Of a DNA stretch of 64,000 nucleotides, positions 1 to 64,000 are shown piece after piece; the stretch's first letter is position 1, and every line of letters starts with the position of its first letter. Both the position numbers and the translations under genes were made by a program. The notes beneath the pieces were generated by a model. That model worked only from the letters and a program-made list of their open reading frames with translations. It was not told the DNA's origin and searched no databases. The stretch is from Azolla caroliniana (Eukaryota; Plantae; Polypodiophyta): assembly GCA_043228905.1 (NCBI GenBank), contig JBHGNT010000010.1, forward strand, positions 13,516,001 to 13,580,000. Reading direction: 5' to 3'.

Positions 1-2810
1 AAGAGGTAAACCTAGGCACCGCAGAAGACACAAGACCGGTTCACATCGCCAAAGAAATGACTCCAAAAAGGAAGACGACAATGATCACCTTATTAAAGGA
101 GTTCCGGGACGTGTTCACATGGTCTTACGAGGACATGCGGGGGCTAGATCCTCAGTTGTATCAACACCAGATACATCTGAGTAAGGATGCCAAGCCAGTG
201 GCGCAACGGCGCTACCGGATGAACCCTAACTATGCAACAAAAGTAAGGGATGTAATCGACAAATTGTTACGGGTAGGGTTCATCCGACCGGTCAAGAAGG
301 TGACATGGCTGAGTCCAATAGTCGTCGTACCGAAAAAGAATGGAAAAATTAGGGTATGTGTCGACTACCGGAAGTTGAATGCGGCAATAGTAACCGACGC
401 CTTCCCACTCCCTTTTACGGATGGAGTCCTGGATGCAGTAGTTGGTCACGAAGTTTATAGTTTCCTGGACAGGTTCAATGGCTACAATCAGATCCGGATG
501 CACCCTGATGACTAGGAGAAAACCGTTTTTGTTACCGAATGGGGAGTATTTGTCACCGTAGTCATGATGTTCGGACTTAAAACGGCGTCGGCAACCTTTT
601 AGCGGATAATCATGGAGATTTTGGGAGAATTTATTCCAGCATTCATGCAGGTGTTCCTAGATGATTTCGCCGTGTACAGTCGGGAAGGGGAACATCTCCA
701 ACACCTCCGACTATGTCTTGAGAAATGTAGGGTTTACCGGTTAAGCCTTAAACCAGCGAAATGCATGTTTGGAGTGTCAAGCGGTGCATTACTAGGCCAC
801 ATTGTTAGCAAGGACGGTATTGCAATAGAACCAGACAAGGTCAAAGCAGTTTTGGAGGCACCGGCACCCACCACGACGAAAGCATTGAGTCGGTTCCAAG
901 GACAAATCTGGTGGCATAGCCGGATGCTCCAGTATCTGGCAGACCTGGCCACACCATTGCATGTTGCTGTGCACCGGACACCGTTTAAATGGACGGACAC
1001 AGAAGAGAAGGCGTACCGGGCATTAAAAGTACTACTATCACAAGCACCGGTGGTGCAACCTCCTGATTGGTCTAAAGAATTCCACATATTCGTAGAGCGT
1101 CCGACATAGCAATGGGAGCGCATTAATGCAGCTTACCGAACCGAAGTGGTACTGGCCCGTGTATTATGCTAGCCGGAAGCTATCCCAAGCCGAACATAAT
1201 TACTCAATGACAGAAAGAGAAGCCTTGGGCATGATCTACAACATCACCAAGTTCCGACACTATCTATTGGGGAGGAAATTTTCCTTTCATGTAGACCATT
1301 CGGCGCTACTTTACTTGGTCTCAAAAGCATCACTCACGGGTAAGCTGGCCCGGTGGACGTTATTATTATAGGAATTTGAGTTCGAGATATTTCACCGGCT
1401 AGGCATACAACATGCGGTTGCGGATTATTTGAGCCAGTTAGATTCCGGTGAAACCGGTGACGGAGTCCGAGACGAGTTTCCGGATGCATAGTTGTTTAGG
1501 GTCACAACAGAAACGGCAACAAATGGTACGGTAGCTGAGGAGGACAAGTGGCTCATAAACATGCACCAATTTCTGAGCACCGGATTACCTCCAGAAAAGA
1601 GATTAAAAGAGACGAGCGGAAACGATTAGCAGTACAAAGCCAACACTTCTGCCTACTGTAGGACACATTGTACCATAAAGGCGCGGATGGCATATGGCGG
1701 CACGCGTTGCGCAAAGCACACTGCGGCGTTGCCGGAGGGCATTATGCTGGGGATCTCTACGGCAAGGAAAATATGGGAGAGTGGCCTATGGTGACCGACA
1801 ACATTAAAAGACGTCGTCCGGTATGCTAAGGAATGCGATTTATGTCAGCGGATGGGCCAACCAACAAAACAGGCAAGAATGCCTCACCAGCTGGTGCTGC
1901 TATTGGAACCATTTCAGAAATGGGGGCTGGACTTCGTCGGCCCATTTAAACCACCATCAATGAGAACCGGCAACCGATACGTGATTGTCGCTATGTGACA
2001 ACACCGTGACATCCATGGCAAAGTTTTTATATGAATATATCTGATGTCGGTATGGATGTTCGATCGAGCTAATTAGCGACCAAGGAGGGCATTTCCTAGG
2101 ACAAGTGGTAGAGAGCTTGACGACATTCTATGCGGTGGTGCACAAGCGAAGCACTCCATATTATCCGCAAGCGAACGGATTAGCCGAATCCACAAATAAG
2201 ACGCTACAAAACATACTGAGGAAATCGTCAATGAGAACCGGACGGATTGGGATACAAAGCTGCATAGTGTACTCTGGGACTACCGGACAACATATAAGAC
2301 AAGTATCCGGACAATGCCTTTCCGATTAGCATTCGGATTGGAAGCGGTAATGCCGATCGAATTCCAGGTTCCCAGTTTGTGGTTACAGGTTCGGAAACGC
2401 CTAAACGTGAAGGAGTCGGAAACAATCCGGCTTGCAGTACTATTCGAACTAGAGGAACGGAGAAGGAAAGCGTTCGTTGATCTACACTGGAAAGGTAACA
2501 AAAAAATGTTCGAGATTAGCAAGCCGGTACTTGTATTCCAGACCCGGATGGGTAAGATGTCGGGGAAGCTACGGTTCCTACCAGCTAGGGACACTCGCCG
2601 GAGAAGTTATGGGTAAATGGGTCAATGGGTTTCGACTCAAACCATACTATGGACCCATGCCAAGAAACCCGTTTGAGCAGACAAAGGCTGACACCGCACT
2701 AGACACCGGTAAGCACGACGAGACGATAGCCGGTCAAGCAAGCGGCAAGCACGGAACTGGTGAAAGGGACCAGAATCTGGAGAAGGGTCCGTTTGGGCCG
2801 GATACAGATT
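1..2810 (+). pseudogene. Gypsy A pol (RT-RNase H-integrase) with many stops and frameshifts
   Basis: ORF fragments 57-515, 612-1109, 1126-1371, 2105-2329, 2314-2616 and 2477-2812 are collinear with pol of element B (31710-34667). Confidence 0.92.
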
Positions 2811-3213
2811 AACAAGATCGAATTTATGAAAAAAAAAAGAAAAAGAAAGAAAAAGAAAATCAAATTAGATCCAATCAAACCCAAATCATGCGATGGCGAT
2901 GAGCGAACGGCCATATGCAATGAAAAGGGAGGAGTGAATGGGCACTTTGAAAAGCCTAGTAGTGGGCTATTTATAGCACATTAAAATGCCGCCACGTGGC
3001 ACTTCATTGCCATTATAGTACACGACGTGCACATGTGCAAGAATCGAGAAAGGCGCCAACATGCAGAAAGAAAACCTACACCGCATGGAGGCCTTCTCAT
3101 TTCGCGAACAGAGAATTGCAAACGCACACAGATGATTAAAGATAATCAGACGTGAGCAACTAGAGACCCCTAACGCACCTACCTCACCAACAACCACTGA
3201 CTCAAAAGGAGAA

Positions 3214-6099
3214 ATGGACTGCATGACGCTCTCTGAGGCAGCCAAGAAGTGGTTAAAGCAACACGGATTGGAAGGATTCTTGAGGATCATGGAGGGACCA
3301 CCACACAAAGAGGCGGAAAGGGTTATCAAGGACATCGACACAGAAGTAATCACAGAGGAGTCCATCCGTGCCCTGACGGGCCTACTCGAAGGCGGCATCT
3401 TCACCATCGACAACCCTACCCCGGAGCAGCTCACGAAATACTTCGGTGAGTACTCTTTGGCCAGCAAGGCATATTGCACACAGGGCGGTGAGGATGGCTT
3501 ATTCCAAGAGATTTCTCGTGTACTCCACGAGTTTGGCCATGTGTACCCTTGACCCCCGGCAATGCCTAGGAACAGAGCCAGTTTAATTATAGCGACATAT
3601 GAGGGTATACAGGTGGACTAGTTGGTGTTGATCGCTGACGGACTGCGCGCGGCCATACACTCGATAAGAGGGAAGGATGGCAGGAAAATATGGTCGGCGA
3701 TGGCGCAATGGCTCACGCTGTTAGCACCACCAGTGGAGCCCATCACGACGAAGAAGTGGGGAAGGTCAACCGAAGGAACCTCCAAAACGGCTTCAAAACG
3801 GCAACAATTATTGGCTGCTAAGGCAACCAAAGGGAAGGAGGCCGACACTGAAAAAACGGCAAAAGAGCGGCCTAACCAGGCGGAGACACAAGAGGCAACA
3901 CCAGCACGGCCAATAAAGATTACATTTCGCCGACTAGGTCAACAGGAGCCAGATCCCTTGGCAATAAAAATCAATCTTGGGACTTAGGAGGAGGAAACGG
4001 CGGAGGAGCCCAGCGAGCACCTCCAGTGGCACCAGAAGAAGAGCATTGCAGACCATGCCGGGAAGTAATTGGGTCTAGAAAAGGATAGGACGTCGGTACC
4101 CCGAACTGAGGGCCCAGAGCCAAGGGTGGAAGCGAAACTGGTTCAAATAGAACTGGTCACAGAAGTCCCTGCGCAGCAGGCTACACCGGCGGGTCAAAAA
4201 ATAACAAGACCCGTGATTCAGGAGCCAGTGATTCAATTGTCTACACCACCGGCACACCAGGACCAACCAGAGCCGAAACGGCCAACTGAGGCACAACCAG
4301 AGTCGGAACTGCCAAGTGGTAACCAACCGGAGCTAGAGTTGCCAACTAGACAAGATCAGCCACTGGCAAGCGCAGAAATCGGCCAACCCTCCGCGCTGAC
4401 ACAGCAACAAGGCACCGGTAGCCAATGGCTGCGGTGGATCGGTGAGCAAATAGCCGGAGTGGTCCATTATATATGGAGGCAGAGGAGAGAGCACAATTGG
4501 ACCGGTTGCTAGCCACAACCGGAGAACTAGAGAAGGCCCGGTCAAGGATCCAGAGCTTGGAACAAGAATTGGAAATAGCCAAGGAAGAATTGGCTAAGAT
4601 GGTCATAACAGCACCCCACGAGCAAGAACCGGTGGCTCCGGTACATGTACAAAATAATGAAACACCGACAACTATACATAATAATACGACCCTGATGACG
4701 GGAACAAATTTGGATATAATTACAGCACAAGCACAAGAGCTTGCCATTCTCAAAGAAGACTTGGCCACACAGTAAGATTTACGGGCCAAGGAAAGAAAAT
4801 TAAAAATGGCGGCAGAGGAGGAACAACGAAAGACTGACGACAACCTCTACCGAGCAGAAGAAAGTCTACGGAAGGGACACCAAGCCAATGACCGGCTTAA
4901 GGAAGAGAAAGAAAAAGTGTTGCAAGAGAAGGATAAACTCTGAAGGATGGCGGAAACAGAGATAGAGAGGCTCAAAGAAGAGCTTCGGCAGCAAAAGAAT
5001 AGGGAAGACCGAGCTCGCCGCCAAATCAATCAGAAGCTGAAGCAGAAAACAGAAGATTTTGATCGCTTGCAAACATGTCAAGACGGAATGCAAGAAGCTC
5101 ATCACCGACAGCGATCGGCAGAAGGAGAAGATGTTCGAGCTCCGGAACGAAGTGCAACGAGCGGAGTCGGCACTAGCGGAAGAATGCGCTGAGAAGGAAA
5201 CCATACGAGCTAAAGCGGCACAGGAACTCCTGGAACTCTAGATGCAACATCATGCGGAAACGGAATGCGCCAACATGGTCTTACAAAGAGTGCAGAAAAC
5301 CTATCAGGATCAACTGGTGCGCTACAAGGACTAGGTGATGGTAACTGCAAACCTGATCAAGCAGTTGAAAGATGAACGGTAGGCCGTAGAAGACAAATCA
5401 AAGATGGGGCTGGAGCGGATCCGGTGCATTGTACATGCATGGAAGAATCGAACGAAGCGCTTGATTGAAGACAACTCAGTATTATGGTGGTCAAAATGGG
5501 CGAAGCATGCTGCTGAGCAACAATTGCTGAGGGCGGACACAGAAAACCGGCAACGGGAAGGAGATGAGTTCTATAAGCTAGAAAAGGAAGACTTTGCTGC
5601 CGTGAAAGATGAATTGGCAGATGACTTTGTAGCGTTGGCTGATGAACCGCTAACAGTGGTCCAGCAACTAGTGGCACAACTCGACGATGATCGGTTGGAT
5701 AACCAAATCCGGTTTGAAAGTTACGAAAAGGAGAGGCTATGGCAAGAGGCGACGAAGAGCGCGGCAACAATCAATCTGAGTGATGAAGATCCATCATCGG
5801 AGCAAAGGACGGACAGAGGCTAGGTTGGGACAAGTGAACCGGATTTAACTCAGGAGGAGTAGCCAATGGAGGAATGTCCGCAACAACCGCCGGCACCAAG
5901 AGCCAGACAGCAACTATCGGAGGAGCAACGCCTAGAAGAGCCGGCGACCGCGCAGCAGCCGGAGCAACGGCCACAGCGAATGGAGTAGCAATAGGAGGAG
6001 CAGCAACAGCAGGGGCAGCAACAACAGTCCGATCAGCCTTCCGATGAACCCTTAGAACCCCTCGATCAGAGCATTCTGGACATTTTCAATGAGGATTGA
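3214..6099 (+). pseudogene. Extra 3' ORF of Gypsy A: globular N-terminal domain, Pro/Glu-rich linker, long predicted coiled coil; function unknown
   Basis: Fragments 3214-3552, 3622-3987, 4069-4512, 4473-4775 and 5404-5823 are homologous to 35082-38167 of element B; ends ...LDQSILDIFNED* at 6099. Confidence 0.8.
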
Positions 6100-6109
6100 A
6101 GGCCGGATA

Positions 6110-6150
6110 GTGGGATTCGACGTACAAGGTACTGTCCCACGGGCGTGCCA
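6110..6150 (+). other. tRNA-3'-half-like hairpin ending in CCA at the PPT position (inverted PBS)
   Basis: GTGGGA TTCGAC GTAC AAG GTAC TG TCCCAC GGGCGTG CCA directly abuts the LTR TG; no purine tract. Confidence 0.75.
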
Positions 6151-6826
6151 TGTCTTAGCCAGCCGGCAAGGAGTGGAGGACAGTTCAAAATGTGAAAGGG
6201 CAGGAATAATCGGAAGTTGTTGTTAGGATATTAAGTAATTAAGTAGATTTTGAGAAGTGAACGGACGGACCGGAATCGGTATGCCGATCCGGATCCGGGC
6301 CGGTTCATATTAGTGTGTCGGTTGGCACCGTTTTGTATGCAGAGCCGGTGATCTATAAAAAGGCCCGGTTACATTGTAAATGAGGACGGATAATTAATAA
6401 AGTCTATTGTCTTATCTCTGTGTATCGATTACCGTTCTGTGCTGATTACTTTCTATCTTACGCGTGTATTAGGATTCACGATATGTAGCTTAAGTAACCG
6501 ATAAAGGTCTGATTAATCGTTAGTCTAATGTCATGATATGGCAAGACTCAAACCCATGACCTTATGTTACATGGGTCAAGCTCTTACCATTAGACTATGA
6601 ATTGTAATACATAGGATATTATTTTCATTTATGCTTTATCATAGAAAATTGATGTATATTCCAGATCTCTCTGGAACATTCTAAAAGCTTCAGGATTATT
6701 CCTGAGAACACTATAAAAGAGGGCACTAGGCATTATGTTAAACCAAATTGGTTCAAACTGTCAGGAATAGTACTAAGCAGAGATGGACTTAGTACTAAAG
6801 AAGAGCAGTACTATTAGTACTAAGAG

Positions 6827-9800
6827 CATTTAATATAATTAGTAGTCCAGAGCATCCCATTGTCCTAGGATTACCTTGGTTTGAATTACATAATCCAGCC
6901 ATAGATTGGAGAACAAGAGAAGTCTGATATTGACCACCCCAAGAATCAACTCACCGAGTTTCGACCATTTCACTCCATCAACTACGCGAAGGACCCAAGG
7001 AGGCAATGTTCCTATTTGCCATATCAGTACATCCTTCCAACACTATTAAGAAGGACTCCTCAGTACAACTTTCGGCAAAATGTCATCCTTATGCCGATGT
7101 ATTTGACAAGGTAAAAGCCGGTACCCTTCCTCATCACCGTCTCTATGACTGTCCCATCGATTTACAACCAGGAACCGAGCCACCATGGGGACCAATTTAC
7201 AACTTGTCACCCACCGAGTTAGAAGTCCTTCGAGCCTATATAGAGGAGAACTTGGCAAGCGGGTTCATCCGTCATTCGAAATCTCCGGCCGGTGCACCCA
7301 TCTTCTTTGTCAAGAAGAAAGATGGCTCACTTCGTCTCGTCGTTGATTACCGCGGATTGAATAAAGTCACCATCCGGAATAGGTATGCACTTCCTCTTAT
7401 ATCAAATCTTTTAGAGCGAGTTAATGGTGCCAAGTTTTTTACTAAAATCGACCTACGAGGAGCGTATAACCTCGTGCGGATCCGACCGAGAGATGAATGG
7501 AAGACCGCCTTTCGCATGCGGTATGGGCATTTCGAGTATATTGTTATGTCGTTCGGCCTAACCAATGCACCCGCAGTCTTCCAACACATGGCAAATGATA
7601 TATTCAGAGACCTCTTGGATATTTGTTTGATCATCTATCTGGATAATCTATTGATTTATTCGAAGACCCAGGAAGAGCACGATTCTCATGTACTATTAGT
7701 ACTAAAGCGACTCCGCGCGAATGGTCTTTATGCCAAGCTAGAAAAATGTAGCTTTGACTACAAGCAAGTGGAATTTCTAGGCTACGTCATCTCCTCAAAA
7801 GGCATCGCCATGGATCTAGCTAAAATCCAAACTGTACTAGAGTGGCAAATTCCACGGTCGGTATGAGATGTACAATGTTTTCTATGTTTTGCTAACTTCT
7901 ACCGTAAGTTTATACAGGATTACTCGAAGATTATTTTACCTCTCACACAACTTACGAAGAAGGGCCAAGCATTTCTTTGGTCCATAGAAGCAGATATAGC
8001 TTTTCGGCATCTTAAGAAAGCCTTTACATCAGCACCGATTCTAGCTCATGTGGATACAAACAAACCATTCATCATCGAGATCGACGCATCAGATTTCGCC
8101 CTCGGTAGCATCCTTTCTCAACAAGGAGATAAAGAAGAGTTGCATCCGGTGGCTTTCCATTCGCGCAAATTTAATGTCGCAGAAATCAACTACGAAATAC
8201 ATGACAAAGAGTTATTAGCCATCGTGGATTCATTTGTGCAATGGCGGCATTTCTTAGAGGGCTCTCCACATCAGGTCATTGTCTTTAGCGATCATAAAAA
8301 TCTTGCTTATTTTCAGAATGCTCGCGTACTAAATCGACGGCAAGCTCGGTGGGCGCAATTCCTCACGTGTTTCGACTTCAAAATCACATATCGACCGGGG
8401 AAGCAGCAAGGAAAAGCAGATGCACTATCACGGCGGTCATATCTTGCACCTCGTCCTGGTGATGCAACATTTGATAATCAAAAGCAAGTAATCTTGGGAC
8501 CAACACGATTGCACACGACGCGGATTTTTCACACCCCGATGGATTCACGGATTACCGATGACATACGTGGAACCTTGAAGACGGATAGTTTTGCTCAAGA
8601 CATCCTGGAGCACATTGATACTTCTCGGGCATCCTGTTCTCAGTCTCAACAACCAGGTATTGACTACCGACAATTCGAATATCATGAGGGTTTGTTATTC
8701 TTTAAAAAGCGCGTATATGTCCCCGATTGCTCCTGTCGCCTTCAAATCGTCCAGCATTGTCACGACACCCATACGGCGGGACATTTCGGTAGTACTAAGA
8801 AGTTGGAGCTAGTGCAACGATCTTTTTGGTGGCCCCACATGCGCCGTTTTGTCGACGACTACGTTCGGACCTGTGATGCTTGTTGCCGAGCAAAGATGCC
8901 ACGACACCATCCATATGGCTTGTTGGAACCCTTACCGATTCCAAGTAAGCCATGGCAGTCTATTTGTCTTGATTTTATCACAGATTTGCCGGTCTCAAAG
9001 GGGTTCGATGCTATCCTAACCGTCGTCGATCGATATACGAAGATGGCACATTTTGTGCCGTGTACTAAAGCCATCACTAGCGAGGAAACCGCCGCCCTTG
9101 TTATGCGTGAGGTATTTCAGCATCATGGCCTCCCAGATAATATCATCAGTGACCGAGGACCGCAATTTGTCTCCAAATTTTGGCAGCATCTCATCAAGAT
9201 GCTCAAGGTCTCCTGCAACCTCTCCTCCGGCTACCATCCTCAGACCGACGGGCAGGCGGAACGAACAAACCAAACACTGGAGCAATATCTCTGGTGTTTC
9301 CTGAGTTATCAACAGGACGATTGGGCCGAGATTCTCCACTTTGCGGAGTTTGCGTATAATAATGCTATTCACTCCTCGACTCGGGTCTCCCCATTTTTCG
9401 CTTATACCGGTTCTCATCCTCGTTGGTCGGTGATCGACACCCCGGAGCTACCTACCAATCCTCGTGCCGGGGATCATTTGGAGAGACTACGCAAGATCCA
9501 GACAGATCTCTCGACTCATCTTCGTCATGCTCAACAAATGTAGAAGACTTACGCGGATCGTCATCGGCTTCCCTCTTTTGCCATCGGAGATCGAGTATGG
9601 CTCTTACGTCGTCACATCAAGACTACTCGACCGTGCGACAAGTTGGATTATCGACGACTCGGTCCTTTCCGTATTACGGGTAAGGTTAATGATGTCACAT
9701 TCCGCCTTGATCTCCCTCCGCAGCTTCAGATACATCCGGTTTTCCATTGTTCTCTTCTTGAACCTTATAAAGCAAACACCATTCCCGATCGTGTTACACC

Positions 9801-10047
9801 ACCGCCGCCCCCGTTGGAGTTGGACGCCGGCCCGGAGTATGAAGTTGCTGCCATCCTCAATTCCAAACTTGTTCGCAACAGACTTTATTATTTGGTCGAT
9901 TGGCTCAGTTATAGTCCAAGCGAACGTACTTGGGAACCCGTTGAACATGTTGCCAATGCTCAAGATCTTCTTGCTGATTTCCACCGAAAGTATCCAAACA
10001 AACCCGGTCCGCAATCAGCGCCGACTCGTTCCACTCGTCGTCTTTAA
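6827..10047 (+). pseudogene. Chromovirus 1 pol (partial protease, RT, RNase H, integrase, chromodomain) with in-frame stops
   Basis: ORFs 7006-7866 (SPAGAPIFFVKKKDGSLRLVVDYRGLN), 8050-9543 (DASDFALG, HPQTDGQAER), 9643-10047 (EYEVAAIL...YYLVDW...TWEP). Confidence 0.93.
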
Positions 10048-10058
10048 GGGGGAGATAG

Positions 10059-10513
10059 TGTCATGATATGGCAAGACTCGAACCCATGACCTTATGCTAC
10101 ATGGGTCGAGCTCTTACCATTAGACTATGAATTGTAATTTGTAGGATATTATTTTCATTTATGTGTTATCATAGAAAATTGATGTATATTCCAGATCTCT
10201 CTGGAACATTCTAGAAGCTTCAGGATTATTCCTAAGAACACTATAAAAGAGGGCACTAGGCATTATGTTGAACCAAATTGTTTCAACGCTAGTCTTAAGC
10301 CTTTTAGCCATTTTGTACTTATCCTTCACATAATATATTGGTTGTCATCATCATCTCTCTCTCTCTCTCTCATCCTTGCTATCTCTCCTTTCGCTTCTCT
10401 CTTTCTCTCTCTCTCTCTCTCTCGGGAGTCTTACGCAGTCTTGTCCTCTTAGTACTAATAGTACTGCTCTTCTTTAGTACTAATTCCATCTCTGCTTAGT
10501 ACTATTCCTGACA
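10059..10513 (+). repeat. 3' LTR of chromovirus 1
   Basis: U3 matches 6529-6757; similar to the LTRs at 16535-16949 and 21736-22158 in reverse. Confidence 0.93.
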
Positions 10514-10601
10514 TCTAAGTTGCCTCGCCATAACACCCTTTGGTGAAGTGTCTTCCGTAGACACCCTGTGTTAGGCTGTTGTCCGGCCCTTAGGAGTAAC
10601 A

Positions 10602-10954
10602 ACAATACAACACACGGCTTGCAGCCTGCTCCCACGCTGGGTAGTCGGCGTTTGTCGGGTTGGGTTGCATTTCTTGAGCTCCAGTATCCTTGTCCGACAA
10701 GGTACTAATGCATGTTGTACTCCCAAGATGCGAAATTTGTCTTGTCGTGCTTCTTCTTAGGAAGAGTGTTTCCCATCTGAGTATTCATAGTGATTTCTTC
10801 TCTATTAATAAGCCGGTTCAATTGATCGTCGGCGTGTACCACAACACAGTCGAATAGATTCGATTAAGCAACCACACGCTCTGATACCATGTAAAGAAAT
10901 GGAGTTGGGGGTGTAATGCAGCGGAAGATGATTGAGTGTGTGTGTGTGTACAAC

Positions 10955-11009
<55 letters not shown>

Positions 11010-11184
11010 CTCTTAACAAGAAAACTGTATAGTACTTCCAACAGTAACAAGGTTACAAAAGGTTGGTTTAAATACAAACTAAACTAGGGCAAGGGACCTT
11101 TCTACTATTTACAAAACTAGTATGATATGTCCATGAGCTACTGTGAAACCTATTTCTATGGGAAGTTGAGTTCGACTCTCAACA
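10602..11184 (-). mobile_element. 5' end of a minus-strand Ty1/Copia element (LTR 10890-11184, PBS 10878-10889, gag start); host of Gypsy A
   Basis: GCTCTGATACCA is the reverse complement of the tRNA-iMet PBS; minus-strand peptide ...DKTNFASWEY..H*YLVGQGYWS...DYPAWEQAASRVLYC is homologous to the gag at 41222. Confidence 0.85.
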
Positions 11185-14100
11185 CAGATCGAGTGAATCC
11201 GGATGGATCCAATGCAAACCGGATCCAAGAACATATGTGTAAATATGTTTCATAGTGAGCCCATCGAGGCTATATTTGTAAATAGCCCTAAATTCATATA
11301 AGTATAAATATGACTTAGGCCAATCACTTTAGGTGTGATGAGAGTTGTTGACAGATTGTGTACACAGTGAATGAGAGAGAAAGAGAGACACATAGAACGA
11401 GTTTTCTGTTGTAACCGCCGGTTAGCAAAGACATAGAGCTTGAGGTCATTGCTTTTGAGTCTCACATTGTATTCCTCCTCTCATAGTGATAGTTGGAATC
11501 TATTGGCTCCCGTGGTTTTTCCCATTTAGGGTTTTCCATGTTAACATTCTATGTCATCTAGTTGTTAGTTTGTCTTTCTTCCATTCGTTGTTTAAGCCTC
11601 GGTTGTGGCCGAGTGCTATTTTCCACTCAAATTGGTATCAAAGCGAACAAAGGAAATGGAAGAATCCTTCGGCGGCATGTTCATGCTCACCAGCTCCAAC
11701 TACCTAGTGTGGAAGTTGAAGATGAGGGACATGCTTGTGGTCAAAGATCTCTGGCTGCTGGTACAGTTCGGGGACAAGAAACCGGACAAGATCAATGCCA
11801 CAACATGGGAGGTGATGCATATGAAGACAAGGCGTACATTCTGTGCTTCATCGACATGAGCCTATATAACAACTTCAATGAAGAAAATAAGGCTAATGTG
11901 CAATGGGAAAAAATCGGCACCATGTTGGAGACTAAAAACGTCGTAAATTGGGTTTCGGTATTCCGGAAGTTAGTGAGACTCCAGTACTAGGACGGATACA
12001 GCATGGCAGAGTGCATGAATGCATTTCAGGGGCTCATAAACCAAACAAATTTGCTCGAAGTACCTCTAGGCAACGAGGTACTTGCATTGCTCCTGCTTGG
12101 TTCCCTCCCGGATAGTTGGGAGACGCTAGTTGTCACTTTGGGCAACATTGGGCAATGTTGGGCCGGAAGGAAAGCAGTTGTCCCTAGCAAGGGTAAAATC
12201 AAGCTCGCTAGATGAAGAAGCTCACCGAAAGGACCGGGAGTCCGGAACCGATCCGAAGGCCTTTGTCACGGAAGATGACCATAACCGGGGAAGAGGCCGG
12301 TATCGAAGTCCCCAAAACTGGGACAAGGTCGAAGTCAAGGTTGAAGTCAAGGGGGAGACCTACTTGCTTCTATTGCTTCTATTTCCGAAAAGAGATAGGA
12401 ACCGACAATGCCGATTCGAAGAACGGTTTGGACCGAAAAGGCCAAGATCGGAAGGGAACGTCGGCCATCGCGACAAGTGAAGAAGAATTGATGCTCATTA
12501 CCGAGGAGAATGAGTTAAACCTGGTCGGTGACGAGACAACGTGGGTTGTTGATTCCGGAGCATTGTTCCATCTGACACCGGACTAGAAATGCTTCTCATC
12601 CTACACAACTGAAGATCACGGTTGTGTCCGGATGGGGAATGAAGGTACCTGCCAAATCGTCGGCATAGGACATGTGTGGTTGACGACATCAACCGGATGC
12701 AAATTGTTGCTAAAAGAAGTCTGACACGTTGCAGAGGTTCGTTTAAACCTAATATCAGTCGGTCGGCTAGATGATGAAGGCTACATGAGTAGCATTCGGA
12801 ACGAAGTCATGAAATTCAGCAAAGGAAGCCTGATTGTGGCTCAAGCTCGGAAGATCAACACATTGTACCTAATGCATGCCCGGATATGCCGGGAAGAAGT
12901 GAACGTAGCATCCGACAATGTTGGTGAGTTGTGGCACAAGAGACTGTATCATATGAGCCAGAAGGGGATCAGAAGACTTGCCTAAGATAACCTCATTGTG
13001 GAGGTGAAAGATGTGCATCTTAAGAAGTGCACCGACTACTTGGCTAGCAAGCAAAACCGAACCTCCTTCCGGTCAAGACCACCGATGAGACAAAATGCAC
13101 CACTACAGCTGGTGCATATCGATGCGTGTCAAGTCAACACGAAGTCACATGCCGGATCGCAGTACTTCAGAACGTTCATAGATGACCACAACCGACAGTT
13201 GTGGGTCTCACCGCTGAAGAGAAAGGATCAGAGGCTATCCGTCTTAAAGGAGCTCCGCGTGAGAGTGGAAAGAGAAACCGACCAGAAGCTGAAAGCGGTT
13301 TGAGCAGATAATGGAGGAGAATACCGGGGGCAGTTCGAGGAGTACTCTCGGTCAAAGGGAATCCGGCTCGAATTTACCATGCCGAAGACGTCGGAATTGA
13401 ACGGGTTGGCTGAACGGATGAATTGAACCATAATGGAGAGAGTCTGAAGCATGCTAGCACATGCCAAGTTACCCAAGACATTTTGGGCTGAGGCGCTGAT
13501 GACGGCGACCTATGTGGGAAATAGATCACCCTCAACACCCTTGGAAGGAGACTCACCGCAGAAAGTATGGACTGGTAAAGATGTATCTTACCGGCATATG
13601 AAGGTGTTTGGATGTCTCGCATATGTGCATGTCGCAAAGGACAAGAGAGAAAAGTTGGATCCGAAGACACAGCCATGCATATTACTTGGATACTTCAATG
13701 ATGAGTTCGATTACCAGGTGTGGGATCTGGTTGACAAGAAGGTGTTCCGGAGTCGAGACATAGTCTTCATTGAAGACAAGACCATTGCCGACTGGGAGTC
13801 GGAGAAGAAGGTGATGAACTCTGGATCATCCAATGAAAACCGGCTTCAGGACACAAGGACTTACCCAGTTGAAAACCGAATGTTAGCCAATAACCGGATG
13901 ACACTTGACGAATAGGCCGAATTCGGACAAGAAACCGAACCGACCGAAGAAGAAGAAGACACCGGAACCAGACGAGATCCCGAATCGGATGAGGATGAGG
14001 AACAAACCGAGGAACCGATAGTCAGAAACCAAGGACGAAGATACCCTCTCAGAGAGAGAAGAGCCTCCCAGAGATTTCCGGATGCAGAGCATGTATTGCT

Positions 14101-16202
14101 GAATGATAAGGGGGAGCTTGAAAGCTTCGAGGAAGCAGAGAAAGACACCCATAGCCGCAAGTGGCTGAGAGCCATGCAGGACAAGATGGATTCCCTGCAT
14201 GAGAACCACACATACGAACTAACGGAGTTGCCGAAAGGAAAGAGGGCACTGTGGAACAAGTGGGTGTACAAGCTGAAACCGGGAGACACCAGAAATCCAC
14301 CAAGGTACAAAGCCCAAATCGTGGTGAAGGAGTTCCAACAGAAGAAAGGAGTGGATTTCGACGTGATCTTTGCCCCAGTAGTAAAGATGACATCCATCCG
14401 GATGGCATTCAGCATAACGGCAAGCATGGACCTCGAGGTAGAGCAACTGGACGTCAAGACGGCATTCCTACATGGCGACCTCGAAGAAGGGATCTACATG
14501 CATCAACGAGAGGTATTTTAGAAGAAAGGGAAGGAGCACCTGGTATGCCGGCTAAAGAAGAGCTTGTACGGATTGAAGCAAGCTCCCCAGCAATGGTACC
14601 GAAAGTTCGTCTCCTTCATGACCGACCAAGGGTACCACAAGATGCAAGCTTACCATTGCATGTTTATGAAGAAATTTGTCAGACGTGACTCCCTGATACT
14701 CCTGCTATATGTGGATGATATTCTGATTGTCGGACGAGACCAAGTCAAGATCCAAATGCTAAAGAAGGCTTTGAAACCGAACCTTCTCAATGAAAGATTT
14801 GGGTTCGGCAAGACAGATTTTGGGGATGCACATCATCTGAGACTGGTCAAAGAAGTTGTTGTGGTTGTCACAGGAGAAGTACATGACAAAGGTGCTTCAA
14901 CGGTTCAACATGTCGGAGGCGAAACCGGTTGGATCGACACTTCCGGCAAATTGCAAGTTGTCCAGAAAGTAGAGCCTGAAGACAAAGGCAGAGAAGTCAA
15001 ATATGACGAAGATACCATATGCCTCCGCCGTCGGAAGCTTAATGTACACAATGGTGTGCACCCTGCCGGATATTCCTTATGCTATCGGAGTAGTCAGCCG
15101 GTTCATGAGCAATCCATGAAGAGAGCACTGGAACGAGGTCAAGTGGATACTCCGGTATCTGAAAGGCACCTCGAGTATGTGCCTCCTGTTTGGCTCCGGT
15201 AAACCCCAACTTGACGGATTCACGGATTTGGATATGTTGGCTGATGCGGATACCATACGGTTTACATCCGAATATGTCATGACTTATGCAAGGGGAGCTG
15301 TATCATGCCAGTCGAGGTTGTAGAAGTCCGTTGCACTGTCGACAATGGAAGCAGAGTACATGGCAGTTGTGGAAGCCGACAAGGAGATAATCTAGATGAA
15401 GGACTTCATCGAAGAGCTAGGGATCCGGCAGGAGGAATTCCGGCTCTAATGTGATAGTCAAAGTGTCATCCACCTTGCAAAGATATCACTGGCTCCAGGA
15501 CCAAGCACATCCAGAGGAGATATGACTGGCTCCAGGAGAAGGTAGAAGATCAAGACTTCGTGCTGACGAAGATCCACACAAAGGAGAACGGATCGGATAT
15601 GCTGACCAAGGTGCTTTCAATCGCCAAGTTGGACACGTGCCGAAGACGGATCGGATTAACGAGAAATCCCATGCCGGAATGAAGGGGGAGTTTGTTGGGA
15701 ATTCGGTCCCTCCTGATGGGATCCGGATGACAGCTAGACGAACCGGATGAAGGAAACGGATCCGAATGAGACCCGAAAACCGGATGGATCCGATGCAAAC
15801 CGGATCCAAGAACATATGTGTAAATATGTTTCATAGTGAGCCCATCAAGGATATATTTGTAAATAGCCCTAAAGTCATATAAGTATAAATATGACTTAGG
15901 CCAATCACTTTAGGTGTGATGAGAGTTGTTGATAGAGTGTGTACACAGTGAGTGAGGGAGAAAGAGAGAGACATAGAACGAGTTTTCTATTGTAACCGCC
16001 GATTAGCAAAGACATAGAGCTCGAGGTCGTTGCTTCTGAGTCTCACATTGTATTCCTCCTCTCATAGTGATAGTTGGAGTCTGTGGGCTCCCGTGGTTTT
16101 TCCCATTTAGGGTTTTCCACATTAACATTCTATGTCATCTAGTTGTTAGTTTGTTTCCATTCGTTGTTTAAGGCTCGGTTGTGGCCGAGTGCTATTTTCC
16201 AC
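11185..16202 (+). mobile_element. Ty1/Copia element C (Tnt1/Tork-like), degenerate; partial 5' LTR 11185-11629, 3' LTR 15693-~16202
   Basis: PBS TGGTATCAAAGC 11633-11644; PPT GAAGGGGGAG 15681-15690; matching LTR copies; gag-pol fragments collinear with the intact element at 25944. Confidence 0.92.
11656..15682 (+). pseudogene. Copia C gag-pol with many stops and frameshifts
   Basis: WVVDSGA protease, LWHKRL GAG-pre-integrase, FWAEA integrase, LDVKTAFLHG and LLLYVDD RT motifs. Confidence 0.92.
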
Positions 16203-16534
16203 CGGGCCTTGACTATGTCAACTACACTGATGTAGGCGAACAAGCACTCATGAAGAAGCTATGGCCGCAACGGACGCCGAAACATGGCTCCAAGCCATGA
16301 AATCCGAAATGGACTTGATTCAAAAGAATCAAACATGGGAGTTGGTCGAACTACCAGCTGGAAGAAAGCCGCTACCTTGCAAATGAGTTTTCCAATACAA
16401 ATATGTATCTGACATAGAGAAACCCAAGTACAAAGCTCGGCTTGTCACGAAAGGGTTCAAACAAGAACATGGGGTCGACTATGACGAGATCTTCTCACCA
16501 TTAGTCAAGATGACCACCGTCCAACTCTTACTAG

Positions 16535-16949
16535 TGTCAGGAAAAGTACTAAAGCAGAGATGGAATTAGTACTAAGAAGAGCAGTACTATTAGTACTAAG
16601 AGGATGGGACTGCGTAAGATTCCCAAGAGAGAGGAAGCGAGAAGAGGAGAGAGAGAGATAGGATGATGACAGCAGCTCTTATATTATATGAAAGATAAGT
16701 ACAAATCGGCTTAAGACTGGTGTTGAACCAATTTGGTTCAAAACAATGCCTTTGCCTCCTTTTATAGTGTTTTTAGGAATAATCCTGAAGCTTCTAGAAT
16801 GTTCCAGAGAGATCTGGAATATACATCAATTTTCTATGATAACACATAAATGAAAATAATATCCTACAAATTACAATTCATAGTCTAATGGTAAGAGCTC
16901 GACCCATGTAGCATAAGGTCATGGGTTCGAGTCTTGCCATATCATGACA
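16535..16949 (-). repeat. 3' LTR of chromovirus 2
   Basis: Near-identical to 21736-22158; TG...CA termini. Confidence 0.95.
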
Positions 16950-16960
16950 CTATCTCCTCC

Positions 16961-19900
16961 TTATAGACGACGAGTGGAACGAGTCGGCGCTAATTGCGGA
17001 CCGGGTTTGTCCGAATACTTTCGGTGGAAATCAGCAAGAAGATCCTGAGCATTGGCAACATGCTCGACGGGTTCCCAAGTACATTCGCTCGGACTATAAC
17101 TGAGCCAATCGACCAAGTAATAAATTTTGTTGCGAACAAGTTTGGAATCGAGGATGGCAGCAACTTCATACTCCGGGCCGGCGTCCAACTCCAGCGGGGG
17201 CGGCGGTGGTGTCACACGATCGGGAATGGTGTTTGCTTTATAAGATTCAAGAAGAGAACAATGGAAAACCGGATGTATCTGAAGCTGCGGAGGGAGATCA
17301 AGGCGGAAGGTGACATCATTAATCTTACCCGTAATACGGAAGAGACCGAGTCGTCGATAATCCAACTTGTCGCACGGTCGAGTAGTCTTGATGTGACGAC
17401 GTAAGAGCCATACTCGATCTCCGATGGCAAAAGAGCAGGGAATCCGATGACGATCCGCATAAGTCTTCTGTGTGTGTTGAGCATGACGAAGGTGAGTAGA
17501 GAGATCCATCTGGATCTTGCGTAGCCTCTCCAAATGATCCTCGGCACAAGGGTTGGTAGGTAGCTCCGGAGTATCGATCACCGACCAACGAGGATAGAAA
17601 CCGATATAAGCGAAAAATGGGGAGACCCGAGTCGAGGAGTGAATAGCATTATTATACGCAAACTCCGCAAAGTGGAGAATCTTGGCCCAATCGTCCTGTT
17701 GATAACTCAGGAAACACCAGAGATATTGCTCCAGCGTTTGGTTTGTTCGTTCCGCCTGCCCGTCGGTCTGAGGATGGTAGCCGGAGGAGAGGTTGCAGGA
17801 GACCTTGAGCATCATGAAGAGATGTTGCCAAAATTCGGAGACAAATTGCGGGCCTCGGTCACTGATAATACTGTCTGGGAGGCCATGATGCTGAAATACC
17901 TCACGCATAACAAGAGCGGCGGTTTCCTCGCTAGTGATGGCTTTAGTACACGGCACAAAATGTGCCATCTTCGTGTATCGATCGACGACGGTTAGGATAG
18001 CATCGAACCCCTTCGAGACCGGCAAATCTGTGATAAAATTAAGACAAATAGACTGCCACGGCTTACTTGGAATCGGTAAGGGTTCCAACAAGCCATATGG
18101 ATGGTGTCGTGGCATCTTTGCTCGGCAGCAAGCATCACAGGTTCGAACGTAGTCGTCGACAAAACGGCGCAAGTGGGGCCACCAAAAAGATCGCTGCACT
18201 AGCTCCAACGTCTTAGTACTATCGAAATGTCCCACCGTATGGGTGTCGTGACAATGGTGGACGATTTGAAGGCGACAGGAGCAATCGGGGACATATACGC
18301 GCTTTTTAAAGAATAACAAACCATCATGATATTCGAATTATCGGTAGTCAATACCTGGTTGTTGAGACTGAGAACATGATGCCTGAGAAGTATCGATGTG
18401 CGCCAGGATGTCTTGAGCAAAACTATCCGTCTTCAAGGTTGCACGTATGTCATCAGTAATGCGTGAATCCATCGGGGTGTGAAAAATCCGCGTCGTGTGC
18501 AATCGTGTTGGTCCCAAGATTACTTGCTTTTGATTATCAAATGTTGCTTCACCAGGACGAGGTGCAAGATATGAATGCCGTGATAGTGCATCTGCTTTTC
18601 CTTGCTGCTTCCCCAGTCGATATGTGATTTTGAAGTCGAAACGCGTGAGGAATTGCCCCCACCGAGCTTGTCGTCGATTTAGTACGCGAGCGTTCTTAAA
18701 ATAAGCAAGATTTTTATGATCGCTAAAGACAATGACCTGATGTGGAGAGACCTCTAAGAAATGCCGCCAGAGTACAAATGAATCCACGATGGCTAATAAC
18801 TCCTTGTCATGTATTTCGTAGTTGATTTCTGCGACATCGAATTTGCGCGAATGGAAAGCCACCGGATGCAACTCTTCTTTATCGCCTTGTTGAGAAAGGA
18901 TGCTACCGAGGGCGAAATCTGATGCGTCGGCCTCCATGATGAATGGTTTGCTTGTATCCACATGAGCTAGAATCGGTGCTGATGTAAAGGCTTTCTTAAG
19001 ATGTCGAAAAGCCATATCTGCTTCTATGGACCAAAGAAATGCTTGGCCCCTCTTCGTAAGTTGTGTGAGAGGTAAAATAATCTTCGAGTAATCCTATATA
19101 AACTTACGGTAGAAGTTAGCAAAACCTAGAAAACATTGTACATCTCGTACCGACCGTGGAATTTGCCACTCTAGTACAGTTTGGATTTTAGCTGGATCCA
19201 TGGCGATGCCCTTTGAGGAGATGACGTAGCCTAGAAATTCCACTTGCTTGCAGTCAAAGCTACATTTTTCTAGCTTGGCATAAAGACCATTCTCGCGGAG
19301 TCGCTTTAGTACTAATAGTACATGAGAATCGTGCTCTTCCTGGGTCTTCGAATAAATGAATAGATCATCCAGATAAATGATCAAACAGATATCCAAGAGA
19401 TCTCTGAATATATCATTTGCCATGTGTTGGAAGACTGCGGGTGCATTGGTTAGGCCAAACGGCATAACAGTATACTCGAAATGCCCATACCGCGTGCGAA
19501 AGGCGGTCTTCCACTCATCTCCCGGTCGGATGCGCACGAGGTTATACGTTCCTCGTAGGTCGATTTTAGTAAAAAACTTGGCACCATTAACTCGCTCTAA
19601 AAGACTTGATATAAGAGGAAGTGCATACCTATTCCGGATGGTGACTTTATTCAATCCGCGGTAATCAACGACAAGACGAAGTGAGCCATCTTTCTTCTTG
19701 ACAAAGAAGATGGGTGCACCGGCCGGAGATTTCGAATGGCGGATGAACCCGCTTGCCAAGTTCTCCTCTATGTAGGCTCGAAGGACTTCTAACTCGGTGG
19801 GTGACAAGTTGTAAATTGGTCCCCATGGTGGCTCGGTTCCTGGTTGTAAATCGATGGGACAGTCATAGGGACGGTGATGAGGAAGGGTACCGGCTTTTAC

Positions 19901-20443
19901 CTTGTCAAATACATCGGCATAAGGATGATATTTTTTTGGAAGTTGTACTGAGGAGTCCTTCTTAATAGTGCTGGAAGGATGTACTGATATTGCAAATAGG
20001 AACATTGCCTCCTTGGGTCCTTCTTCGCGTAGTTGATGGAGTGAAATGGTTGAAACTTGGTGAGTTGATTCTTGGGGTGGTCGATACCGGACTTCTCTTG
20101 TTCTCCAATCTATGGCTGGATTATGTAATTCAAACCAAGGTAATCCTAGGACAATGGGATGCTCTGGACTACTAATTATATTAAATGATATTACACACAC
20201 AAAACTACCTAGGACAACTTGAATGGGTTCTGATTCTTCTACAATATTCCCGGAAGCAATGGGACGACCATCAATGACTACTACAGATGCGGGACAAGGA
20301 AGTTTTCTTAAGGATATCTGAGAAGCTTGGGCAAAATTTCGATCCATGAAACAGGAATTAGCTCCGGAATCTAAAAGTGCTAGGACGGGTACTGGGGGAG
20401 TACTTTTAGTACTAACAATGACTTGGGCTAGGAATGGAACCAC
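16961..20443 (-). pseudogene. Chromovirus 2 pol (protease LLDSGA, RT YLDD, RNase H, integrase, chromodomain) with two in-frame stops
   Basis: ORFs 19094-20443, 18338-19015 and 16961-18319 share one frame. Confidence 0.95.
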
Positions 20444-20503
20444 TAATGGGCTGTACAGATCTAGGGTTGCTGTCCAACCAAACGGCTCCTATTTTGGTTG
20501 GAC

Positions 20504-21661
20504 TCAATCGTTTAACTCTTCATCTAATTGACTAAGGATTTCAAATTTATTTGAGATACTTGGGCTATTAGTACTATGAATACTATCAAACACTCTATTA
20601 GTACTATTAATAATATCAGACACTCCTAAGGGAAGAATTGACTCGGGTTTAGTACAGGCTACAATTTGATTTACTTGTCTTCTTGGCCTATGGGGACAAT
20701 TGATTGCGATATGCCCTGGTCTACCGCAATAAAGACATAATCGATTTGCACGTCGGCGTTGCTTTTCTTCTTCCGATAACGGGCCGCGTCGATGCATGGT
20801 ATCGATCTCCATCGGTGTCGAAGTATTTGCTTGAGGTATGTCTCGTGCAAACGGTCTAGCCGCGACTGCGGCGTAAGTGGGCTCCGGCCTAGCGCGTGGT
20901 ATCTGTAATTGACGTTCCGAACGCCGTTCGAAAAGGCGGTTGTCACATCGGACCGCTCGACTGATTGCCTCCGTAAGAGACTTTGGTTCTTCGGGGAAGG
21001 TTAGAAGTAGATCTTTGACATCATTTCGCAGGCCAGAGCGAAACTGCTCCATTAGTGCTTGATCATCCCAGGGTATGTCGGAAGCGAGTAGGCGAAAATC
21101 CGCAGCGTAGGCAGAGGCTGGACGATCGCCTTGACGCAATCGCCAGATCTTGTTGATTGCCGTCCTGATGCTATCGGTGTCTCTAAAGCAGGCTTTGAAC
21201 TCACTAATAAAATCTTCAAAGTTATTAAGCAAGGACGATTGTTTTTCTAGAAGCGGAGCGAACCATGCTAAGGTTGAGCCGCTAAGCAACGTGCATATTA
21301 AGCCGACTCGGGATGCATCAGTGGGGTATCGGGAAGGATGCATTTGGAGGACTAATCGTACCTGATTAAGGAATCCCCTGAATTGCGATCGTGTTCCATC
21401 AAATTTCACAGGAAGTCCAATCTTCGGCTCTTTATGAAATCCTTGGGGACTTGATCCTTGTTGTTGCAATGCCGCTTCGAGTTGTTGCACCCGTAACGCT
21501 AACTCCCCATGTTGTTGCTGCGTTTGTTGCTTTTCTAGAGCTATTTGTTGCAGATCCCCTATCAGCTGTTGGTTTTCTTGTTCCAGGGCAACAAACTTTT
21601 CTTTTAGGCACTGTAACTCGGAGAAAACGGATTGATATTCTTGGGCGCTAACAGTAGCCAT
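20504..21661 (-). CDS. Chromovirus 2 Gag (coiled coil, retrotransposon gag domain, CCHC knuckle)
   Basis: ATG at 21661 (MATVSAQ...); FDGTRSQFRGFL...LRQG..ASAYAADF; CLYCGRPGHIAINCP. Confidence 0.9.
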   Translation of the reverse strand: MATVSAQEYQSVFSELQCLKEKFVALEQENQQLIGDLQQIALEKQQTQQQHGELALRVQQLEAALQQQGSSPQGFHKEPKIGLPVKFDGTRSQFRGFLNQVRLVLQMHPSRYPTDASRVGLICTLLSGSTLAWFAPLLEKQSSLLNNFEDFISEFKACFRDTDSIRTAINKIWRLRQGDRPASAYAADFRLLASDIPWDDQALMEQFRSGLRNDVKDLLLTFPEEPKSLTEAISRAVRCDNRLFERRSERQLQIPRARPEPTYAAVAARPFARDIPQANTSTPMEIDTMHRRGPLSEEEKQRRRANRLCLYCGRPGHIAINCPHRPRRQVNQIVACTKPESILPLGVSDIINSTNRVFDSIHSTNSPSISNKFEILSQLDEELND

Positions 21662-21721
21662 AGTAGAGGGAAAAGGGTAGGAGGATGAGGGAGAACGACA
21701 AGTAGGCTGGAGGAAAGAGGA

Positions 21722-21735
21722 AAATTGGTTCAAAC
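21722..21735 (-). other. Self-priming PBS of chromovirus 2 (not tRNA-complementary)
   Basis: GTTTGAACCAATTT follows the 5' LTR and is 12/12 complementary to AAATTGGTTCAA (21943-21932), 32 nt downstream of the TATAAAA box (21975-21969). Confidence 0.85.
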
Positions 21736-22158
21736 TGTCAGGAATAGTACTAAAGCAGAGATGGAATTAGTACTAAGAAGAGCAGTACTATTAGTACTAA
21801 GAGGACGGGACTGCGTAAGATTCCCGAGAGAGAGGAAGTGAGAAGAGGAGAGAGAGAGATAGGATGATGACAACAACTCTTATATTATATGAAAGATAAG
21901 TACAAATCGGCTAAGAGGCTTAAGACTGGTGTTGAACCAATTTGGTTCAAAACAATGCCTTTGCCTCCTTTTATAGTGTTTTTAGGAATAATCTTGAAGC
22001 TTCTAGAATGTTCCAGAGAGATATGGAATATACATCAATTTTCTATGATAAAGCATAAATGAAAATAATATCCTACAAATTACAATTCATAGTCTAATGG
22101 TAAGAGCTCGACCCATGTAGCATAAGGTCATGGGTTCGAGTCTTGCCATATCATGACA
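21736..22158 (-). repeat. 5' LTR of chromovirus 2
   Basis: Matches 16535-16949. Confidence 0.95.
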
Positions 22159-23145
22159 ACTAGGAGTCATGGCGACAGAAGACCGAGTAGCTGGATGTAA
22201 AGACGACATTCCTACACAGAGATCTAGAAGAAGACATCTACATGTCTCAACCGGTAGGCTTCACGGCGACGAGGGAGGAAAGTCACCTCGTATGTCAACT
22301 GAAGAACAGTCTCTATGGCGTGAAATAAGCGCCGAGGATGTGGTACCAGAAGTTCGACTCCTACATCAGGCAGCTTGGATATCGCCGATCCGACTCTGAC
22401 ACCAGCACCGCTTAGAACGCCGATCTGACTATCGGACAAAGACTCTCCTTCAACGGACAAGGAGAGAGAGCTTAATGGAAAGATGCCCTATGCATCGGCC
22501 GTAGGAGGTATCATGTACGCAATGGTGGCGACCCGACCCGACCCGACCTAGCCTATGTCGTACGAGTGGTCAACCAGTACATGTCAAACCCAGGACGAAA
22601 GAATTGGGAGGCCGTCAAACACATCTTCAGGTACCTAAGAGGGACTGAAGATACACAGCTGACTTTTGGACTGACAACCTCAGCCAAAGTCGAAGGCTAC
22701 ATCGATTCCGACTATGCCGGGAACACAGACAATCGGAAACCGACATCAGATTACATCTTCACCTATTATGGCGGTTCAATATCATGGAGGTCCAAACTTC
22801 AAGAGTGCACGGCTCTATCGACCACAAAAGCCGAGTACATAGCAACATCGGAGGCAGCAAAGGAAGCGATCGGGTTACATCGACGGTCTACCACCTTCTC
22901 ATCTACAAGCCGAATCGACTAACCAACGCCGACCATCTATTGCGACTCGCAAAGCGCAATTCACCTCATTAACAATCCCGTCTATCATGCAAAGATGAAG
23001 CACATTGAGGTACGGTATCATCACATCCGGGAGCTTATAACTGAGAAGAGGCTCGAAGTCCGGAAGATCGACACCGAGGTGAACATCGCGAATTGCCTGA
23101 CAAAGCCACTCCCAAATCAACATTTCAGAGCACTAAGGACAAAGA

Positions 23146-23523
23146 TGTGTTGGCCGGTCAAGGGCCGAAGGACAAGTGGGAAAGCCGAACCGGATATATG
23201 TATATATAGTATAATTATTATTAGAATTATTATTCGGAGGGACGGATCCGGTACAGTTGTGCCGATCCGGATCCGGACCGATTCGGAGCCGGTTGCCTAA
23301 AGGGCACCATTTTGTAATATTGTCGGATGCCTATAAAAGGATCCGGAAGTAATACGAATTATACTGGAGCACTTATTCTGTATCTTTGCATCTATATTGT
23401 CTTACCGTCTGTGCTTATAATCCTTATCTTACGCGTGTGGTCTAACATCCTAACCTTACCACCCCTTTGGAGAAGTGTTCGGAAGGACACCTGTGTTGTG
23501 GCTAGTCCGACCAGAAGGCAACA
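23146..23523 (+). repeat. 5' LTR of Gypsy B
   Basis: Direct repeat of 38216-38613 with an ~20-bp indel after the TATA box. Confidence 0.93.
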
Positions 23524-23529
23524 CTATTT

Positions 23530-23539
23530 TGGCGACCAC
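23530..23539 (+). other. Primer-binding site, probably tRNA-Arg
   Basis: TGGCGACCAC, 6 nt after the LTR; matches plant tRNA-Arg(UCG)-type 3' ends as recalled, not searched. Confidence 0.6.
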
Positions 23540-25288
23540 GATTCCTGCAGAGTGCAGAGAACACCGAGGGATGGATGTCTAGACCGAACAGCGACCACAT
23601 TACTGAATGAGGGAGATGGTTCGCCAAACGACAACAACGACGGGAAGCCTTGCAGCAAGCGGCCGAGGAGATCCAGCAGGATCGGTCCTTTTCCAGAACG
23701 CTTCGGAGAGTCGCAGAAGAAGCATTGCAGTTCCGGAATCAACAATTCTCCGACGAAGGCAATAGCCTGACTATTCTGCAGGAAGCAAAATCAATACTAC
23801 AAGCGCTTGCCGGTGGCGACGGAGACGCAGGAGCATTCGCAAACCTAGAGTCGGATCCAGACAGCGAAGAGAGCGTTGCGTCACGGTATAAAAGCAGTCA
23901 CGACACCCCGAACGATCCGGAGGAAGACGGGTCGGACAACTCATTGACGCCGGAACCAACGGAAGAAATAACCTTGGAGTTCGGGGACCGGCAATCGCCG
24001 AGAGAGACTAATCGTATACCGACACCAGCTGCGGAGGAAGCGAAGGATCGTATACCGACACCACCCGCGGAGGAAGCAAGGAATCACACACCACCGAAAG
24101 AGCGGAGAGAGAGGGATACCCAGTCGAAACAACCAGATGACACCATGCCGTATCCTTACCCAAAATACCGGGATGATCCCGACGCGGAGGCTCATGTGTA
24201 CGCATTTCTCCAGACATGAGAAGCCAACCATGTCTCTTAGAGATTGATGGAGCCCGAGGCCAAGCGGTCCAAAGTCGCCGAATTCGGCATGACGCTGGAA
24301 GGACTGGCCGCTCGTTGGCATGCAAAACATTTACCCAGCAGCTTTGCCACATTCGAGGCCTTGAAGGCAAAATTCCTTCGGTTGTTCCATAGACAAGTAG
24401 AATAGAGGGAACTAGTCGGGCAATTCTATACCACACGACATGAAGAGCAGGAAACAATACCACAATTTATCATCCGGTTCCAGACCTTGCACAACCAGTT
24501 GACAAGAGCACCTCCCGAAGACGAAGCGAAAGCAGTATTTTTGGCTACATTAAGGGAACCACTTAGAACAATGTGCGGAGTTGTCGATTTCCGTACCAGC
24601 ACGGTGGACCAGGTCATTGACCGAGTACTAGAGATGGACAAAAACAGTTCATTCATGTCACTAGGAATGCTACACCAGGCTCTCCCGAAGGAAGAAGATT
24701 TGAGGTTCCGGCAAGCCCTGCAGTGCACAACGTGTCTCAATTCGGGCCACTCAACGGTCGACTGCACTATGCGCACACAGTGCATGATATGCCACTCTCG
24801 GGCACATACGATGGACCGATGCGAGTACAACTTGCTCAATCGGCAGGCGGCACCGGTCCGACACATAGAACCACGGAACAATCAGGACCCGGAAGAAGAC
24901 AAATTCGAGAGAGACGATCGCGACCAACGCGAGCGCGGCGACAGATACACTGATCGGCGACGTGAGGACTATGATCGCAACGAGAAACGCAGGGACGGCT
25001 ATCGCAGGGACCGGTATGAACGAGACGACTCCCTGGAATATGACCGACGTAGAGACGATAGACGTCAAGGGAACCGAAATTTCCGGCGAAATCAGAAGCG
25101 AGGGTTTTTTCACAGAGAGGAGTGCCAGGAGGCGGCGAGAGGCGGCGAGAGATAACAACCCAGTATCGGCACCAGAGAACCAGAAAACAGAAGACAACCG
25201 CCGGGTAATCTCCACCGGAAGCAAAGGAGAATCAAGTAACAACCACAAAGTATATTGTTACTACTGCCGAAAGGAAGGGCATTACAGT

Positions 25289-25914
25289 TGTTGGGATTTC
25301 GGTCCCTTTCGGATGGGATGGTCGGATATCGGAGATGAATGCCGACAAGCCCGGTTTCGGTTTCGGTTTCGGATCCGGATGACGAAGACCCCGGCTTCGG
25401 TGCCGGATGACGAATGTACCCGGAGAGCGATCCGGATGCAGGGACATATCCGTGAATATGTTCGCTACGAGCCCCCTGAGGCTATAGTTGTAAATAGCCC
25501 AAAGTCATATAAGTATAAATATGACTTAGGGCAAACAGTTTTTCTGTTGCTTCTCATTTTTCTGTTTTTCCACTTTAGAGGAGTGAAGAGAGAGCAGCCG
25601 TGAGAGAGAGAAAGAGAGAGAGCGCGAGAGAGAAAGAGGTAGACGCCTCTGTGTATTTCCGCCGCCTGTGGCGAGGACAGCGAGCTCAAGGTCGTCGCCT
25701 TGGAGCTCGTCATTGTATACTTCTCTGTATAGTGTTGTTTGGAGTCTTGTACTCCCGTGGTTTTTCCCCGTTTAGGGTTTTCCACGTTAATCCTTGTGTA
25801 CTCGCGTTTCTTCGTTTTGTTTCTACGTGTGTTTCCTATTTTCTGCTCCATTGATCCGCGATTAATCGGTTGTGGCCGAGATAAGAAGGTGGATAGAAGG
25901 GCCTATTCCTTACA
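25289..25914 (+). repeat. 5' LTR of Copia G
   Basis: TG...CA; appears identical to the 3' LTR apart from repeat copy number. Confidence 0.97.
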
Positions 25915-25943
25915 AACTGGTATCAGAGCGACTGTTGCAGAAA

Positions 25944-28900
25944 ATGGAAGGCGGCGGCAGCGGGCAGCCGATGATGATGGTGCTGAATGCACAGAATTAC
26001 GCCGACTGGAAGATCAAGATGGAGGATCTTCTGATTGTTCGGGACCTGTACGAACCGATTGACAGGTCGGAAATACCGAAGGGGGTACTTGAGTCGGAGT
26101 GGAAGCTCCTGAACCGGAAAGCCGTAGCGACGATCCGACAATATGTCGACGTAAGCGTCCTGCAACATGTGGCGAACGACACCAACGCATACGAGATGTG
26201 GAAGAAGCTGTCTGGCCTCTATGAGAGGAAGAATGCGTTGAACCGGACCTCCCTGATGAGGAAGATTGTGAATCTCAAGTATCGGGACGGCGAGAGTATG
26301 GTGGAACACGTAAGCACGTTCATGGGATTCGTGAACCAGCTTGCGGCGATCAAGTTCCCGTTGGAGGATGCAATGCAAGCCATCATCCTGATGTGTACAT
26401 TGCCGGAAAGCTGGGAGAACTTGGTGGTGACTCTCAGCACCTCGTGCACCGAAGATAACTTGTCCTTACAAACTGTAAAGACAAGTATTCTGAATGAAGA
26501 AGCGCGTCGGAGAGATAAGGAACCGGCCTCCGACCCGAAGATGCTGTTTACCGAATCGGATCGGGGAAGACAATGGAACCGGAGTCCGCAAAGACGGGAG
26601 AAGTCGGGGACCCGGTCGCAGTCAAGAGGAAGGCCCACATGCTTCCACTGTGGGAAGCCGGGGCACTTCCGAAAGAATTGTCGGCATTACCGAAAAGACA
26701 ACGGAGCCGACGACACCGACTCGAAGAAGTCACCGGAGAGAAACGGTGCATACCGGGGAGCCACGGACCGGAGAGGTTCGGATCGGCGAGGGCAAGACCG
26801 GAAAGGAACAACGGCACTCGCGGCAAGTGAGGAAGAAATCATGCTCATCACCGAAGAAGGTGAGCTAAACGTTGCCGGCGATGAGACGACCTGGGTGGTC
26901 GATTCCGGAGCATCGTTCCACCTGACCCCGGAGAGAAGATACTTCTCATCCTACACAGCCGGCGAGCATGGCTGTGTTCGGATGGGAAATGAAGGTACGT
27001 GCCGGATTGCCGGCATAGGAGACGTGTGGTTGACAACCCCGACCGGATGCAAAATGCTGCTGAAAGATGTCCGACACGTTCCGGAGGTCCGATTGAACCT
27101 GATTTCGGCCGGGAGGCTAGATGATGAAGGCTACACGGGTAGCATCCGGAACGGTGTCATGAAGTTCAGCAAGGGGAGCTTGATAGTGGTTCGGGCCCGG
27201 AAGGTCAACACACTGTACCTGATGAATGCCCGGTTATGTCCGGAAGAGCTGAATGTGGCAGCCGACACTGCCGGTGAGCTGTGGCACAAAAGACTGTGCC
27301 ACATGAGTGAGAAGGGGATGAAGAGGCTTGCAGAAGACAACCTCATCCCAGTGAAGCACGTGCACCTGGAGAAGTGCACCGATTGCCTGGCCGGTAAGCA
27401 GAACCGAACCTCCTTCCACTCAAGGCCACCGACGAGACGTAGCGCACCATTGGAGTTGGTGCACACTGATGTGTGTCAGGTAGAAACGAAGTCACATGGC
27501 GGAGCCCAGTACCTCGTGACATTCATTGATGATCACAGCCGGAAGCTGTGGACGGCACCGTTGAAGACAAAGGACCAAGTGTTGTCCGTCTTCAAAGAAC
27601 TCCACGCGAGAGTGGAAAGGGAATCCGGCAAGAAGCTGAAAGCGATACGAGCGGATAACGGAGGGGAATACCGGGGGCAGTTCCAGGAGTACTGTCGCTC
27701 GAAGGGAATCCGACTCGAGTTTACTGTGCCGAAGACGCCGGAACTGAATGGGCTGGCCGAGAGGATGAACCGGACCATAATGGAGCGGGTCCGGAGTATG
27801 CTGGCGCATGCGAAATTACCCAAGGGGTTTTGGGCTGAGGCAATGTCGACGGCGACATACGTGATAAACAGATCACCCTCAGTACCTTTGGACGGAGACA
27901 CGCCGCAGAGAGTGTGGACCGGTAAGGAAGTGTCCTACCGGCATCTGAAGGTGTTCGGGTGTCTCGCATACGTGCATGTGGCAAAGGACCGGAGAGGAAA
28001 GCTAGATCCGAAGACCCGGCCATGCATATTCCTCGGTTACGGCGACGACGAGTTCGGCTACCGAGTATGGGACCCGGTCGACAAGAAGATATTCCGGAGT
28101 CGTGATATCATCTTCATGGAGAACAAGACGCTCGCCGACTGGGAGTCGGAGAAGAAGATGAAGAGCTCCAAGTCGACCGGTGAGGATCAACTCTACAAGG
28201 AGCAGTCCCGACCGGCAAGGGACCGGTTAGCACTCGAGGATCCGGCCGAAGACAGTGAAGACACAGAACCGGCCGAAGAAGATGAAAATGATACCGGAAC
28301 CGGCCCCGATCCCGAAATGGTCTCGGATGAAGAAGAATCGGAAGAACCGGTTACCGAAGCTCCGGAACGGAGATATCCTCTAAGAGAGAGAAGGGCCCCC
28401 CGGAGATTTCCGGAACCAGAGCACGTGCTGCTAACCGACGAGGGGGAGCCGGAGAGCTTTGAAGAAGCGAAGCATGACACCCAGAGCCGCAGGTGGTTGA
28501 GTGCCATGCAGGACGAGATGGATTCCCTGCATGAGAACCACACATATGAACTTGTGGAGTTGCCGAAGGGAAAGCGGGCACTTCGAAACAAGTGGGTGTT
28601 CAAGCTGAAACCGGGAGATGCCGGAAACCCCCCGAGATACAAAGCCAGGATCGTGGTGAAGGGGTTTCAGCAAAAGAAGGGCGTCGACTTCGACGAGATA
28701 TTTGCCCCGGTAGTGAAGATGACCTCCATCCGGACGGTGCTGAGCATAGCGGCAAGCATGGACCTCGAGGTAGAACAGATGGACGTGAAGACAGCATTCC
28801 TTCACGGTGACCTCGAAGAAGAAATCTACATGCAGCAACCGGAAGGATTCGAGAAGAAAGGGAAGGAGCACCTGGTATGCCGGTTGAAGAAGAGCCTTTA

Positions 28901-30017
28901 CGGACTGAAGCAGGCTCCCCGGCAATGGTACCGGAAGTTCGACTCCTTCATGACCGACGAAGGGTACCTCAAAACGCAGTCCGACCACTGCGTGTTTGTG
29001 AAGAAGTTTGAAGGAGGAGACTTCCTAATACTCCTCCTGTACGTGGACGACATGTTGATCGTCGGACGGGACCAGGTCAAGATACGGATGCTGAAGAAGG
29101 CTCTTCACCGAACCTTCTCAATGAAGGACCTGGGTCCGGCGAGGCAAATACTAGGGATGCACATCATCCGGGACCGGAAGAAGAAGCAGTTGTGGCTGTC
29201 ACAGGAGAAGTACGTGACAAAGGTGCTTCAACGGTTCAACATGTCGGAAGCAAGACCGGTCGGATCGACCCTCCCGGCAAACTGCAAGCTGACCAGCAAG
29301 CAAAGTCCCAAGACAAAGGCTGAAAAGGAGGATATGATGGAAGTGCCGTATGCCTCAGCCGTCGGGAGCTTGATGTACGCCATGGTGTGTACGAGACCGG
29401 ACATAGGATATGCAGTCGGAGTGGTGAGCCGGTACATGAGCAATCCCGGCAAAGAGCACTGGAACGCGGTCAAGTGGATACTCCGATACCTGAAGGGCAC
29501 GGCAAACATGTGCCTCCGTTTCGGCTCCGGTAAGCCCGAACTCGAAGGCTTTACTGATTCTGATATGTCGGCTGATGCAGATACCAGCCGGTCCACATCA
29601 GGGTATGTGATGACGTATGCAGGGGGAGCTGTTTCGTGGCAGTCGAGGCTGCAGAAGACGGTTGCGTTGTCAACCACGGAGGCGGAGTACATGGCGGCTG
29701 TTGAAGCCGGCAAGGAAATAATATGGATGAAGGACTTCATTAGAGAGCTCGGTATCCGGCAAGAGGAGTACCGACTCTACTGCGACAGTCAGAGTGCCAT
29801 CCACCTTGCGAAGAACGCAGCCTATCACTCCCGGACGAAGCACATCCAGCGAAGATATCACTGGATCCGGGAAAGGATAGAAGACAAGGAGTTCGTGCTG
29901 ACGAAGATCCACACCGACGAGAACGGGTCGGATATGCTGACCAAGGTGCTCACACCCGACAAGCTGGAAGCATGCCGGAAGAGGATCGGATTGGAAAGAC
30001 ATCCCATGCCGAAGTGA
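25944..30017 (+). CDS. Copia G Gag-Pol polyprotein (1357 aa): gag, CCHC, protease, integrase, RT, RNase H
   Basis: ATG 15 nt after the PBS; CFHCGKPGHFRKNC, WVVDSGAS, LWHKRLCH, DNGGEY, NGLAERMNRT, LLLYVDDML, FTDSD, TKHI. Confidence 0.97.
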   Translation: MEGGGSGQPMMMVLNAQNYADWKIKMEDLLIVRDLYEPIDRSEIPKGVLESEWKLLNRKAVATIRQYVDVSVLQHVANDTNAYEMWKKLSGLYERKNALNRTSLMRKIVNLKYRDGESMVEHVSTFMGFVNQLAAIKFPLEDAMQAIILMCTLPESWENLVVTLSTSCTEDNLSLQTVKTSILNEEARRRDKEPASDPKMLFTESDRGRQWNRSPQRREKSGTRSQSRGRPTCFHCGKPGHFRKNCRHYRKDNGADDTDSKKSPERNGAYRGATDRRGSDRRGQDRKGTTALAASEEEIMLITEEGELNVAGDETTWVVDSGASFHLTPERRYFSSYTAGEHGCVRMGNEGTCRIAGIGDVWLTTPTGCKMLLKDVRHVPEVRLNLISAGRLDDEGYTGSIRNGVMKFSKGSLIVVRARKVNTLYLMNARLCPEELNVAADTAGELWHKRLCHMSEKGMKRLAEDNLIPVKHVHLEKCTDCLAGKQNRTSFHSRPPTRRSAPLELVHTDVCQVETKSHGGAQYLVTFIDDHSRKLWTAPLKTKDQVLSVFKELHARVERESGKKLKAIRADNGGEYRGQFQEYCRSKGIRLEFTVPKTPELNGLAERMNRTIMERVRSMLAHAKLPKGFWAEAMSTATYVINRSPSVPLDGDTPQRVWTGKEVSYRHLKVFGCLAYVHVAKDRRGKLDPKTRPCIFLGYGDDEFGYRVWDPVDKKIFRSRDIIFMENKTLADWESEKKMKSSKSTGEDQLYKEQSRPARDRLALEDPAEDSEDTEPAEEDENDTGTGPDPEMVSDEEESEEPVTEAPERRYPLRERRAPRRFPEPEHVLLTDEGEPESFEEAKHDTQSRRWLSAMQDEMDSLHENHTYELVELPKGKRALRNKWVFKLKPGDAGNPPRYKARIVVKGFQQKKGVDFDEIFAPVVKMTSIRTVLSIAASMDLEVEQMDVKTAFLHGDLEEEIYMQQPEGFEKKGKEHLVCRLKKSLYGLKQAPRQWYRKFDSFMTDEGYLKTQSDHCVFVKKFEGGDFLILLLYVDDMLIVGRDQVKIRMLKKALHRTFSMKDLGPARQILGMHIIRDRKKKQLWLSQEKYVTKVLQRFNMSEARPVGSTLPANCKLTSKQSPKTKAEKEDMMEVPYASAVGSLMYAMVCTRPDIGYAVGVVSRYMSNPGKEHWNAVKWILRYLKGTANMCLRFGSGKPELEGFTDSDMSADADTSRSTSGYVMTYAGGAVSWQSRLQKTVALSTTEAEYMAAVEAGKEIIWMKDFIRELGIRQEEYRLYCDSQSAIHLAKNAAYHSRTKHIQRRYHWIRERIEDKEFVLTKIHTDENGSDMLTKVLTPDKLEACRKRIGLERHPMPK

Positions 30018-30027
30018 AGGGGGAGTT

Positions 30028-30675
30028 TGTTGGGATTTCGGTCCCTTTCGGATGGGATGGTCGGATATCGGAGATGAATGCCGACAAGCCCGGTTTCGGT
30101 TTCGGATCCGGATGACGAAGACCCCGGCTTCGGTGCCGGATGACGAAGACCCCGGCTTCGGTGCCGGATGACGAATGTACCCGGAGAGCGATCCGGATGC
30201 AGGGACATATCCGTGAATATGTTCGCTACGAGCCCCCTGAGGCTATAGTTGTAAATAGCCCAAAGTCATATAAGTATAAATATGACTTAGGGCAAACAGT
30301 TTTTCTGTTGCTTCTCATTTTTCTGTTTTTCCACTTTAGAGGAGTGAAGAGAGAGCAGCCGTGAGAGAGAGAAAGAGAGAGAGCGCGAGAGAGAAAGAGG
30401 TAGACGCCTCTGTGTATTTCCGCCGCCTGTGGCGAGGACAGCGAGCTCAAGGTCGTCGCCTTGGAGCTCGTCATTGTATACTTCTCTGTATAGTGTTGTT
30501 TGGAGTCTTGTACTCCCGTGGTTTTTCCCCGTTTAGGGTTTTCCACGTTAATCCTTGTGTACTCGCGTTTCTTCGTTTTGTTTCTACGTGTGTTTCCTAT
30601 TTTCTGCTCCATTGATCCGCGATTAATCGGTTGTGGCCGAGATAAGAAGGTGGATAGAAGGGCCTATTCCTTACA
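30028..30675 (+). repeat. 3' LTR of Copia G
   Basis: Follows the PPT; matches the 5' LTR. Confidence 0.97.
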
Positions 30676-33600
30676 ACAGTAACCAATGCCCGATCAAAAC
30701 AAACGATAAGCAGCCGACAGTCAATATGGTCATGGCTGAGGTGACCGACGTTCAGCAGGTAACAACCCGGTCGAAAGGGAAAGCTGCAAAATGGGAAGCC
30801 CAGGAGGCAATCCGAAAGCAGGCATCGGAATGGGTTAAAAAGGCCAACGAACAGAACATGGCGGAGATAACAAACCAGAATACGCAGCTTGAGGAAGCAG
30901 TCACGCAACCGGAGGACAACCCAATGTGGCAAGCACTACAAGATTGTCAGATCATGCTACCATTAGCACGTCTGCTCCAGTTGGTACCACGATTCACAGC
31001 GGATCTACAGGCAACCGTCATCAAACCAAAGCCAGCGCCGGCACCGGCGTTTTTCTCCAACCCGGAAGAAGGACCGACCGTGGTGGACACAAGCAGCCCG
31101 ACAATCACACTAATTGTGAAGGGCAAGGAAATCGCCGGAACGATCATTGACGGAGGATCAGGAATAAACGTCGTCAATCGACGAACATGCGACAACTTGG
31201 GCATCTGAGAATGGGAGCCGTGTCCCTTCTGGTTACGCATGGCAGATACCAATTCGGTCCGACCAACCGGGCTTATCCGGGACCTGGAGGTCACAGTCGG
31301 GGGCCACGTATTCCGCATATCGGCCGTGGTGCTGCAACTAAATGTGCAAGGAGCATACCCTCTACTGTTGGGACAACCATGGCTACGAACAACACATATT
31401 AAACAAAATTGGCAAAAGAATATTATCACATTCCGGCGTGGGAAGACGAAGGTACGTGTGGCTACACAGCCGCGGGCAATCACCAGTAAAGAAGCGACCC
31501 CACTATATGCAGAGAGTATCAACATGTTGGAAGGGTTGCCAGACAAGGAGATCGATCGTTATATGGAGGAACACCCGAAGATCTTACCACTCTTTGAGGT
31601 CGACATCACGGCAGCTATCGGACCATATATCACTACTCCGGAACCGGACGAGCCGGATCAGGCAACAATCTGAGAGTTGCGCCAAGCATAGGAGTCACTT
31701 GAGAGGGAAATGACGATATCACAGAGAGTAAAAGCGTCCCAGTTGGAGGAGGTGGACCTCGGAATGATGGACAAACCAAGGCCGGTAAAAGTGGCAACGG
31801 AATTGCCGGACAAAGAGAAGAAGGCAATGGTCTCTTTATTAACAGACTTTCGGGACATATTCGCATGGTCGTACGAAGACATGCGAGGGCTGGACCCCCA
31901 GCTGTATCAACACCAAATTCACCTCAGTACAGATGCTAAACCAGTAGCACAACAAAGGTACCGCATGAACCCAAATTATGCGGCAAAGGTCAAAGAAGAA
32001 ATTGACAAGTTGCTCAGGGTCAGGTTCATCCGACCAGTGAAGCAGGCAACCTAGTTAAGCCCGATAGTGGTCGTTCCAAAGAAAAACGGCAAGATCCGGG
32101 TGTGCGTGGATTACCGGAAGTTGAACGCAGCCACGGTAACCGACGCGTTCCCATTACCGTTCACGGACGGGGTACTGGATGCGGTTGCCGGACACGAGGT
32201 CTACAACTTCCTAGACGGATTCAATGGTTACAACCAGATTCGGATGCGCCCGGCTGACCAGGAAAAGACGGCCTTCATTACAGAATGGGGGGTATTTGTG
32301 GCGGTAGTAATGATGGTCGGGTTAAAGACGGCCCTAGCAACGTTCCAGCAGATCATAATGGAGATATTTGGAGAGTACATCCCTAGGTTTATGCAGGTGT
32401 TCCTCGACGATTTTGCGGTATACAGCCTGCAAACGGAACACCTCGACCACCTTCGGTTATGCCTAGAAAAATGCAATGAATACCAACTGAGCTTGAACCC
32501 AGCCAAGTGTGTCTTTGGAGTAGCAAGCGGCAACCTATTAGGACACGTGGTTAGCAAAGAAGGGATCATTGTGGATCCGGACAAGGTAAGAGAAATCCTC
32601 GAGGCACCAGCACCAAACAACGCGAAAGCCCTAAGTCGGTTCTTGGGGAAAATTAGGTGGCACAGCCGGATGATACGACACCTTGCAAATTTTGCTACAC
32701 CACTTCATGCCGTAGTACACCGGATGCCCTTTCAGTGGGCAGAAACCGAGGAAAAAGCATACCAAGCGTTGAAGGTAATGATATCACAAGCTCCGGTGGT
32801 GCAACCTTCGGATTGGACGAAGAGTTTTCATGTCTTCGTAGATGCGTCGGACATCGCAATAGGAAGTGTCTTAATGCAGCTAACTAAGCCGAAGTGGTAC
32901 CGGCCGGTTTACTACGCCAGCCGGAAGCTCTCGAAAGCGGAACGGAATTATTCCACAACGGAAAGGGAAGCCTTAGGCATGGTATACAGTGTCACGAAAT
33001 ACCGACACTACTTACTAGGAAGAAAGTTCTCCTTCCACGTAGATCATTCGGCACTATTGTACTTGGTCTCGAAGGCATCGCTGACCGGTAAAATCGCAAG
33101 GTGGACGTTGCTGCTTCAAGAATTTGAATTTGATATCTTCCACCGACCTGGGGTGCAGCACGCGGTGGCCGACTACCTAAGCAAACTCGAATCCGGAGAA
33201 GTGGGCAACGGCGTACAAGAAGAGTTTCCCGATGCCAAATTGTTCCGAATAACGATGGAACCAGCCACAGATGCAACAGTTGCCGAGGAGGACAAGTGGC
33301 TAACCGATATGCACCAATTCTTGAGCACCGGATTACCTCTTGAGAACATGAATTGGGACGAGCGGAAGCGTGTGGTGGTCCAAAGCAGGCACTTCTGTCT
33401 GGTCAGGGACACCCTCTACCACAAGGGGGCGGACGGTATCTGGCGACGAACAATGCGGAGCGACAAAAAGGAGATGATCCTAAGGGAAGCTCACTGCGGT
33501 ATAGCTGGAGGGCATTATGCCGGAGAAGTAGAAGCCCGAAAAATATGGCAAAGCGGGTTATGGTGGCCAACCACCCTCAAGGATGCCATCAGGTATAGTA

Positions 33601-35081
33601 AAGAATGCGATCTATGTTAGCGACTGGGTCAACCAACGGAGCAGGCCCAAATGCCTCACCACCTAGTCTTGCCTCTGGAGCCATTTTAGAAATGGGAACT
33701 AGACTTCGTCGGTCCATTTAAACCCCCAGCGATGAGAACCAGGAATCGGTACATCATAGTGGCCACCGATTACTGCACAAAGTGGGTCGAAGCGAAGGCA
33801 TTGAGAGATAACACGGCCGCTTCCACAACAAAATTTTTGTATGAATGCATATGGTGCCGATATGGTTGCCCGATCGAGTTGATAAGCGATCAAGGAGGGC
33901 ATTTCCTTGGGCAAGTAGTGGAAAGCTTGACGTTGTTCTATGCGGTGGTGCACAAACGAAGCACACCTTATTACCCGCAGGCCAACGGATTGGCTGAATC
34001 AACCAACAAAACCCTACAAAATATTTTACGGAAAATTGTCAATGAGAATCGGACAGATTGGAACACGAAGCTGCAGAGCGCACTTTGGGCATACCAGACA
34101 CCGTACAAGACCAGCATCCAGACAACCCTGTTCCGATTGGCATTCGGATTGGAAGCAGTGATGCCGGTAGAGTTTCAAATTCCAAGTTTACAGATACAGG
34201 TGAAGGAACCCTTGAGCAAGAAAGAGTTCGAGAAAATTCGGCTGGCAACATTGTGCGAGTTAGAGGAAAACCGAATAGCAAGCTTGCTACAGCTTGAGCT
34301 CGAACAACGGAGAAGGAAGGCATTCGTAGACCGACATCAGAGAGGCAATGAAAAGGAATTCGAAATCGGAAAACCGGTCCTACTATTCCAAACCCGAATG
34401 AGCAACATGCCGGGAAAGCTACGGTTTCGGTGGACCGGACCGTTCTGGATTACGAAAGAATATAATGGGTCGTATCAGCTCGGCACGCTAGCAGGCGAGA
34501 TCATCGGAAAATGGGCAAACGGATTCCGGTTGAAGCCCTACAAAGGACGCATGCCGGCCAACCCATTTCAGAAGAACGAGGACTCACAAGATCCGGAAAA
34601 CCGGCAGGAAGAAGGTCCGGCACCAGATATAACCAATCCGGGATGCCCGGATACAATCGACAACTAACGTAACAAATTTCGAAAAAATAAAATAAAATAA
34701 AATAAATAAATAAAAAGAAAAAGAAATACAGACGTAATTATGAGGGAGAATGGAAAAGGTGGGAGCGCCAGCAATTAATTTAAAAAAGTTTAATGAAATG
34801 CCGGCAGTTATTAAGTGAAAAGGTGGGGGACTTGCTATTTAAAGCCTAGCCACTAAAAACGAGGCGAAGGACACATACTAATTATGGCAAGAGGTATGCA
34901 TGCGCGGGAATCAAGAAACGACGGCTCGAGGAGAATGAACCTACAAAAGGCAAAGGCGTGTGAAGGAATCACATTTCGTTAATTTTCTTTGAAGCAGGCA
35001 CGAGAAAATGGGAGAGCACCCAGACGCACAGAGCTCAGCGTCAACACTGACCAGCACACCCACGAGGAAGACACAGGTCCC

Positions 35082-38000
35082 ATGGCGCTCTCAGAGGAAG
35101 CAAGACAATGGCTGACAGAAAACGGGTTGGAAGGGTTTCTGCAAATCGCCGATGCACCACCGCACGTTGAACTGGAGCAGGCAGCCGCAACCATCGATCT
35201 GTCTGAGATCACAGAAGGCGCGGTGCAGGCGCTCACAGGGCTACAGGCGGGAGGATTGCGATCAATAGAGTGCCCCTCCACCAAATCTTGTTCGAGTACT
35301 TCGGGGAGTACTCTCTGAGTAGCAAGGCATACCGAACGCAAGGGGGACAAAACTTGTTATTCGGGGAAGTGGCCCGCGCAATGATGGAATACGGGTTTGT
35401 ACACCCTCGTCCCCTAGCCATACCAAAGTACTGGGCCGGGTTCGTGATCGTGGCATATGAAGGGCTGAGGGTGGACTGGCTCCACTTCATCACCGAAGGC
35501 TTGAAGGACGCGATCGGGAACCTAGTGGAAGGAAAGAAATCATGGGCCGGGATAGCGCAGTGGCTGACTGTGTTGGTCCCACCTATTCTCCCCATCAAGC
35601 AAAAGAAAAGGGGTCGCCAGGAGACGACACCAAAGAAGACCGCGAAACTCTGATAGCTCCTGGAGAAACATACCCCAGGATGGACTCAGGAGGAGGACGA
35701 ACAGCTGGAAGAAGGGCCATCCAAACGGCAACCAGAACAGGCGTGAAAAGCAAAACCGGCGAGGAAAGGAAAAGAAAAATCGGCGAAGAAGACCACCCGC
35801 ACATAGGAGCTAGCCAAAGAAGAGCCGGTGGTGCATAAGCCGATCAAAATAGCAGTGCGAAGGCCAGAACTTGAACTAGTGGACTTTGTACGAAAGATCC
35901 GTCTGGGAACCACCACGGAGGAGGAGGCTGCGGAGGAGGACTCGGTTGAGCCATTGGAAAGACATGCACCAACGCGGGGTCGGGAGCAACAGGAGAAAGA
36001 ACCGGCTCCACCAGTTGGCGGCACTCAGCAACGGGCAACTGAACCGGCTCCACCAGTTGGCGGCACTCAGCAACAAGCGAAGGGACCGACTCCAATAACC
36101 GAGGAGGTAGGGGAACAGGAAGAATCAAGGGCCGCACAAAAAGAGGTAGCACTCAAACATATGTTGCCAGATGACGGCCAAGAACAGGTTTTGCCGGACT
36201 TCGCCAGCGAACAAATCTTCCCGGACTTGGGAAGTGAACAAGTCCCGGAACCGGAAACAAGTGCAAGGCAGCCGGAGGGAAGACAAGAGCAACAATCGGA
36301 ACCACAGAGCGGGAGCGCGCAAAGCACCCTGACTGAAGGAGAGAATGGACTAGAGAATAGCACGATGCAACAGTGGTTGAGAGGGCTCTCAAAACAAGTG
36401 TCGGGGGTAGCAGACCAACTGGACGGGGAAGAGAGGCATAGGGAATACCTTACGCGGACAACGACAGAAGAATTGGTCTCGCTCCGAACGTAGATCCAGG
36501 GGTTGCAAGAGGAGTTGACGAAGGCAAAGGAAAGAGCGGCCAATACGGCCACAGTGGGCCAACAGGCACAGGTCGTCACCGAGCCGGTCGGGACAACAAG
36601 GAAGAAAGCCACCCCGGAACCGGTGGAAGGAGAGGCCTTGCAAACCGGCCCTAAGTCTGCAAAAATAATAGCAACTTTACGAGAAGAGTTGAGGGCTCGA
36701 GAGGCGTTGAGGGAGAAGGAAAGAGAACAACGGAAGTTGGCGGAAGAAGAAAGGTGGAGGATGGAAGGAAGCCTTCGAAAAAGCCAGGCCAACAACGACC
36801 GATTGAAGGAAGGAAGAGACAAGCTACAGCAGGACAAGGATAGACTGCGCCGGCATGCCGAAACGGAAATAGAACATCTCAAGGAAGAACTCCGGCAACA
36901 AAAGGATCGGGACGACCGGTTGCATGCTCAGGTAAACTGACGCTTGAAACAAAAAACTGAGGATTTTGACAGGTTGTATCGGGAGCACAAGCAAGCCGAG
37001 TCGGATTACAAAAAACGGGGAGTGGAGTTCGACCGGCAGATGGAAAAGTTAAAGGAGCAGCTGAAAGAGACCCGGTTGGATCTTGCCAAGACAATGGACG
37101 AATTAGATGTAAAGAAGGAAGCGTTGTCGGTAGAGAAGACCGAAGCGGTGGAATGAGTAAAGCAGTTGGAAGCAGCGGCAAAGGAGAAGTTGGAGCTCAC
37201 CAAGACCCGGAATGAAGAGAAGGAACGGGCAACATACGCACTCAACAAACTGAGGGATACATATGAAAAGAAGGCAATGGAGTATGAAAGCCAAGCCCAG
37301 GCCGCTGCTGCAATTATCGTACGATTGAGGCAGGAAAAGCAAGAGGCTAATGCATGTGCTCAATTGGGGGTGGACCGGATCCAACTCATCATGTCGGCAT
37401 GGAGGGACCGAGCTCAGAACAACATCAATGAATGTTCTGAGAAGGTATGGAAGGAGTGGTCACAACAAGCAGCAGAGTTGCAAACACTCAACAAACTGAG
37501 GGATACACTCAACATACGCACTCAACAAACTGAGGGATACATATGAAAAGAAGGCAGTGGAGTATGAAAGCCAAGCCCAGGCCGCTGCTGCAATTATCGT
37601 ACGATTGAGGCAGGAAAAGCAAGAGGCTAATGCATGTGCTCAATTGGGGGTGGACCGGATCCAACTCATCATGTCGGCATGGAGGGACCGAGCTCAGAAC
37701 AACATCAATGAATGTTCTGAGAAGGTATGGAAGGAGTGGTCACAACAAGCAGCAGAGCTGCAAACACTCCGGGCTGATGCAGAGAACCGGATGAAGGCAG
37801 GTGACAAATTCTATAAGATGGATGAAGAAAGCATTGTCACCATTCGGGAAGAACTGTCAAAGGATTTCTTCGCTTTAGCAGAAGAACATCTAAAGGAGAT
37901 CCGGGGGTTGGTGGAAAGATTGGATGACGGACAACCCGAAACTTAGTTGGAGTTCGAGAAGTACGAGCAGGACCGTCAACAACAAGAAGCCGAGGGTAAG

Positions 38001-38167
38001 ACAACGCCCATCACAATAAGCGATGAGGACAGGCAAAGGCAGATGAACCGGAGCAGCAACCAATCCAACCGGAACTCGGAAGGGAGACAGGGACAGAACA
38101 GGAAATCGGGGAGGCGCCACTTGATACCTTCGAGTAAGGTCTGCTCGATATTTTGGAGGAAGAATGA
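35082..38167 (+). pseudogene. Extra 3' ORF of Gypsy B (homolog of 3214-6099)
   Basis: MALSEEARQWLTENGLEGFL vs MTLSEAAKKWLKQHGLEGFL; YFGEYSL.SKAY.TQGG; AQWLT.L.PP; AETEIE.LKEELRQQK; LRAD.ENR...GD.FYK. Confidence 0.8.
37231..37769 (+). repeat. ~259-bp tandem duplication (period 280) with a 21-bp templated filler
   Basis: 37231-37489 is repeated at 37511-37769; the peptide EYESQAQAAAAII...ELQTL is duplicated. Confidence 0.95.
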
Positions 38168-38175
38168 GGCCGTGT

Positions 38176-38215
38176 GTGGGTTCGAAGTGCAAGGCACTTT
38201 CCCACGAGCGTGCCA
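38176..38215 (+). other. tRNA-3'-half-like hairpin ending in CCA at the PPT position (inverted PBS)
   Basis: GTGGG TTCG AAGTGC AAG GCACTT T CCCAC GAGCGTG CCA directly abuts the LTR TG. Confidence 0.75.
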
Positions 38216-38613
38216 TGTGTTGGCCAGTCAAGGGCCAAAGGACAAGTGGGAAAGCCGAACCGGATATATGTATATATAGTATAATTATTATTAGAATTAT
38301 TATTCGAAGGGACGGATCCGGTACAGTTGTGCCGATCCGGATCCGGACCAATTCGGAGCCGGTTGCCTAAAGGGCACCGTTTGTAATATTGTTGGATGCC
38401 TATAAAAGGATCCGATTGGATGTAATGATCTTACAAAAATAATACGAATTATACTGGAGCACTTATTCTGTATCTTTGCATCTGTATTGTCTTACCGTCT
38501 GTGCTTATAATCCTTATCTTACGTGTGTGGTCTAACATCCTAACCTTACCACCCCTTTGGAGAAGTGTTCGGAAGGACACCTGTGTTGTGGCTAGTCCGG
38601 CCAGAAGGCAACA
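38216..38613 (+). repeat. 3' LTR of Gypsy B
   Basis: Direct repeat of 23146-23523. Confidence 0.93.
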
Positions 38614-38991
38614 AGATGGGACTATGATAAGCAACCGAGCAAAAGAAAGCCAAACAAGGAGGAAAAGGTAAGACTTGATCAAATCAATCATTATAATGAG
38701 CCATTCTAGGCTCAACACAGACCTCACCTATGCTGACTCGACTATATGTCAACCGACTTGTAACATAAATTTAGATTATTGTTGTAATCTAGGTTTACGA
38801 GGGAGACAACCCCAAACACATGCATATGTAGGAAAGAGTAGTCCTTTTACATGGGAGTTTATTGGCATAAAAGGCCGACTCCTTCCACTTTGTATCCTAG
38901 TGTGAATTCGTCCATATAGTTAGGGCTTAGTATATAAGCAACAACCTAACGTTGTAAAGAGATATCTCTTGATCATCCTGTACATTGAGTC

Positions 38992-39056
<65 letters not shown>

Positions 39057-39203
39057 AAGACAAAGACAAAGACAAAGACAGAGAGAGAGAGAGAAAGACA
39101 AAGACAAAGACAGAGAGAGACAGAGAGAATGTAATAGAGCTTCCATTAAAGCTTCAATCCATGTATATCTTTGCTCTTTCTTTTTTTTGTGTTGTTTTCT
39201 GAG

Positions 39204-39451
39204 TCAGATCCTCATACGTTTCCACATACACTTACGCTTCATGAACACCCCTCCACCTACTATAGTAACTAATGTGCCATTCCCTGTAGTTAAGAGGTGA
39301 TTGTAGAAAGAGAATATAAAGAGAAGGTGACTATATAAGCACCTTCCCACCTTATTTGTAACGTTGGTCATTCTTGTAATCTTCTTTTTGATAATATAGT
39401 CTTTACTTGTTTTTCGTATACTCGAGCTCTCTCTCTCACTCACTCACTCTC

Positions 39452-39529
<78 letters not shown>

Positions 39530-39566
39530 CTCTTCTGTTGCACATAATCACTCTTGGTTCCTTACA
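39204..39566 (+). repeat. Copia-type LTR remnant; left boundary approximate
   Basis: Resembles 45487-45866 (agaaggtga.ta.ataagcaccttc...(CT)n(CA)n...ttaca). Confidence 0.6.
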
Positions 39567-39914
39567 GAAATGAAAGACATGAAGGAGCTCCATTAGTTTC
39601 TAGGAATAGAAGTAATTCGAACCCCAGACAACATCATGGTCTCCCAACGACACTATATTCAATTTATTCTTCATGTTTGGGATGACAAAGTGTAAGCCCA
39701 TCACTACCCTTGTCGATCAAAACCTAAAGTTAGATGTCAACTCCAGCATAGAAGCATGTGAGCTTACTCACTATTGTCAGCTCGTCGAAAGCCTTATCTA
39801 CCTCACCATTACCTAACCCGACCTCAGTTATTTGGGTAGCCTCCTTAGCTAGTTTATGTAGACACCTCGTGACATTCATCCGAACTGCGCTAAGTGAGTA
39901 CTAAGGTATGTAAG

Positions 39915-40635
39915 TGATGGGAATAACCGATTCCTAAGCACAACGCTCGGCCACAACTGAGTCTAGGATCAAACACAGAAAACGGATACTGAATGCACGA
40001 CACAAAGGAGAGAAGAGTACACAGGATGTTAACGTGGAAAACCCAAACTAGGGAAAAAACCACGGTAGCCCACAGACTGCAAACTATCACTATATCAGAA
40101 TGTACAATAGTAAATCACCGAGGCAACGACCTCGAGCGTGCTATCTTCGCCACAGGCGACAGTTACAACAGAGGCAACAACCTCTTCCTCTCTCTCTCTC
40201 TCTCTCTCTGTACAATGTTACGTGCTCTCAAGTCTTGCACCAACAAGAATGACAACAACCACTAAGTTTGCCCTAAGTCATATTTATACTAATACGACTT
40301 TTCGGCTATTTACAAATATAGCCCCGATAGACTCTCAGGAAACATATTTACGAATATGTCCCTTCATCCGGTGAGCACTTCTCACCGGGGCTTCACTATC
40401 CGGCTCTTGTCGAGTACTCCTCATCCGGTTCTCACCGGGTCTTCTGTAGTCGGGTATGCCTCATCCGGTTCTCACCGGGTCTTCCGTAGCCGGGTACTCC
40501 TCATCCGGTTCTAACCGGGTCTTCCGTTGCCGAGTACGCCTCATCCGGTTTCGGCCTCGGCCTATCGGCCTCGACCGAGTTTCTCATCAGCACTGTTCTT
40601 CTCACTTCCCATCCGGAGGGACCTGTTTCCTAACA
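39915..40635 (-). repeat. Solo LTR (Tork-like Copia family)
   Basis: TG...CA; TSD GTAAG at 39910-39914 and 40636-40640; same family as 55773-56380. Confidence 0.92.
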
Positions 40636-40793
40636 GTAAGATGGACAATGAATTTCAACATTCTCAACAAATTGACTACACGGATTCGACTCGAAGGGTA
40701 CACCGATGTTGATTGGGCCGAGTACAAAGCTGTCAGACGATCAACATCAGCATCTGTCTTCTCCCTCGATAGTGGAGCCGTATCATGGAGCAG

Positions 40794-43700
40794 TGTTGAG
40801 ATACAAGCTCAACATTGGCCGGATCGGCTGTGCAAACCGAGAACCGGACCGGTGCGTAACGAGAGGCCGTATCGGTGCGTAAACCGAAAGGCCGTTAGAG
40901 ATATATTCCTCGTAAGGAATAGTTTTGGGAGTAAATGTCGAGGCTCATTTATGAGCAGTCAAGTACTGTCAGTACTTGTGTCAGCCCATTGTCAGGGCTT
41001 GTATAAAAGGTGCTCACTGAGCACGATGTAAGTACAGAGTTAGTATTTTTTGAATTGAATTTTTTGTGTGTTCTCTCTCTGTCTCTCCTGCGTACTGTGT
41101 GTTTGGTTTTCTATTGCTTCCGCACATAATCTTTTACATGGTATCAGAGCACGAGGGTTGAGAACCTCTACAGCCAACATAGCTTGAAAGAAAAACCAAC
41201 CATGAAGAACAAGCAAAACCGATGGATAGAGGCATGGCTAGCTCGCTTTCAACAGAGAAGCTCGACAGAAACAACTACGCGTCTTGGTCTTACAAGATGC
41301 ACCAGTACCTGCTCGGACACGGTTACTGGAGCTATGTCAATGGAGCAAATGACACAGCACCCGATTCGACACACAAAGACTTCCCGGCTTGGGAACAGTC
41401 GGCGAGCAAAGTATTGTACCGCTTCGTGTCTTGTGTAGGCGAACAGCTCCTGAGCTATATTCGGGATGCGAAAACACCAAAGGATGCTTGGGGAAATTTG
41501 AAGAAGATCTTCGCCGCAAGCACCACAGCCAGGAAGCTTCAACTCCGACAAGAGCTGAGCAATTTACGACAACGCGACTTGTCAGTGGCTGATTACACCT
41601 CGAAGATCAAAGATATATGTGATTCTCTAGCCTCTATCGATGTGAACGTCGAGGAAGGCGAGATGGTGCAAATCTGTCTTGGGGGACTGGCGTCGAAATT
41701 CAGAGCGTTCCGAACTATTGTGTGTACACGAGAGAATACGCCGTCATTTTTCAACTTACAGTCGATGCTCCTTATAGAGGAGAACCACGCGGGTGCATCG
41801 ACGAGCACGCATGCCGACAGTAAGATGTTGTACATGGAGGGAGATAGGCCTCGTGGTCATGGCGGACGAAGCGAGTCGGTGCGCAATGGAGGCGGCTGAC
41901 GGGATCAAGGAAGAAGGCACTGAAGTGATGCCAACAGCAACTCCGGACCCTCCGGAAACAGGGGGAGTCGAGGCGACGAGAACCGGCAAGGGAAATCCGC
42001 TGCGGAATGCTGGTACTGTGGCAAGAAAGGCCACACGGAGAGCGAGTGCTGGAAAAAGCGCGCCGATTCGGAGAGAACCGGGTCCGGATCAGGTTTCGGA
42101 CAGACCGACAAAGGAAATCGGCAACGATTGCACTACGCCGAAGGATCCGGAGAAACCGAAAAAGGGTCAGTCTTCGTGAAGAGATATGAAGCAAACTCGA
42201 TGAAGAAGATCACCCGGAAGTCAGAGGAGGTGTGGTACGTCGACTTTGGCGCGTCAAACCACATGACGTGCCACAAGGAGGGGTTCTCATACCTAGGAAA
42301 CCGATGCAACCGGGAGTAGTCACAACCGGAGACGACACTCCGCATCCGATCGCAAATGTTGGTGAAGTTCCCTTGAGCCATGTCGGGCAGAAAGGGAAAC
42401 TTATGAACGTGCTACACGTCCCAACAATCACGAAGAATCTAGTGTCGGTCGGACAGATCGTCGACCAGGGGATGCAAGTCTGGTTCACGCATCTTAGGTG
42501 CTTCATTGAGGAAGAAGGTTGAGTTATTGCGCAAGGGCGCAGAGACAGGAGGATGTTTATCCTTGACTCTCGTGACGGTGGCACCACGATGTTCGCGAAA
42601 GGACAAAAAAGTTGAGTCGGATATCGACTTATGGCACAAGCAGGTGGGCCACGTCAACTATCAACGGCTTCAATGGCTATTTGCAACAGATGGGAATTCG
42701 GCGCGAATTCAGTTGTAGATACACGACGGAGCAAAACGGCGTGGCCGAGAGGCAGAATCGGTCGATTGTGAAAGCGGTGCGGGCAATGCTAGAAGAAAAG
42801 ATCTTGCCCAAGTTATATTGGGCTGAGGCGGTACGAACCGCGGTATACATCCAGAATCGGATCGGAGAAAAAGTGTCGGCGCATGAGTAGTATTTCTGCA
42901 GGAAGCCGAATTTTTGACACTTGAGAGTTTTCGGTAGCATTGCATATGTGCATGTGCCAAAGGAGAAACGAAGGAAGCTAGACGCGAAATCCGAGAAGAG
43001 TATCTTGGTCGGCTATTCGGACGAGCAGAAGGGTTATAAGTGTTATAACCCACGCACCAAACAAGCGCGCGTGAGCCGCGACGTTGTGTTTGACGAGTCC
43101 GTGTCCTGGTACTTGCCTCCAACTCCGGACCTCACCTCCAATCCAAGTTCTGACGATGAGGTCAGCGAGCCCGAGATGCCTCCGGATGAGCCCGAAATCG
43201 GGACTCGCGAAGAGAGTCCGACTTCGGTTCGCTTAAGCGGACCGGATGGATGACTGAGTCAATTCGACCAGTCCGATGGAGAGTCAGCGAGTAGTGGAGA
43301 CTCGGCCGTGCATTCCCCGTGTAGGAATATAAGCCGAAGAGAGTTTGCAAGAGATTTTGAGGCCTGCCCATAGGTGCTTCCAAAAGTGTGAGATAAATTG
43401 AGGACCTCAATCGCTAATAATATCATTCGGGAGACCATGATGGCGAAACACTTCACGCATAATGAGATCTGTAGTTTCTTCACTATTGATGGCCTTTACA
43501 CATGGTACAAAATGTGCCATCTTAGTGAACCGAATCAAACTGTCAGAACCAAGGATAAAAGATACAGTGATGGAAGAAGGATATTAGAGAACACGAGAAG
43601 AAAGGAACCAAACACTAAGAGAAGAATGGATGTATAAGATAGAGAAAGAAAGAGAATGGATACAAGATATGTAATGAGAGCTAAAGACTTATAGGTTCCT

Positions 43701-44931
43701 ATAGAATAGCTTAGAGATTTCTAGAATGTTCTAGAATGTTCTAGACCTAGAATGCTCTAGGACATTCTAGAACATTCTAGAATAATCTAGAGTTTTTACA
43801 ATAATCAATGTAATACAAGAAGTAGCTTTTATTGTTTCATATAACAATAAGCTATCTTAATGGTTGAGGTTTTCAAGTATGGATTACAAGGTTCGAGGTT
43901 CAAGTCCGGGTGACGCCATAATGGTCATGTGTTCATGACACCTCTTGGTCTAGACAAGTTGCGGCAATTCTCGGGTGCGCTTGGGTTGCGTCACCTCGAC
44001 GTGACGAACTTGAGGGGGAGAGATGTCCCGAATGACCATGGAAGGGGGAGAGAAGACCGCGACGCCGAGTCGGATGACAAATTCGATTTCGGATCGGCTG
44101 AAGAAGCCGAGGGCGGATCCCCGGAAGAGTCCGAAAGCGGACATAAAGGGAGTAGTCGAAAGGAAGAGCCAAAGCCAACCAAGTGTGAGCGAGACGACGC
44201 CATCAAGGGCGAGAAAACTGAAGACGAGTTGGAAACAATCAACTCAAACGAGAGCGAAACCAATCGGAGGAAGCCGAGTGGGTTCGGCGGGTGTTTGATT
44301 CGGATACACTGAATCAACCGAGGGTCAAGCGGAAGAGAGGGCAATAGAAGAGGCGCCAACACCGCAACAACAAGGAAGCTAAGAAGGGTCGTGTGACCAG
44401 ACAAGCCGATCGAACGGGTCGAGGTGCGCGAGCAAGGCGTGGAGCTAGGAGGAACCGGAACGTAGATCCGGAAGAGCGGATGGAACCTCAAGTTGAGCTT
44501 GAGGGGGAGTGTTGAGATACAAACTCAACATTGGTCGGATCGGTTGTGCAAACCGAGAACCGGATTGGTTGGGACCGATCGGTTAGGCCGGACCGGTGCG
44601 TAAAACGGATACGCAAACCGATGCGTAACGAGAGGCCGTATCAGTGCGTAAACCGAAAGGCCGTTAGAGAGATATTCCTCGTAAGGAATAGTTTTGGGAG
44701 TAAATGTCGAGGCTCATTTATGAGCAGTCAAGTACTATCAGTACTTGTGTCAGCCCATTGTCAGGGCTTGTATAGAAGGTGCTCACTGAGCACGATGTAA
44801 GTATAGAGTTAGTATTTTTTGAATTGAATTTCTTGTGTGTTCTCTCTCTGTCTCTCCCGCGTACTGTGCATACTCAAGCTCTCCATTAAACCTGCATATT
44901 TTCTGTGTGTTTGGTTTTCTATTGCTTTACA
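40794..44931 (+). mobile_element. Ty1/Copia element F, degenerate, RT deleted; LTRs 40794-41138 and 44510-44931
   Basis: TSD AGCAG at 40789-40793 and 44932-44936; PBS 41139-41150; gag 41222-41899, CWYCGKKGHTESEC, WYVDFGASNHMT, integrase fragments; PPT 44501-44509. Confidence 0.92.
43320..43940 (-). mobile_element. Remnant of a third, divergent chromovirus: 5' LTR 43541-43940 fused to an integrase fragment
   Basis: Minus strand reads RFTKMAHFVPCVKAINSEET...HHGLPNDIISD; LTR TGTCATGA...CTGACA followed by GTTTGA, as in chromovirus 2. Confidence 0.85.
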
Positions 44932-45486
44932 AGCAGTAAGACGCAACCGACAGTCACATTGTTGAGCACAAAGTCTGAATAAAGGGGCGCGGCCATGACC
45001 GCATGTGAAGTCATATGACTTAAGAAGATTCTCAAGCATTTGGACATTTCCATCAAAGATCCAATCCTCCTATACTTTGACAATATGAGTAGTATCCACT
45101 TGGCTCGCAACCCGATTTTCCACTCTTGGATCAAACACATTGAGGTGCACTATCTTTTATCCAAAAGCATGTCCTAGCCGGAGATATCAACCTACAACAC
45201 ATCAAGACCAACATGCGATGACATATATCTTCACGAAGGCTTTGGGAGTCGACAAGTTGTGATAGTTCACGACGGACCTCAAACTTTCGACCGCCAACCA
45301 GTCAAGCTTGAGGGGGAGTATGCCGATCATTCATAGTCAGAGCTGCCATTCAACATGGAGTCGAACAGAGCAGAGTAAGCTGGTCATTCACAACCGAAGC
45401 CAAAGCCGACTACCTAAGTCGACCAGAAGACCAGTTCAGACCCAAGTCGATTGTTCGGCGATCAGGACGTTGCGTTTAAAGGGGCG

Positions 45487-45776
45487 TGTTGTGAATCAAA
45501 CTCAACTTCCCTAATGTGGGAACACACCTTAGGAATACCCAAGTGCGTGAACATCCCACCTCCTTGTATCATAACCAAGTGTCATAGAAGTTAAGTCCTA
45601 TGACACATATTTAGTAGGTAGTTAAGTCTCCACCACTTTCCCAAGTGGTGGTTGTAGTGAGAGAACATAGAGAGAAGGTGATTACATAAGCACCTTCTCC
45701 TCTTCTTTGTATTGTTGGTTGTTTTCTCTCTTGTTAATACAATTTTTACATTTTCTGTATGCTTTGTGTTTTCTCG

Positions 45777-45822
<46 letters not shown>

Positions 45823-45866
45823 CACACATCTTTTCTGCTGCACAAAATCATACCCGATTCTTTACA
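45487..45866 (+). repeat. 3' LTR of Copia E
   Basis: TGTTGTGAATCAAACTCAAC...CTTTACA; termini resemble the LTRs at 40794 and 10890-11184. Confidence 0.75.
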
Positions 45867-48147
45867 CTTTTGAATTTTGATACAAACAATGGTTCTATAA
45901 AATAAAACCCACATAATGTTCCCACCGAGGACTCCCCCCATGCGACATCCCCCCGCTGTCCATGGATTGTGGAAGGATCCCTCTAGTTTAGACTTAATCA
46001 AAGCCATGGAGCTCTATATGAGGCTTGACCCTTGTAAATATGATACCTTCTATATTTCTTCCTAAGTAATGGGTAGCATATTTTTTTGGAAAAAAAACCC
46101 ACATTATGGAAAAGATGTTCTAAAACATATTAATTTGGAGTTTTTGATAAGGAATTAGGCTTCTCAAAGTAGAACAATGGCTCCATAAAATAAAACCCAC
46201 ATTATGGAAAAGAAGTTAAAAAACGTAGCAGTTTGGAATTAGGCTTCCCAAACTAGAGTCCACGGTATTGCCTTTAGAAAAGGAGTGACAACCTTCAAAT
46301 TACTAGGAAAGGGAGACAAGAAAAAAACAAATGTTACTATTGTCAAAGATTTTGATCTCTATTATCGTTTTGGGTAATATAATAATAAGACTGCAATCCA
46401 ACCTTAAAAGAAAAACCCTCCTCCACCCTTAAAGTAATTGGGTGGTCTTTGAAGTTTTTGTACATAAAACTACGTGCGTTTGTATGTGTGTGTTATGATC
46501 TATGAAGGTATGATGTATGTTTGTCTTCATGTCTTTCACGAGTCATTTATGGGTGTCCTATTTGTCCTTGTTTCTTTGGTGCTTTTTGAATTAGTGCATC
46601 TCATTGGCTACCAACTTACTATTGGGTAAATCTATATAGTATAAAAGAAAATATGCACATGAGGTCACATGGCTAAAGGTGAAACTCTTGTCAAGAAAGG
46701 GAATAACTGGGCAATCTTTCGTAGGTGCATGCAAACATGTGACTCTTGTGGTTATATTGATATTAAGTATATTGAATGTGTGTGCAAGCATGTCTATATG
46801 CTTGTATCAATTTGCTTTGTGCTACTAACAAACAAACATATCTATAATTTTGACAAATGCTGGGCTTAATGTCCTTTTACGAGGATACACACACTAAAGT
46901 TGTTAACCAATATTGAAAATTCAATCTAGTTTTGTATAGCACCATAGCCTAAAGGTTGAAATGACAACATTTTGAAGGTTGTGAAATTAGTACAGAAGAT
47001 TTAATACTTTTCGTTCCACACCATAGTGACTCTTAGTTTTGAGGCCATACTTCGTGATGATTTGTATGTATACAAAGTCATGTGAAATTGCAACCCTTAC
47101 ATTACACATAGATATGCGTGCCTCTCCCTTACTTTATATTTAACATGAGACTTAGTAATCAAATAAGTGCTAGCTACTATATCATGTCCATGGTATCTAA
47201 TAATGTGTTGTTGATTTCCAAGACATTGGCTTCTTGATGTCGCACATTCAATTATTCCGTTCGTGTAACCAAAATGTATACCAATGATGTCGAGTTGGCA
47301 AATCTATCAAGAGAGAAATGGCTCAATGCTCCCCTCTCAAGGCTTGCTTGCTTTTGTTTTCGGCTCACTTGTTTAGGAGTAGGGTATATTATATATATCC
47401 AATGATCTAAGTAAGATTGCATGCTTATGTAAGGAGTATCCATATGCCTTTCCAACAACAATTGCGAGTTTCGGTACTCAAAGCATCAGCCATAATTAAA
47501 TCAATTGTAGTTTCCGATATAGAATTGGGAAAAAAGGAACTCCTCACGAAAGGAACAAAGCGTGCCATTGGTCCTTTAAGGTCTTTAAAAACACAAAAAC
47601 AAGTGGCAATGGTATCTTTTAAAACGGACTAACTCTCAAACCTGTTACCCCACCTTACCCCACGAACATCTTAAGATTATATTATATTCATAGCATTTCC
47701 TTATTACGAGTATTTTTCTCTTCTTCCAAAAAGAGTTTTCCGTGAGAGCAGTGACCGGAAAGCAAGCGATTTCGTCTACTCTTTCATTCCTCAATGAATG
47801 AGAATGGCACATGTTCCCACCATCCATCCATTCATTCATTCCCTCAAGCATGGGTGTGTGTGCGCGAGCTCTTTCTCCTAGGCATTTATATTCCTCGTTA
47901 ATCAGGACTCCTGATTAAGGAGTAGGAGCGCCCAGTCATTCACTCATTCTCTCCCATTTCTTCCTGCAGAAGATATATATATATATGTATGTGTGTGTGG
48001 AGGAGTAAAGAAAAAAGAACATAACCCTCTTCGATCTCCGATTTAAGTAATTGCGTTTAATTAATTGCTTCCATCATTCCTTTTCTTATATGTATGTACA
48101 TTACATTACAGCCCCATCCTCCCCTTTCTTTCGAATTCATCCACATC

Positions 48148-48612
48148 TCACTCTCTCTCTCTCTCTCTCTCTCTCCAACCACTCATTTTTAATAGGCACC
48201 TTTTTGTTTTCGTCTGCTCTCTCTCTCTCTCTCTCTTTATGCGTGAATGCGGCACGCTCTGGAACTTGGGTTCCTGACCTCTGCTGCTCAACGAGGAAAA
48301 ACCATCTCCAAGTAGAAACTTAGGGAGACGAGAGAGAGAGAGAGAGAGAGAGAACACATCTGTACTGATGGATACTGTTGTCGAAAGGAAGCGAGGGACT
48401 CTCTCTCTCTCCCTCTTCGTCTTTTACAAACTCACACAGAAACTGAGTCACTCTCTCTCTATTCTCTCGTTTCACACACACAAGCTCTCTCTCTCTCTCT
48501 CTCTCTCTCCCCTTCCATCTCAGTGTCTTGTCACTGCTAACGTTTGTCTTTCTTGTCCATGTTAACGTTTGTCACTCTTTGTCAGCTGTGTGCGTACATT
48601 GCGAGAGAGAAT

Positions 48613-48662
<50 letters not shown>

Positions 48663-48995
48663 ACTTCATTTGTTTTTTTGTTGGCGTTGCATTCCATTCA
48701 AAGCAAGCCAAGCGCGAGTATATAATTTTCTGCTACATCCATATCCATTCCTGCTACTCCTCTCTGCTCATAAGGCCGGGACGGAGAGCAGCCAATCAAT
48801 GAACTCTGAATAATGGTGGTGCATTCTCATGCCCCCTCTTTTCTCTCTCTCTCTCTCTCTCCTTTACTTTTTCTTTCTCAGACCGACTGACTAACTACGG
48901 CCTACTTAATTACCCCTCCCCCTTCTTTCTCAAGCTGTCGTGTACTTCCTTCTATGTGTTCTATATTTGTGTGTGTGTGTGAGAGAGAGAGAGAG
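48148..48995. repeat. Cluster of (CT)n/(GA)n microsatellites upstream of the AP2 gene (promoter/5' UTR)
   Basis: At least eight GA/CT tracts in both orientations. Confidence 0.9.
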
Positions 48996-49338
48996 TCTGT
49001 AGACAGACACAATACACACAACATACATATGTATGTTCAGTTCTATCTGATAGGGCAGGCTGACTGATAAGGCATCCCCTCCCCTTCCCCCTCCTAGGGC
49101 TGGCTCGGCCCTCTTCAGGAGTACAACTAACTAGTGTTGCTGCTACTACTACTAATCCACATTAGGAGGGAGGGGCAGACGCACGCGTGCCCCCTCCCCC
49201 CCCCTCCCCCCCCACACGGCTGGATGTCTTAGATGACGCCTGGCCGAGTACGTAATTCAGGAATGATAGCCTCCTAATCCGACCTACCTCATTCATCCTA
49301 GGTTTGACGCCACATCCACATCCACATCCAGGAAGCGT

Positions 49339-52300
49339 ATGATGATTCTAGATTTGAACGATTTGCCCATCCATGAAGCTTCTGCAGGGTTGGAAGAGAA
49401 GCATACTCAAGCGAGCGTGGACGATATTATTGTTGTACAGGAGGAGCATATTATGTCCAGAGAGGAGGAGGAGGAGGAGGAGGAGGAGGAGGAGGAGGAG
49501 GAGGAGGGAGCAGGCGTGGGTGGTGTTGGAAGCTGTGAGCTTGTCGGGTCTGAAGTGAGTGTCTTGGCGGAGCTTGGCCATGGTCCTGAACCTGAACCGG
49601 AGCTCTTTCATCATGACCAGAAGAAGAAGAAACATGGTAGCAATTTAGAGAGGGGCAGCGCAAGAGAGATGAATGCCATATTGGATGGCCTCCCGAGCGC
49701 AGCAACGGGAGACAACATATCCGGGACGTCAGGCAGCTCGTCTGTGGTGAATGTAACCACCACCACCCACCACGGTGGCGGTGGCTGTGGCGGTGGCGGT
49801 GGCGGCAGCAGCACTCACGAGATGCTATCCTCTGAGTTCGAAGCTTCCAGTCGGGATGTGGCGGAGGGCAACAGCTCATGTAGCAATAGCCCCCTACTGC
49901 ACCTCTTCTTTGATACTGCTGGCGTAGCCGCCGTCTCCAGATTCCCCACCAACAAACGCCCCACTAACCTCAGTTACGATCTGGGGCTTCTTGCCGCTAC
50001 TGCTAATAAATTTTCTACTAGTATGAATCTGCCGCCAATAACAGAGCAGCAGCAGCACATGGTAGTACCCTTTCTGGGAAGAGGACCCCCTGCTCCTGCC
50101 CCTGCCCCTGCCCCTGCCACTGCCACCGCTTCTCTGGTAGCATCAGCAGCCACCTTGCAATTCTTCTTGCCCACCATGACAACACGACCACCTACTAATT
50201 GTCAAAGTCAAAACAATCTGACTACTGGAGGAGGAGGAGGAGGAGGAGACTTTGGAGCGCCTGCCAGTCATCCGTTCTGCCAGGCTGATGCAACTATGGG
50301 CCATGTGCAGCCCATGAAGAAAAGCAGAAGAGGTCCCCGATCCAGGAGCTCCCAGTACCGAGGTGTCACCTTCTACCGCCGCACAGGACGATGGGAATCT
50401 CACATTTGGTACGTTGTATATATAGAGAGAGAGATAGATAGATAGATAGATAGATAGACAGACACAATGAACAAAGTTTTTAGACTTCTTGGCCCCAATT
50501 GTAACATGTTTTGGCTCCTCTTTCCCAACAGGGATTGTGGAAAACAAGTGTATCTAGGTGAGTGCTCCTATTTCTTAAGATCGGTTGCTTGCCCAAGGGA
50601 TTCTTCATCTTACCATGGTCTTGGTTCCTTTCTTGTTTTTATTATGTTATTGTATCAGGTGGATTTGATACAGCACACGCAGCTGCAAGGTATGCCCAAT
50701 GCTTCCTTTCTCGTTCTTCACTGTAAATGGATATGGTGGGGGTAGGTAGATGCTACTGGAGAGCATTCCTTTGTTTCTGACTTCCAGAATATGTGTTGGC
50801 CATTAATGCTGCCAGGGCATACGACAGGGCAGCCATCAAATTTAGAGGCCCTGATGCAGATATTAACTTCAATTTAAGTGATTATGAGGAGGACATGAAG
50901 CAGGTACTAGAGATAGAAATTCACCAGGGGAGTTTATGAAGGAAGTGTGTTATACTTATTTTTCTTGTGCAGATGAGCTCTCTCACGAAGGAAGAGTTTG
51001 TGCATATTCTTCGGAGGCAGAGCACTGGCTTCTCGCGAGGAAGCTCGAGGTTCAGGGGCGTGACATTGCACAAATGCGGGCGCTGGGAGGCAAGGATGGG
51101 TCAATTCCTTGGCAAAAAGTGACGTTTCCTAATTATTTATTTTATCTCCTTGAATTGATGATCATCATCCGTTGATCCTAGTCTCATTGCATTTGAGGTG
51201 TGACAAGCCATGGCTGGATTGTGTATTTTTCCAGGTATATCTATCTTGGCTTATTCGATAGTGAAGTGGATGCAGCAAGGTTTCTATCACGGATTTCTTT
51301 GTTTACCAGATGATGAAATTGCATAGATTTGCTGAATATGTATGTGCTATGCTCTATTTCTAAAGCGGGATCTGCTACTTTGATACAGGGCATATGACAG
51401 AGCTGCCATTCGTTGCAATGGCAGGGATGCTGTCACAAATTTTGATCCTAGCGCTTATGAGGAAGATGTTATTACAGAAGCTACCACTGGTATGCCTAAC
51501 CTATCAAGCTATGGCTGGGGGCCGTGTGTTAAAGGGAAGCTGTATTACTATTGTTTATGGGCCTCCTCCTCTAAGAGACGTCCATTTTTTATTTTTTCTA
51601 TTTTTTCTTGTTTCCAGGACTTGAACAGACGTTGGAGCTCAGTCTGGGGGGTGGCTCATCACAACAGACGACAATGCCTCCTCACCCAGATGAGGTCACT
51701 AATGGAGATAAGCATCAGAGGCGTGAAGCATCCTGGTCACTGAGGCCTGGCATAGGGGAAGATAACATGGGAGTGATGGCGGCTAGATTACCACCTGGCT
51801 CCATCAGGGAAACTTGGCCGCCGCCGGTATGTGGAAGCTCTTCTTTCAGCATATATTTGTGGAGACTATAATAAATTTGTATTGATCGCATTACAATACA
51901 AATGCATAACAAATTTGGCGCTTGTGCTCATGATTAAACATGCAAACATATCAATAAAGATCATAATGATATGGAAGGATGTAATCTATAGAACAAATTG
52001 TCAAAGCATTTGTAATATATTAGATTATCGATTCCACATCTTCTAGTACCTACTACTATGTAGCTACTACACACGTGAATGTTTAGGGTTAAGGGTTGTA
52101 GTAGTAGCAGTGAATGTTATTGTCGGGATTTGTCCTGTACCTACCTACTACACTGCCACCAATGAATCTCAACAATGTTGATTTTGGCTTTAGGCTTGCC
52201 ATGGTGGACCCCAGAATCCCAAAGAAAGAGATGGGTTTCCAGCACAGCTGTTTACCATCGCTCCATTCGGTAACGGAAAGCCCATAGCACCACGCTATGC

Positions 52301-52544
52301 AGAAGATCCTAGAGGAGATGTACCTTACGCACAAGGTTTTCCTCCCAACATGGATATTCAGCAGAGAGAATTATTGAAGTACAATTCGGAACGACCTTGT
52401 TCTGGAGCAAGTATTGAGCATGCCGCACCCGGGGGCTTGCATCGGCCCATTGCATTGGCAAGCAGGGATGTGATTGCAGATCACAACTTCTATAAGGTAA
52501 ACAAACACAGCAAAAACAGCACGTTTCCACTGCAACATCTCAGA

Positions 52545-52579
<35 letters not shown>

Positions 52580-53301
52580 TTGTGTTTAAGTTACTACTTA
52601 CTTTATTTGTTCTCCTGAATTTGGGCATCTAAATACAGGCACCTTACCATCCAAGCAAAGAAGGGATGGATTGGGTGGGTGCAGCAAGTACAAAGGCATC
52701 ACTGACACACAGTGGTTGGACATGGCAGGCCCGCAGAACCCTTGCGGCCACGCAAGCAATGGCTGCAGCCAACAAACTAGCAACGGCAGCATCATCAGGA
52801 TTCTCACCTTATATCTCATCATCATCATCATCATCACAACTGCCGCCAGCAGCAGCAGCAGCTGCAGCTGGTTGTGGTGGTGGTGTGGACCCACCCTTAC
52901 CCTTACCCTTACCCCTACCCCTACCCCTACCCCTACCCCTATCCCTACCCCCAGCCATAGGAGGAGCAGGATTTCCAGAATGGCTATGCAAGTCAGGATT
53001 GGGGTATGTGCAGAGCTCATCGTCTCTGGCGAATCATCATCATCATCATTGCAACAGCCATCGTGGCATCACCACTATCGCCTTGGATACTGCATTGTCT
53101 CAGAAAATGAATGGGAACAACCGCACTGCTTCTTCATCCTCCACACAGGAAAGCAGCAGTAGCAGGAGCAGCAGCAGAAGCAGGGAGGGAGCAGTGATGA
53201 GCAGCAGGATTCTTACTGCTGCTGCTTCTCCTCCTACTAGTAGTGCCAAAGAACACAATTTCCTAGGCCTCTCCCTGGGCCCCGGCTTTGACAAAGTTTG
53301 A
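49339..53301 (+). CDS. AP2: euAPETALA2-type transcription factor with two AP2 domains. Predicted exons 49339-50408, 50532-50557, 50659-50689, 50816-50903, 50973-51118, 51235-51279, 51389-51489, 51618-51826, 52194-52496, 52639-53301 (2682 nt, 893 aa)
   Basis: MILDLN; [61 protein letters not shown]; linker [19 protein letters not shown]; second domain [48 protein letters not shown]; all introns GT-AG and in phase. Exons 8-10 are less certain. Confidence 0.93.
52784..52804 (+). promoter_or_regulatory. miR172 target site
   Basis: CGGCAGCATCATCAGGATTCT vs the miR172 complement ATGCAGCATCATCAAGATTCT; encodes AASSGF. Confidence 0.93.
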
Positions 53302-53404
53302 TTGACGGATCCATCCCATCCATCCATCTGATCGCTAGCCTAGACTAATACTACACTAGAGTGGTCAAACTTCTAGAATTTTCAAAATCCAATCAAAATA
53401 CTGT

Positions 53405-53443
<39 letters not shown>

Positions 53444-54371
53444 CAACTGACGAACCCCCCCCCCCCCCCCTCCCTCCTTCTATCTCTTTCTCTCTGCTCT
53501 TTTTTTCTTTTTCCTTGCTTTAGCGTCGTTCATATAAAAAGCTTTTATTTGTTTTGGTACCCATACTTTATCTGGTCTTTCCTTTCCTTTGAGAGCAAAG
53601 CATGCACACCGCACACACACACGCAATCGCATACATATGGATGAGTAGCTTAGCTTATTAGGTTTAGGGGTTACTTACTTTAGTAGGTGGGGGTGGGGGT
53701 GGAGTGGAATCTGGAATCTGGATCACCCCCCTAAAGCTGCTATTTATCACTGTCATCATCATGCCCTTTAAAAATGACTGCGACAAGTATTAGTTATATG
53801 TAGATTCAATCTCCCGTCCTCTTCTCCTCTGACCTGTTTTTTTATTAATGAGATACCACTGAGCTAGCTATGTTGGTAGTGATAGTTAGGGTAAGATGCT
53901 TTCTTTTCTATTTTTGTAACTATGACAAGTTGTTAAGACTACCAAGACAAGGCTCAACTTTCATTTTCATCTACAGTGTACATTTTTCTTCTTAAGATGC
54001 CAAATTACCTTCTGGACTTCATCGGACAAACTTACACCCCTTTATTAGACTATAGAATTTTTTTCTTAATATAGTAGATGCCACTGAAGGAATGTAGGAG
54101 TTTTCTAGTCGTTGTCAGAGAACCTTAGAATTGAACTACAATTATATGGGCTCTCTCTCTCTCTCTCTCTCTTCATTCTCCCATCTTGTTCTCTCGGTCA
54201 TCACATTAATACAATTATGGTTGCTTGGGAATGCATGCATTCTCTCTAGTATTCTTATTATGGTCATCTCGGAATGCATGTATTCTCTAGAATTCTTGAT
54301 TAGTTTTGTACCTATATATCCTCCCCCTACACATACCTAGATGCATCATACGTATAGAGTAACGAGAATAA

Positions 54372-54558
54372 TGTGGAATATGAAGCCAGCCACAACTGGT
54401 CAATACGTGCAAATGAGAGACGTAGAAATCAAGACATCAATACACAAGAAAAGAAAGTACATATACACACGATCTTTTCACGTGGAAAACCTTGGAAAAG
54501 AAAAACCACAGGAGTCCATAAACTCTAAGTAATCACTATTGTAGGAGGAATATACAAC
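54372..54558 (-). repeat. Partial Tork-like Copia LTR (U5 end), cut by the hAT insertion
   Basis: gccacaac...cacgtggaaaacc....gaaaaaccac.ggagtc is the motif shared by the Copia LTRs in this window. Confidence 0.7.
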
Positions 54559-55097
54559 TAGCAATGGGCACGGTTTCGGCTCAAACCAAACTGAACCGTT
54601 AAACCGTGGCTTAACGGTTTATTAGTTCAAAATTAAATAATGAGTTTGGTTTGGTTTAAAGAATGTAAGTTCGGTTTGGTTTCGGTTCAGTTTGGTTTAA
54701 CATTTATTTGTTTGTCGGTTTAACGGTTTAACGGTTTCTATTAATTTGGTTCGGTTTATAGGTTCTTACCTTACCCTTAAATTTTCAATTTTATAAATTA
54801 TACCCTTCCTATTTTTACTATGGGCATTTGTCATTGGGCATTGGGTAATAGACCTAAGACTACTATCGAACGGAAGGGATTCATGAGGCGCACTACGTAG
54901 GTGGCACTGTGTAGGTTGAGGCGGCAACGACCAATCACCACTTCATTGCTCTTCAAACTCCAGAGTGCAGACTTCTAACTTCTAAGTTCTAATCGTGTTC
55001 TTTTCTCCATTCCTCAATTATCCATACTCCAGACCTCTTATTGTTGCTATTGCTACCTATAACACAGGTATGATTCATCTTTGAATCTAAAGTTGAA

Positions 55098-56793
55098 TTA
55101 GGTTTTTCTATCATCGCCAATCGGACACTCCAGATCAATAGTAATGCCAGTAATGTGTGCTTCGATAGCCTGAAAATCAATAAAAAGATTCCCAGTTTCC
55201 TCAATTTCTATACATTCACCTGGCTTCAACATATTCTCCTTAGCATCCTGGTCACTTTGCAAGTTCATGCCGAAGTCATCCATGGTTTTGTCTATCTGAC
55301 TTTGTCCTAATGCCGCATGCGTAAATTGATCGCAATATGGTCAAATTTGGGGTCTTTGATTCATTTTCCTCTTTATCTGCAAAGTGCAAGACATTTTGCT
55401 CCTCTACATTGTGACCATTTCCAAAATCAGTAACAGGATTGCCAATCTGATTTTGTCCTAACTCAGTTGAATCTAAGGGCTTTGACCTAGTTTTCTCCCT
55501 TTCTGCAATGAATACATTCTGTTCGTTCACATTTTGATCATTTTGCAAGTCCATGCCAGAATCACCCATGCTATTGTCGATTTGAGTTTTTCCTAATGTT
55601 GAAATCAGCCCCAATATGGTCAAATTTGGGGTCTCTTTTTCATTTTCCTCCTTGTCAGCAAATCTGAAGACATTTTGATCCTCGGCATTGGAACCATTTC
55701 CAGAATCGGTAATGGTATTACCAATTTGAGCTTGTCCTAACCCAGTTGAATCTGTGGGTCTGACCTAGTTTTTGTTAGGAAACAGGTCCCTCCGGATGGG
55801 AAGTGAGAAGAACAGTGTTGATGAGCAAACTCGGCCGAGGCCAATAGGCAGAGGCCGAATCCGGATGACGAGTACCCGGCAAGGAAGACCCGGTGAGAAC
55901 CGGATGTTGCAGGCCCGGTGAGAACCTCTCATCGGATGGAAGGGACATATATGTAAATATGTTCTAGAGAGCCCACTGGGGCTATATTTGTAAATAGCCC
56001 GAAAGTCATATTAGTATAAATATGACCTAGGGCAAACTTAATAGTTATGATGATAGAGTTATTGGTGTAACGACTGTACAAAGAGAGAGACAGAGAGAGC
56101 GATACAGAGCATGTCTCTATTGTAACCGTTGCTAGGCGAAGATTGTGAGCAAGAGGTCGTTGCCTCTGTGCTCCCTGTTGCATTACTTTATAGAGTGATA
56201 GTTTGGAGTTAGTGGACTCCCGTGGTTTTTCCCTTTCAGGGTTTTCCACGTTAATATCATGTGTATTCTTTTTTTGTTTTGTCGACTTACCTCCATTCCC
56301 ATTTCGTCTATGTTTTTTATTGTCATCAAGTGATCTACGCTTCGGTTGTGGCCGGAGATTAATCCACGTATTTCACGTCAGTTTTCTCTCTTTCTACAAT
56401 GAATACATTCTGGTCATTCACATCCTGATCATTTTGCAAATCCATGCTAGAGTCAACCATGGCATTGTCGATTTGAGTTTTTCCTACTGTGGAAATTGAC
56501 CCTAATATGGTTTAATTTGGGGTCTATGATTCATTTTCCTCATCTGTAAATCTGAAGATAGTTTGCTCCCTTGCATTGTGACCATTTTCAGAATTAGTAA
56601 TTGAATTGGCAATCTGAGTTTGTCCTAACCCAGTTGAATCTAGGGGCTCTAATCCAATTTTATCCCTTTTTGTATCTAAAACATTTTGCTCATTAACTTC
56701 TTGATCATTTTGCAAGACCATTCCAGATTCAGCAATGGCACTGTCAATCTGAGTTTGTTCTAATGTCAAAATTGATTCTCTTTCTGCATTCAA
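55098..56793 (-). repeat. ~279-bp (93-codon) tandem repeat, 3-4 degenerate units, largely open on the minus strand; interrupted by a solo LTR
   Basis: ggtcaaatttggggtct at ~55339, ~55618 and ~56509 (613 bp of insertion lies in between); repeated peptides TQID....SGM.LQNDQ.VNEQNV...PLDST.LGQ.QI.N......NGHN..EQ....F.D.EENES. Confidence 0.8.
55773..56380 (+). repeat. Solo LTR (same family as 39915-40635)
   Basis: TGTTAGGAAACAGGTCCCTCCGGATGGG...CA; TSD GTTTT at 55768-55772 and 56381-56385. Confidence 0.92.
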
Positions 56794-57391
56794 ATCATTT
56801 TGATAAGGTGAATCTTATTCATGGCAGGTAAAATTGAAGGTTTTTAACAAAGAAACTTGTAGATATGTTCAAAGAAACATGATAAAATGTTATACCTCTA
56901 GTTTCCACCTGACATGTTCAACTAAACTATGGTCAGAAATAGCACTGATTATTTGGCTATCAAAATTATGTACATATATTGGCTTGATTTGATTATCAAG
57001 GTTCAAACTTACGTGCTCTGATTGAAGTTATCTCTGCAATAATTAACCCTATATCTATTTATTTCTAGCTTCACAATAAGCTTTTTATGCATACATATTT
57101 TGCATTGGATTGTTGAACAATACTCGTAAAGACAACAGATGTATTAAAATGTACAATCTTTCTTTCTCTGAAGTGTAACAATGTATCTTTCTATATTAAC
57201 ATGTCTTCTTTCTCAGAAAAGTTTATAACAATTTGGAATTATGGTCTTGTAGAATGTTTGCCATTGGACATAATGGTTGCTTTTTTGTTCTTAGCTAACT
57301 TAGCAAACATTCTATTTCATTTATTTATCTCATTATTATGTATTTGAAATGTGCTAATTGAGTTAATTGAATTTTATAGGAACACTATAAA

Positions 57392-59343
57392 ATGGAATCA
57401 TCATCTCAAACTAATGTTGCAGTGGACTCATCTTCAATTGATGTTAGCCGTGGGTCAACAAGTAGCTCAAGAAAAAGGCAACGCACATCATGGACAGATG
57501 CTCACATCATATTTTATATGGATAATGGCACACCTCGACGACGATGCCATCATTGCCATGTTTGTTGGTCTTCTACAATATCCACATGCACTATAGCCAA
57601 ACATTTAGCAAAAAAGCATCGTTTATCAAGCGACCCAGACCAAAATTCAGGTATATCACAACACATTCAATCTTCAATTGAGTCTGCTAGAGTATCTCAC
57701 GTTTTAGAGAAGACAATTGATGCTGCCATCACGAAGTATATTGTGAAGGGAACATTGCCCCATGCACATGTGGAATCACCTGAATTTAAGGAGTTCATAC
57801 AACAAATTGTACCCGGATATCAAGTAAAGACAAGACGCATGATTAAGCGTTCCATCCTAGAAATTTATGTGGTGTAGCGTCATCAAGTGATAGATTTGCT
57901 ATCGAAATGCCAATCAAGATTTTCCATAACTTTTGATGGTTGGTCAAATAGTAGTCTGAAGGGCTTCTACTTATGAGACAGGAAGGTCGAGGTCAATGTT
58001 ATTGGATTTTGTGCATGTATTTCCAGGTGTTGGATCAGGGAAGCGTTGTGCACATGCCCTCTTTGCTCGACTTCGATCCTTTGATACTTCTAGTCGCCTC
58101 TTAGCTACAATTTTTGATGGAGCGAGTGATGCACAAGTAGTTGCAAAGGAGTTGAGCATGTTGTTACAAGATGAGCATGGTAAGGAAATTTTGGCTCCAT
58201 CACATATGTTAAGATGTATGGTACACACTTTTCAGTTGGGTATCAAGGCAACATTAGAGGTTATCTCACCCTCAACAAAAAAGTTGAGAACAATGCTCCA
58301 TACTATTAGATCTAGCAAGGTTCGAAGGGAAGTGTTTAGGAAGTATGCTAGGATGGTTGAACATCATGAAAGGGAACCACCAAGGCTTGATGTTGTTACA
58401 AGATGGAATTCTACCTTGGAAATGTTTAGGCAAGCTATCAAGGATAGAGATGTATTGAATTTTACAATTTCAGATTTAACAATATCAAGTGATTTCAATG
58501 GTTATGTCTTGAGTCACATACATGCCATGGCGGAATGGCTAGATACACCGGCCAAGGTTTCTACTTTTCCGGGAGGGTCAAGATATCCTACATTATCACT
58601 AGTATCGCTAGCATATAATTGTTTACTAAATCATTGCAATCAATTTTTAGATTCTTCACTTCCAGGATCATCTAGATTCACACAAGAGGTGCTTCAAAGA
58701 GCGTCTGAGAACTGCTTACAATATTTAATTAAGTATCAAGAATCGTTAAAGTCTATTCCATCTCGCATAACAATGTTTCTTGATCCCAGGTAATGCTTAC
58801 CTTTATATCGTACAATTATCATCATGATTTCGGATTTTTTATTTGAGTTTAAAACCGTTTTATTTGTTTTATAGATTGCCTCTTCCAAATAATCATACAG
58901 AAAGAGAGTTAGATATTAAGTTGGTTGAAAGCATGATTGAGTCCCATTATCACTCGTTCACGAGTGATGTTGAACCACCTTCGGCTTCAACCACAATACA
59001 TGAAAATGATAAGAACTCAAAAATTGGGACGTTAATGGGTGTAAATAATAAAAGTCTTGTTTTTGATTCACGGTCAGAAATTGAGCACTTTATGAGACTT
59101 CCTTCGACTGGCACGGACAAGGATCCTTTACAATGGTGGAATGATAATAAATCAACAATGCCTTCACTATATAGGATGGCATGTGATTACCTCACTATAC
59201 CAACATCATCAGTACCTGCTGAAGAGGCTAATTCGGCAACAAAAATGACCTTTGTTAACAAGATCAAACTACATTCATGCACTTTCAAAGCTGAAATGTG
59301 CATTCGATCATGGATGGATGTTTTAAGAGAATGTAATGTTTAG
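57392..59343 (+). pseudogene. hAT transposase (BED-type zinc finger, catalytic core, C-terminal dimerisation domain) with stops and a deletion; intron 58790-58874
   Basis: CHHC...HLAKKH; ITFDGW; RCMVHTFQL; LDVVTRWNST; FLDPR; DPLQWW...PSLYRMACDYLTIPTSSVPAE. Confidence 0.9.
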
Positions 59344-60189
59344 TTGATAGATAATTTTCACACCACTTATGCAGAACTAACAATGAATTTGGATGATCTT
59401 GTTGCTGAAGACGAGGCAATAGATTACATATTACATGATAGTCAAAGGAAAATTAAGGTGTGCACACTTGTTACTTGGTTGTTTTTTATTTGAGTCTTTA
59501 CTTAAAATATTTTTATTAATAATTACTTACTTTTTATTATGTATTTTATATGTACAGGAATCATGTTGATTTTTGACAAGTTAACGACAATAGTGGTTGC
59601 AATTGGAGATCTTCGAAGTCATTGTAATTTTTATTACATATTGTTTTTTATTCGATTCTTTAAATTTGTTATTACGAATTACTTAATTCTTTTGCGTATT
59701 TTATACTTTCAGGAATCCCTTATTCAAACATTGGAAACAAAAAGCTAGATTAAGTTTACATATATGGTCCTATGGATTTGGAACTCTATTATATATATGG
59801 ATTGTTGTTCTTAAGTTACATATATGGATTTCAACATATATAGATTTGAAGTTTGAACTCTATTGTATGGAGTTTTGTTATCATTCTAAAAAGCATTTAT
59901 CTTTTTATGTTATATCTTATCATTTTTCACAAATTAGCAATTTTCAGAAAATGTGTTGTAAATTTCTGTTATTTTATAGTGTTCTAGTCTTTGATTTGGT
60001 TCAATTTATAATTTCATGTTGGTTGGATTATGTCAAAAACAATTCGGTTTGGTTTGGTAATGATGTATGATACATCGGTTCGGTTTGATTCTACATTTTA
60101 CGTAAATGGTTTGGTTTCTCTACCTATTAAACGGTTTGGTTTAAATAATTTGGTTTAAATGGCTTCAAAATTTTTAAATGGTTTGGTAA

Positions 60190-61647
60190 TGAAACACTTC
60201 GTTTAAGGATTAAACACAGAAATGGGAATAGAGATGAGTACTCAAACACACACGAACAATAGAGAGTACACAGGATGTTTACGTAGAAAAACCTAGTAGG
60301 GAAAAACCACGAGATCCCACAGGCTCCGAACTATCACTATTATGAGAGAGGTACAATCAAAGACTCGGAGACAATGACCTCGAGCTTTGTTTCTTCGCCA
60401 AGCGGCGGTTACAACAGAAATTGTTTTGTATCTCACTCACTCACACACACTTTCTCTCTCTATCAACATTTATGCACATACAACAATATGGCTACAACAC
60501 ACAACCACATAAAGTGATTGCCGTAAGTCATATTTATACTTATATGAACTTAGGGCTAGTTACAAATATATCCTTAATAGGCTTACTCAAAAAAACATAT
60601 TTACAGATATGTCTCTCTTCCAGTTCTCACCGGCTCTCCTCCGGTTTCCGGATCTCTTCCGGTTCTCACTGGGTCCTCTTCATTCATCACCGGATCCCAT
60701 TTGGAGGGACCGATTTCCCAACAATCTCCCCCTTCACTCTGGCATGGGATGTCTCGTCAGCCTGATCCGCTTTCAGCATGTGTCTAGCTTGTCGGTTGTT
60801 AGGACCTTAGTCAGCATGTCCGACTCGTTCTCCTCTGTTTGGATCTTCGTTAGCACAAAATCTTGATCTTCTACTCTCTCCCAGATCCAGTGGTACCTTC
60901 ACTCGATATGTTTTGTTCGGGAATGGTACGCCGTGTTCTTTGCAAGGTGGATGGCACTTTGACTGTCGTAGTAGAGCCGATATTCCTCATGTTGGATTCC
61001 TAGCTCTTCGATAAAGTCCTTCATCCAGATTATCTCCTTGCCGGCTTCCACAGCTACCATGTACTCCGCGTCCGTGGTTGACAACGCAACTGTCTTCTGC
61101 AACCTTGACTGCCACGAAACAACTCCCCCTGCATAAGTCATGACATATCCGGATGTAGACCGGTTGGTATCCACATCATCAAACATGTCCGAATCCATGA
61201 ATCCATCAAGTTGGGGATTACCGGAGCCAAACTGGAGGCACATACTCGGGGTGCCTTTCAGATACCGGAGTATCCACTTGACCGCGTTCCAATGCTCTCT
61301 TCCGGGATTGCTCATGAACTGGCTCACCACTTCGACTGCATATCCAATATGTGGCCGGGTACATACCATTGTGTACATCAGGCTCCCGATGGCAGAGGCA
61401 TATGGTATCTTCCTAATATCCATCTTCTCCGCCTTTGTCCTTAGGCTTTGTTTTCCGGACAGCTTGCAGTTTGGCCGAAGTGTCAATTGGACCGGTTTCG
61501 CCTCCGACATGTTGAACCGTTGGAGCACCTTTGTCACGTACTTCTCCTGTGACAACCACAACAGCTTCTCTGACCGGTCCCGTATGATGTGCATTCCCAA
61601 TATCTATCTTGCCGGTCCCAAGTCTTTCATTGAGAAGGTCTGGTTCA
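60190..61647 (-). mobile_element. 3' end of a minus-strand Tork-like Copia (RT/RNase H 60734-61647, PPT 60726-60735, 3' LTR ~60190-60723)
   Basis: ORF 60899-61600 (IPYASAIGSLMY...VSWQSRLQKTVALST...RTKHI); CTCCCCCTTCA PPT. Confidence 0.9.
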
Positions 61648-64000
61648 GGTTGGGATTACGGTCCCTCCGAATGGGATGGTCGGATGTCCGGGAATCGGGA
61701 ATGAAGACCCGAATGAGGAGTACCCGGTATCGGAGCCGGATGATGAAGACCCGGTTCCGGATCCGGATGATGAAGACCCCGGCTACGGAGCCGGATGATG
61801 AAGACCCCGGCTACGGAGCCGGATGACGAATGTACCCGGAGAGAGATCCGGATGCGGGGACATATTTGTGAATATGTTTGCCAAGGGCCCTTGAGGCTAT
61901 ATTTGTAAATAGCCCGAAAGTCATATGTGTATAAATATGACTTAGGGCAAACAGTTTTGTAGTTGTTGCTCATTTGTCTGTTTTCCACTCAGAGGGAGTG
62001 AAGTGAGAGTGAGAGAGAGAGAGAAAAAGGAAGAGGTCGACGCCTCTGTGTAATACCGCCGCCTGTGGCGAGGACAGCGAGCTCAAGGTCGTCGCCCTGC
62101 AGCTCGCCATTGTACATTCCCTGCGTATAGTGATAGTTGGAGTCTTGCACTCCCGTGGTTTTTCCCGTCTAGGGTTTTCCACGTTAAACCCTGTGCATTC
62201 GAGTCTCTCTCTGTGTTTTCGATTTTCTGCTGCACTGATTCGTGTTTCCTCGGTTGTGGCCGAGAGGAGAAGAAATTGGAAAGAGACAATTCCTAACAAT
62301 CTGGTATCAGAGCGACTGCAGTGCAGAAAATGGAAGGCGGCAGCAGCGGGCAGCCGGTGATGATGGTGCTGAATGCGCAGAACTACGCCGACTGGAAGAT
62401 AAAGATGGAGGATCTGCTAATTGTTCGGGACCTGTATGAACCGATCGACAGGTCGGAAATACCCAAGGGGGTACTTGAGACGGAATGGAGGCTTCTGAAC
62501 CGGAAAGCCGTTGCGACCATTCGGCAATACGTCGACGTGAGCGTTCTACAACACGTGGCGAATGACACCAACGCATATGAGATGTGGCAGAAGCTGTCGG
62601 GCCTCTACGAGAGGAAGAATGCGTTGAACCGGACCTCCCTGATGAGGAAGATAGTGAACCTCAAGTACCGGGACGGCGAGAGTATGGTGGAACACGTAAG
62701 CACGTTCATGGGATTCGTGAACCAGCTTGCGGCGATCAAGTTCCCGTTGGAGGATGCAATGCAAGCCATCATCCTGATGTGTACATTGCCGGCAAGCTGG
62801 GAGAACTTGGTGGTGACTCTCAGCACCTCCTGCACCGAAGATAACTTGTCCCTACAAACGGTAAAGACAAGCATTTTGAACGAAGAAGCGTGTCGGAGAG
62901 ATAAAGAACCGGCCTCCGATCCGAAGATGCTGCTTACCGAATCGGATCGGGGAAGACAACGGAACCGGAGTCCGCAAAGACGGGAGAAGTCGGGGACCCG
63001 GTCGCAGTCAAGAGGAAGGCCCACATGCTTCCACTGTGGGAAGCCGGGGCACTTCCGAAAGAATTGTCGGCATTACCGAAAAGACAACGGAGCCGACGAC
63101 ACCGATTCGAAGAAGTCTTCGGAACGGAACGGTGCTTACCGGGGAGCCACGGACCGAAATGGTTCGGATCGGCGAGAGCAGGACCGGAAAGGAACGACGG
63201 CACTCGCGGCAAGTGAAGAGGAGATCATGCTCATCACCGAAGAAGGTGAACTAAACATTGCCGGCGATGAGACTACCTGGGTGGTCGATTCCGGAGCGTC
63301 GTTCCACCTTACCCCGGAAAGAAGATACTTCTCATCCTACACAGCCGGTGAGCATGGCTGTGTTCGGATGGGAAATGAAGGTACGTGCCGGATTGCCGGC
63401 ATAGGAGACGTGTGGTTGACAACCTCGACCGGATGCAAAATGTTGCTGAAGGATGTCCGACACGTTCCGGAGGTGCGATTGAACCTGATTTCGGCCGGGA
63501 GGCTAGACGATGAAGGCTACATAGGTAGCATCCGGAACGGCGTAATGAAGTTCAGCAAGGGGAGCCTGATAGTGGCTCGGGCCCGGAAAGTCAACACACT
63601 GTACCTTATGAATGCCTGGTTGTGTCCGGAGGAGTTGAACGTGGCAGCCGACACTGCCGGTGAGCTGTGGCACAAGAGACTGTGCCACATGAGTGAGAAG
63701 GGGATGAAGAGGCTTGCAGAAGACAACCTTATTCCAGTGAAGCATGTGCACCTGGAGAAGTGCACCGATTGCCTGGCCGGTAAGCAGAACCGAACCTCCT
63801 TTCACTCAAGGCCACCGACGAGACGTAGCGCACCATTGGAGTTGGTGCACACTGACGTGTGTCAAGTAGAAACGAAGTCACATGGCGGAGCCCAGTACTT
63901 CGTGACATTCATTGATGACCACAGCCGGAAGCTGTGGACGGCACCGTTGAAGACAAAGGACCAAGTGTTGTGCGTCTTCAAAGAACTCCACGCGAGAGTG
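61648..64000 (+). mobile_element. Ty1/Copia element H, close relative of G; runs off the window end
   Basis: 5' LTR ~61648-62298 resembles 25289-25914; PBS 62302-62313. Confidence 0.93.
62330..64000 (+). CDS. Copia H Gag-Pol, 5' part (open to the window end)
   Basis: ATGGAAGGCGGCAGC...; collinear with 25944 onward, no stop noticed; absent from the ORF track because no stop codon is in the window. Confidence 0.88.
   Translation, partial: MEGGSSGQPVMMVLNAQNYADWKIKMEDLLIVRDLYEPIDRSEIPKGVLETEWRLLNRKAVATIRQYVDVSVLQHVANDTNAYEMWQKLSGLYERKNALNRTSLMRKIVNLKYRDGESMVEHVSTFMGFVNQLAAIKFPLEDAMQAIILMCTLPASWENLVVTLSTSCTEDNLSLQTVKTSILNEEACRRDKEPASDPKMLLTESDRGRQRNRSPQRREKSGTRSQSRGRPTCFHCGKPGHFRKNCRHYRKDNGADDTDSKKSSERNGAYRGATDRNGSDRREQDRKGTTALAASEEEIMLITEEGELNIAGDETTWVVDSGASFHLTPERRYFSSYTAGEHGCVRMGNEGTCRIAGIGDVWLTTSTGCKMLLKDVRHVPEVRLNLISAGRLDDEGYIGSIRNGVMKFSKGSLIVARARKVNTLYLMNAWLCPEELNVAADTAGELWHKRLCHMSEKGMKRLAEDNLIPVKHVHLEKCTDCLAGKQNRTSFHSRPPTRRSAPLELVHTDVCQVETKSHGGAQYFVTFIDDHSRKLWTAPLKTKDQVLCVFKELHARV

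Follow-up and report, generated by a model that had tools for sequence, protein, structure and literature searches.

The question raised by this locus is what a short hairpin ending in CCA is doing immediately upstream of the 3' LTR of a retrotransposon, at the place where a polypurine tract (PPT) would be expected. According to reviews and surveys, plus-strand synthesis in all retroviruses and LTR retrotransposons is primed by the PPT (PMC5371799; PMC6317226). The window examined, by which we mean the whole stretch of DNA that was analysed, comprises 64,000 nt of Azolla caroliniana (GCA_043228905.1 JBHGNT010000010.1:13516001-13580000, one strand), and a first-pass annotation had pointed out the hairpin in two Gypsy elements within it, referred to here as elements A and B. 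The parts listed for element A (the outer stem GTGGG/CCCAC, the TTCGA motif, the AAG loop, the GTAC/GTAC stem, the tail and the CCA) were all found to be present as described. The feature had been given as running from 6110 to 6151; the start was correct, and the end has to be moved back by one base, as the CCA ends at 6150. Hairpin and tail together are termed the module below, and the coordinates of its parts and of the surrounding features are collected in Table 1.

Table 1. Features of elements A and B at and around the module, in positions of the window
Feature	Position	Strand	Remarks
Element A, decayed internal region	1-6109	+	remains of RT, RNase H, integrase and extra ORF
Element A, T-arm-like hairpin	6110-6140	+	covariance model, covariation, T-arm match
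Element A, outer stem	6110-6114 with 6136-6140	+	GTGGG with CCCAC
Element A, extra base after outer stem	6115	+	A
Element A, T-loop-like motif	6116-6120	+	TTCGA
Element A, extra inner pairs	6120 with 6135; 6121 with 6134	+	A6120-T6135, C6121-G6134
Element A, inserted mini-hairpin	6121-6133	+	stem GTAC 6122-6125/GTAC 6129-6132, loop AAG 6126-6128, bulged T6133
Element A, single-stranded 10-nt tail	6141-6150	+	GGGCGTG 6141-6147, CCA 6148-6150
Element A, 2-nt spacer	6151-6152	+	TG, attachment-site dinucleotide between CCA and LTR
Element A, 3' LTR	6153-6525	+	first dinucleotide TG>TC
Element B, 5' LTR	23148-23523	+	TSD AGATG 23143-23147 upstream; without module upstream
Element B, 5' PBS	23530-23541	+	TGGCGACCACGA; 6 nt past LTR end, then small hairpin
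Element B, module	38176-38215	+	inner stem GTGC/GCAC; tail GAGCGTG + CCA
Element B, spacer	38216-38217	+	TG
Element B, 3' LTR	38218-38613	+	TGTTGG...CAACA; then TSD AGATG 38614-38618

Both elements encode RT, RNase H and integrase in this order on the plus strand, as identified by Pfam matches, and it is on this gene order, together with TG...CA LTRs and a 5-bp TSD (the LTR pair and the TSD having been seen in element B), that they were assigned to Ty3/Gypsy. The description of the two as clearly diverged was borne out, with identities of 71-78% in pol and LTRs that are barely alignable. Element B is complete, its two LTRs being 92% identical, and it has a Copia element nested within it at 25288-30676. 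A tandem duplication of 280 bp (37230-37769, 99% identical) was also observed in the 3' non-coding or extra-ORF region of this element. The internal region of element A continues past the left end of the window and its 5' end lies outside it; its plus-strand remains of RT, RNase H and integrase place the module at the 3' end of this internal region, just ahead of the 3' LTR. The TC with which the LTR of element A begins is taken to be a private mutation of TG, as G accounts for 99.8% of the depth of related contigs at 6154 (four runs, four organism labels).

At ~6525 the 3' LTR of element A is cut or abutted by the LTR of another element, and a chromovirus-like element directly adjoins its end at this point. 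Chromovirus-like elements were found at 6526-10286 and 16535-22158 with common LTRs (TGTCATGATATG...), and Pol III-like boxes and an inversion had already been flagged in this region by the first-pass annotation.

An intact relative of family A (L088) has a 1036-aa gag-pol, an 887-aa pol fragment and an extra ORF of 978 aa that ends 85 nt upstream of the module. This extra ORF, situated between integrase and module, is intact at L088:3394-6330 and decayed at ~3214-6099 and ~35000-38100 in the window. The L088 product has no Pfam match, and for its residues ~50-230 an Atlas model, of low confidence, resembles proteins of the plant-mobile-domain/Transposase_32 type (TM 0.61-0.66 by hit).

To see what the module may do, its distance to the LTR has to be fixed. 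The LTR had previously been taken to begin at the TG directly after the CCA, and this proved incorrect: the TSD AGATG of element B sets the LTR start at TGTT, 2 nt further on. The same start, 2 nt past the CCA, was found in relatives with LTR pairs, namely L001 (TSD TGTAG) and two loci of the fern Adiantum nelumboides (GCA_022343405.2), L003 and L006 (TSD CCAAG). All 85 pattern matches, as well as the extra matches of the covariance model, read module-CCA-NN followed by the TG(TT) of an LTR, and among 57 distinct contexts the NN is TG in 42, GG in 12 and CG, AG or TA in one each. Conversely, 69 of the 74 LTR starts found by similarity have a module upstream, and one more (L020) has the same arrangement with a shifted start call. 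The remaining four (23148 in the window, L003:7052, L006:7019 and L083:1353) are all 5' or solo LTRs, in which the similarity begins exactly at TGTT. The matches are thus tied to 3' LTR boundaries, one of the points on which the original proposal depended.

Two other readings of the junction were considered and rejected. A hairpin situated within U3, behind an upstream purine-rich PPT, disagrees with the 5' and solo LTRs, which start at TGTT without the module, and with families in which the upstream sequence is T-rich. A minus-strand element with an ordinary 5' LTR-PBS arrangement disagrees with the plus-strand RT, RNase H and integrase of elements A and B and with the LTRs of element B, which are direct repeats with a TSD.

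The module is placed as a PPT would be, directly 5' of U3, with its 3' end setting the left LTR boundary across a short spacer. Primer and LTR TG are normally separated by two or three nucleotides at the attachment site (PMC2829016), and given this usual gap, the primer that defines the LTR should end at the A of the CCA. Viewed from the minus strand, on which the element A module reads TGGCACGCCCGTGGGA, the complement of the 10-nt tail has the PBS-like form TGGCACGCCC, and the junction becomes CA-NN-TGGCACGCCC, with TGG within 0-5 nt of CA, as in an inverted PBS.

No PPT was found in any of the 85 module instances. Purines make up 44% of the 16 nt before the spacer, in which there is no purine run of the PPT kind (about 8-15 nt, ending 0-3 nt before the LTR), and the 15 nt upstream of the hairpin are T-rich in some families, with purine content down to 20%. 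The chromovirus and the Copia element in the window have AAGGGGGAGA and GAAGGGGGAG 2-3 nt before the LTR, and an intact Gypsy relative at 51% RT identity (L004) has the PPT GAGAAAGGGG. The nearest relative seen without the module is the element of L004/L005. Its 21.9-kb contig (ENA ctg129904) is marked circular and holds an intact Gypsy element, assembled in tandem or as a circle, with a gag of 451-531 aa, an RT-RH of 843 aa, an integrase of 514 aa, a normal PPT and the PBS TGGCGCCGCTGCC.

The hairpin itself was then assessed for covariation. The inner stem had been reported to covary on the basis of GTAC/GTAC in element A and GTGC/GCAC in element B, and this was confirmed for four of six inner pairs, which show changes on both sides (CG/AU/UA, GC/AU, UA/GC and GC/AU). 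The length given for the helix was not upheld, as it is two pairs longer, with T6133 bulged, and one of the two added pairs also covaries. Among 30 distinct sequences, 95% of the cells of the six inner pairs are paired compared with 81.6% in shuffles, although most copies come from one host genus and are related, so that these are counts of cells and not of events. The covariation score was 0.412 against 0.176 for shuffled alignments; none of 500 shuffles reached it, and sliding the register gave far lower scores. The covariation therefore persists in a larger alignment, and a model-fitted alignment of 94 matches (39 distinct) gave the same picture. In the latter the outer stem is invariant, which is partly ascertainment since the search pattern prescribed both outer stem and tail. 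Plus-strand G-U pairs (5) outnumber A-C pairs (2), a difference that is not significant, and with so few pairs RNA and minus-strand ssDNA are not told apart as the folding form.

Further support for the structure was obtained from contig coverage, which stands in for copy number here. The helix is found in three compensatory versions, which reach 80.6x, 39.6x and 21.4x, whereas broken helices do not exceed 7.2x. The canonical tail was found in 70 instances, at up to 80.6x, and variant tails in 11, all at or below 6.2x (Mann-Whitney p 0.0003). As helix variation is compensated in the high-copy families and tail variants occur on low-coverage contigs only, the helix is kept as a structure and the tail as a sequence.

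RNAfold adds a closing stem to the modules of elements A and B (6100-6152, 38166-38217), in which an upstream GGCCG pairs with CGUGCC of the tail; this would leave the final A alone unpaired, in the manner of a discriminator. The upstream GGC is present in most families and absent in the TGTTGTCC families, and this acceptor-like closing stem was rejected, as it is not kept across all families.

To what extent the module is confined to these two elements was addressed by several searches. The first-pass pattern, with 3 mismatches allowed, matched only elements A and B in the window and gave 0 matches in 100 shuffles. A 44-nt covariance model (R1), built from other copies with element A left out, also matched only element A (58.4 bits, E 2e-12) and element B (72.3 bits, E 7e-16) in the window, these E-values being rough. 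Metagenome contigs were scanned with a pattern that prescribed outer stem, TTYG and tail and allowed any 5-22 inner bases, and the 81 contigs recovered all belong to one series of plant-associated assemblies. Window, Adiantum and metagenome together provided 85 instances with 31 distinct cores and 77 distinct contexts. The viral contigs scanned for the module gave 0 matches, and L002, L007 (Riccia) and L090-L093 had no LTR pair and no model match. By their LTR starts the instances represent at least six families (TGTTGGCC, TGTTAGCC, TGTTGACC, TGTTACCC, TGTTGTCC and TGTTACGG), the flanks of which are not alignable between families. The 16 inner nucleotides left free by the pattern are 81% identical in pairwise comparison, against 34% upstream and 46% in the LTR.

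In the Logan contigs of four runs (four organism labels) aligned with 5950-6350, summed depth was 61,000-335,000 over 6104-6159, compared with ~5,000 upstream and 3,000-10,000 downstream, which indicates that the module is common to far more repeat copies than its surroundings are. With the covariation holding in the larger alignment and with the tie to the LTR boundary, the view that this is a selected RNA or ssDNA structure, rather than a chance tRNA or PBS fragment, is well supported.

A second island of conservation was observed ~110 nt into the LTR, at 6258-6299 (38320-38345 in element B), around the near-palindrome GCCGATCCGGATCCGG, where the summed contig depth in the four runs (150,000-276,000) is as high as that of the module. 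Repeats resembling CCGGATCCGG also fill the LTR of L004.

With regard to its origin, the hairpin of the module is, judged by its sequence, a T-arm of the tRNA-Arg(UCU) type with a mini-hairpin inserted in the T-loop; this assignment, like that to tRNA-Arg(UCG) below, is made on animal sequences printed in papers. Once the 13-nt insert is removed, the commonest version reads GTGGG TTCGAGT CCCAC, which is the T-arm (5-bp stem, 7-nt loop) of human tRNA-Arg-TCT-3-1; the human tRNA-Arg-TCT T-arm sequence is printed in PMC9126842 and PMC13267816. Relative to this T-arm, element A adds one A after the stem and element B has TT for GT. The insert is placed after T-loop position 58 (58/59), and the T-loop fold tolerates extra bases after this position. 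Adiantum copies have no insert and have 8 nt from stem to CCA, which is the spacing of a tRNA, compared with 7 nt in the window type. The tails read GGGCGTG in the window type, C(G/A)TG(C/T)GTG in Adiantum and CAGGTGTG in L001.

The likeness does not extend to a whole tRNA. ARAGORN found 0 tRNA genes in the window and 86 loci, and in Rfam, including the tRNA model RF00005, there was no tRNA match to the module, either at gathering score or with E raised to 10, truncated mode included, only noise. As no full cloverleaf with an anticodon arm was found by either program, the module was rejected as a tRNA or tRNA gene. Membership of a known RNA family was also rejected, as no Rfam model reached its gathering score and the matches gained by raising E to 10 were noise.

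The sites at which minus-strand synthesis would start are a useful comparison for the module tail. In families A and B the 5' PBS is TGGCGACCACGA, situated 4-6 nt past the CA of the LTR, with a small hairpin next downstream. tRNAs of the tRNA-Arg(UCG) type have a 3' end complementary to this site, and a 3' tRF-Arg(TCG) printed in PMC4688932 is complementary to 12 nt of it. The hairpin is conserved, has the form CTGCA-loop-TGCAG and directly follows the 12-nt PBS in both families (23542-23565; L016:3873-3895 and others). Generally, the 5' sites consist of the LTR CA, 0-6 nt and TGG, with a complementarity of 10-12 nt only. The PBS with its CTGCA hairpin and the module tail with its own hairpin suggest that both primer sites are built as a short PBS with an adjacent template-strand hairpin.

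One group of elements, the TGTTACCC family, carries the tail complement at its 5' end. These are small non-coding LTR elements (L083:1353-4280, L060, L031, L019 and L021; ~12 loci) with an LTR of ~380 nt, a strong G6/C6 hairpin at the LTR end and an internal region of ~2.3 kb that has no long ORFs and contains a long purine-rich stretch of low complexity. Their 5' PBS is TGGCACGCCC, directly after the terminal CA of the LTR (~12 loci), and is the exact complement of their own 10-nt module tail, stopping where the hairpin stem would begin. The use of this sequence as a 5' PBS suggests that an RNA ending GGGCGUGCCA-3' serves as a primer in this genome, with ~10 paired bases. In families A and B the tail and the PBS are not complementary, as in element B with the tail GAGCGTGCCA and the PBS TGGCGACCACGA, so that an RNA segment complementary to the element's own PBS, as required for a self-primer of the Tf1 type, is found in the TGTTACCC family only. 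No sense copy of the 5' primer of families A and B was detected in any locus, and self-priming accordingly does not explain these families.

On the sequence comparisons above, the module is probably the plus-strand priming site of a fern Ty3/Gypsy lineage, used in place of a PPT. What was observed directly is where the module lies and how it is spaced, that no PPT is present, that the inner helix covaries, that the tail does not vary in high-copy families and that the 10-mer is used again as a 5' PBS; that priming occurs at the module, and by which RNA, we infer from these. Taken together, the place of the module, its distance to the LTR, its conservation and the loss of the PPT make a plus-strand start right after the CCA likely.

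The mechanism that we favour, if tentatively, is that the plus strand would be primed in trans by a CCA-ended host tRNA on the minus-strand DNA. Once the minus strand had been made and the template RNA removed, TGGCACGCCC would be exposed beside the hairpin as a second, inverted PBS. A host tRNA with the 3' end ...GGGCGUGCCA would anneal there by its acceptor 3' strand, tRNA-Arg(UCU) or its 3' fragment being the most likely candidate, and its natural CCA-OH would prime the plus strand through U3-R-U5. Plus-strand DNA would then start right after the A of the CCA, the next 2 nt would be the dinucleotide trimmed by integrase and the integrated LTR would begin TGTT, with the T-arm-like hairpin as an accessory that limits or positions the short duplex. 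Priming by a tRNA in trans is preferred because the site mirrors a PBS, because the same 10-mer is a true PBS elsewhere, because the tail is fixed in sequence as PBSs are and because a natural tRNA end explains the CCA without special cleavage. However, priming in trans has no need of the T-arm 5' half, of the TTCGA loop or of the covarying mini-hairpin, and these are conserved nonetheless, which would fit an RNA structure acting in cis. The 7 nt from stem to CCA in the window type, against 8 in a tRNA, also count against it, as does the failure of the Rfam tRNA model to score the module even when truncated. In addition, the 5' PBS of families A and B matches a different tRNA-Arg, and two tRNA species would need to be packaged.

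A fuller version of trans priming, plausible but again tentative, is that both strands are primed by host tRNAs, with tRNA-Arg at the PBS on the RNA and tRNA-Arg(UCU) at the inverted PBS on the minus strand, the PPT having been lost. Under this version the T-arm copy and mini-hairpin would form the docking structure of the second initiation complex.

The conservation of the entire hairpin is better accounted for by the main rival, a primer supplied in cis, although on balance we regard such a primer as somewhat unlikely. It would be the element's own hairpin-plus-tail RNA, cut right after the CCA and either left by RNase H or provided by the second packaged genome. Such an RNA would mimic a tRNA bound to the PBS by its acceptor strand, and RT would start on it as on a tRNA primer. 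It would give a reason for keeping the whole T-arm, including the 5' half and TTCGA, and for the covariation of the insert; the related contigs cover the two halves of the module, 5' and 3', to the same depth, and the small, non-significant surplus of G-U over A-C pairs leans the same way. The geometry and the lack of a PPT fit this primer and a trans tRNA equally. Against it, RNase H would have to cut precisely after the CCA in a sequence that is not purine-rich, and we know of no cut of this kind. It also gives no reason for the fixed sequence of the tail or for its CCA end, and the tail is not matched to the tRNA of the family's own 5' PBS (TGGCGACCACGA in families A and B). For the TGTTACCC family 5' PBS, a cleavage on RNA:RNA as in Tf1 would be needed before any DNA was made.

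Less probable still is that the module has another role in cis, such as packaging or dimerisation, recruitment of a tRNA-binding host factor, cyclisation of the RNA through its two ends (5'-3') or, as with the 3' half of the Ty3 site, help in starting the minus strand, with the plus strand primed otherwise. Part of the Ty3 initiation complex is indeed situated near the genome 3' end (PMC5371799), and in the TGTTACCC family the tail can pair with the element's own 5' PBS, which would cyclise the RNA. The tail of families A and B is not complementary to their 5' PBS, however, nor do these elements hold a sense copy of their 5' primer, and the module is in the tRNA sense, unlike the Ty3 3' PBS, which is a complement. 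The RNAfold stem between GGCCG and the tail could be read in favour of such a role, but the upstream GGC on which it depends is missing in the TGTTGTCC families. The invariant 2-nt distance to the LTR and the missing PPT would also be left unexplained, as something must still prime there.

It is very improbable that the module is a relic without function, inherited from an ancestor in which part of a primer tRNA had been copied by read-through or template switching. Against this stand the 81% identity of the free inner segment compared with 34-46% in the flanks, the compensatory changes, the occurrence of the module in intact families and in those of high copy number, as well as in Adiantum and four related organisms, and the restriction of broken helices and variant tails to low-coverage contigs.

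If plus-strand priming at the module is correct, a large and still intact lineage without a PPT would represent a second solution to plus-strand initiation, and the CCA-ended module may be a living example of tRNA-like ends that tag genomes for replication. The 44-nt model marks the 3' LTR junctions of the lineage exactly, and LTRdigest and LTR_FINDER look for a PPT. It would also be predicted that 3' tRNA fragments could act on elements with the module at two sites. The known variations in priming, namely the bipartite PBS of Ty3, the self-priming of Tf1 and half-tRNA primers, concern the minus strand. A full-text literature search returned no description of a CCA-ended tRNA module at the PPT position, although absence from that search is not proof of novelty.

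When compared to known systems, the module shares with the PPT its place 5' of U3, the 2 nt to the TG of the LTR and its conservation while the flanks diverge. It differs from a PPT in being 44% purine, structured, tRNA-derived and CCA-ended, and to our knowledge no RNase H-resistant hybrid of this kind exists. In Sireviruses a conserved stem-loop is likewise found exactly at the 3' LTR junction, where it is thought to guide primer formation (PMC2829016), although there a canonical PPT (AGGGGGAG) is kept in the loop, whereas the module has none. Helenus elements have a tRNA-like part in the LTR and, unlike the elements described here, keep a PPT. The tRNA-like structures found at the 3' end in plant RNA viruses and in the Mauriceville retroplasmid resemble the module in that a CCA-ended tRNA mimic is the start signal for a polymerase or RT. 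Those structures mimic whole tRNAs at the RNA 3' terminus, whereas the module is internal, upstream of U3-R with a whole LTR downstream in every copy, and mimics only the T-arm and the acceptor 3' strand.

Self-priming in Tf1 and Sushi also draws its primer from the RNA of the element, over a duplex of 10-11 nt, and the complementarity of tail and PBS in the TGTTACCC family is of that length. Tf1 differs in using the 5' end of the transcript and in priming the minus strand, and elements A and B lack any complementarity between tail and PBS. The bipartite PBS of Ty3 (Gabus et al. 1998; PMC5371799) is similar in having tRNA-related sequence near the 3' LTR of a Ty3/Gypsy element together with a short 5' PBS complementarity. 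Its 3' part, however, lies in U3 and is the complement of the T or D arm of the primer tRNA, whereas the module is outside U3, in the tRNA sense and related to a different tRNA from that of the 5' PBS in elements A and B. The remaining comparison is with the minus-strand PBS. That site is found at the opposite end of the element, and on the opposite strand, from the module site, which would act on a DNA template to start the plus strand and is embedded in a T-arm copy. The minus strand of the module nevertheless has the form of such a site, CA-NN-TGG followed by 7 nt, its tail is kept as a sequence rather than as a structure, and the identical 10-mer is the 5' PBS of the TGTTACCC family.

Follow-up and report, generated by a model that had tools for sequence, protein, structure and literature searches.

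A module matching the 3' end of tRNA-Arg(UCU) occupies the place of the polypurine tract in a lineage of fern Ty3/gypsy retrotransposons

A 40-nt module that ends in a tRNA-like CCA was found next to the 3' LTR of element B, a Ty3/gypsy retrotransposon in a 64,000-nucleotide stretch of the Azolla caroliniana genome (the window). The module stands where a polypurine tract (PPT) normally lies, and it is best read as a putative cis-acting replication signal that stands in for the PPT within a single clade of fern Ty3/gypsy elements lacking a chromodomain. Its location and conservation point to an apparently undescribed route of plus-strand priming. In the established scheme (PMC5371799), minus-strand synthesis in retroviruses and LTR retrotransposons begins from a tRNA bound to the primer-binding site (PBS), and plus-strand synthesis begins from the PPT, a purine tract that resists RNase H; where the plus-strand primer ends decides the boundary of U3.

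Element B is bounded by direct LTRs with TG...CA ends (TGTTGG...GGCAACA), the 5' LTR at 23148-23523 and the 3' LTR at 38218-38613, both on the plus strand. The two LTRs align with ~92% identity and one 21-bp indel. They are flanked by a perfect 5-bp TSD, AGATG, and its identical plus-strand copies at 23143-23147 and 38614-38618 set the LTR ends. Six nucleotides after the 5' LTR lies a TGG-initiated PBS-like site, TGGCGACCACGAT (23530-23542, plus strand), as an earlier note on this DNA had described. Remnants of RT, RNase H and integrase were detected at 32067-34667 on the plus strand (Pfam RVT_1, RT_RNaseH, RT_RNaseH_2, Integrase_H2C2 and rve), and the gag/PR part is split to both sides of a nested copia element at 25288-30676. 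The gene order gag-PR-RT-RNase H-IN was obtained from Pfam matches to the fragments of B and to the intact element L084, and in both the Pfam search returned neither a chromodomain nor an extra RNase H. By LTR/TSD structure and gene order, element B is a Ty3/gypsy (Metaviridae) LTR retrotransposon, but one without a PPT. It is an old, broken copy, as seen from its LTR divergence, the nested insertion, stops and a mutated module tail.

The nested copia-type element has an open 1381-aa ORF and LTRs that are ~96% identical. It serves as a control within the window, as it carries an ordinary PPT, GAAGTGAAGGGGGAG; its PBS, TGGTATCAGAGC, we take to be of the initiator-Met type. The internal region of element B closes with a decayed extra-ORF region (35828-38167, plus strand), in which a 280-bp tandem duplication with 99% identity was observed at 37230-37769. 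The region ends at the homologous stop TGA at 38165-38167, 8 nt upstream of the module. The earlier note had given the same distance; the frame of element B itself has an earlier TAA at 38135-38137.

An exact search located the module once in the window, at 38176-38215 (0 occurrences expected by chance), so that the tRNA-like CCA motif reported earlier before the 3' LTR is both present and unique there. It is composed of a 5' part, GTGGG-TTCGA (38176-38185), a 13-nt insert, AGTGCAAGGCACT, which forms a mini-hairpin with an AAG loop (38186-38198), and a 3' part, TT-CCCAC-GAGCGTG-CCA (38199-38215, with the CCA at 38213-38215), all on the plus strand. Since the TSD is perfect, the true LTR start of element B is 38218 and the CCA lies 2 nt upstream of it, separated by the spacer TG (38216-38217, plus strand). 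The CCA is thus at the junction, as had been claimed, but it does not abut the LTR. An LTR alignment that apparently starts at ATG-TGTT is explained by the 5' flank of element B, which ends in ATG. The module has no copy in the 5' LTR and ends 2 nt outside the 3' LTR.

The arrangement CCA-NN-TGTT was found in all four elements with TSD-defined LTRs (B, L002, L110 and L113); in the latter three the spacer is also 2 nt long and reads AG. The first two bases after the CCA differ by family (TG, GG, TA, CG or AG), and conservation ends at the CCA. In some families, in which the LTR start is not fixed by a TSD, the distance from CCA to TGTT is 4-5 nt. The TSDs of L110 and L113 are TGTAG and CCAAG, respectively. 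Three of the four TSD-defined elements (B, L110 and L113) have a TSD whose final two bases are the same as their 2-nt spacer, and in L113 the TSD as a whole reads as the CCA followed by the spacer. This match may be due to chance or to a target preference, and it recalls the primer-homology insertions reported in integrase-independent Tf1 events (PMC11042837).

No PPT adjoins the LTR at this site, neither in element B, as noted earlier, nor in its relatives: the longest purine run within the last 30 nt was 4 in 90 of the 91 related junctions. The TSD leaves no room for the alternative that the LTR begins further upstream, after a purine tract. The purine-rich stretch GGAGGAAGAATGAGG at 38156-38170 was considered as a PPT and rejected; it lies 45 nt upstream and belongs to the coding end of the extra ORF (conserved ...LDILDEE*), and it is not present in the AT-rich short families. 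The A and B types of element both conserve a short downstream frame that ends in ...LDILDE(E/D)*.

The module was compared with a tRNA-Arg(UCU). ARAGORN identified a complete tRNA-Arg(UCU) with CCA in contig L003 (1190-1265), where it occupies, in antisense, the PBS position of a short element with the module, and it is therefore taken to be a read-through cDNA of the primer tRNA. The reference used here is this transposon-borne copy and not an annotated host gene. The copy looks as if reverse transcription had proceeded through the whole primer tRNA instead of halting after 18 nt. Aligned to it, the module comprises tRNA positions 49-76 (T arm, 3' acceptor strand and CCA) with the 13-nt insert after A58 and minus one C. 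The 5' part of the module corresponds to positions 49-58, that is, the 5' strand of the T-stem and the first five T-loop bases, and is identical at 10 of 10 positions in element B; the insert is missing in the tRNA, and the 3' part corresponds to positions 59-76 minus the one C. The resemblance to a tRNA-Arg 3' half, which the earlier note had put forward, was borne out at positions 49-58 and 66-76, and a tRNA that ends in GGGCGTG-CCA does exist. Judged by these matches, the module is derived from the 3' 28 nt of mature tRNA-Arg(UCU), including the CCA that is added post-transcriptionally.

The tail has the lineage consensus CGGGCGTGCCA, which is the sequence of the final 11 nt of mature tRNA-Arg(UCU), CCA included. 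In the last 11 nt of the element B module the sole mismatch to the tRNA is a G>A at 38207, a position at which G was read in 73-96 contigs per run in four organisms. As A>G at 38207 is the only common variant in the module, the A is private to element B. The contiguous complementarity to the tRNA is limited to 11 nt by the missing C, which is at the short end of PBS lengths, and in element B it is reduced to 8 nt by the change at 38207. When an inverted PBS is defined by at least 10-12 nt of contiguous complementarity and 0-5 nt from the LTR edge, the consensus shows 11 nt and a 2-nt spacer. The tail is invariant among families with RTs that are only ~50-80% identical, and in this it behaves like a PBS, which is tied to a host tRNA, and not like a PPT. 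The tails of the Adiantum and L110 modules differ at 1-2 positions, with a G>T among the changes in Adiantum; for L110 the differences are compatible with CpG decay of old copies.

A full tRNA gene or cloverleaf at this site was considered and rejected: only positions 49-76 are present, ARAGORN detected no tRNA in the window, and Rfam on 38100-38260 (E<=10) gave chance matches only, without a tRNA match. A tRNA-Arg(ACG) gene without an encoded CCA was observed in contig L103 (131-203), ~1.6 kb from a module; this contig had ~100x coverage.

The 40-nt module folds as a two-part hairpin (-26.1 kcal/mol, z = -3.2). The mini-hairpin, which the earlier note had placed in the T-loop, was found there between A58 and position 59, and its pairing is conserved. 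Across 73 distinct junctions the inner hairpin exchanges CG/AU, UA/GC and GC/AU, with 53 doubly changed cells compared to 16.7 +/- 2.8 in shuffles, and none of 500 shuffles reached this number. Controls with slid partners gave far fewer doubly changed cells than the true hairpin pairing, and RNAalifold independently predicted the same inserted hairpin. As the search pattern had fixed the tail and the 3' strand of the T-stem, the covariation result refers to the inner hairpin only. The minus strand of the hairpin also folds as DNA. Mismatches in the hairpin (7 G-T versus 8 A-C) do not separate a plus-strand RNA fold from a minus-strand DNA fold. In single-sequence folds the Adiantum modules were no better than shuffles. 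A full acceptor/T minihelix was also considered and rejected, as an upstream partner (GGCC/GGCA pairing with TGCC) is present in some families and missing in the AT-rich ones.

The same module is present in element A of the window at 6110-6150 on the plus strand (covariance model, 67 bits), followed by TG and then by the 3' LTR of A from 6153. The pol region of element A (67-2576) is ~70% identical to that of element B. Its module is identical to the tRNA at 27 of 28 positions and has compensatory differences in the small hairpin with respect to element B. When contigs of four organisms were placed on 37800-38650, the bins at 38177-38234, which hold the module and the LTR start, reached depths of 58,000-281,000, and the neighboring internal bins a few hundred to a few thousand. 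Of the runs found to contain the stretch, none was an RNA run. A metagenome scan with one pattern, in which the hairpin arms were left free, recovered the module in 107 contigs from 14 ENA assemblies; these represent 91 distinct junctions from many families. A scan of viral contigs for the motif found none. Two elements of Adiantum nelumboides, with RTs that are 52-54% identical, carry versions of the module, and a recognizable version is present in L110, an element from an ENA assembly with an RT that is 59% identical; in both cases the T-loop inserts are shorter or different.

Short non-autonomous families (L003, L054, L005 and others) retain only the LTR, the PBS and the module. In L054 (1209-1955) two modules lie 721 bp apart in the order module-LTR-internal-module, here the LTR passes straight into internal sequence without a PBS, and the whole represents an array, tandem or deleted, of a miniature non-autonomous family. 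Element L084 is intact and has four open ORFs: gag-PR (gag and aspartyl protease in Pfam), RT-RH (RVT_1 and RT_RNaseH), IN (Integrase_H2C2 and rve) and an extra ORF of 969 aa between integrase and module (5641-8550). The product of this last ORF looks folded in its N-terminal part and also contains a long stretch of disorder and a long coiled coil. It had no match in Pfam and weak leads only in the Atlas (plant mobile domain), and nothing links it to priming.

Ordinary purine tracts were found exactly where the module sits, together with the same LTR ends, in L001 and L114 from the liverwort Riccia and in a third element, L111. L001 and L114 share the PBS type TGGCGACCACGAT with one change, and the PBS-like site of L111 differs. 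A quick RT tree of 18 sequences groups all module carriers into a single clade (SH-aLRT 99) that does not include the Riccia elements. The comparison of PPT and module is made without two further close relatives, L115 (P0159) and L116 (P0157), whose contigs are too short or have no second LTR. An objection foreseen in the earlier note, that intact relatives might have a normal PPT at this site, does not hold within the lineage, where the relatives carry the module and no PPT. On this distribution, the module is a lineage feature and not an accident of element B.

The PBS that serves the minus strand is of more than one type in this group. The type TGGCGACCACGAT also occurs in many module-bearing contigs and in Adiantum L002, and a near-identical PBS is listed as Arg or Trp in a HERV paper. 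Several module-bearing families have the PBS TGGCACGCCCGG, which matches tRNA-Arg(UCU) over 12 nt. This PBS and the full-length read-through copy of the tRNA indicate that elements of this group do employ tRNA-Arg(UCU) as a primer.

From the position and conservation of the module, the plus-strand primer probably ends at or next to the CCA. In the standard model of reverse transcription, U3 begins on its left where the plus-strand primer has its 3' end; under this model the primer would end ...CGGGCGUGCCA-3'OH. A CCA that lies 2 nt from the LTR has the spacing expected of a plus-primer end followed by trimming by integrase. Retention of the module by the short non-autonomous elements marks it as a requirement in cis and counts for a replacement of the PPT.

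The earlier note had left two sources open for such a primer, a host tRNA and the RNA of the element. We give almost an even chance to host tRNA-Arg(UCU) annealed to minus-strand DNA. After removal of the template RNA by RNase H, the minus-strand complement of the T-arm and insert region would fold into a hairpin of its own, and the complement of the 11-nt tail would stay open. Packaged host tRNA-Arg(UCU) could then anneal to this open complement via its unwound 3' acceptor strand and be extended from its natural CCA end into U3-R-U5, after which integrase would remove the 2 extra bases. Both DNA strands would in this way be tRNA-primed. The host tRNA is favored because the tail and CCA are identical to the tRNA across very divergent families, as is the behavior of PBSs, because the tRNA itself would supply the primer end so that no precise cut is needed, and because tRNA-Arg(UCU) serves as a primer in the group. 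The conserved 5' half of the T-arm and the hairpin speak against it, as they are not needed if a tRNA 3' end simply anneals; their conservation suggests that the RNA (or DNA) fold itself may be recognized. The wider proposal, that this is a monophyletic fern Ty3/gypsy lineage in which both strands are primed by host tRNAs, the minus strand at a conventional PBS and the plus strand at an inverted site derived from tRNA-Arg(UCU), is tentative and stands somewhat below an even chance.

The second source, a tRNA-mimic primer made from a piece of the RNA of the element itself, as is the case with a PPT, we consider rather unlikely. The GC-rich hairpin would snap back after minus-strand synthesis and leave the 10-11-nt tail alone hybridized; RT would treat this tail as a tRNA/PBS initiation complex, and RNase H or a host tRNA 3'-end enzyme would cut after the CCA. 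Such a primer would account for the conservation of structure beyond the tail, that is, the covarying hairpin and the retained 5' half of the T-arm, for the one-base deletion and the insert, which are inherited and were never 'corrected' to the tRNA sequence, and for the location of the module at exactly the place of a cis primer. However, it requires a precise endonucleolytic cut after the CCA, although the bases that follow vary between families, and it leaves unexplained why the 11-nt tail and CCA are identical to a host tRNA despite ~50% RT divergence. Moreover, no full acceptor-stem partner is conserved upstream, so that host tRNA 3'-end enzymes are unlikely to recognize the module.

It is improbable that the module has another role in cis and that the plus strand is primed by unrelated means. 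Candidate roles include pairing with the PBS or with the 5' acceptor strand of the primer tRNA, which would bridge the genome ends as in the bipartite PBS of Ty3, and also packaging, dimerization, and recruitment of ArgRS or tRNA. Such a bridge has a counterpart in the tRNA-related second PBS segment near the 3' end of Ty3 (PMC5371799), and the module tail shows 11 nt of complementarity to the PBS in those families whose PBS is TGGCACGCCCGG. The PBS TGGCGACCACGAT of A, B and many others is, however, not complementary to the module, and bridging therefore fails for A and B. The module also has the same sense as the tRNA, which makes T-arm pairing of the Ty3 kind impossible; no other primer candidate adjoins U3, and the purine tract of the PPT-bearing relatives lies at the exact site of the module. 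That the module is a passive tRNA fragment without function, for which the age and decay of element B could be cited, or that a mis-set LTR boundary hides a normal PPT, is contradicted by the TSD-fixed boundaries in four elements, by the coverage, which is highest at the module in the runs of four organisms, by the covarying hairpin and by retention in minimal non-autonomous elements.

Several known systems use a primer of their own or a tRNA-like end. Tf1/Sushi elements self-prime the minus strand with the 5' end of their RNA, and the Mauriceville retroplasmid of Neurospora and plant viral RNAs have tRNA-like CCA ends at the RNA 3' end, where they act as the start site on the template. These are precedents for an own primer or a tRNA-like CCA end in replication; in contrast to the retroplasmid and viral ends, the module would be an internal plus-strand primer site and not a template start at an RNA 3' end. 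With the PPT of retroviruses and LTR retrotransposons such as Ty3 (PMC5371799), the module shares its place, a couple of nucleotides before the integrated U3, and presumably its job, which is to start the plus strand and so define the left LTR end; like a PPT it is required in cis and kept by non-autonomous derivatives. Unlike a PPT, it is not purine-rich (longest run 4), it is tRNA-derived with a CCA end and a covarying hairpin, and its sequence is near-constant between families, whereas PPTs differ by family. Read on the minus strand, the module resembles a PBS: a TGG 2 nt from the LTR edge leads into sequence complementary to the 3' end of a tRNA, the site is invariant, and tRNA-Arg(UCU) is the PBS partner in some families of the group. 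It differs from a PBS in its location at the opposite end of the element and in its reversed orientation, which would let a tRNA pair with minus-strand DNA only and not with genomic RNA, and in keeping the 5' half of the T-arm and the inserted hairpin.

The bipartite PBS of Ty3, in which a second tRNA-binding segment is located in the 3' U3 (Gabus et al., 1998, as cited in PMC5371799), is a further case of a Ty3/gypsy genome with tRNA-related sequence close to its 3' end. The segment of Ty3 has complementarity to the T arm of the tRNA and is found inside U3, alongside a normal PPT; the module is in tRNA sense, outside the LTR and without a PPT. Helenus TRIMs are LTR elements with a tRNA-derived sequence as well; their LTRs have a tRNA-like part, likely a Pol III promoter, and PBS and PPT are retained (Kojima, 2024, PMC10886601). 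Compared with Helenus and TRIMp3, the module comprises the 3' 28 nt with CCA only, outside the LTR and in the place of the PPT.

If the proposed function is true, a successful high-copy lineage would have swapped its PPT for a tRNA 3' end, and plus-strand initiation would be able to evolve. To our knowledge, there is no exception to the purine-tract start of the plus strand among retroviruses and LTR retrotransposons. The literature searched, with most subscription journals outside it, yielded no description of a PPT replaced by a tRNA end; a survey of plant LTR elements (PMC6317226) and the Retand paper (PMC11963269) mention the PPT generically only. The lineage would also provide a natural system where an insert and a difference of one base reveal the origin of the primer. 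For annotation, the module is a sharp 40-nt lineage marker, and it explains why tools that depend on a PPT will fail with fern elements of this lineage. PBSs are known targets of small RNAs derived from tRNA 3' ends, which raises the question whether such RNAs can act on these elements at a second site too.

Further observations were made on the surroundings of element B in the window. Another copia-like element hosts element B in the C-terminal region of its pol (22950-23147 and 38614 onward); the reading frame of the host element ends ...NCLTKPLPNQHFRALRTK exactly at the insertion site. Long (AG)n, (CT)n and (AC)n microsatellites lie beside several of the transposon insertions, at 10932-11023, 38954-39137, 39400-39566 and 48444-48677.
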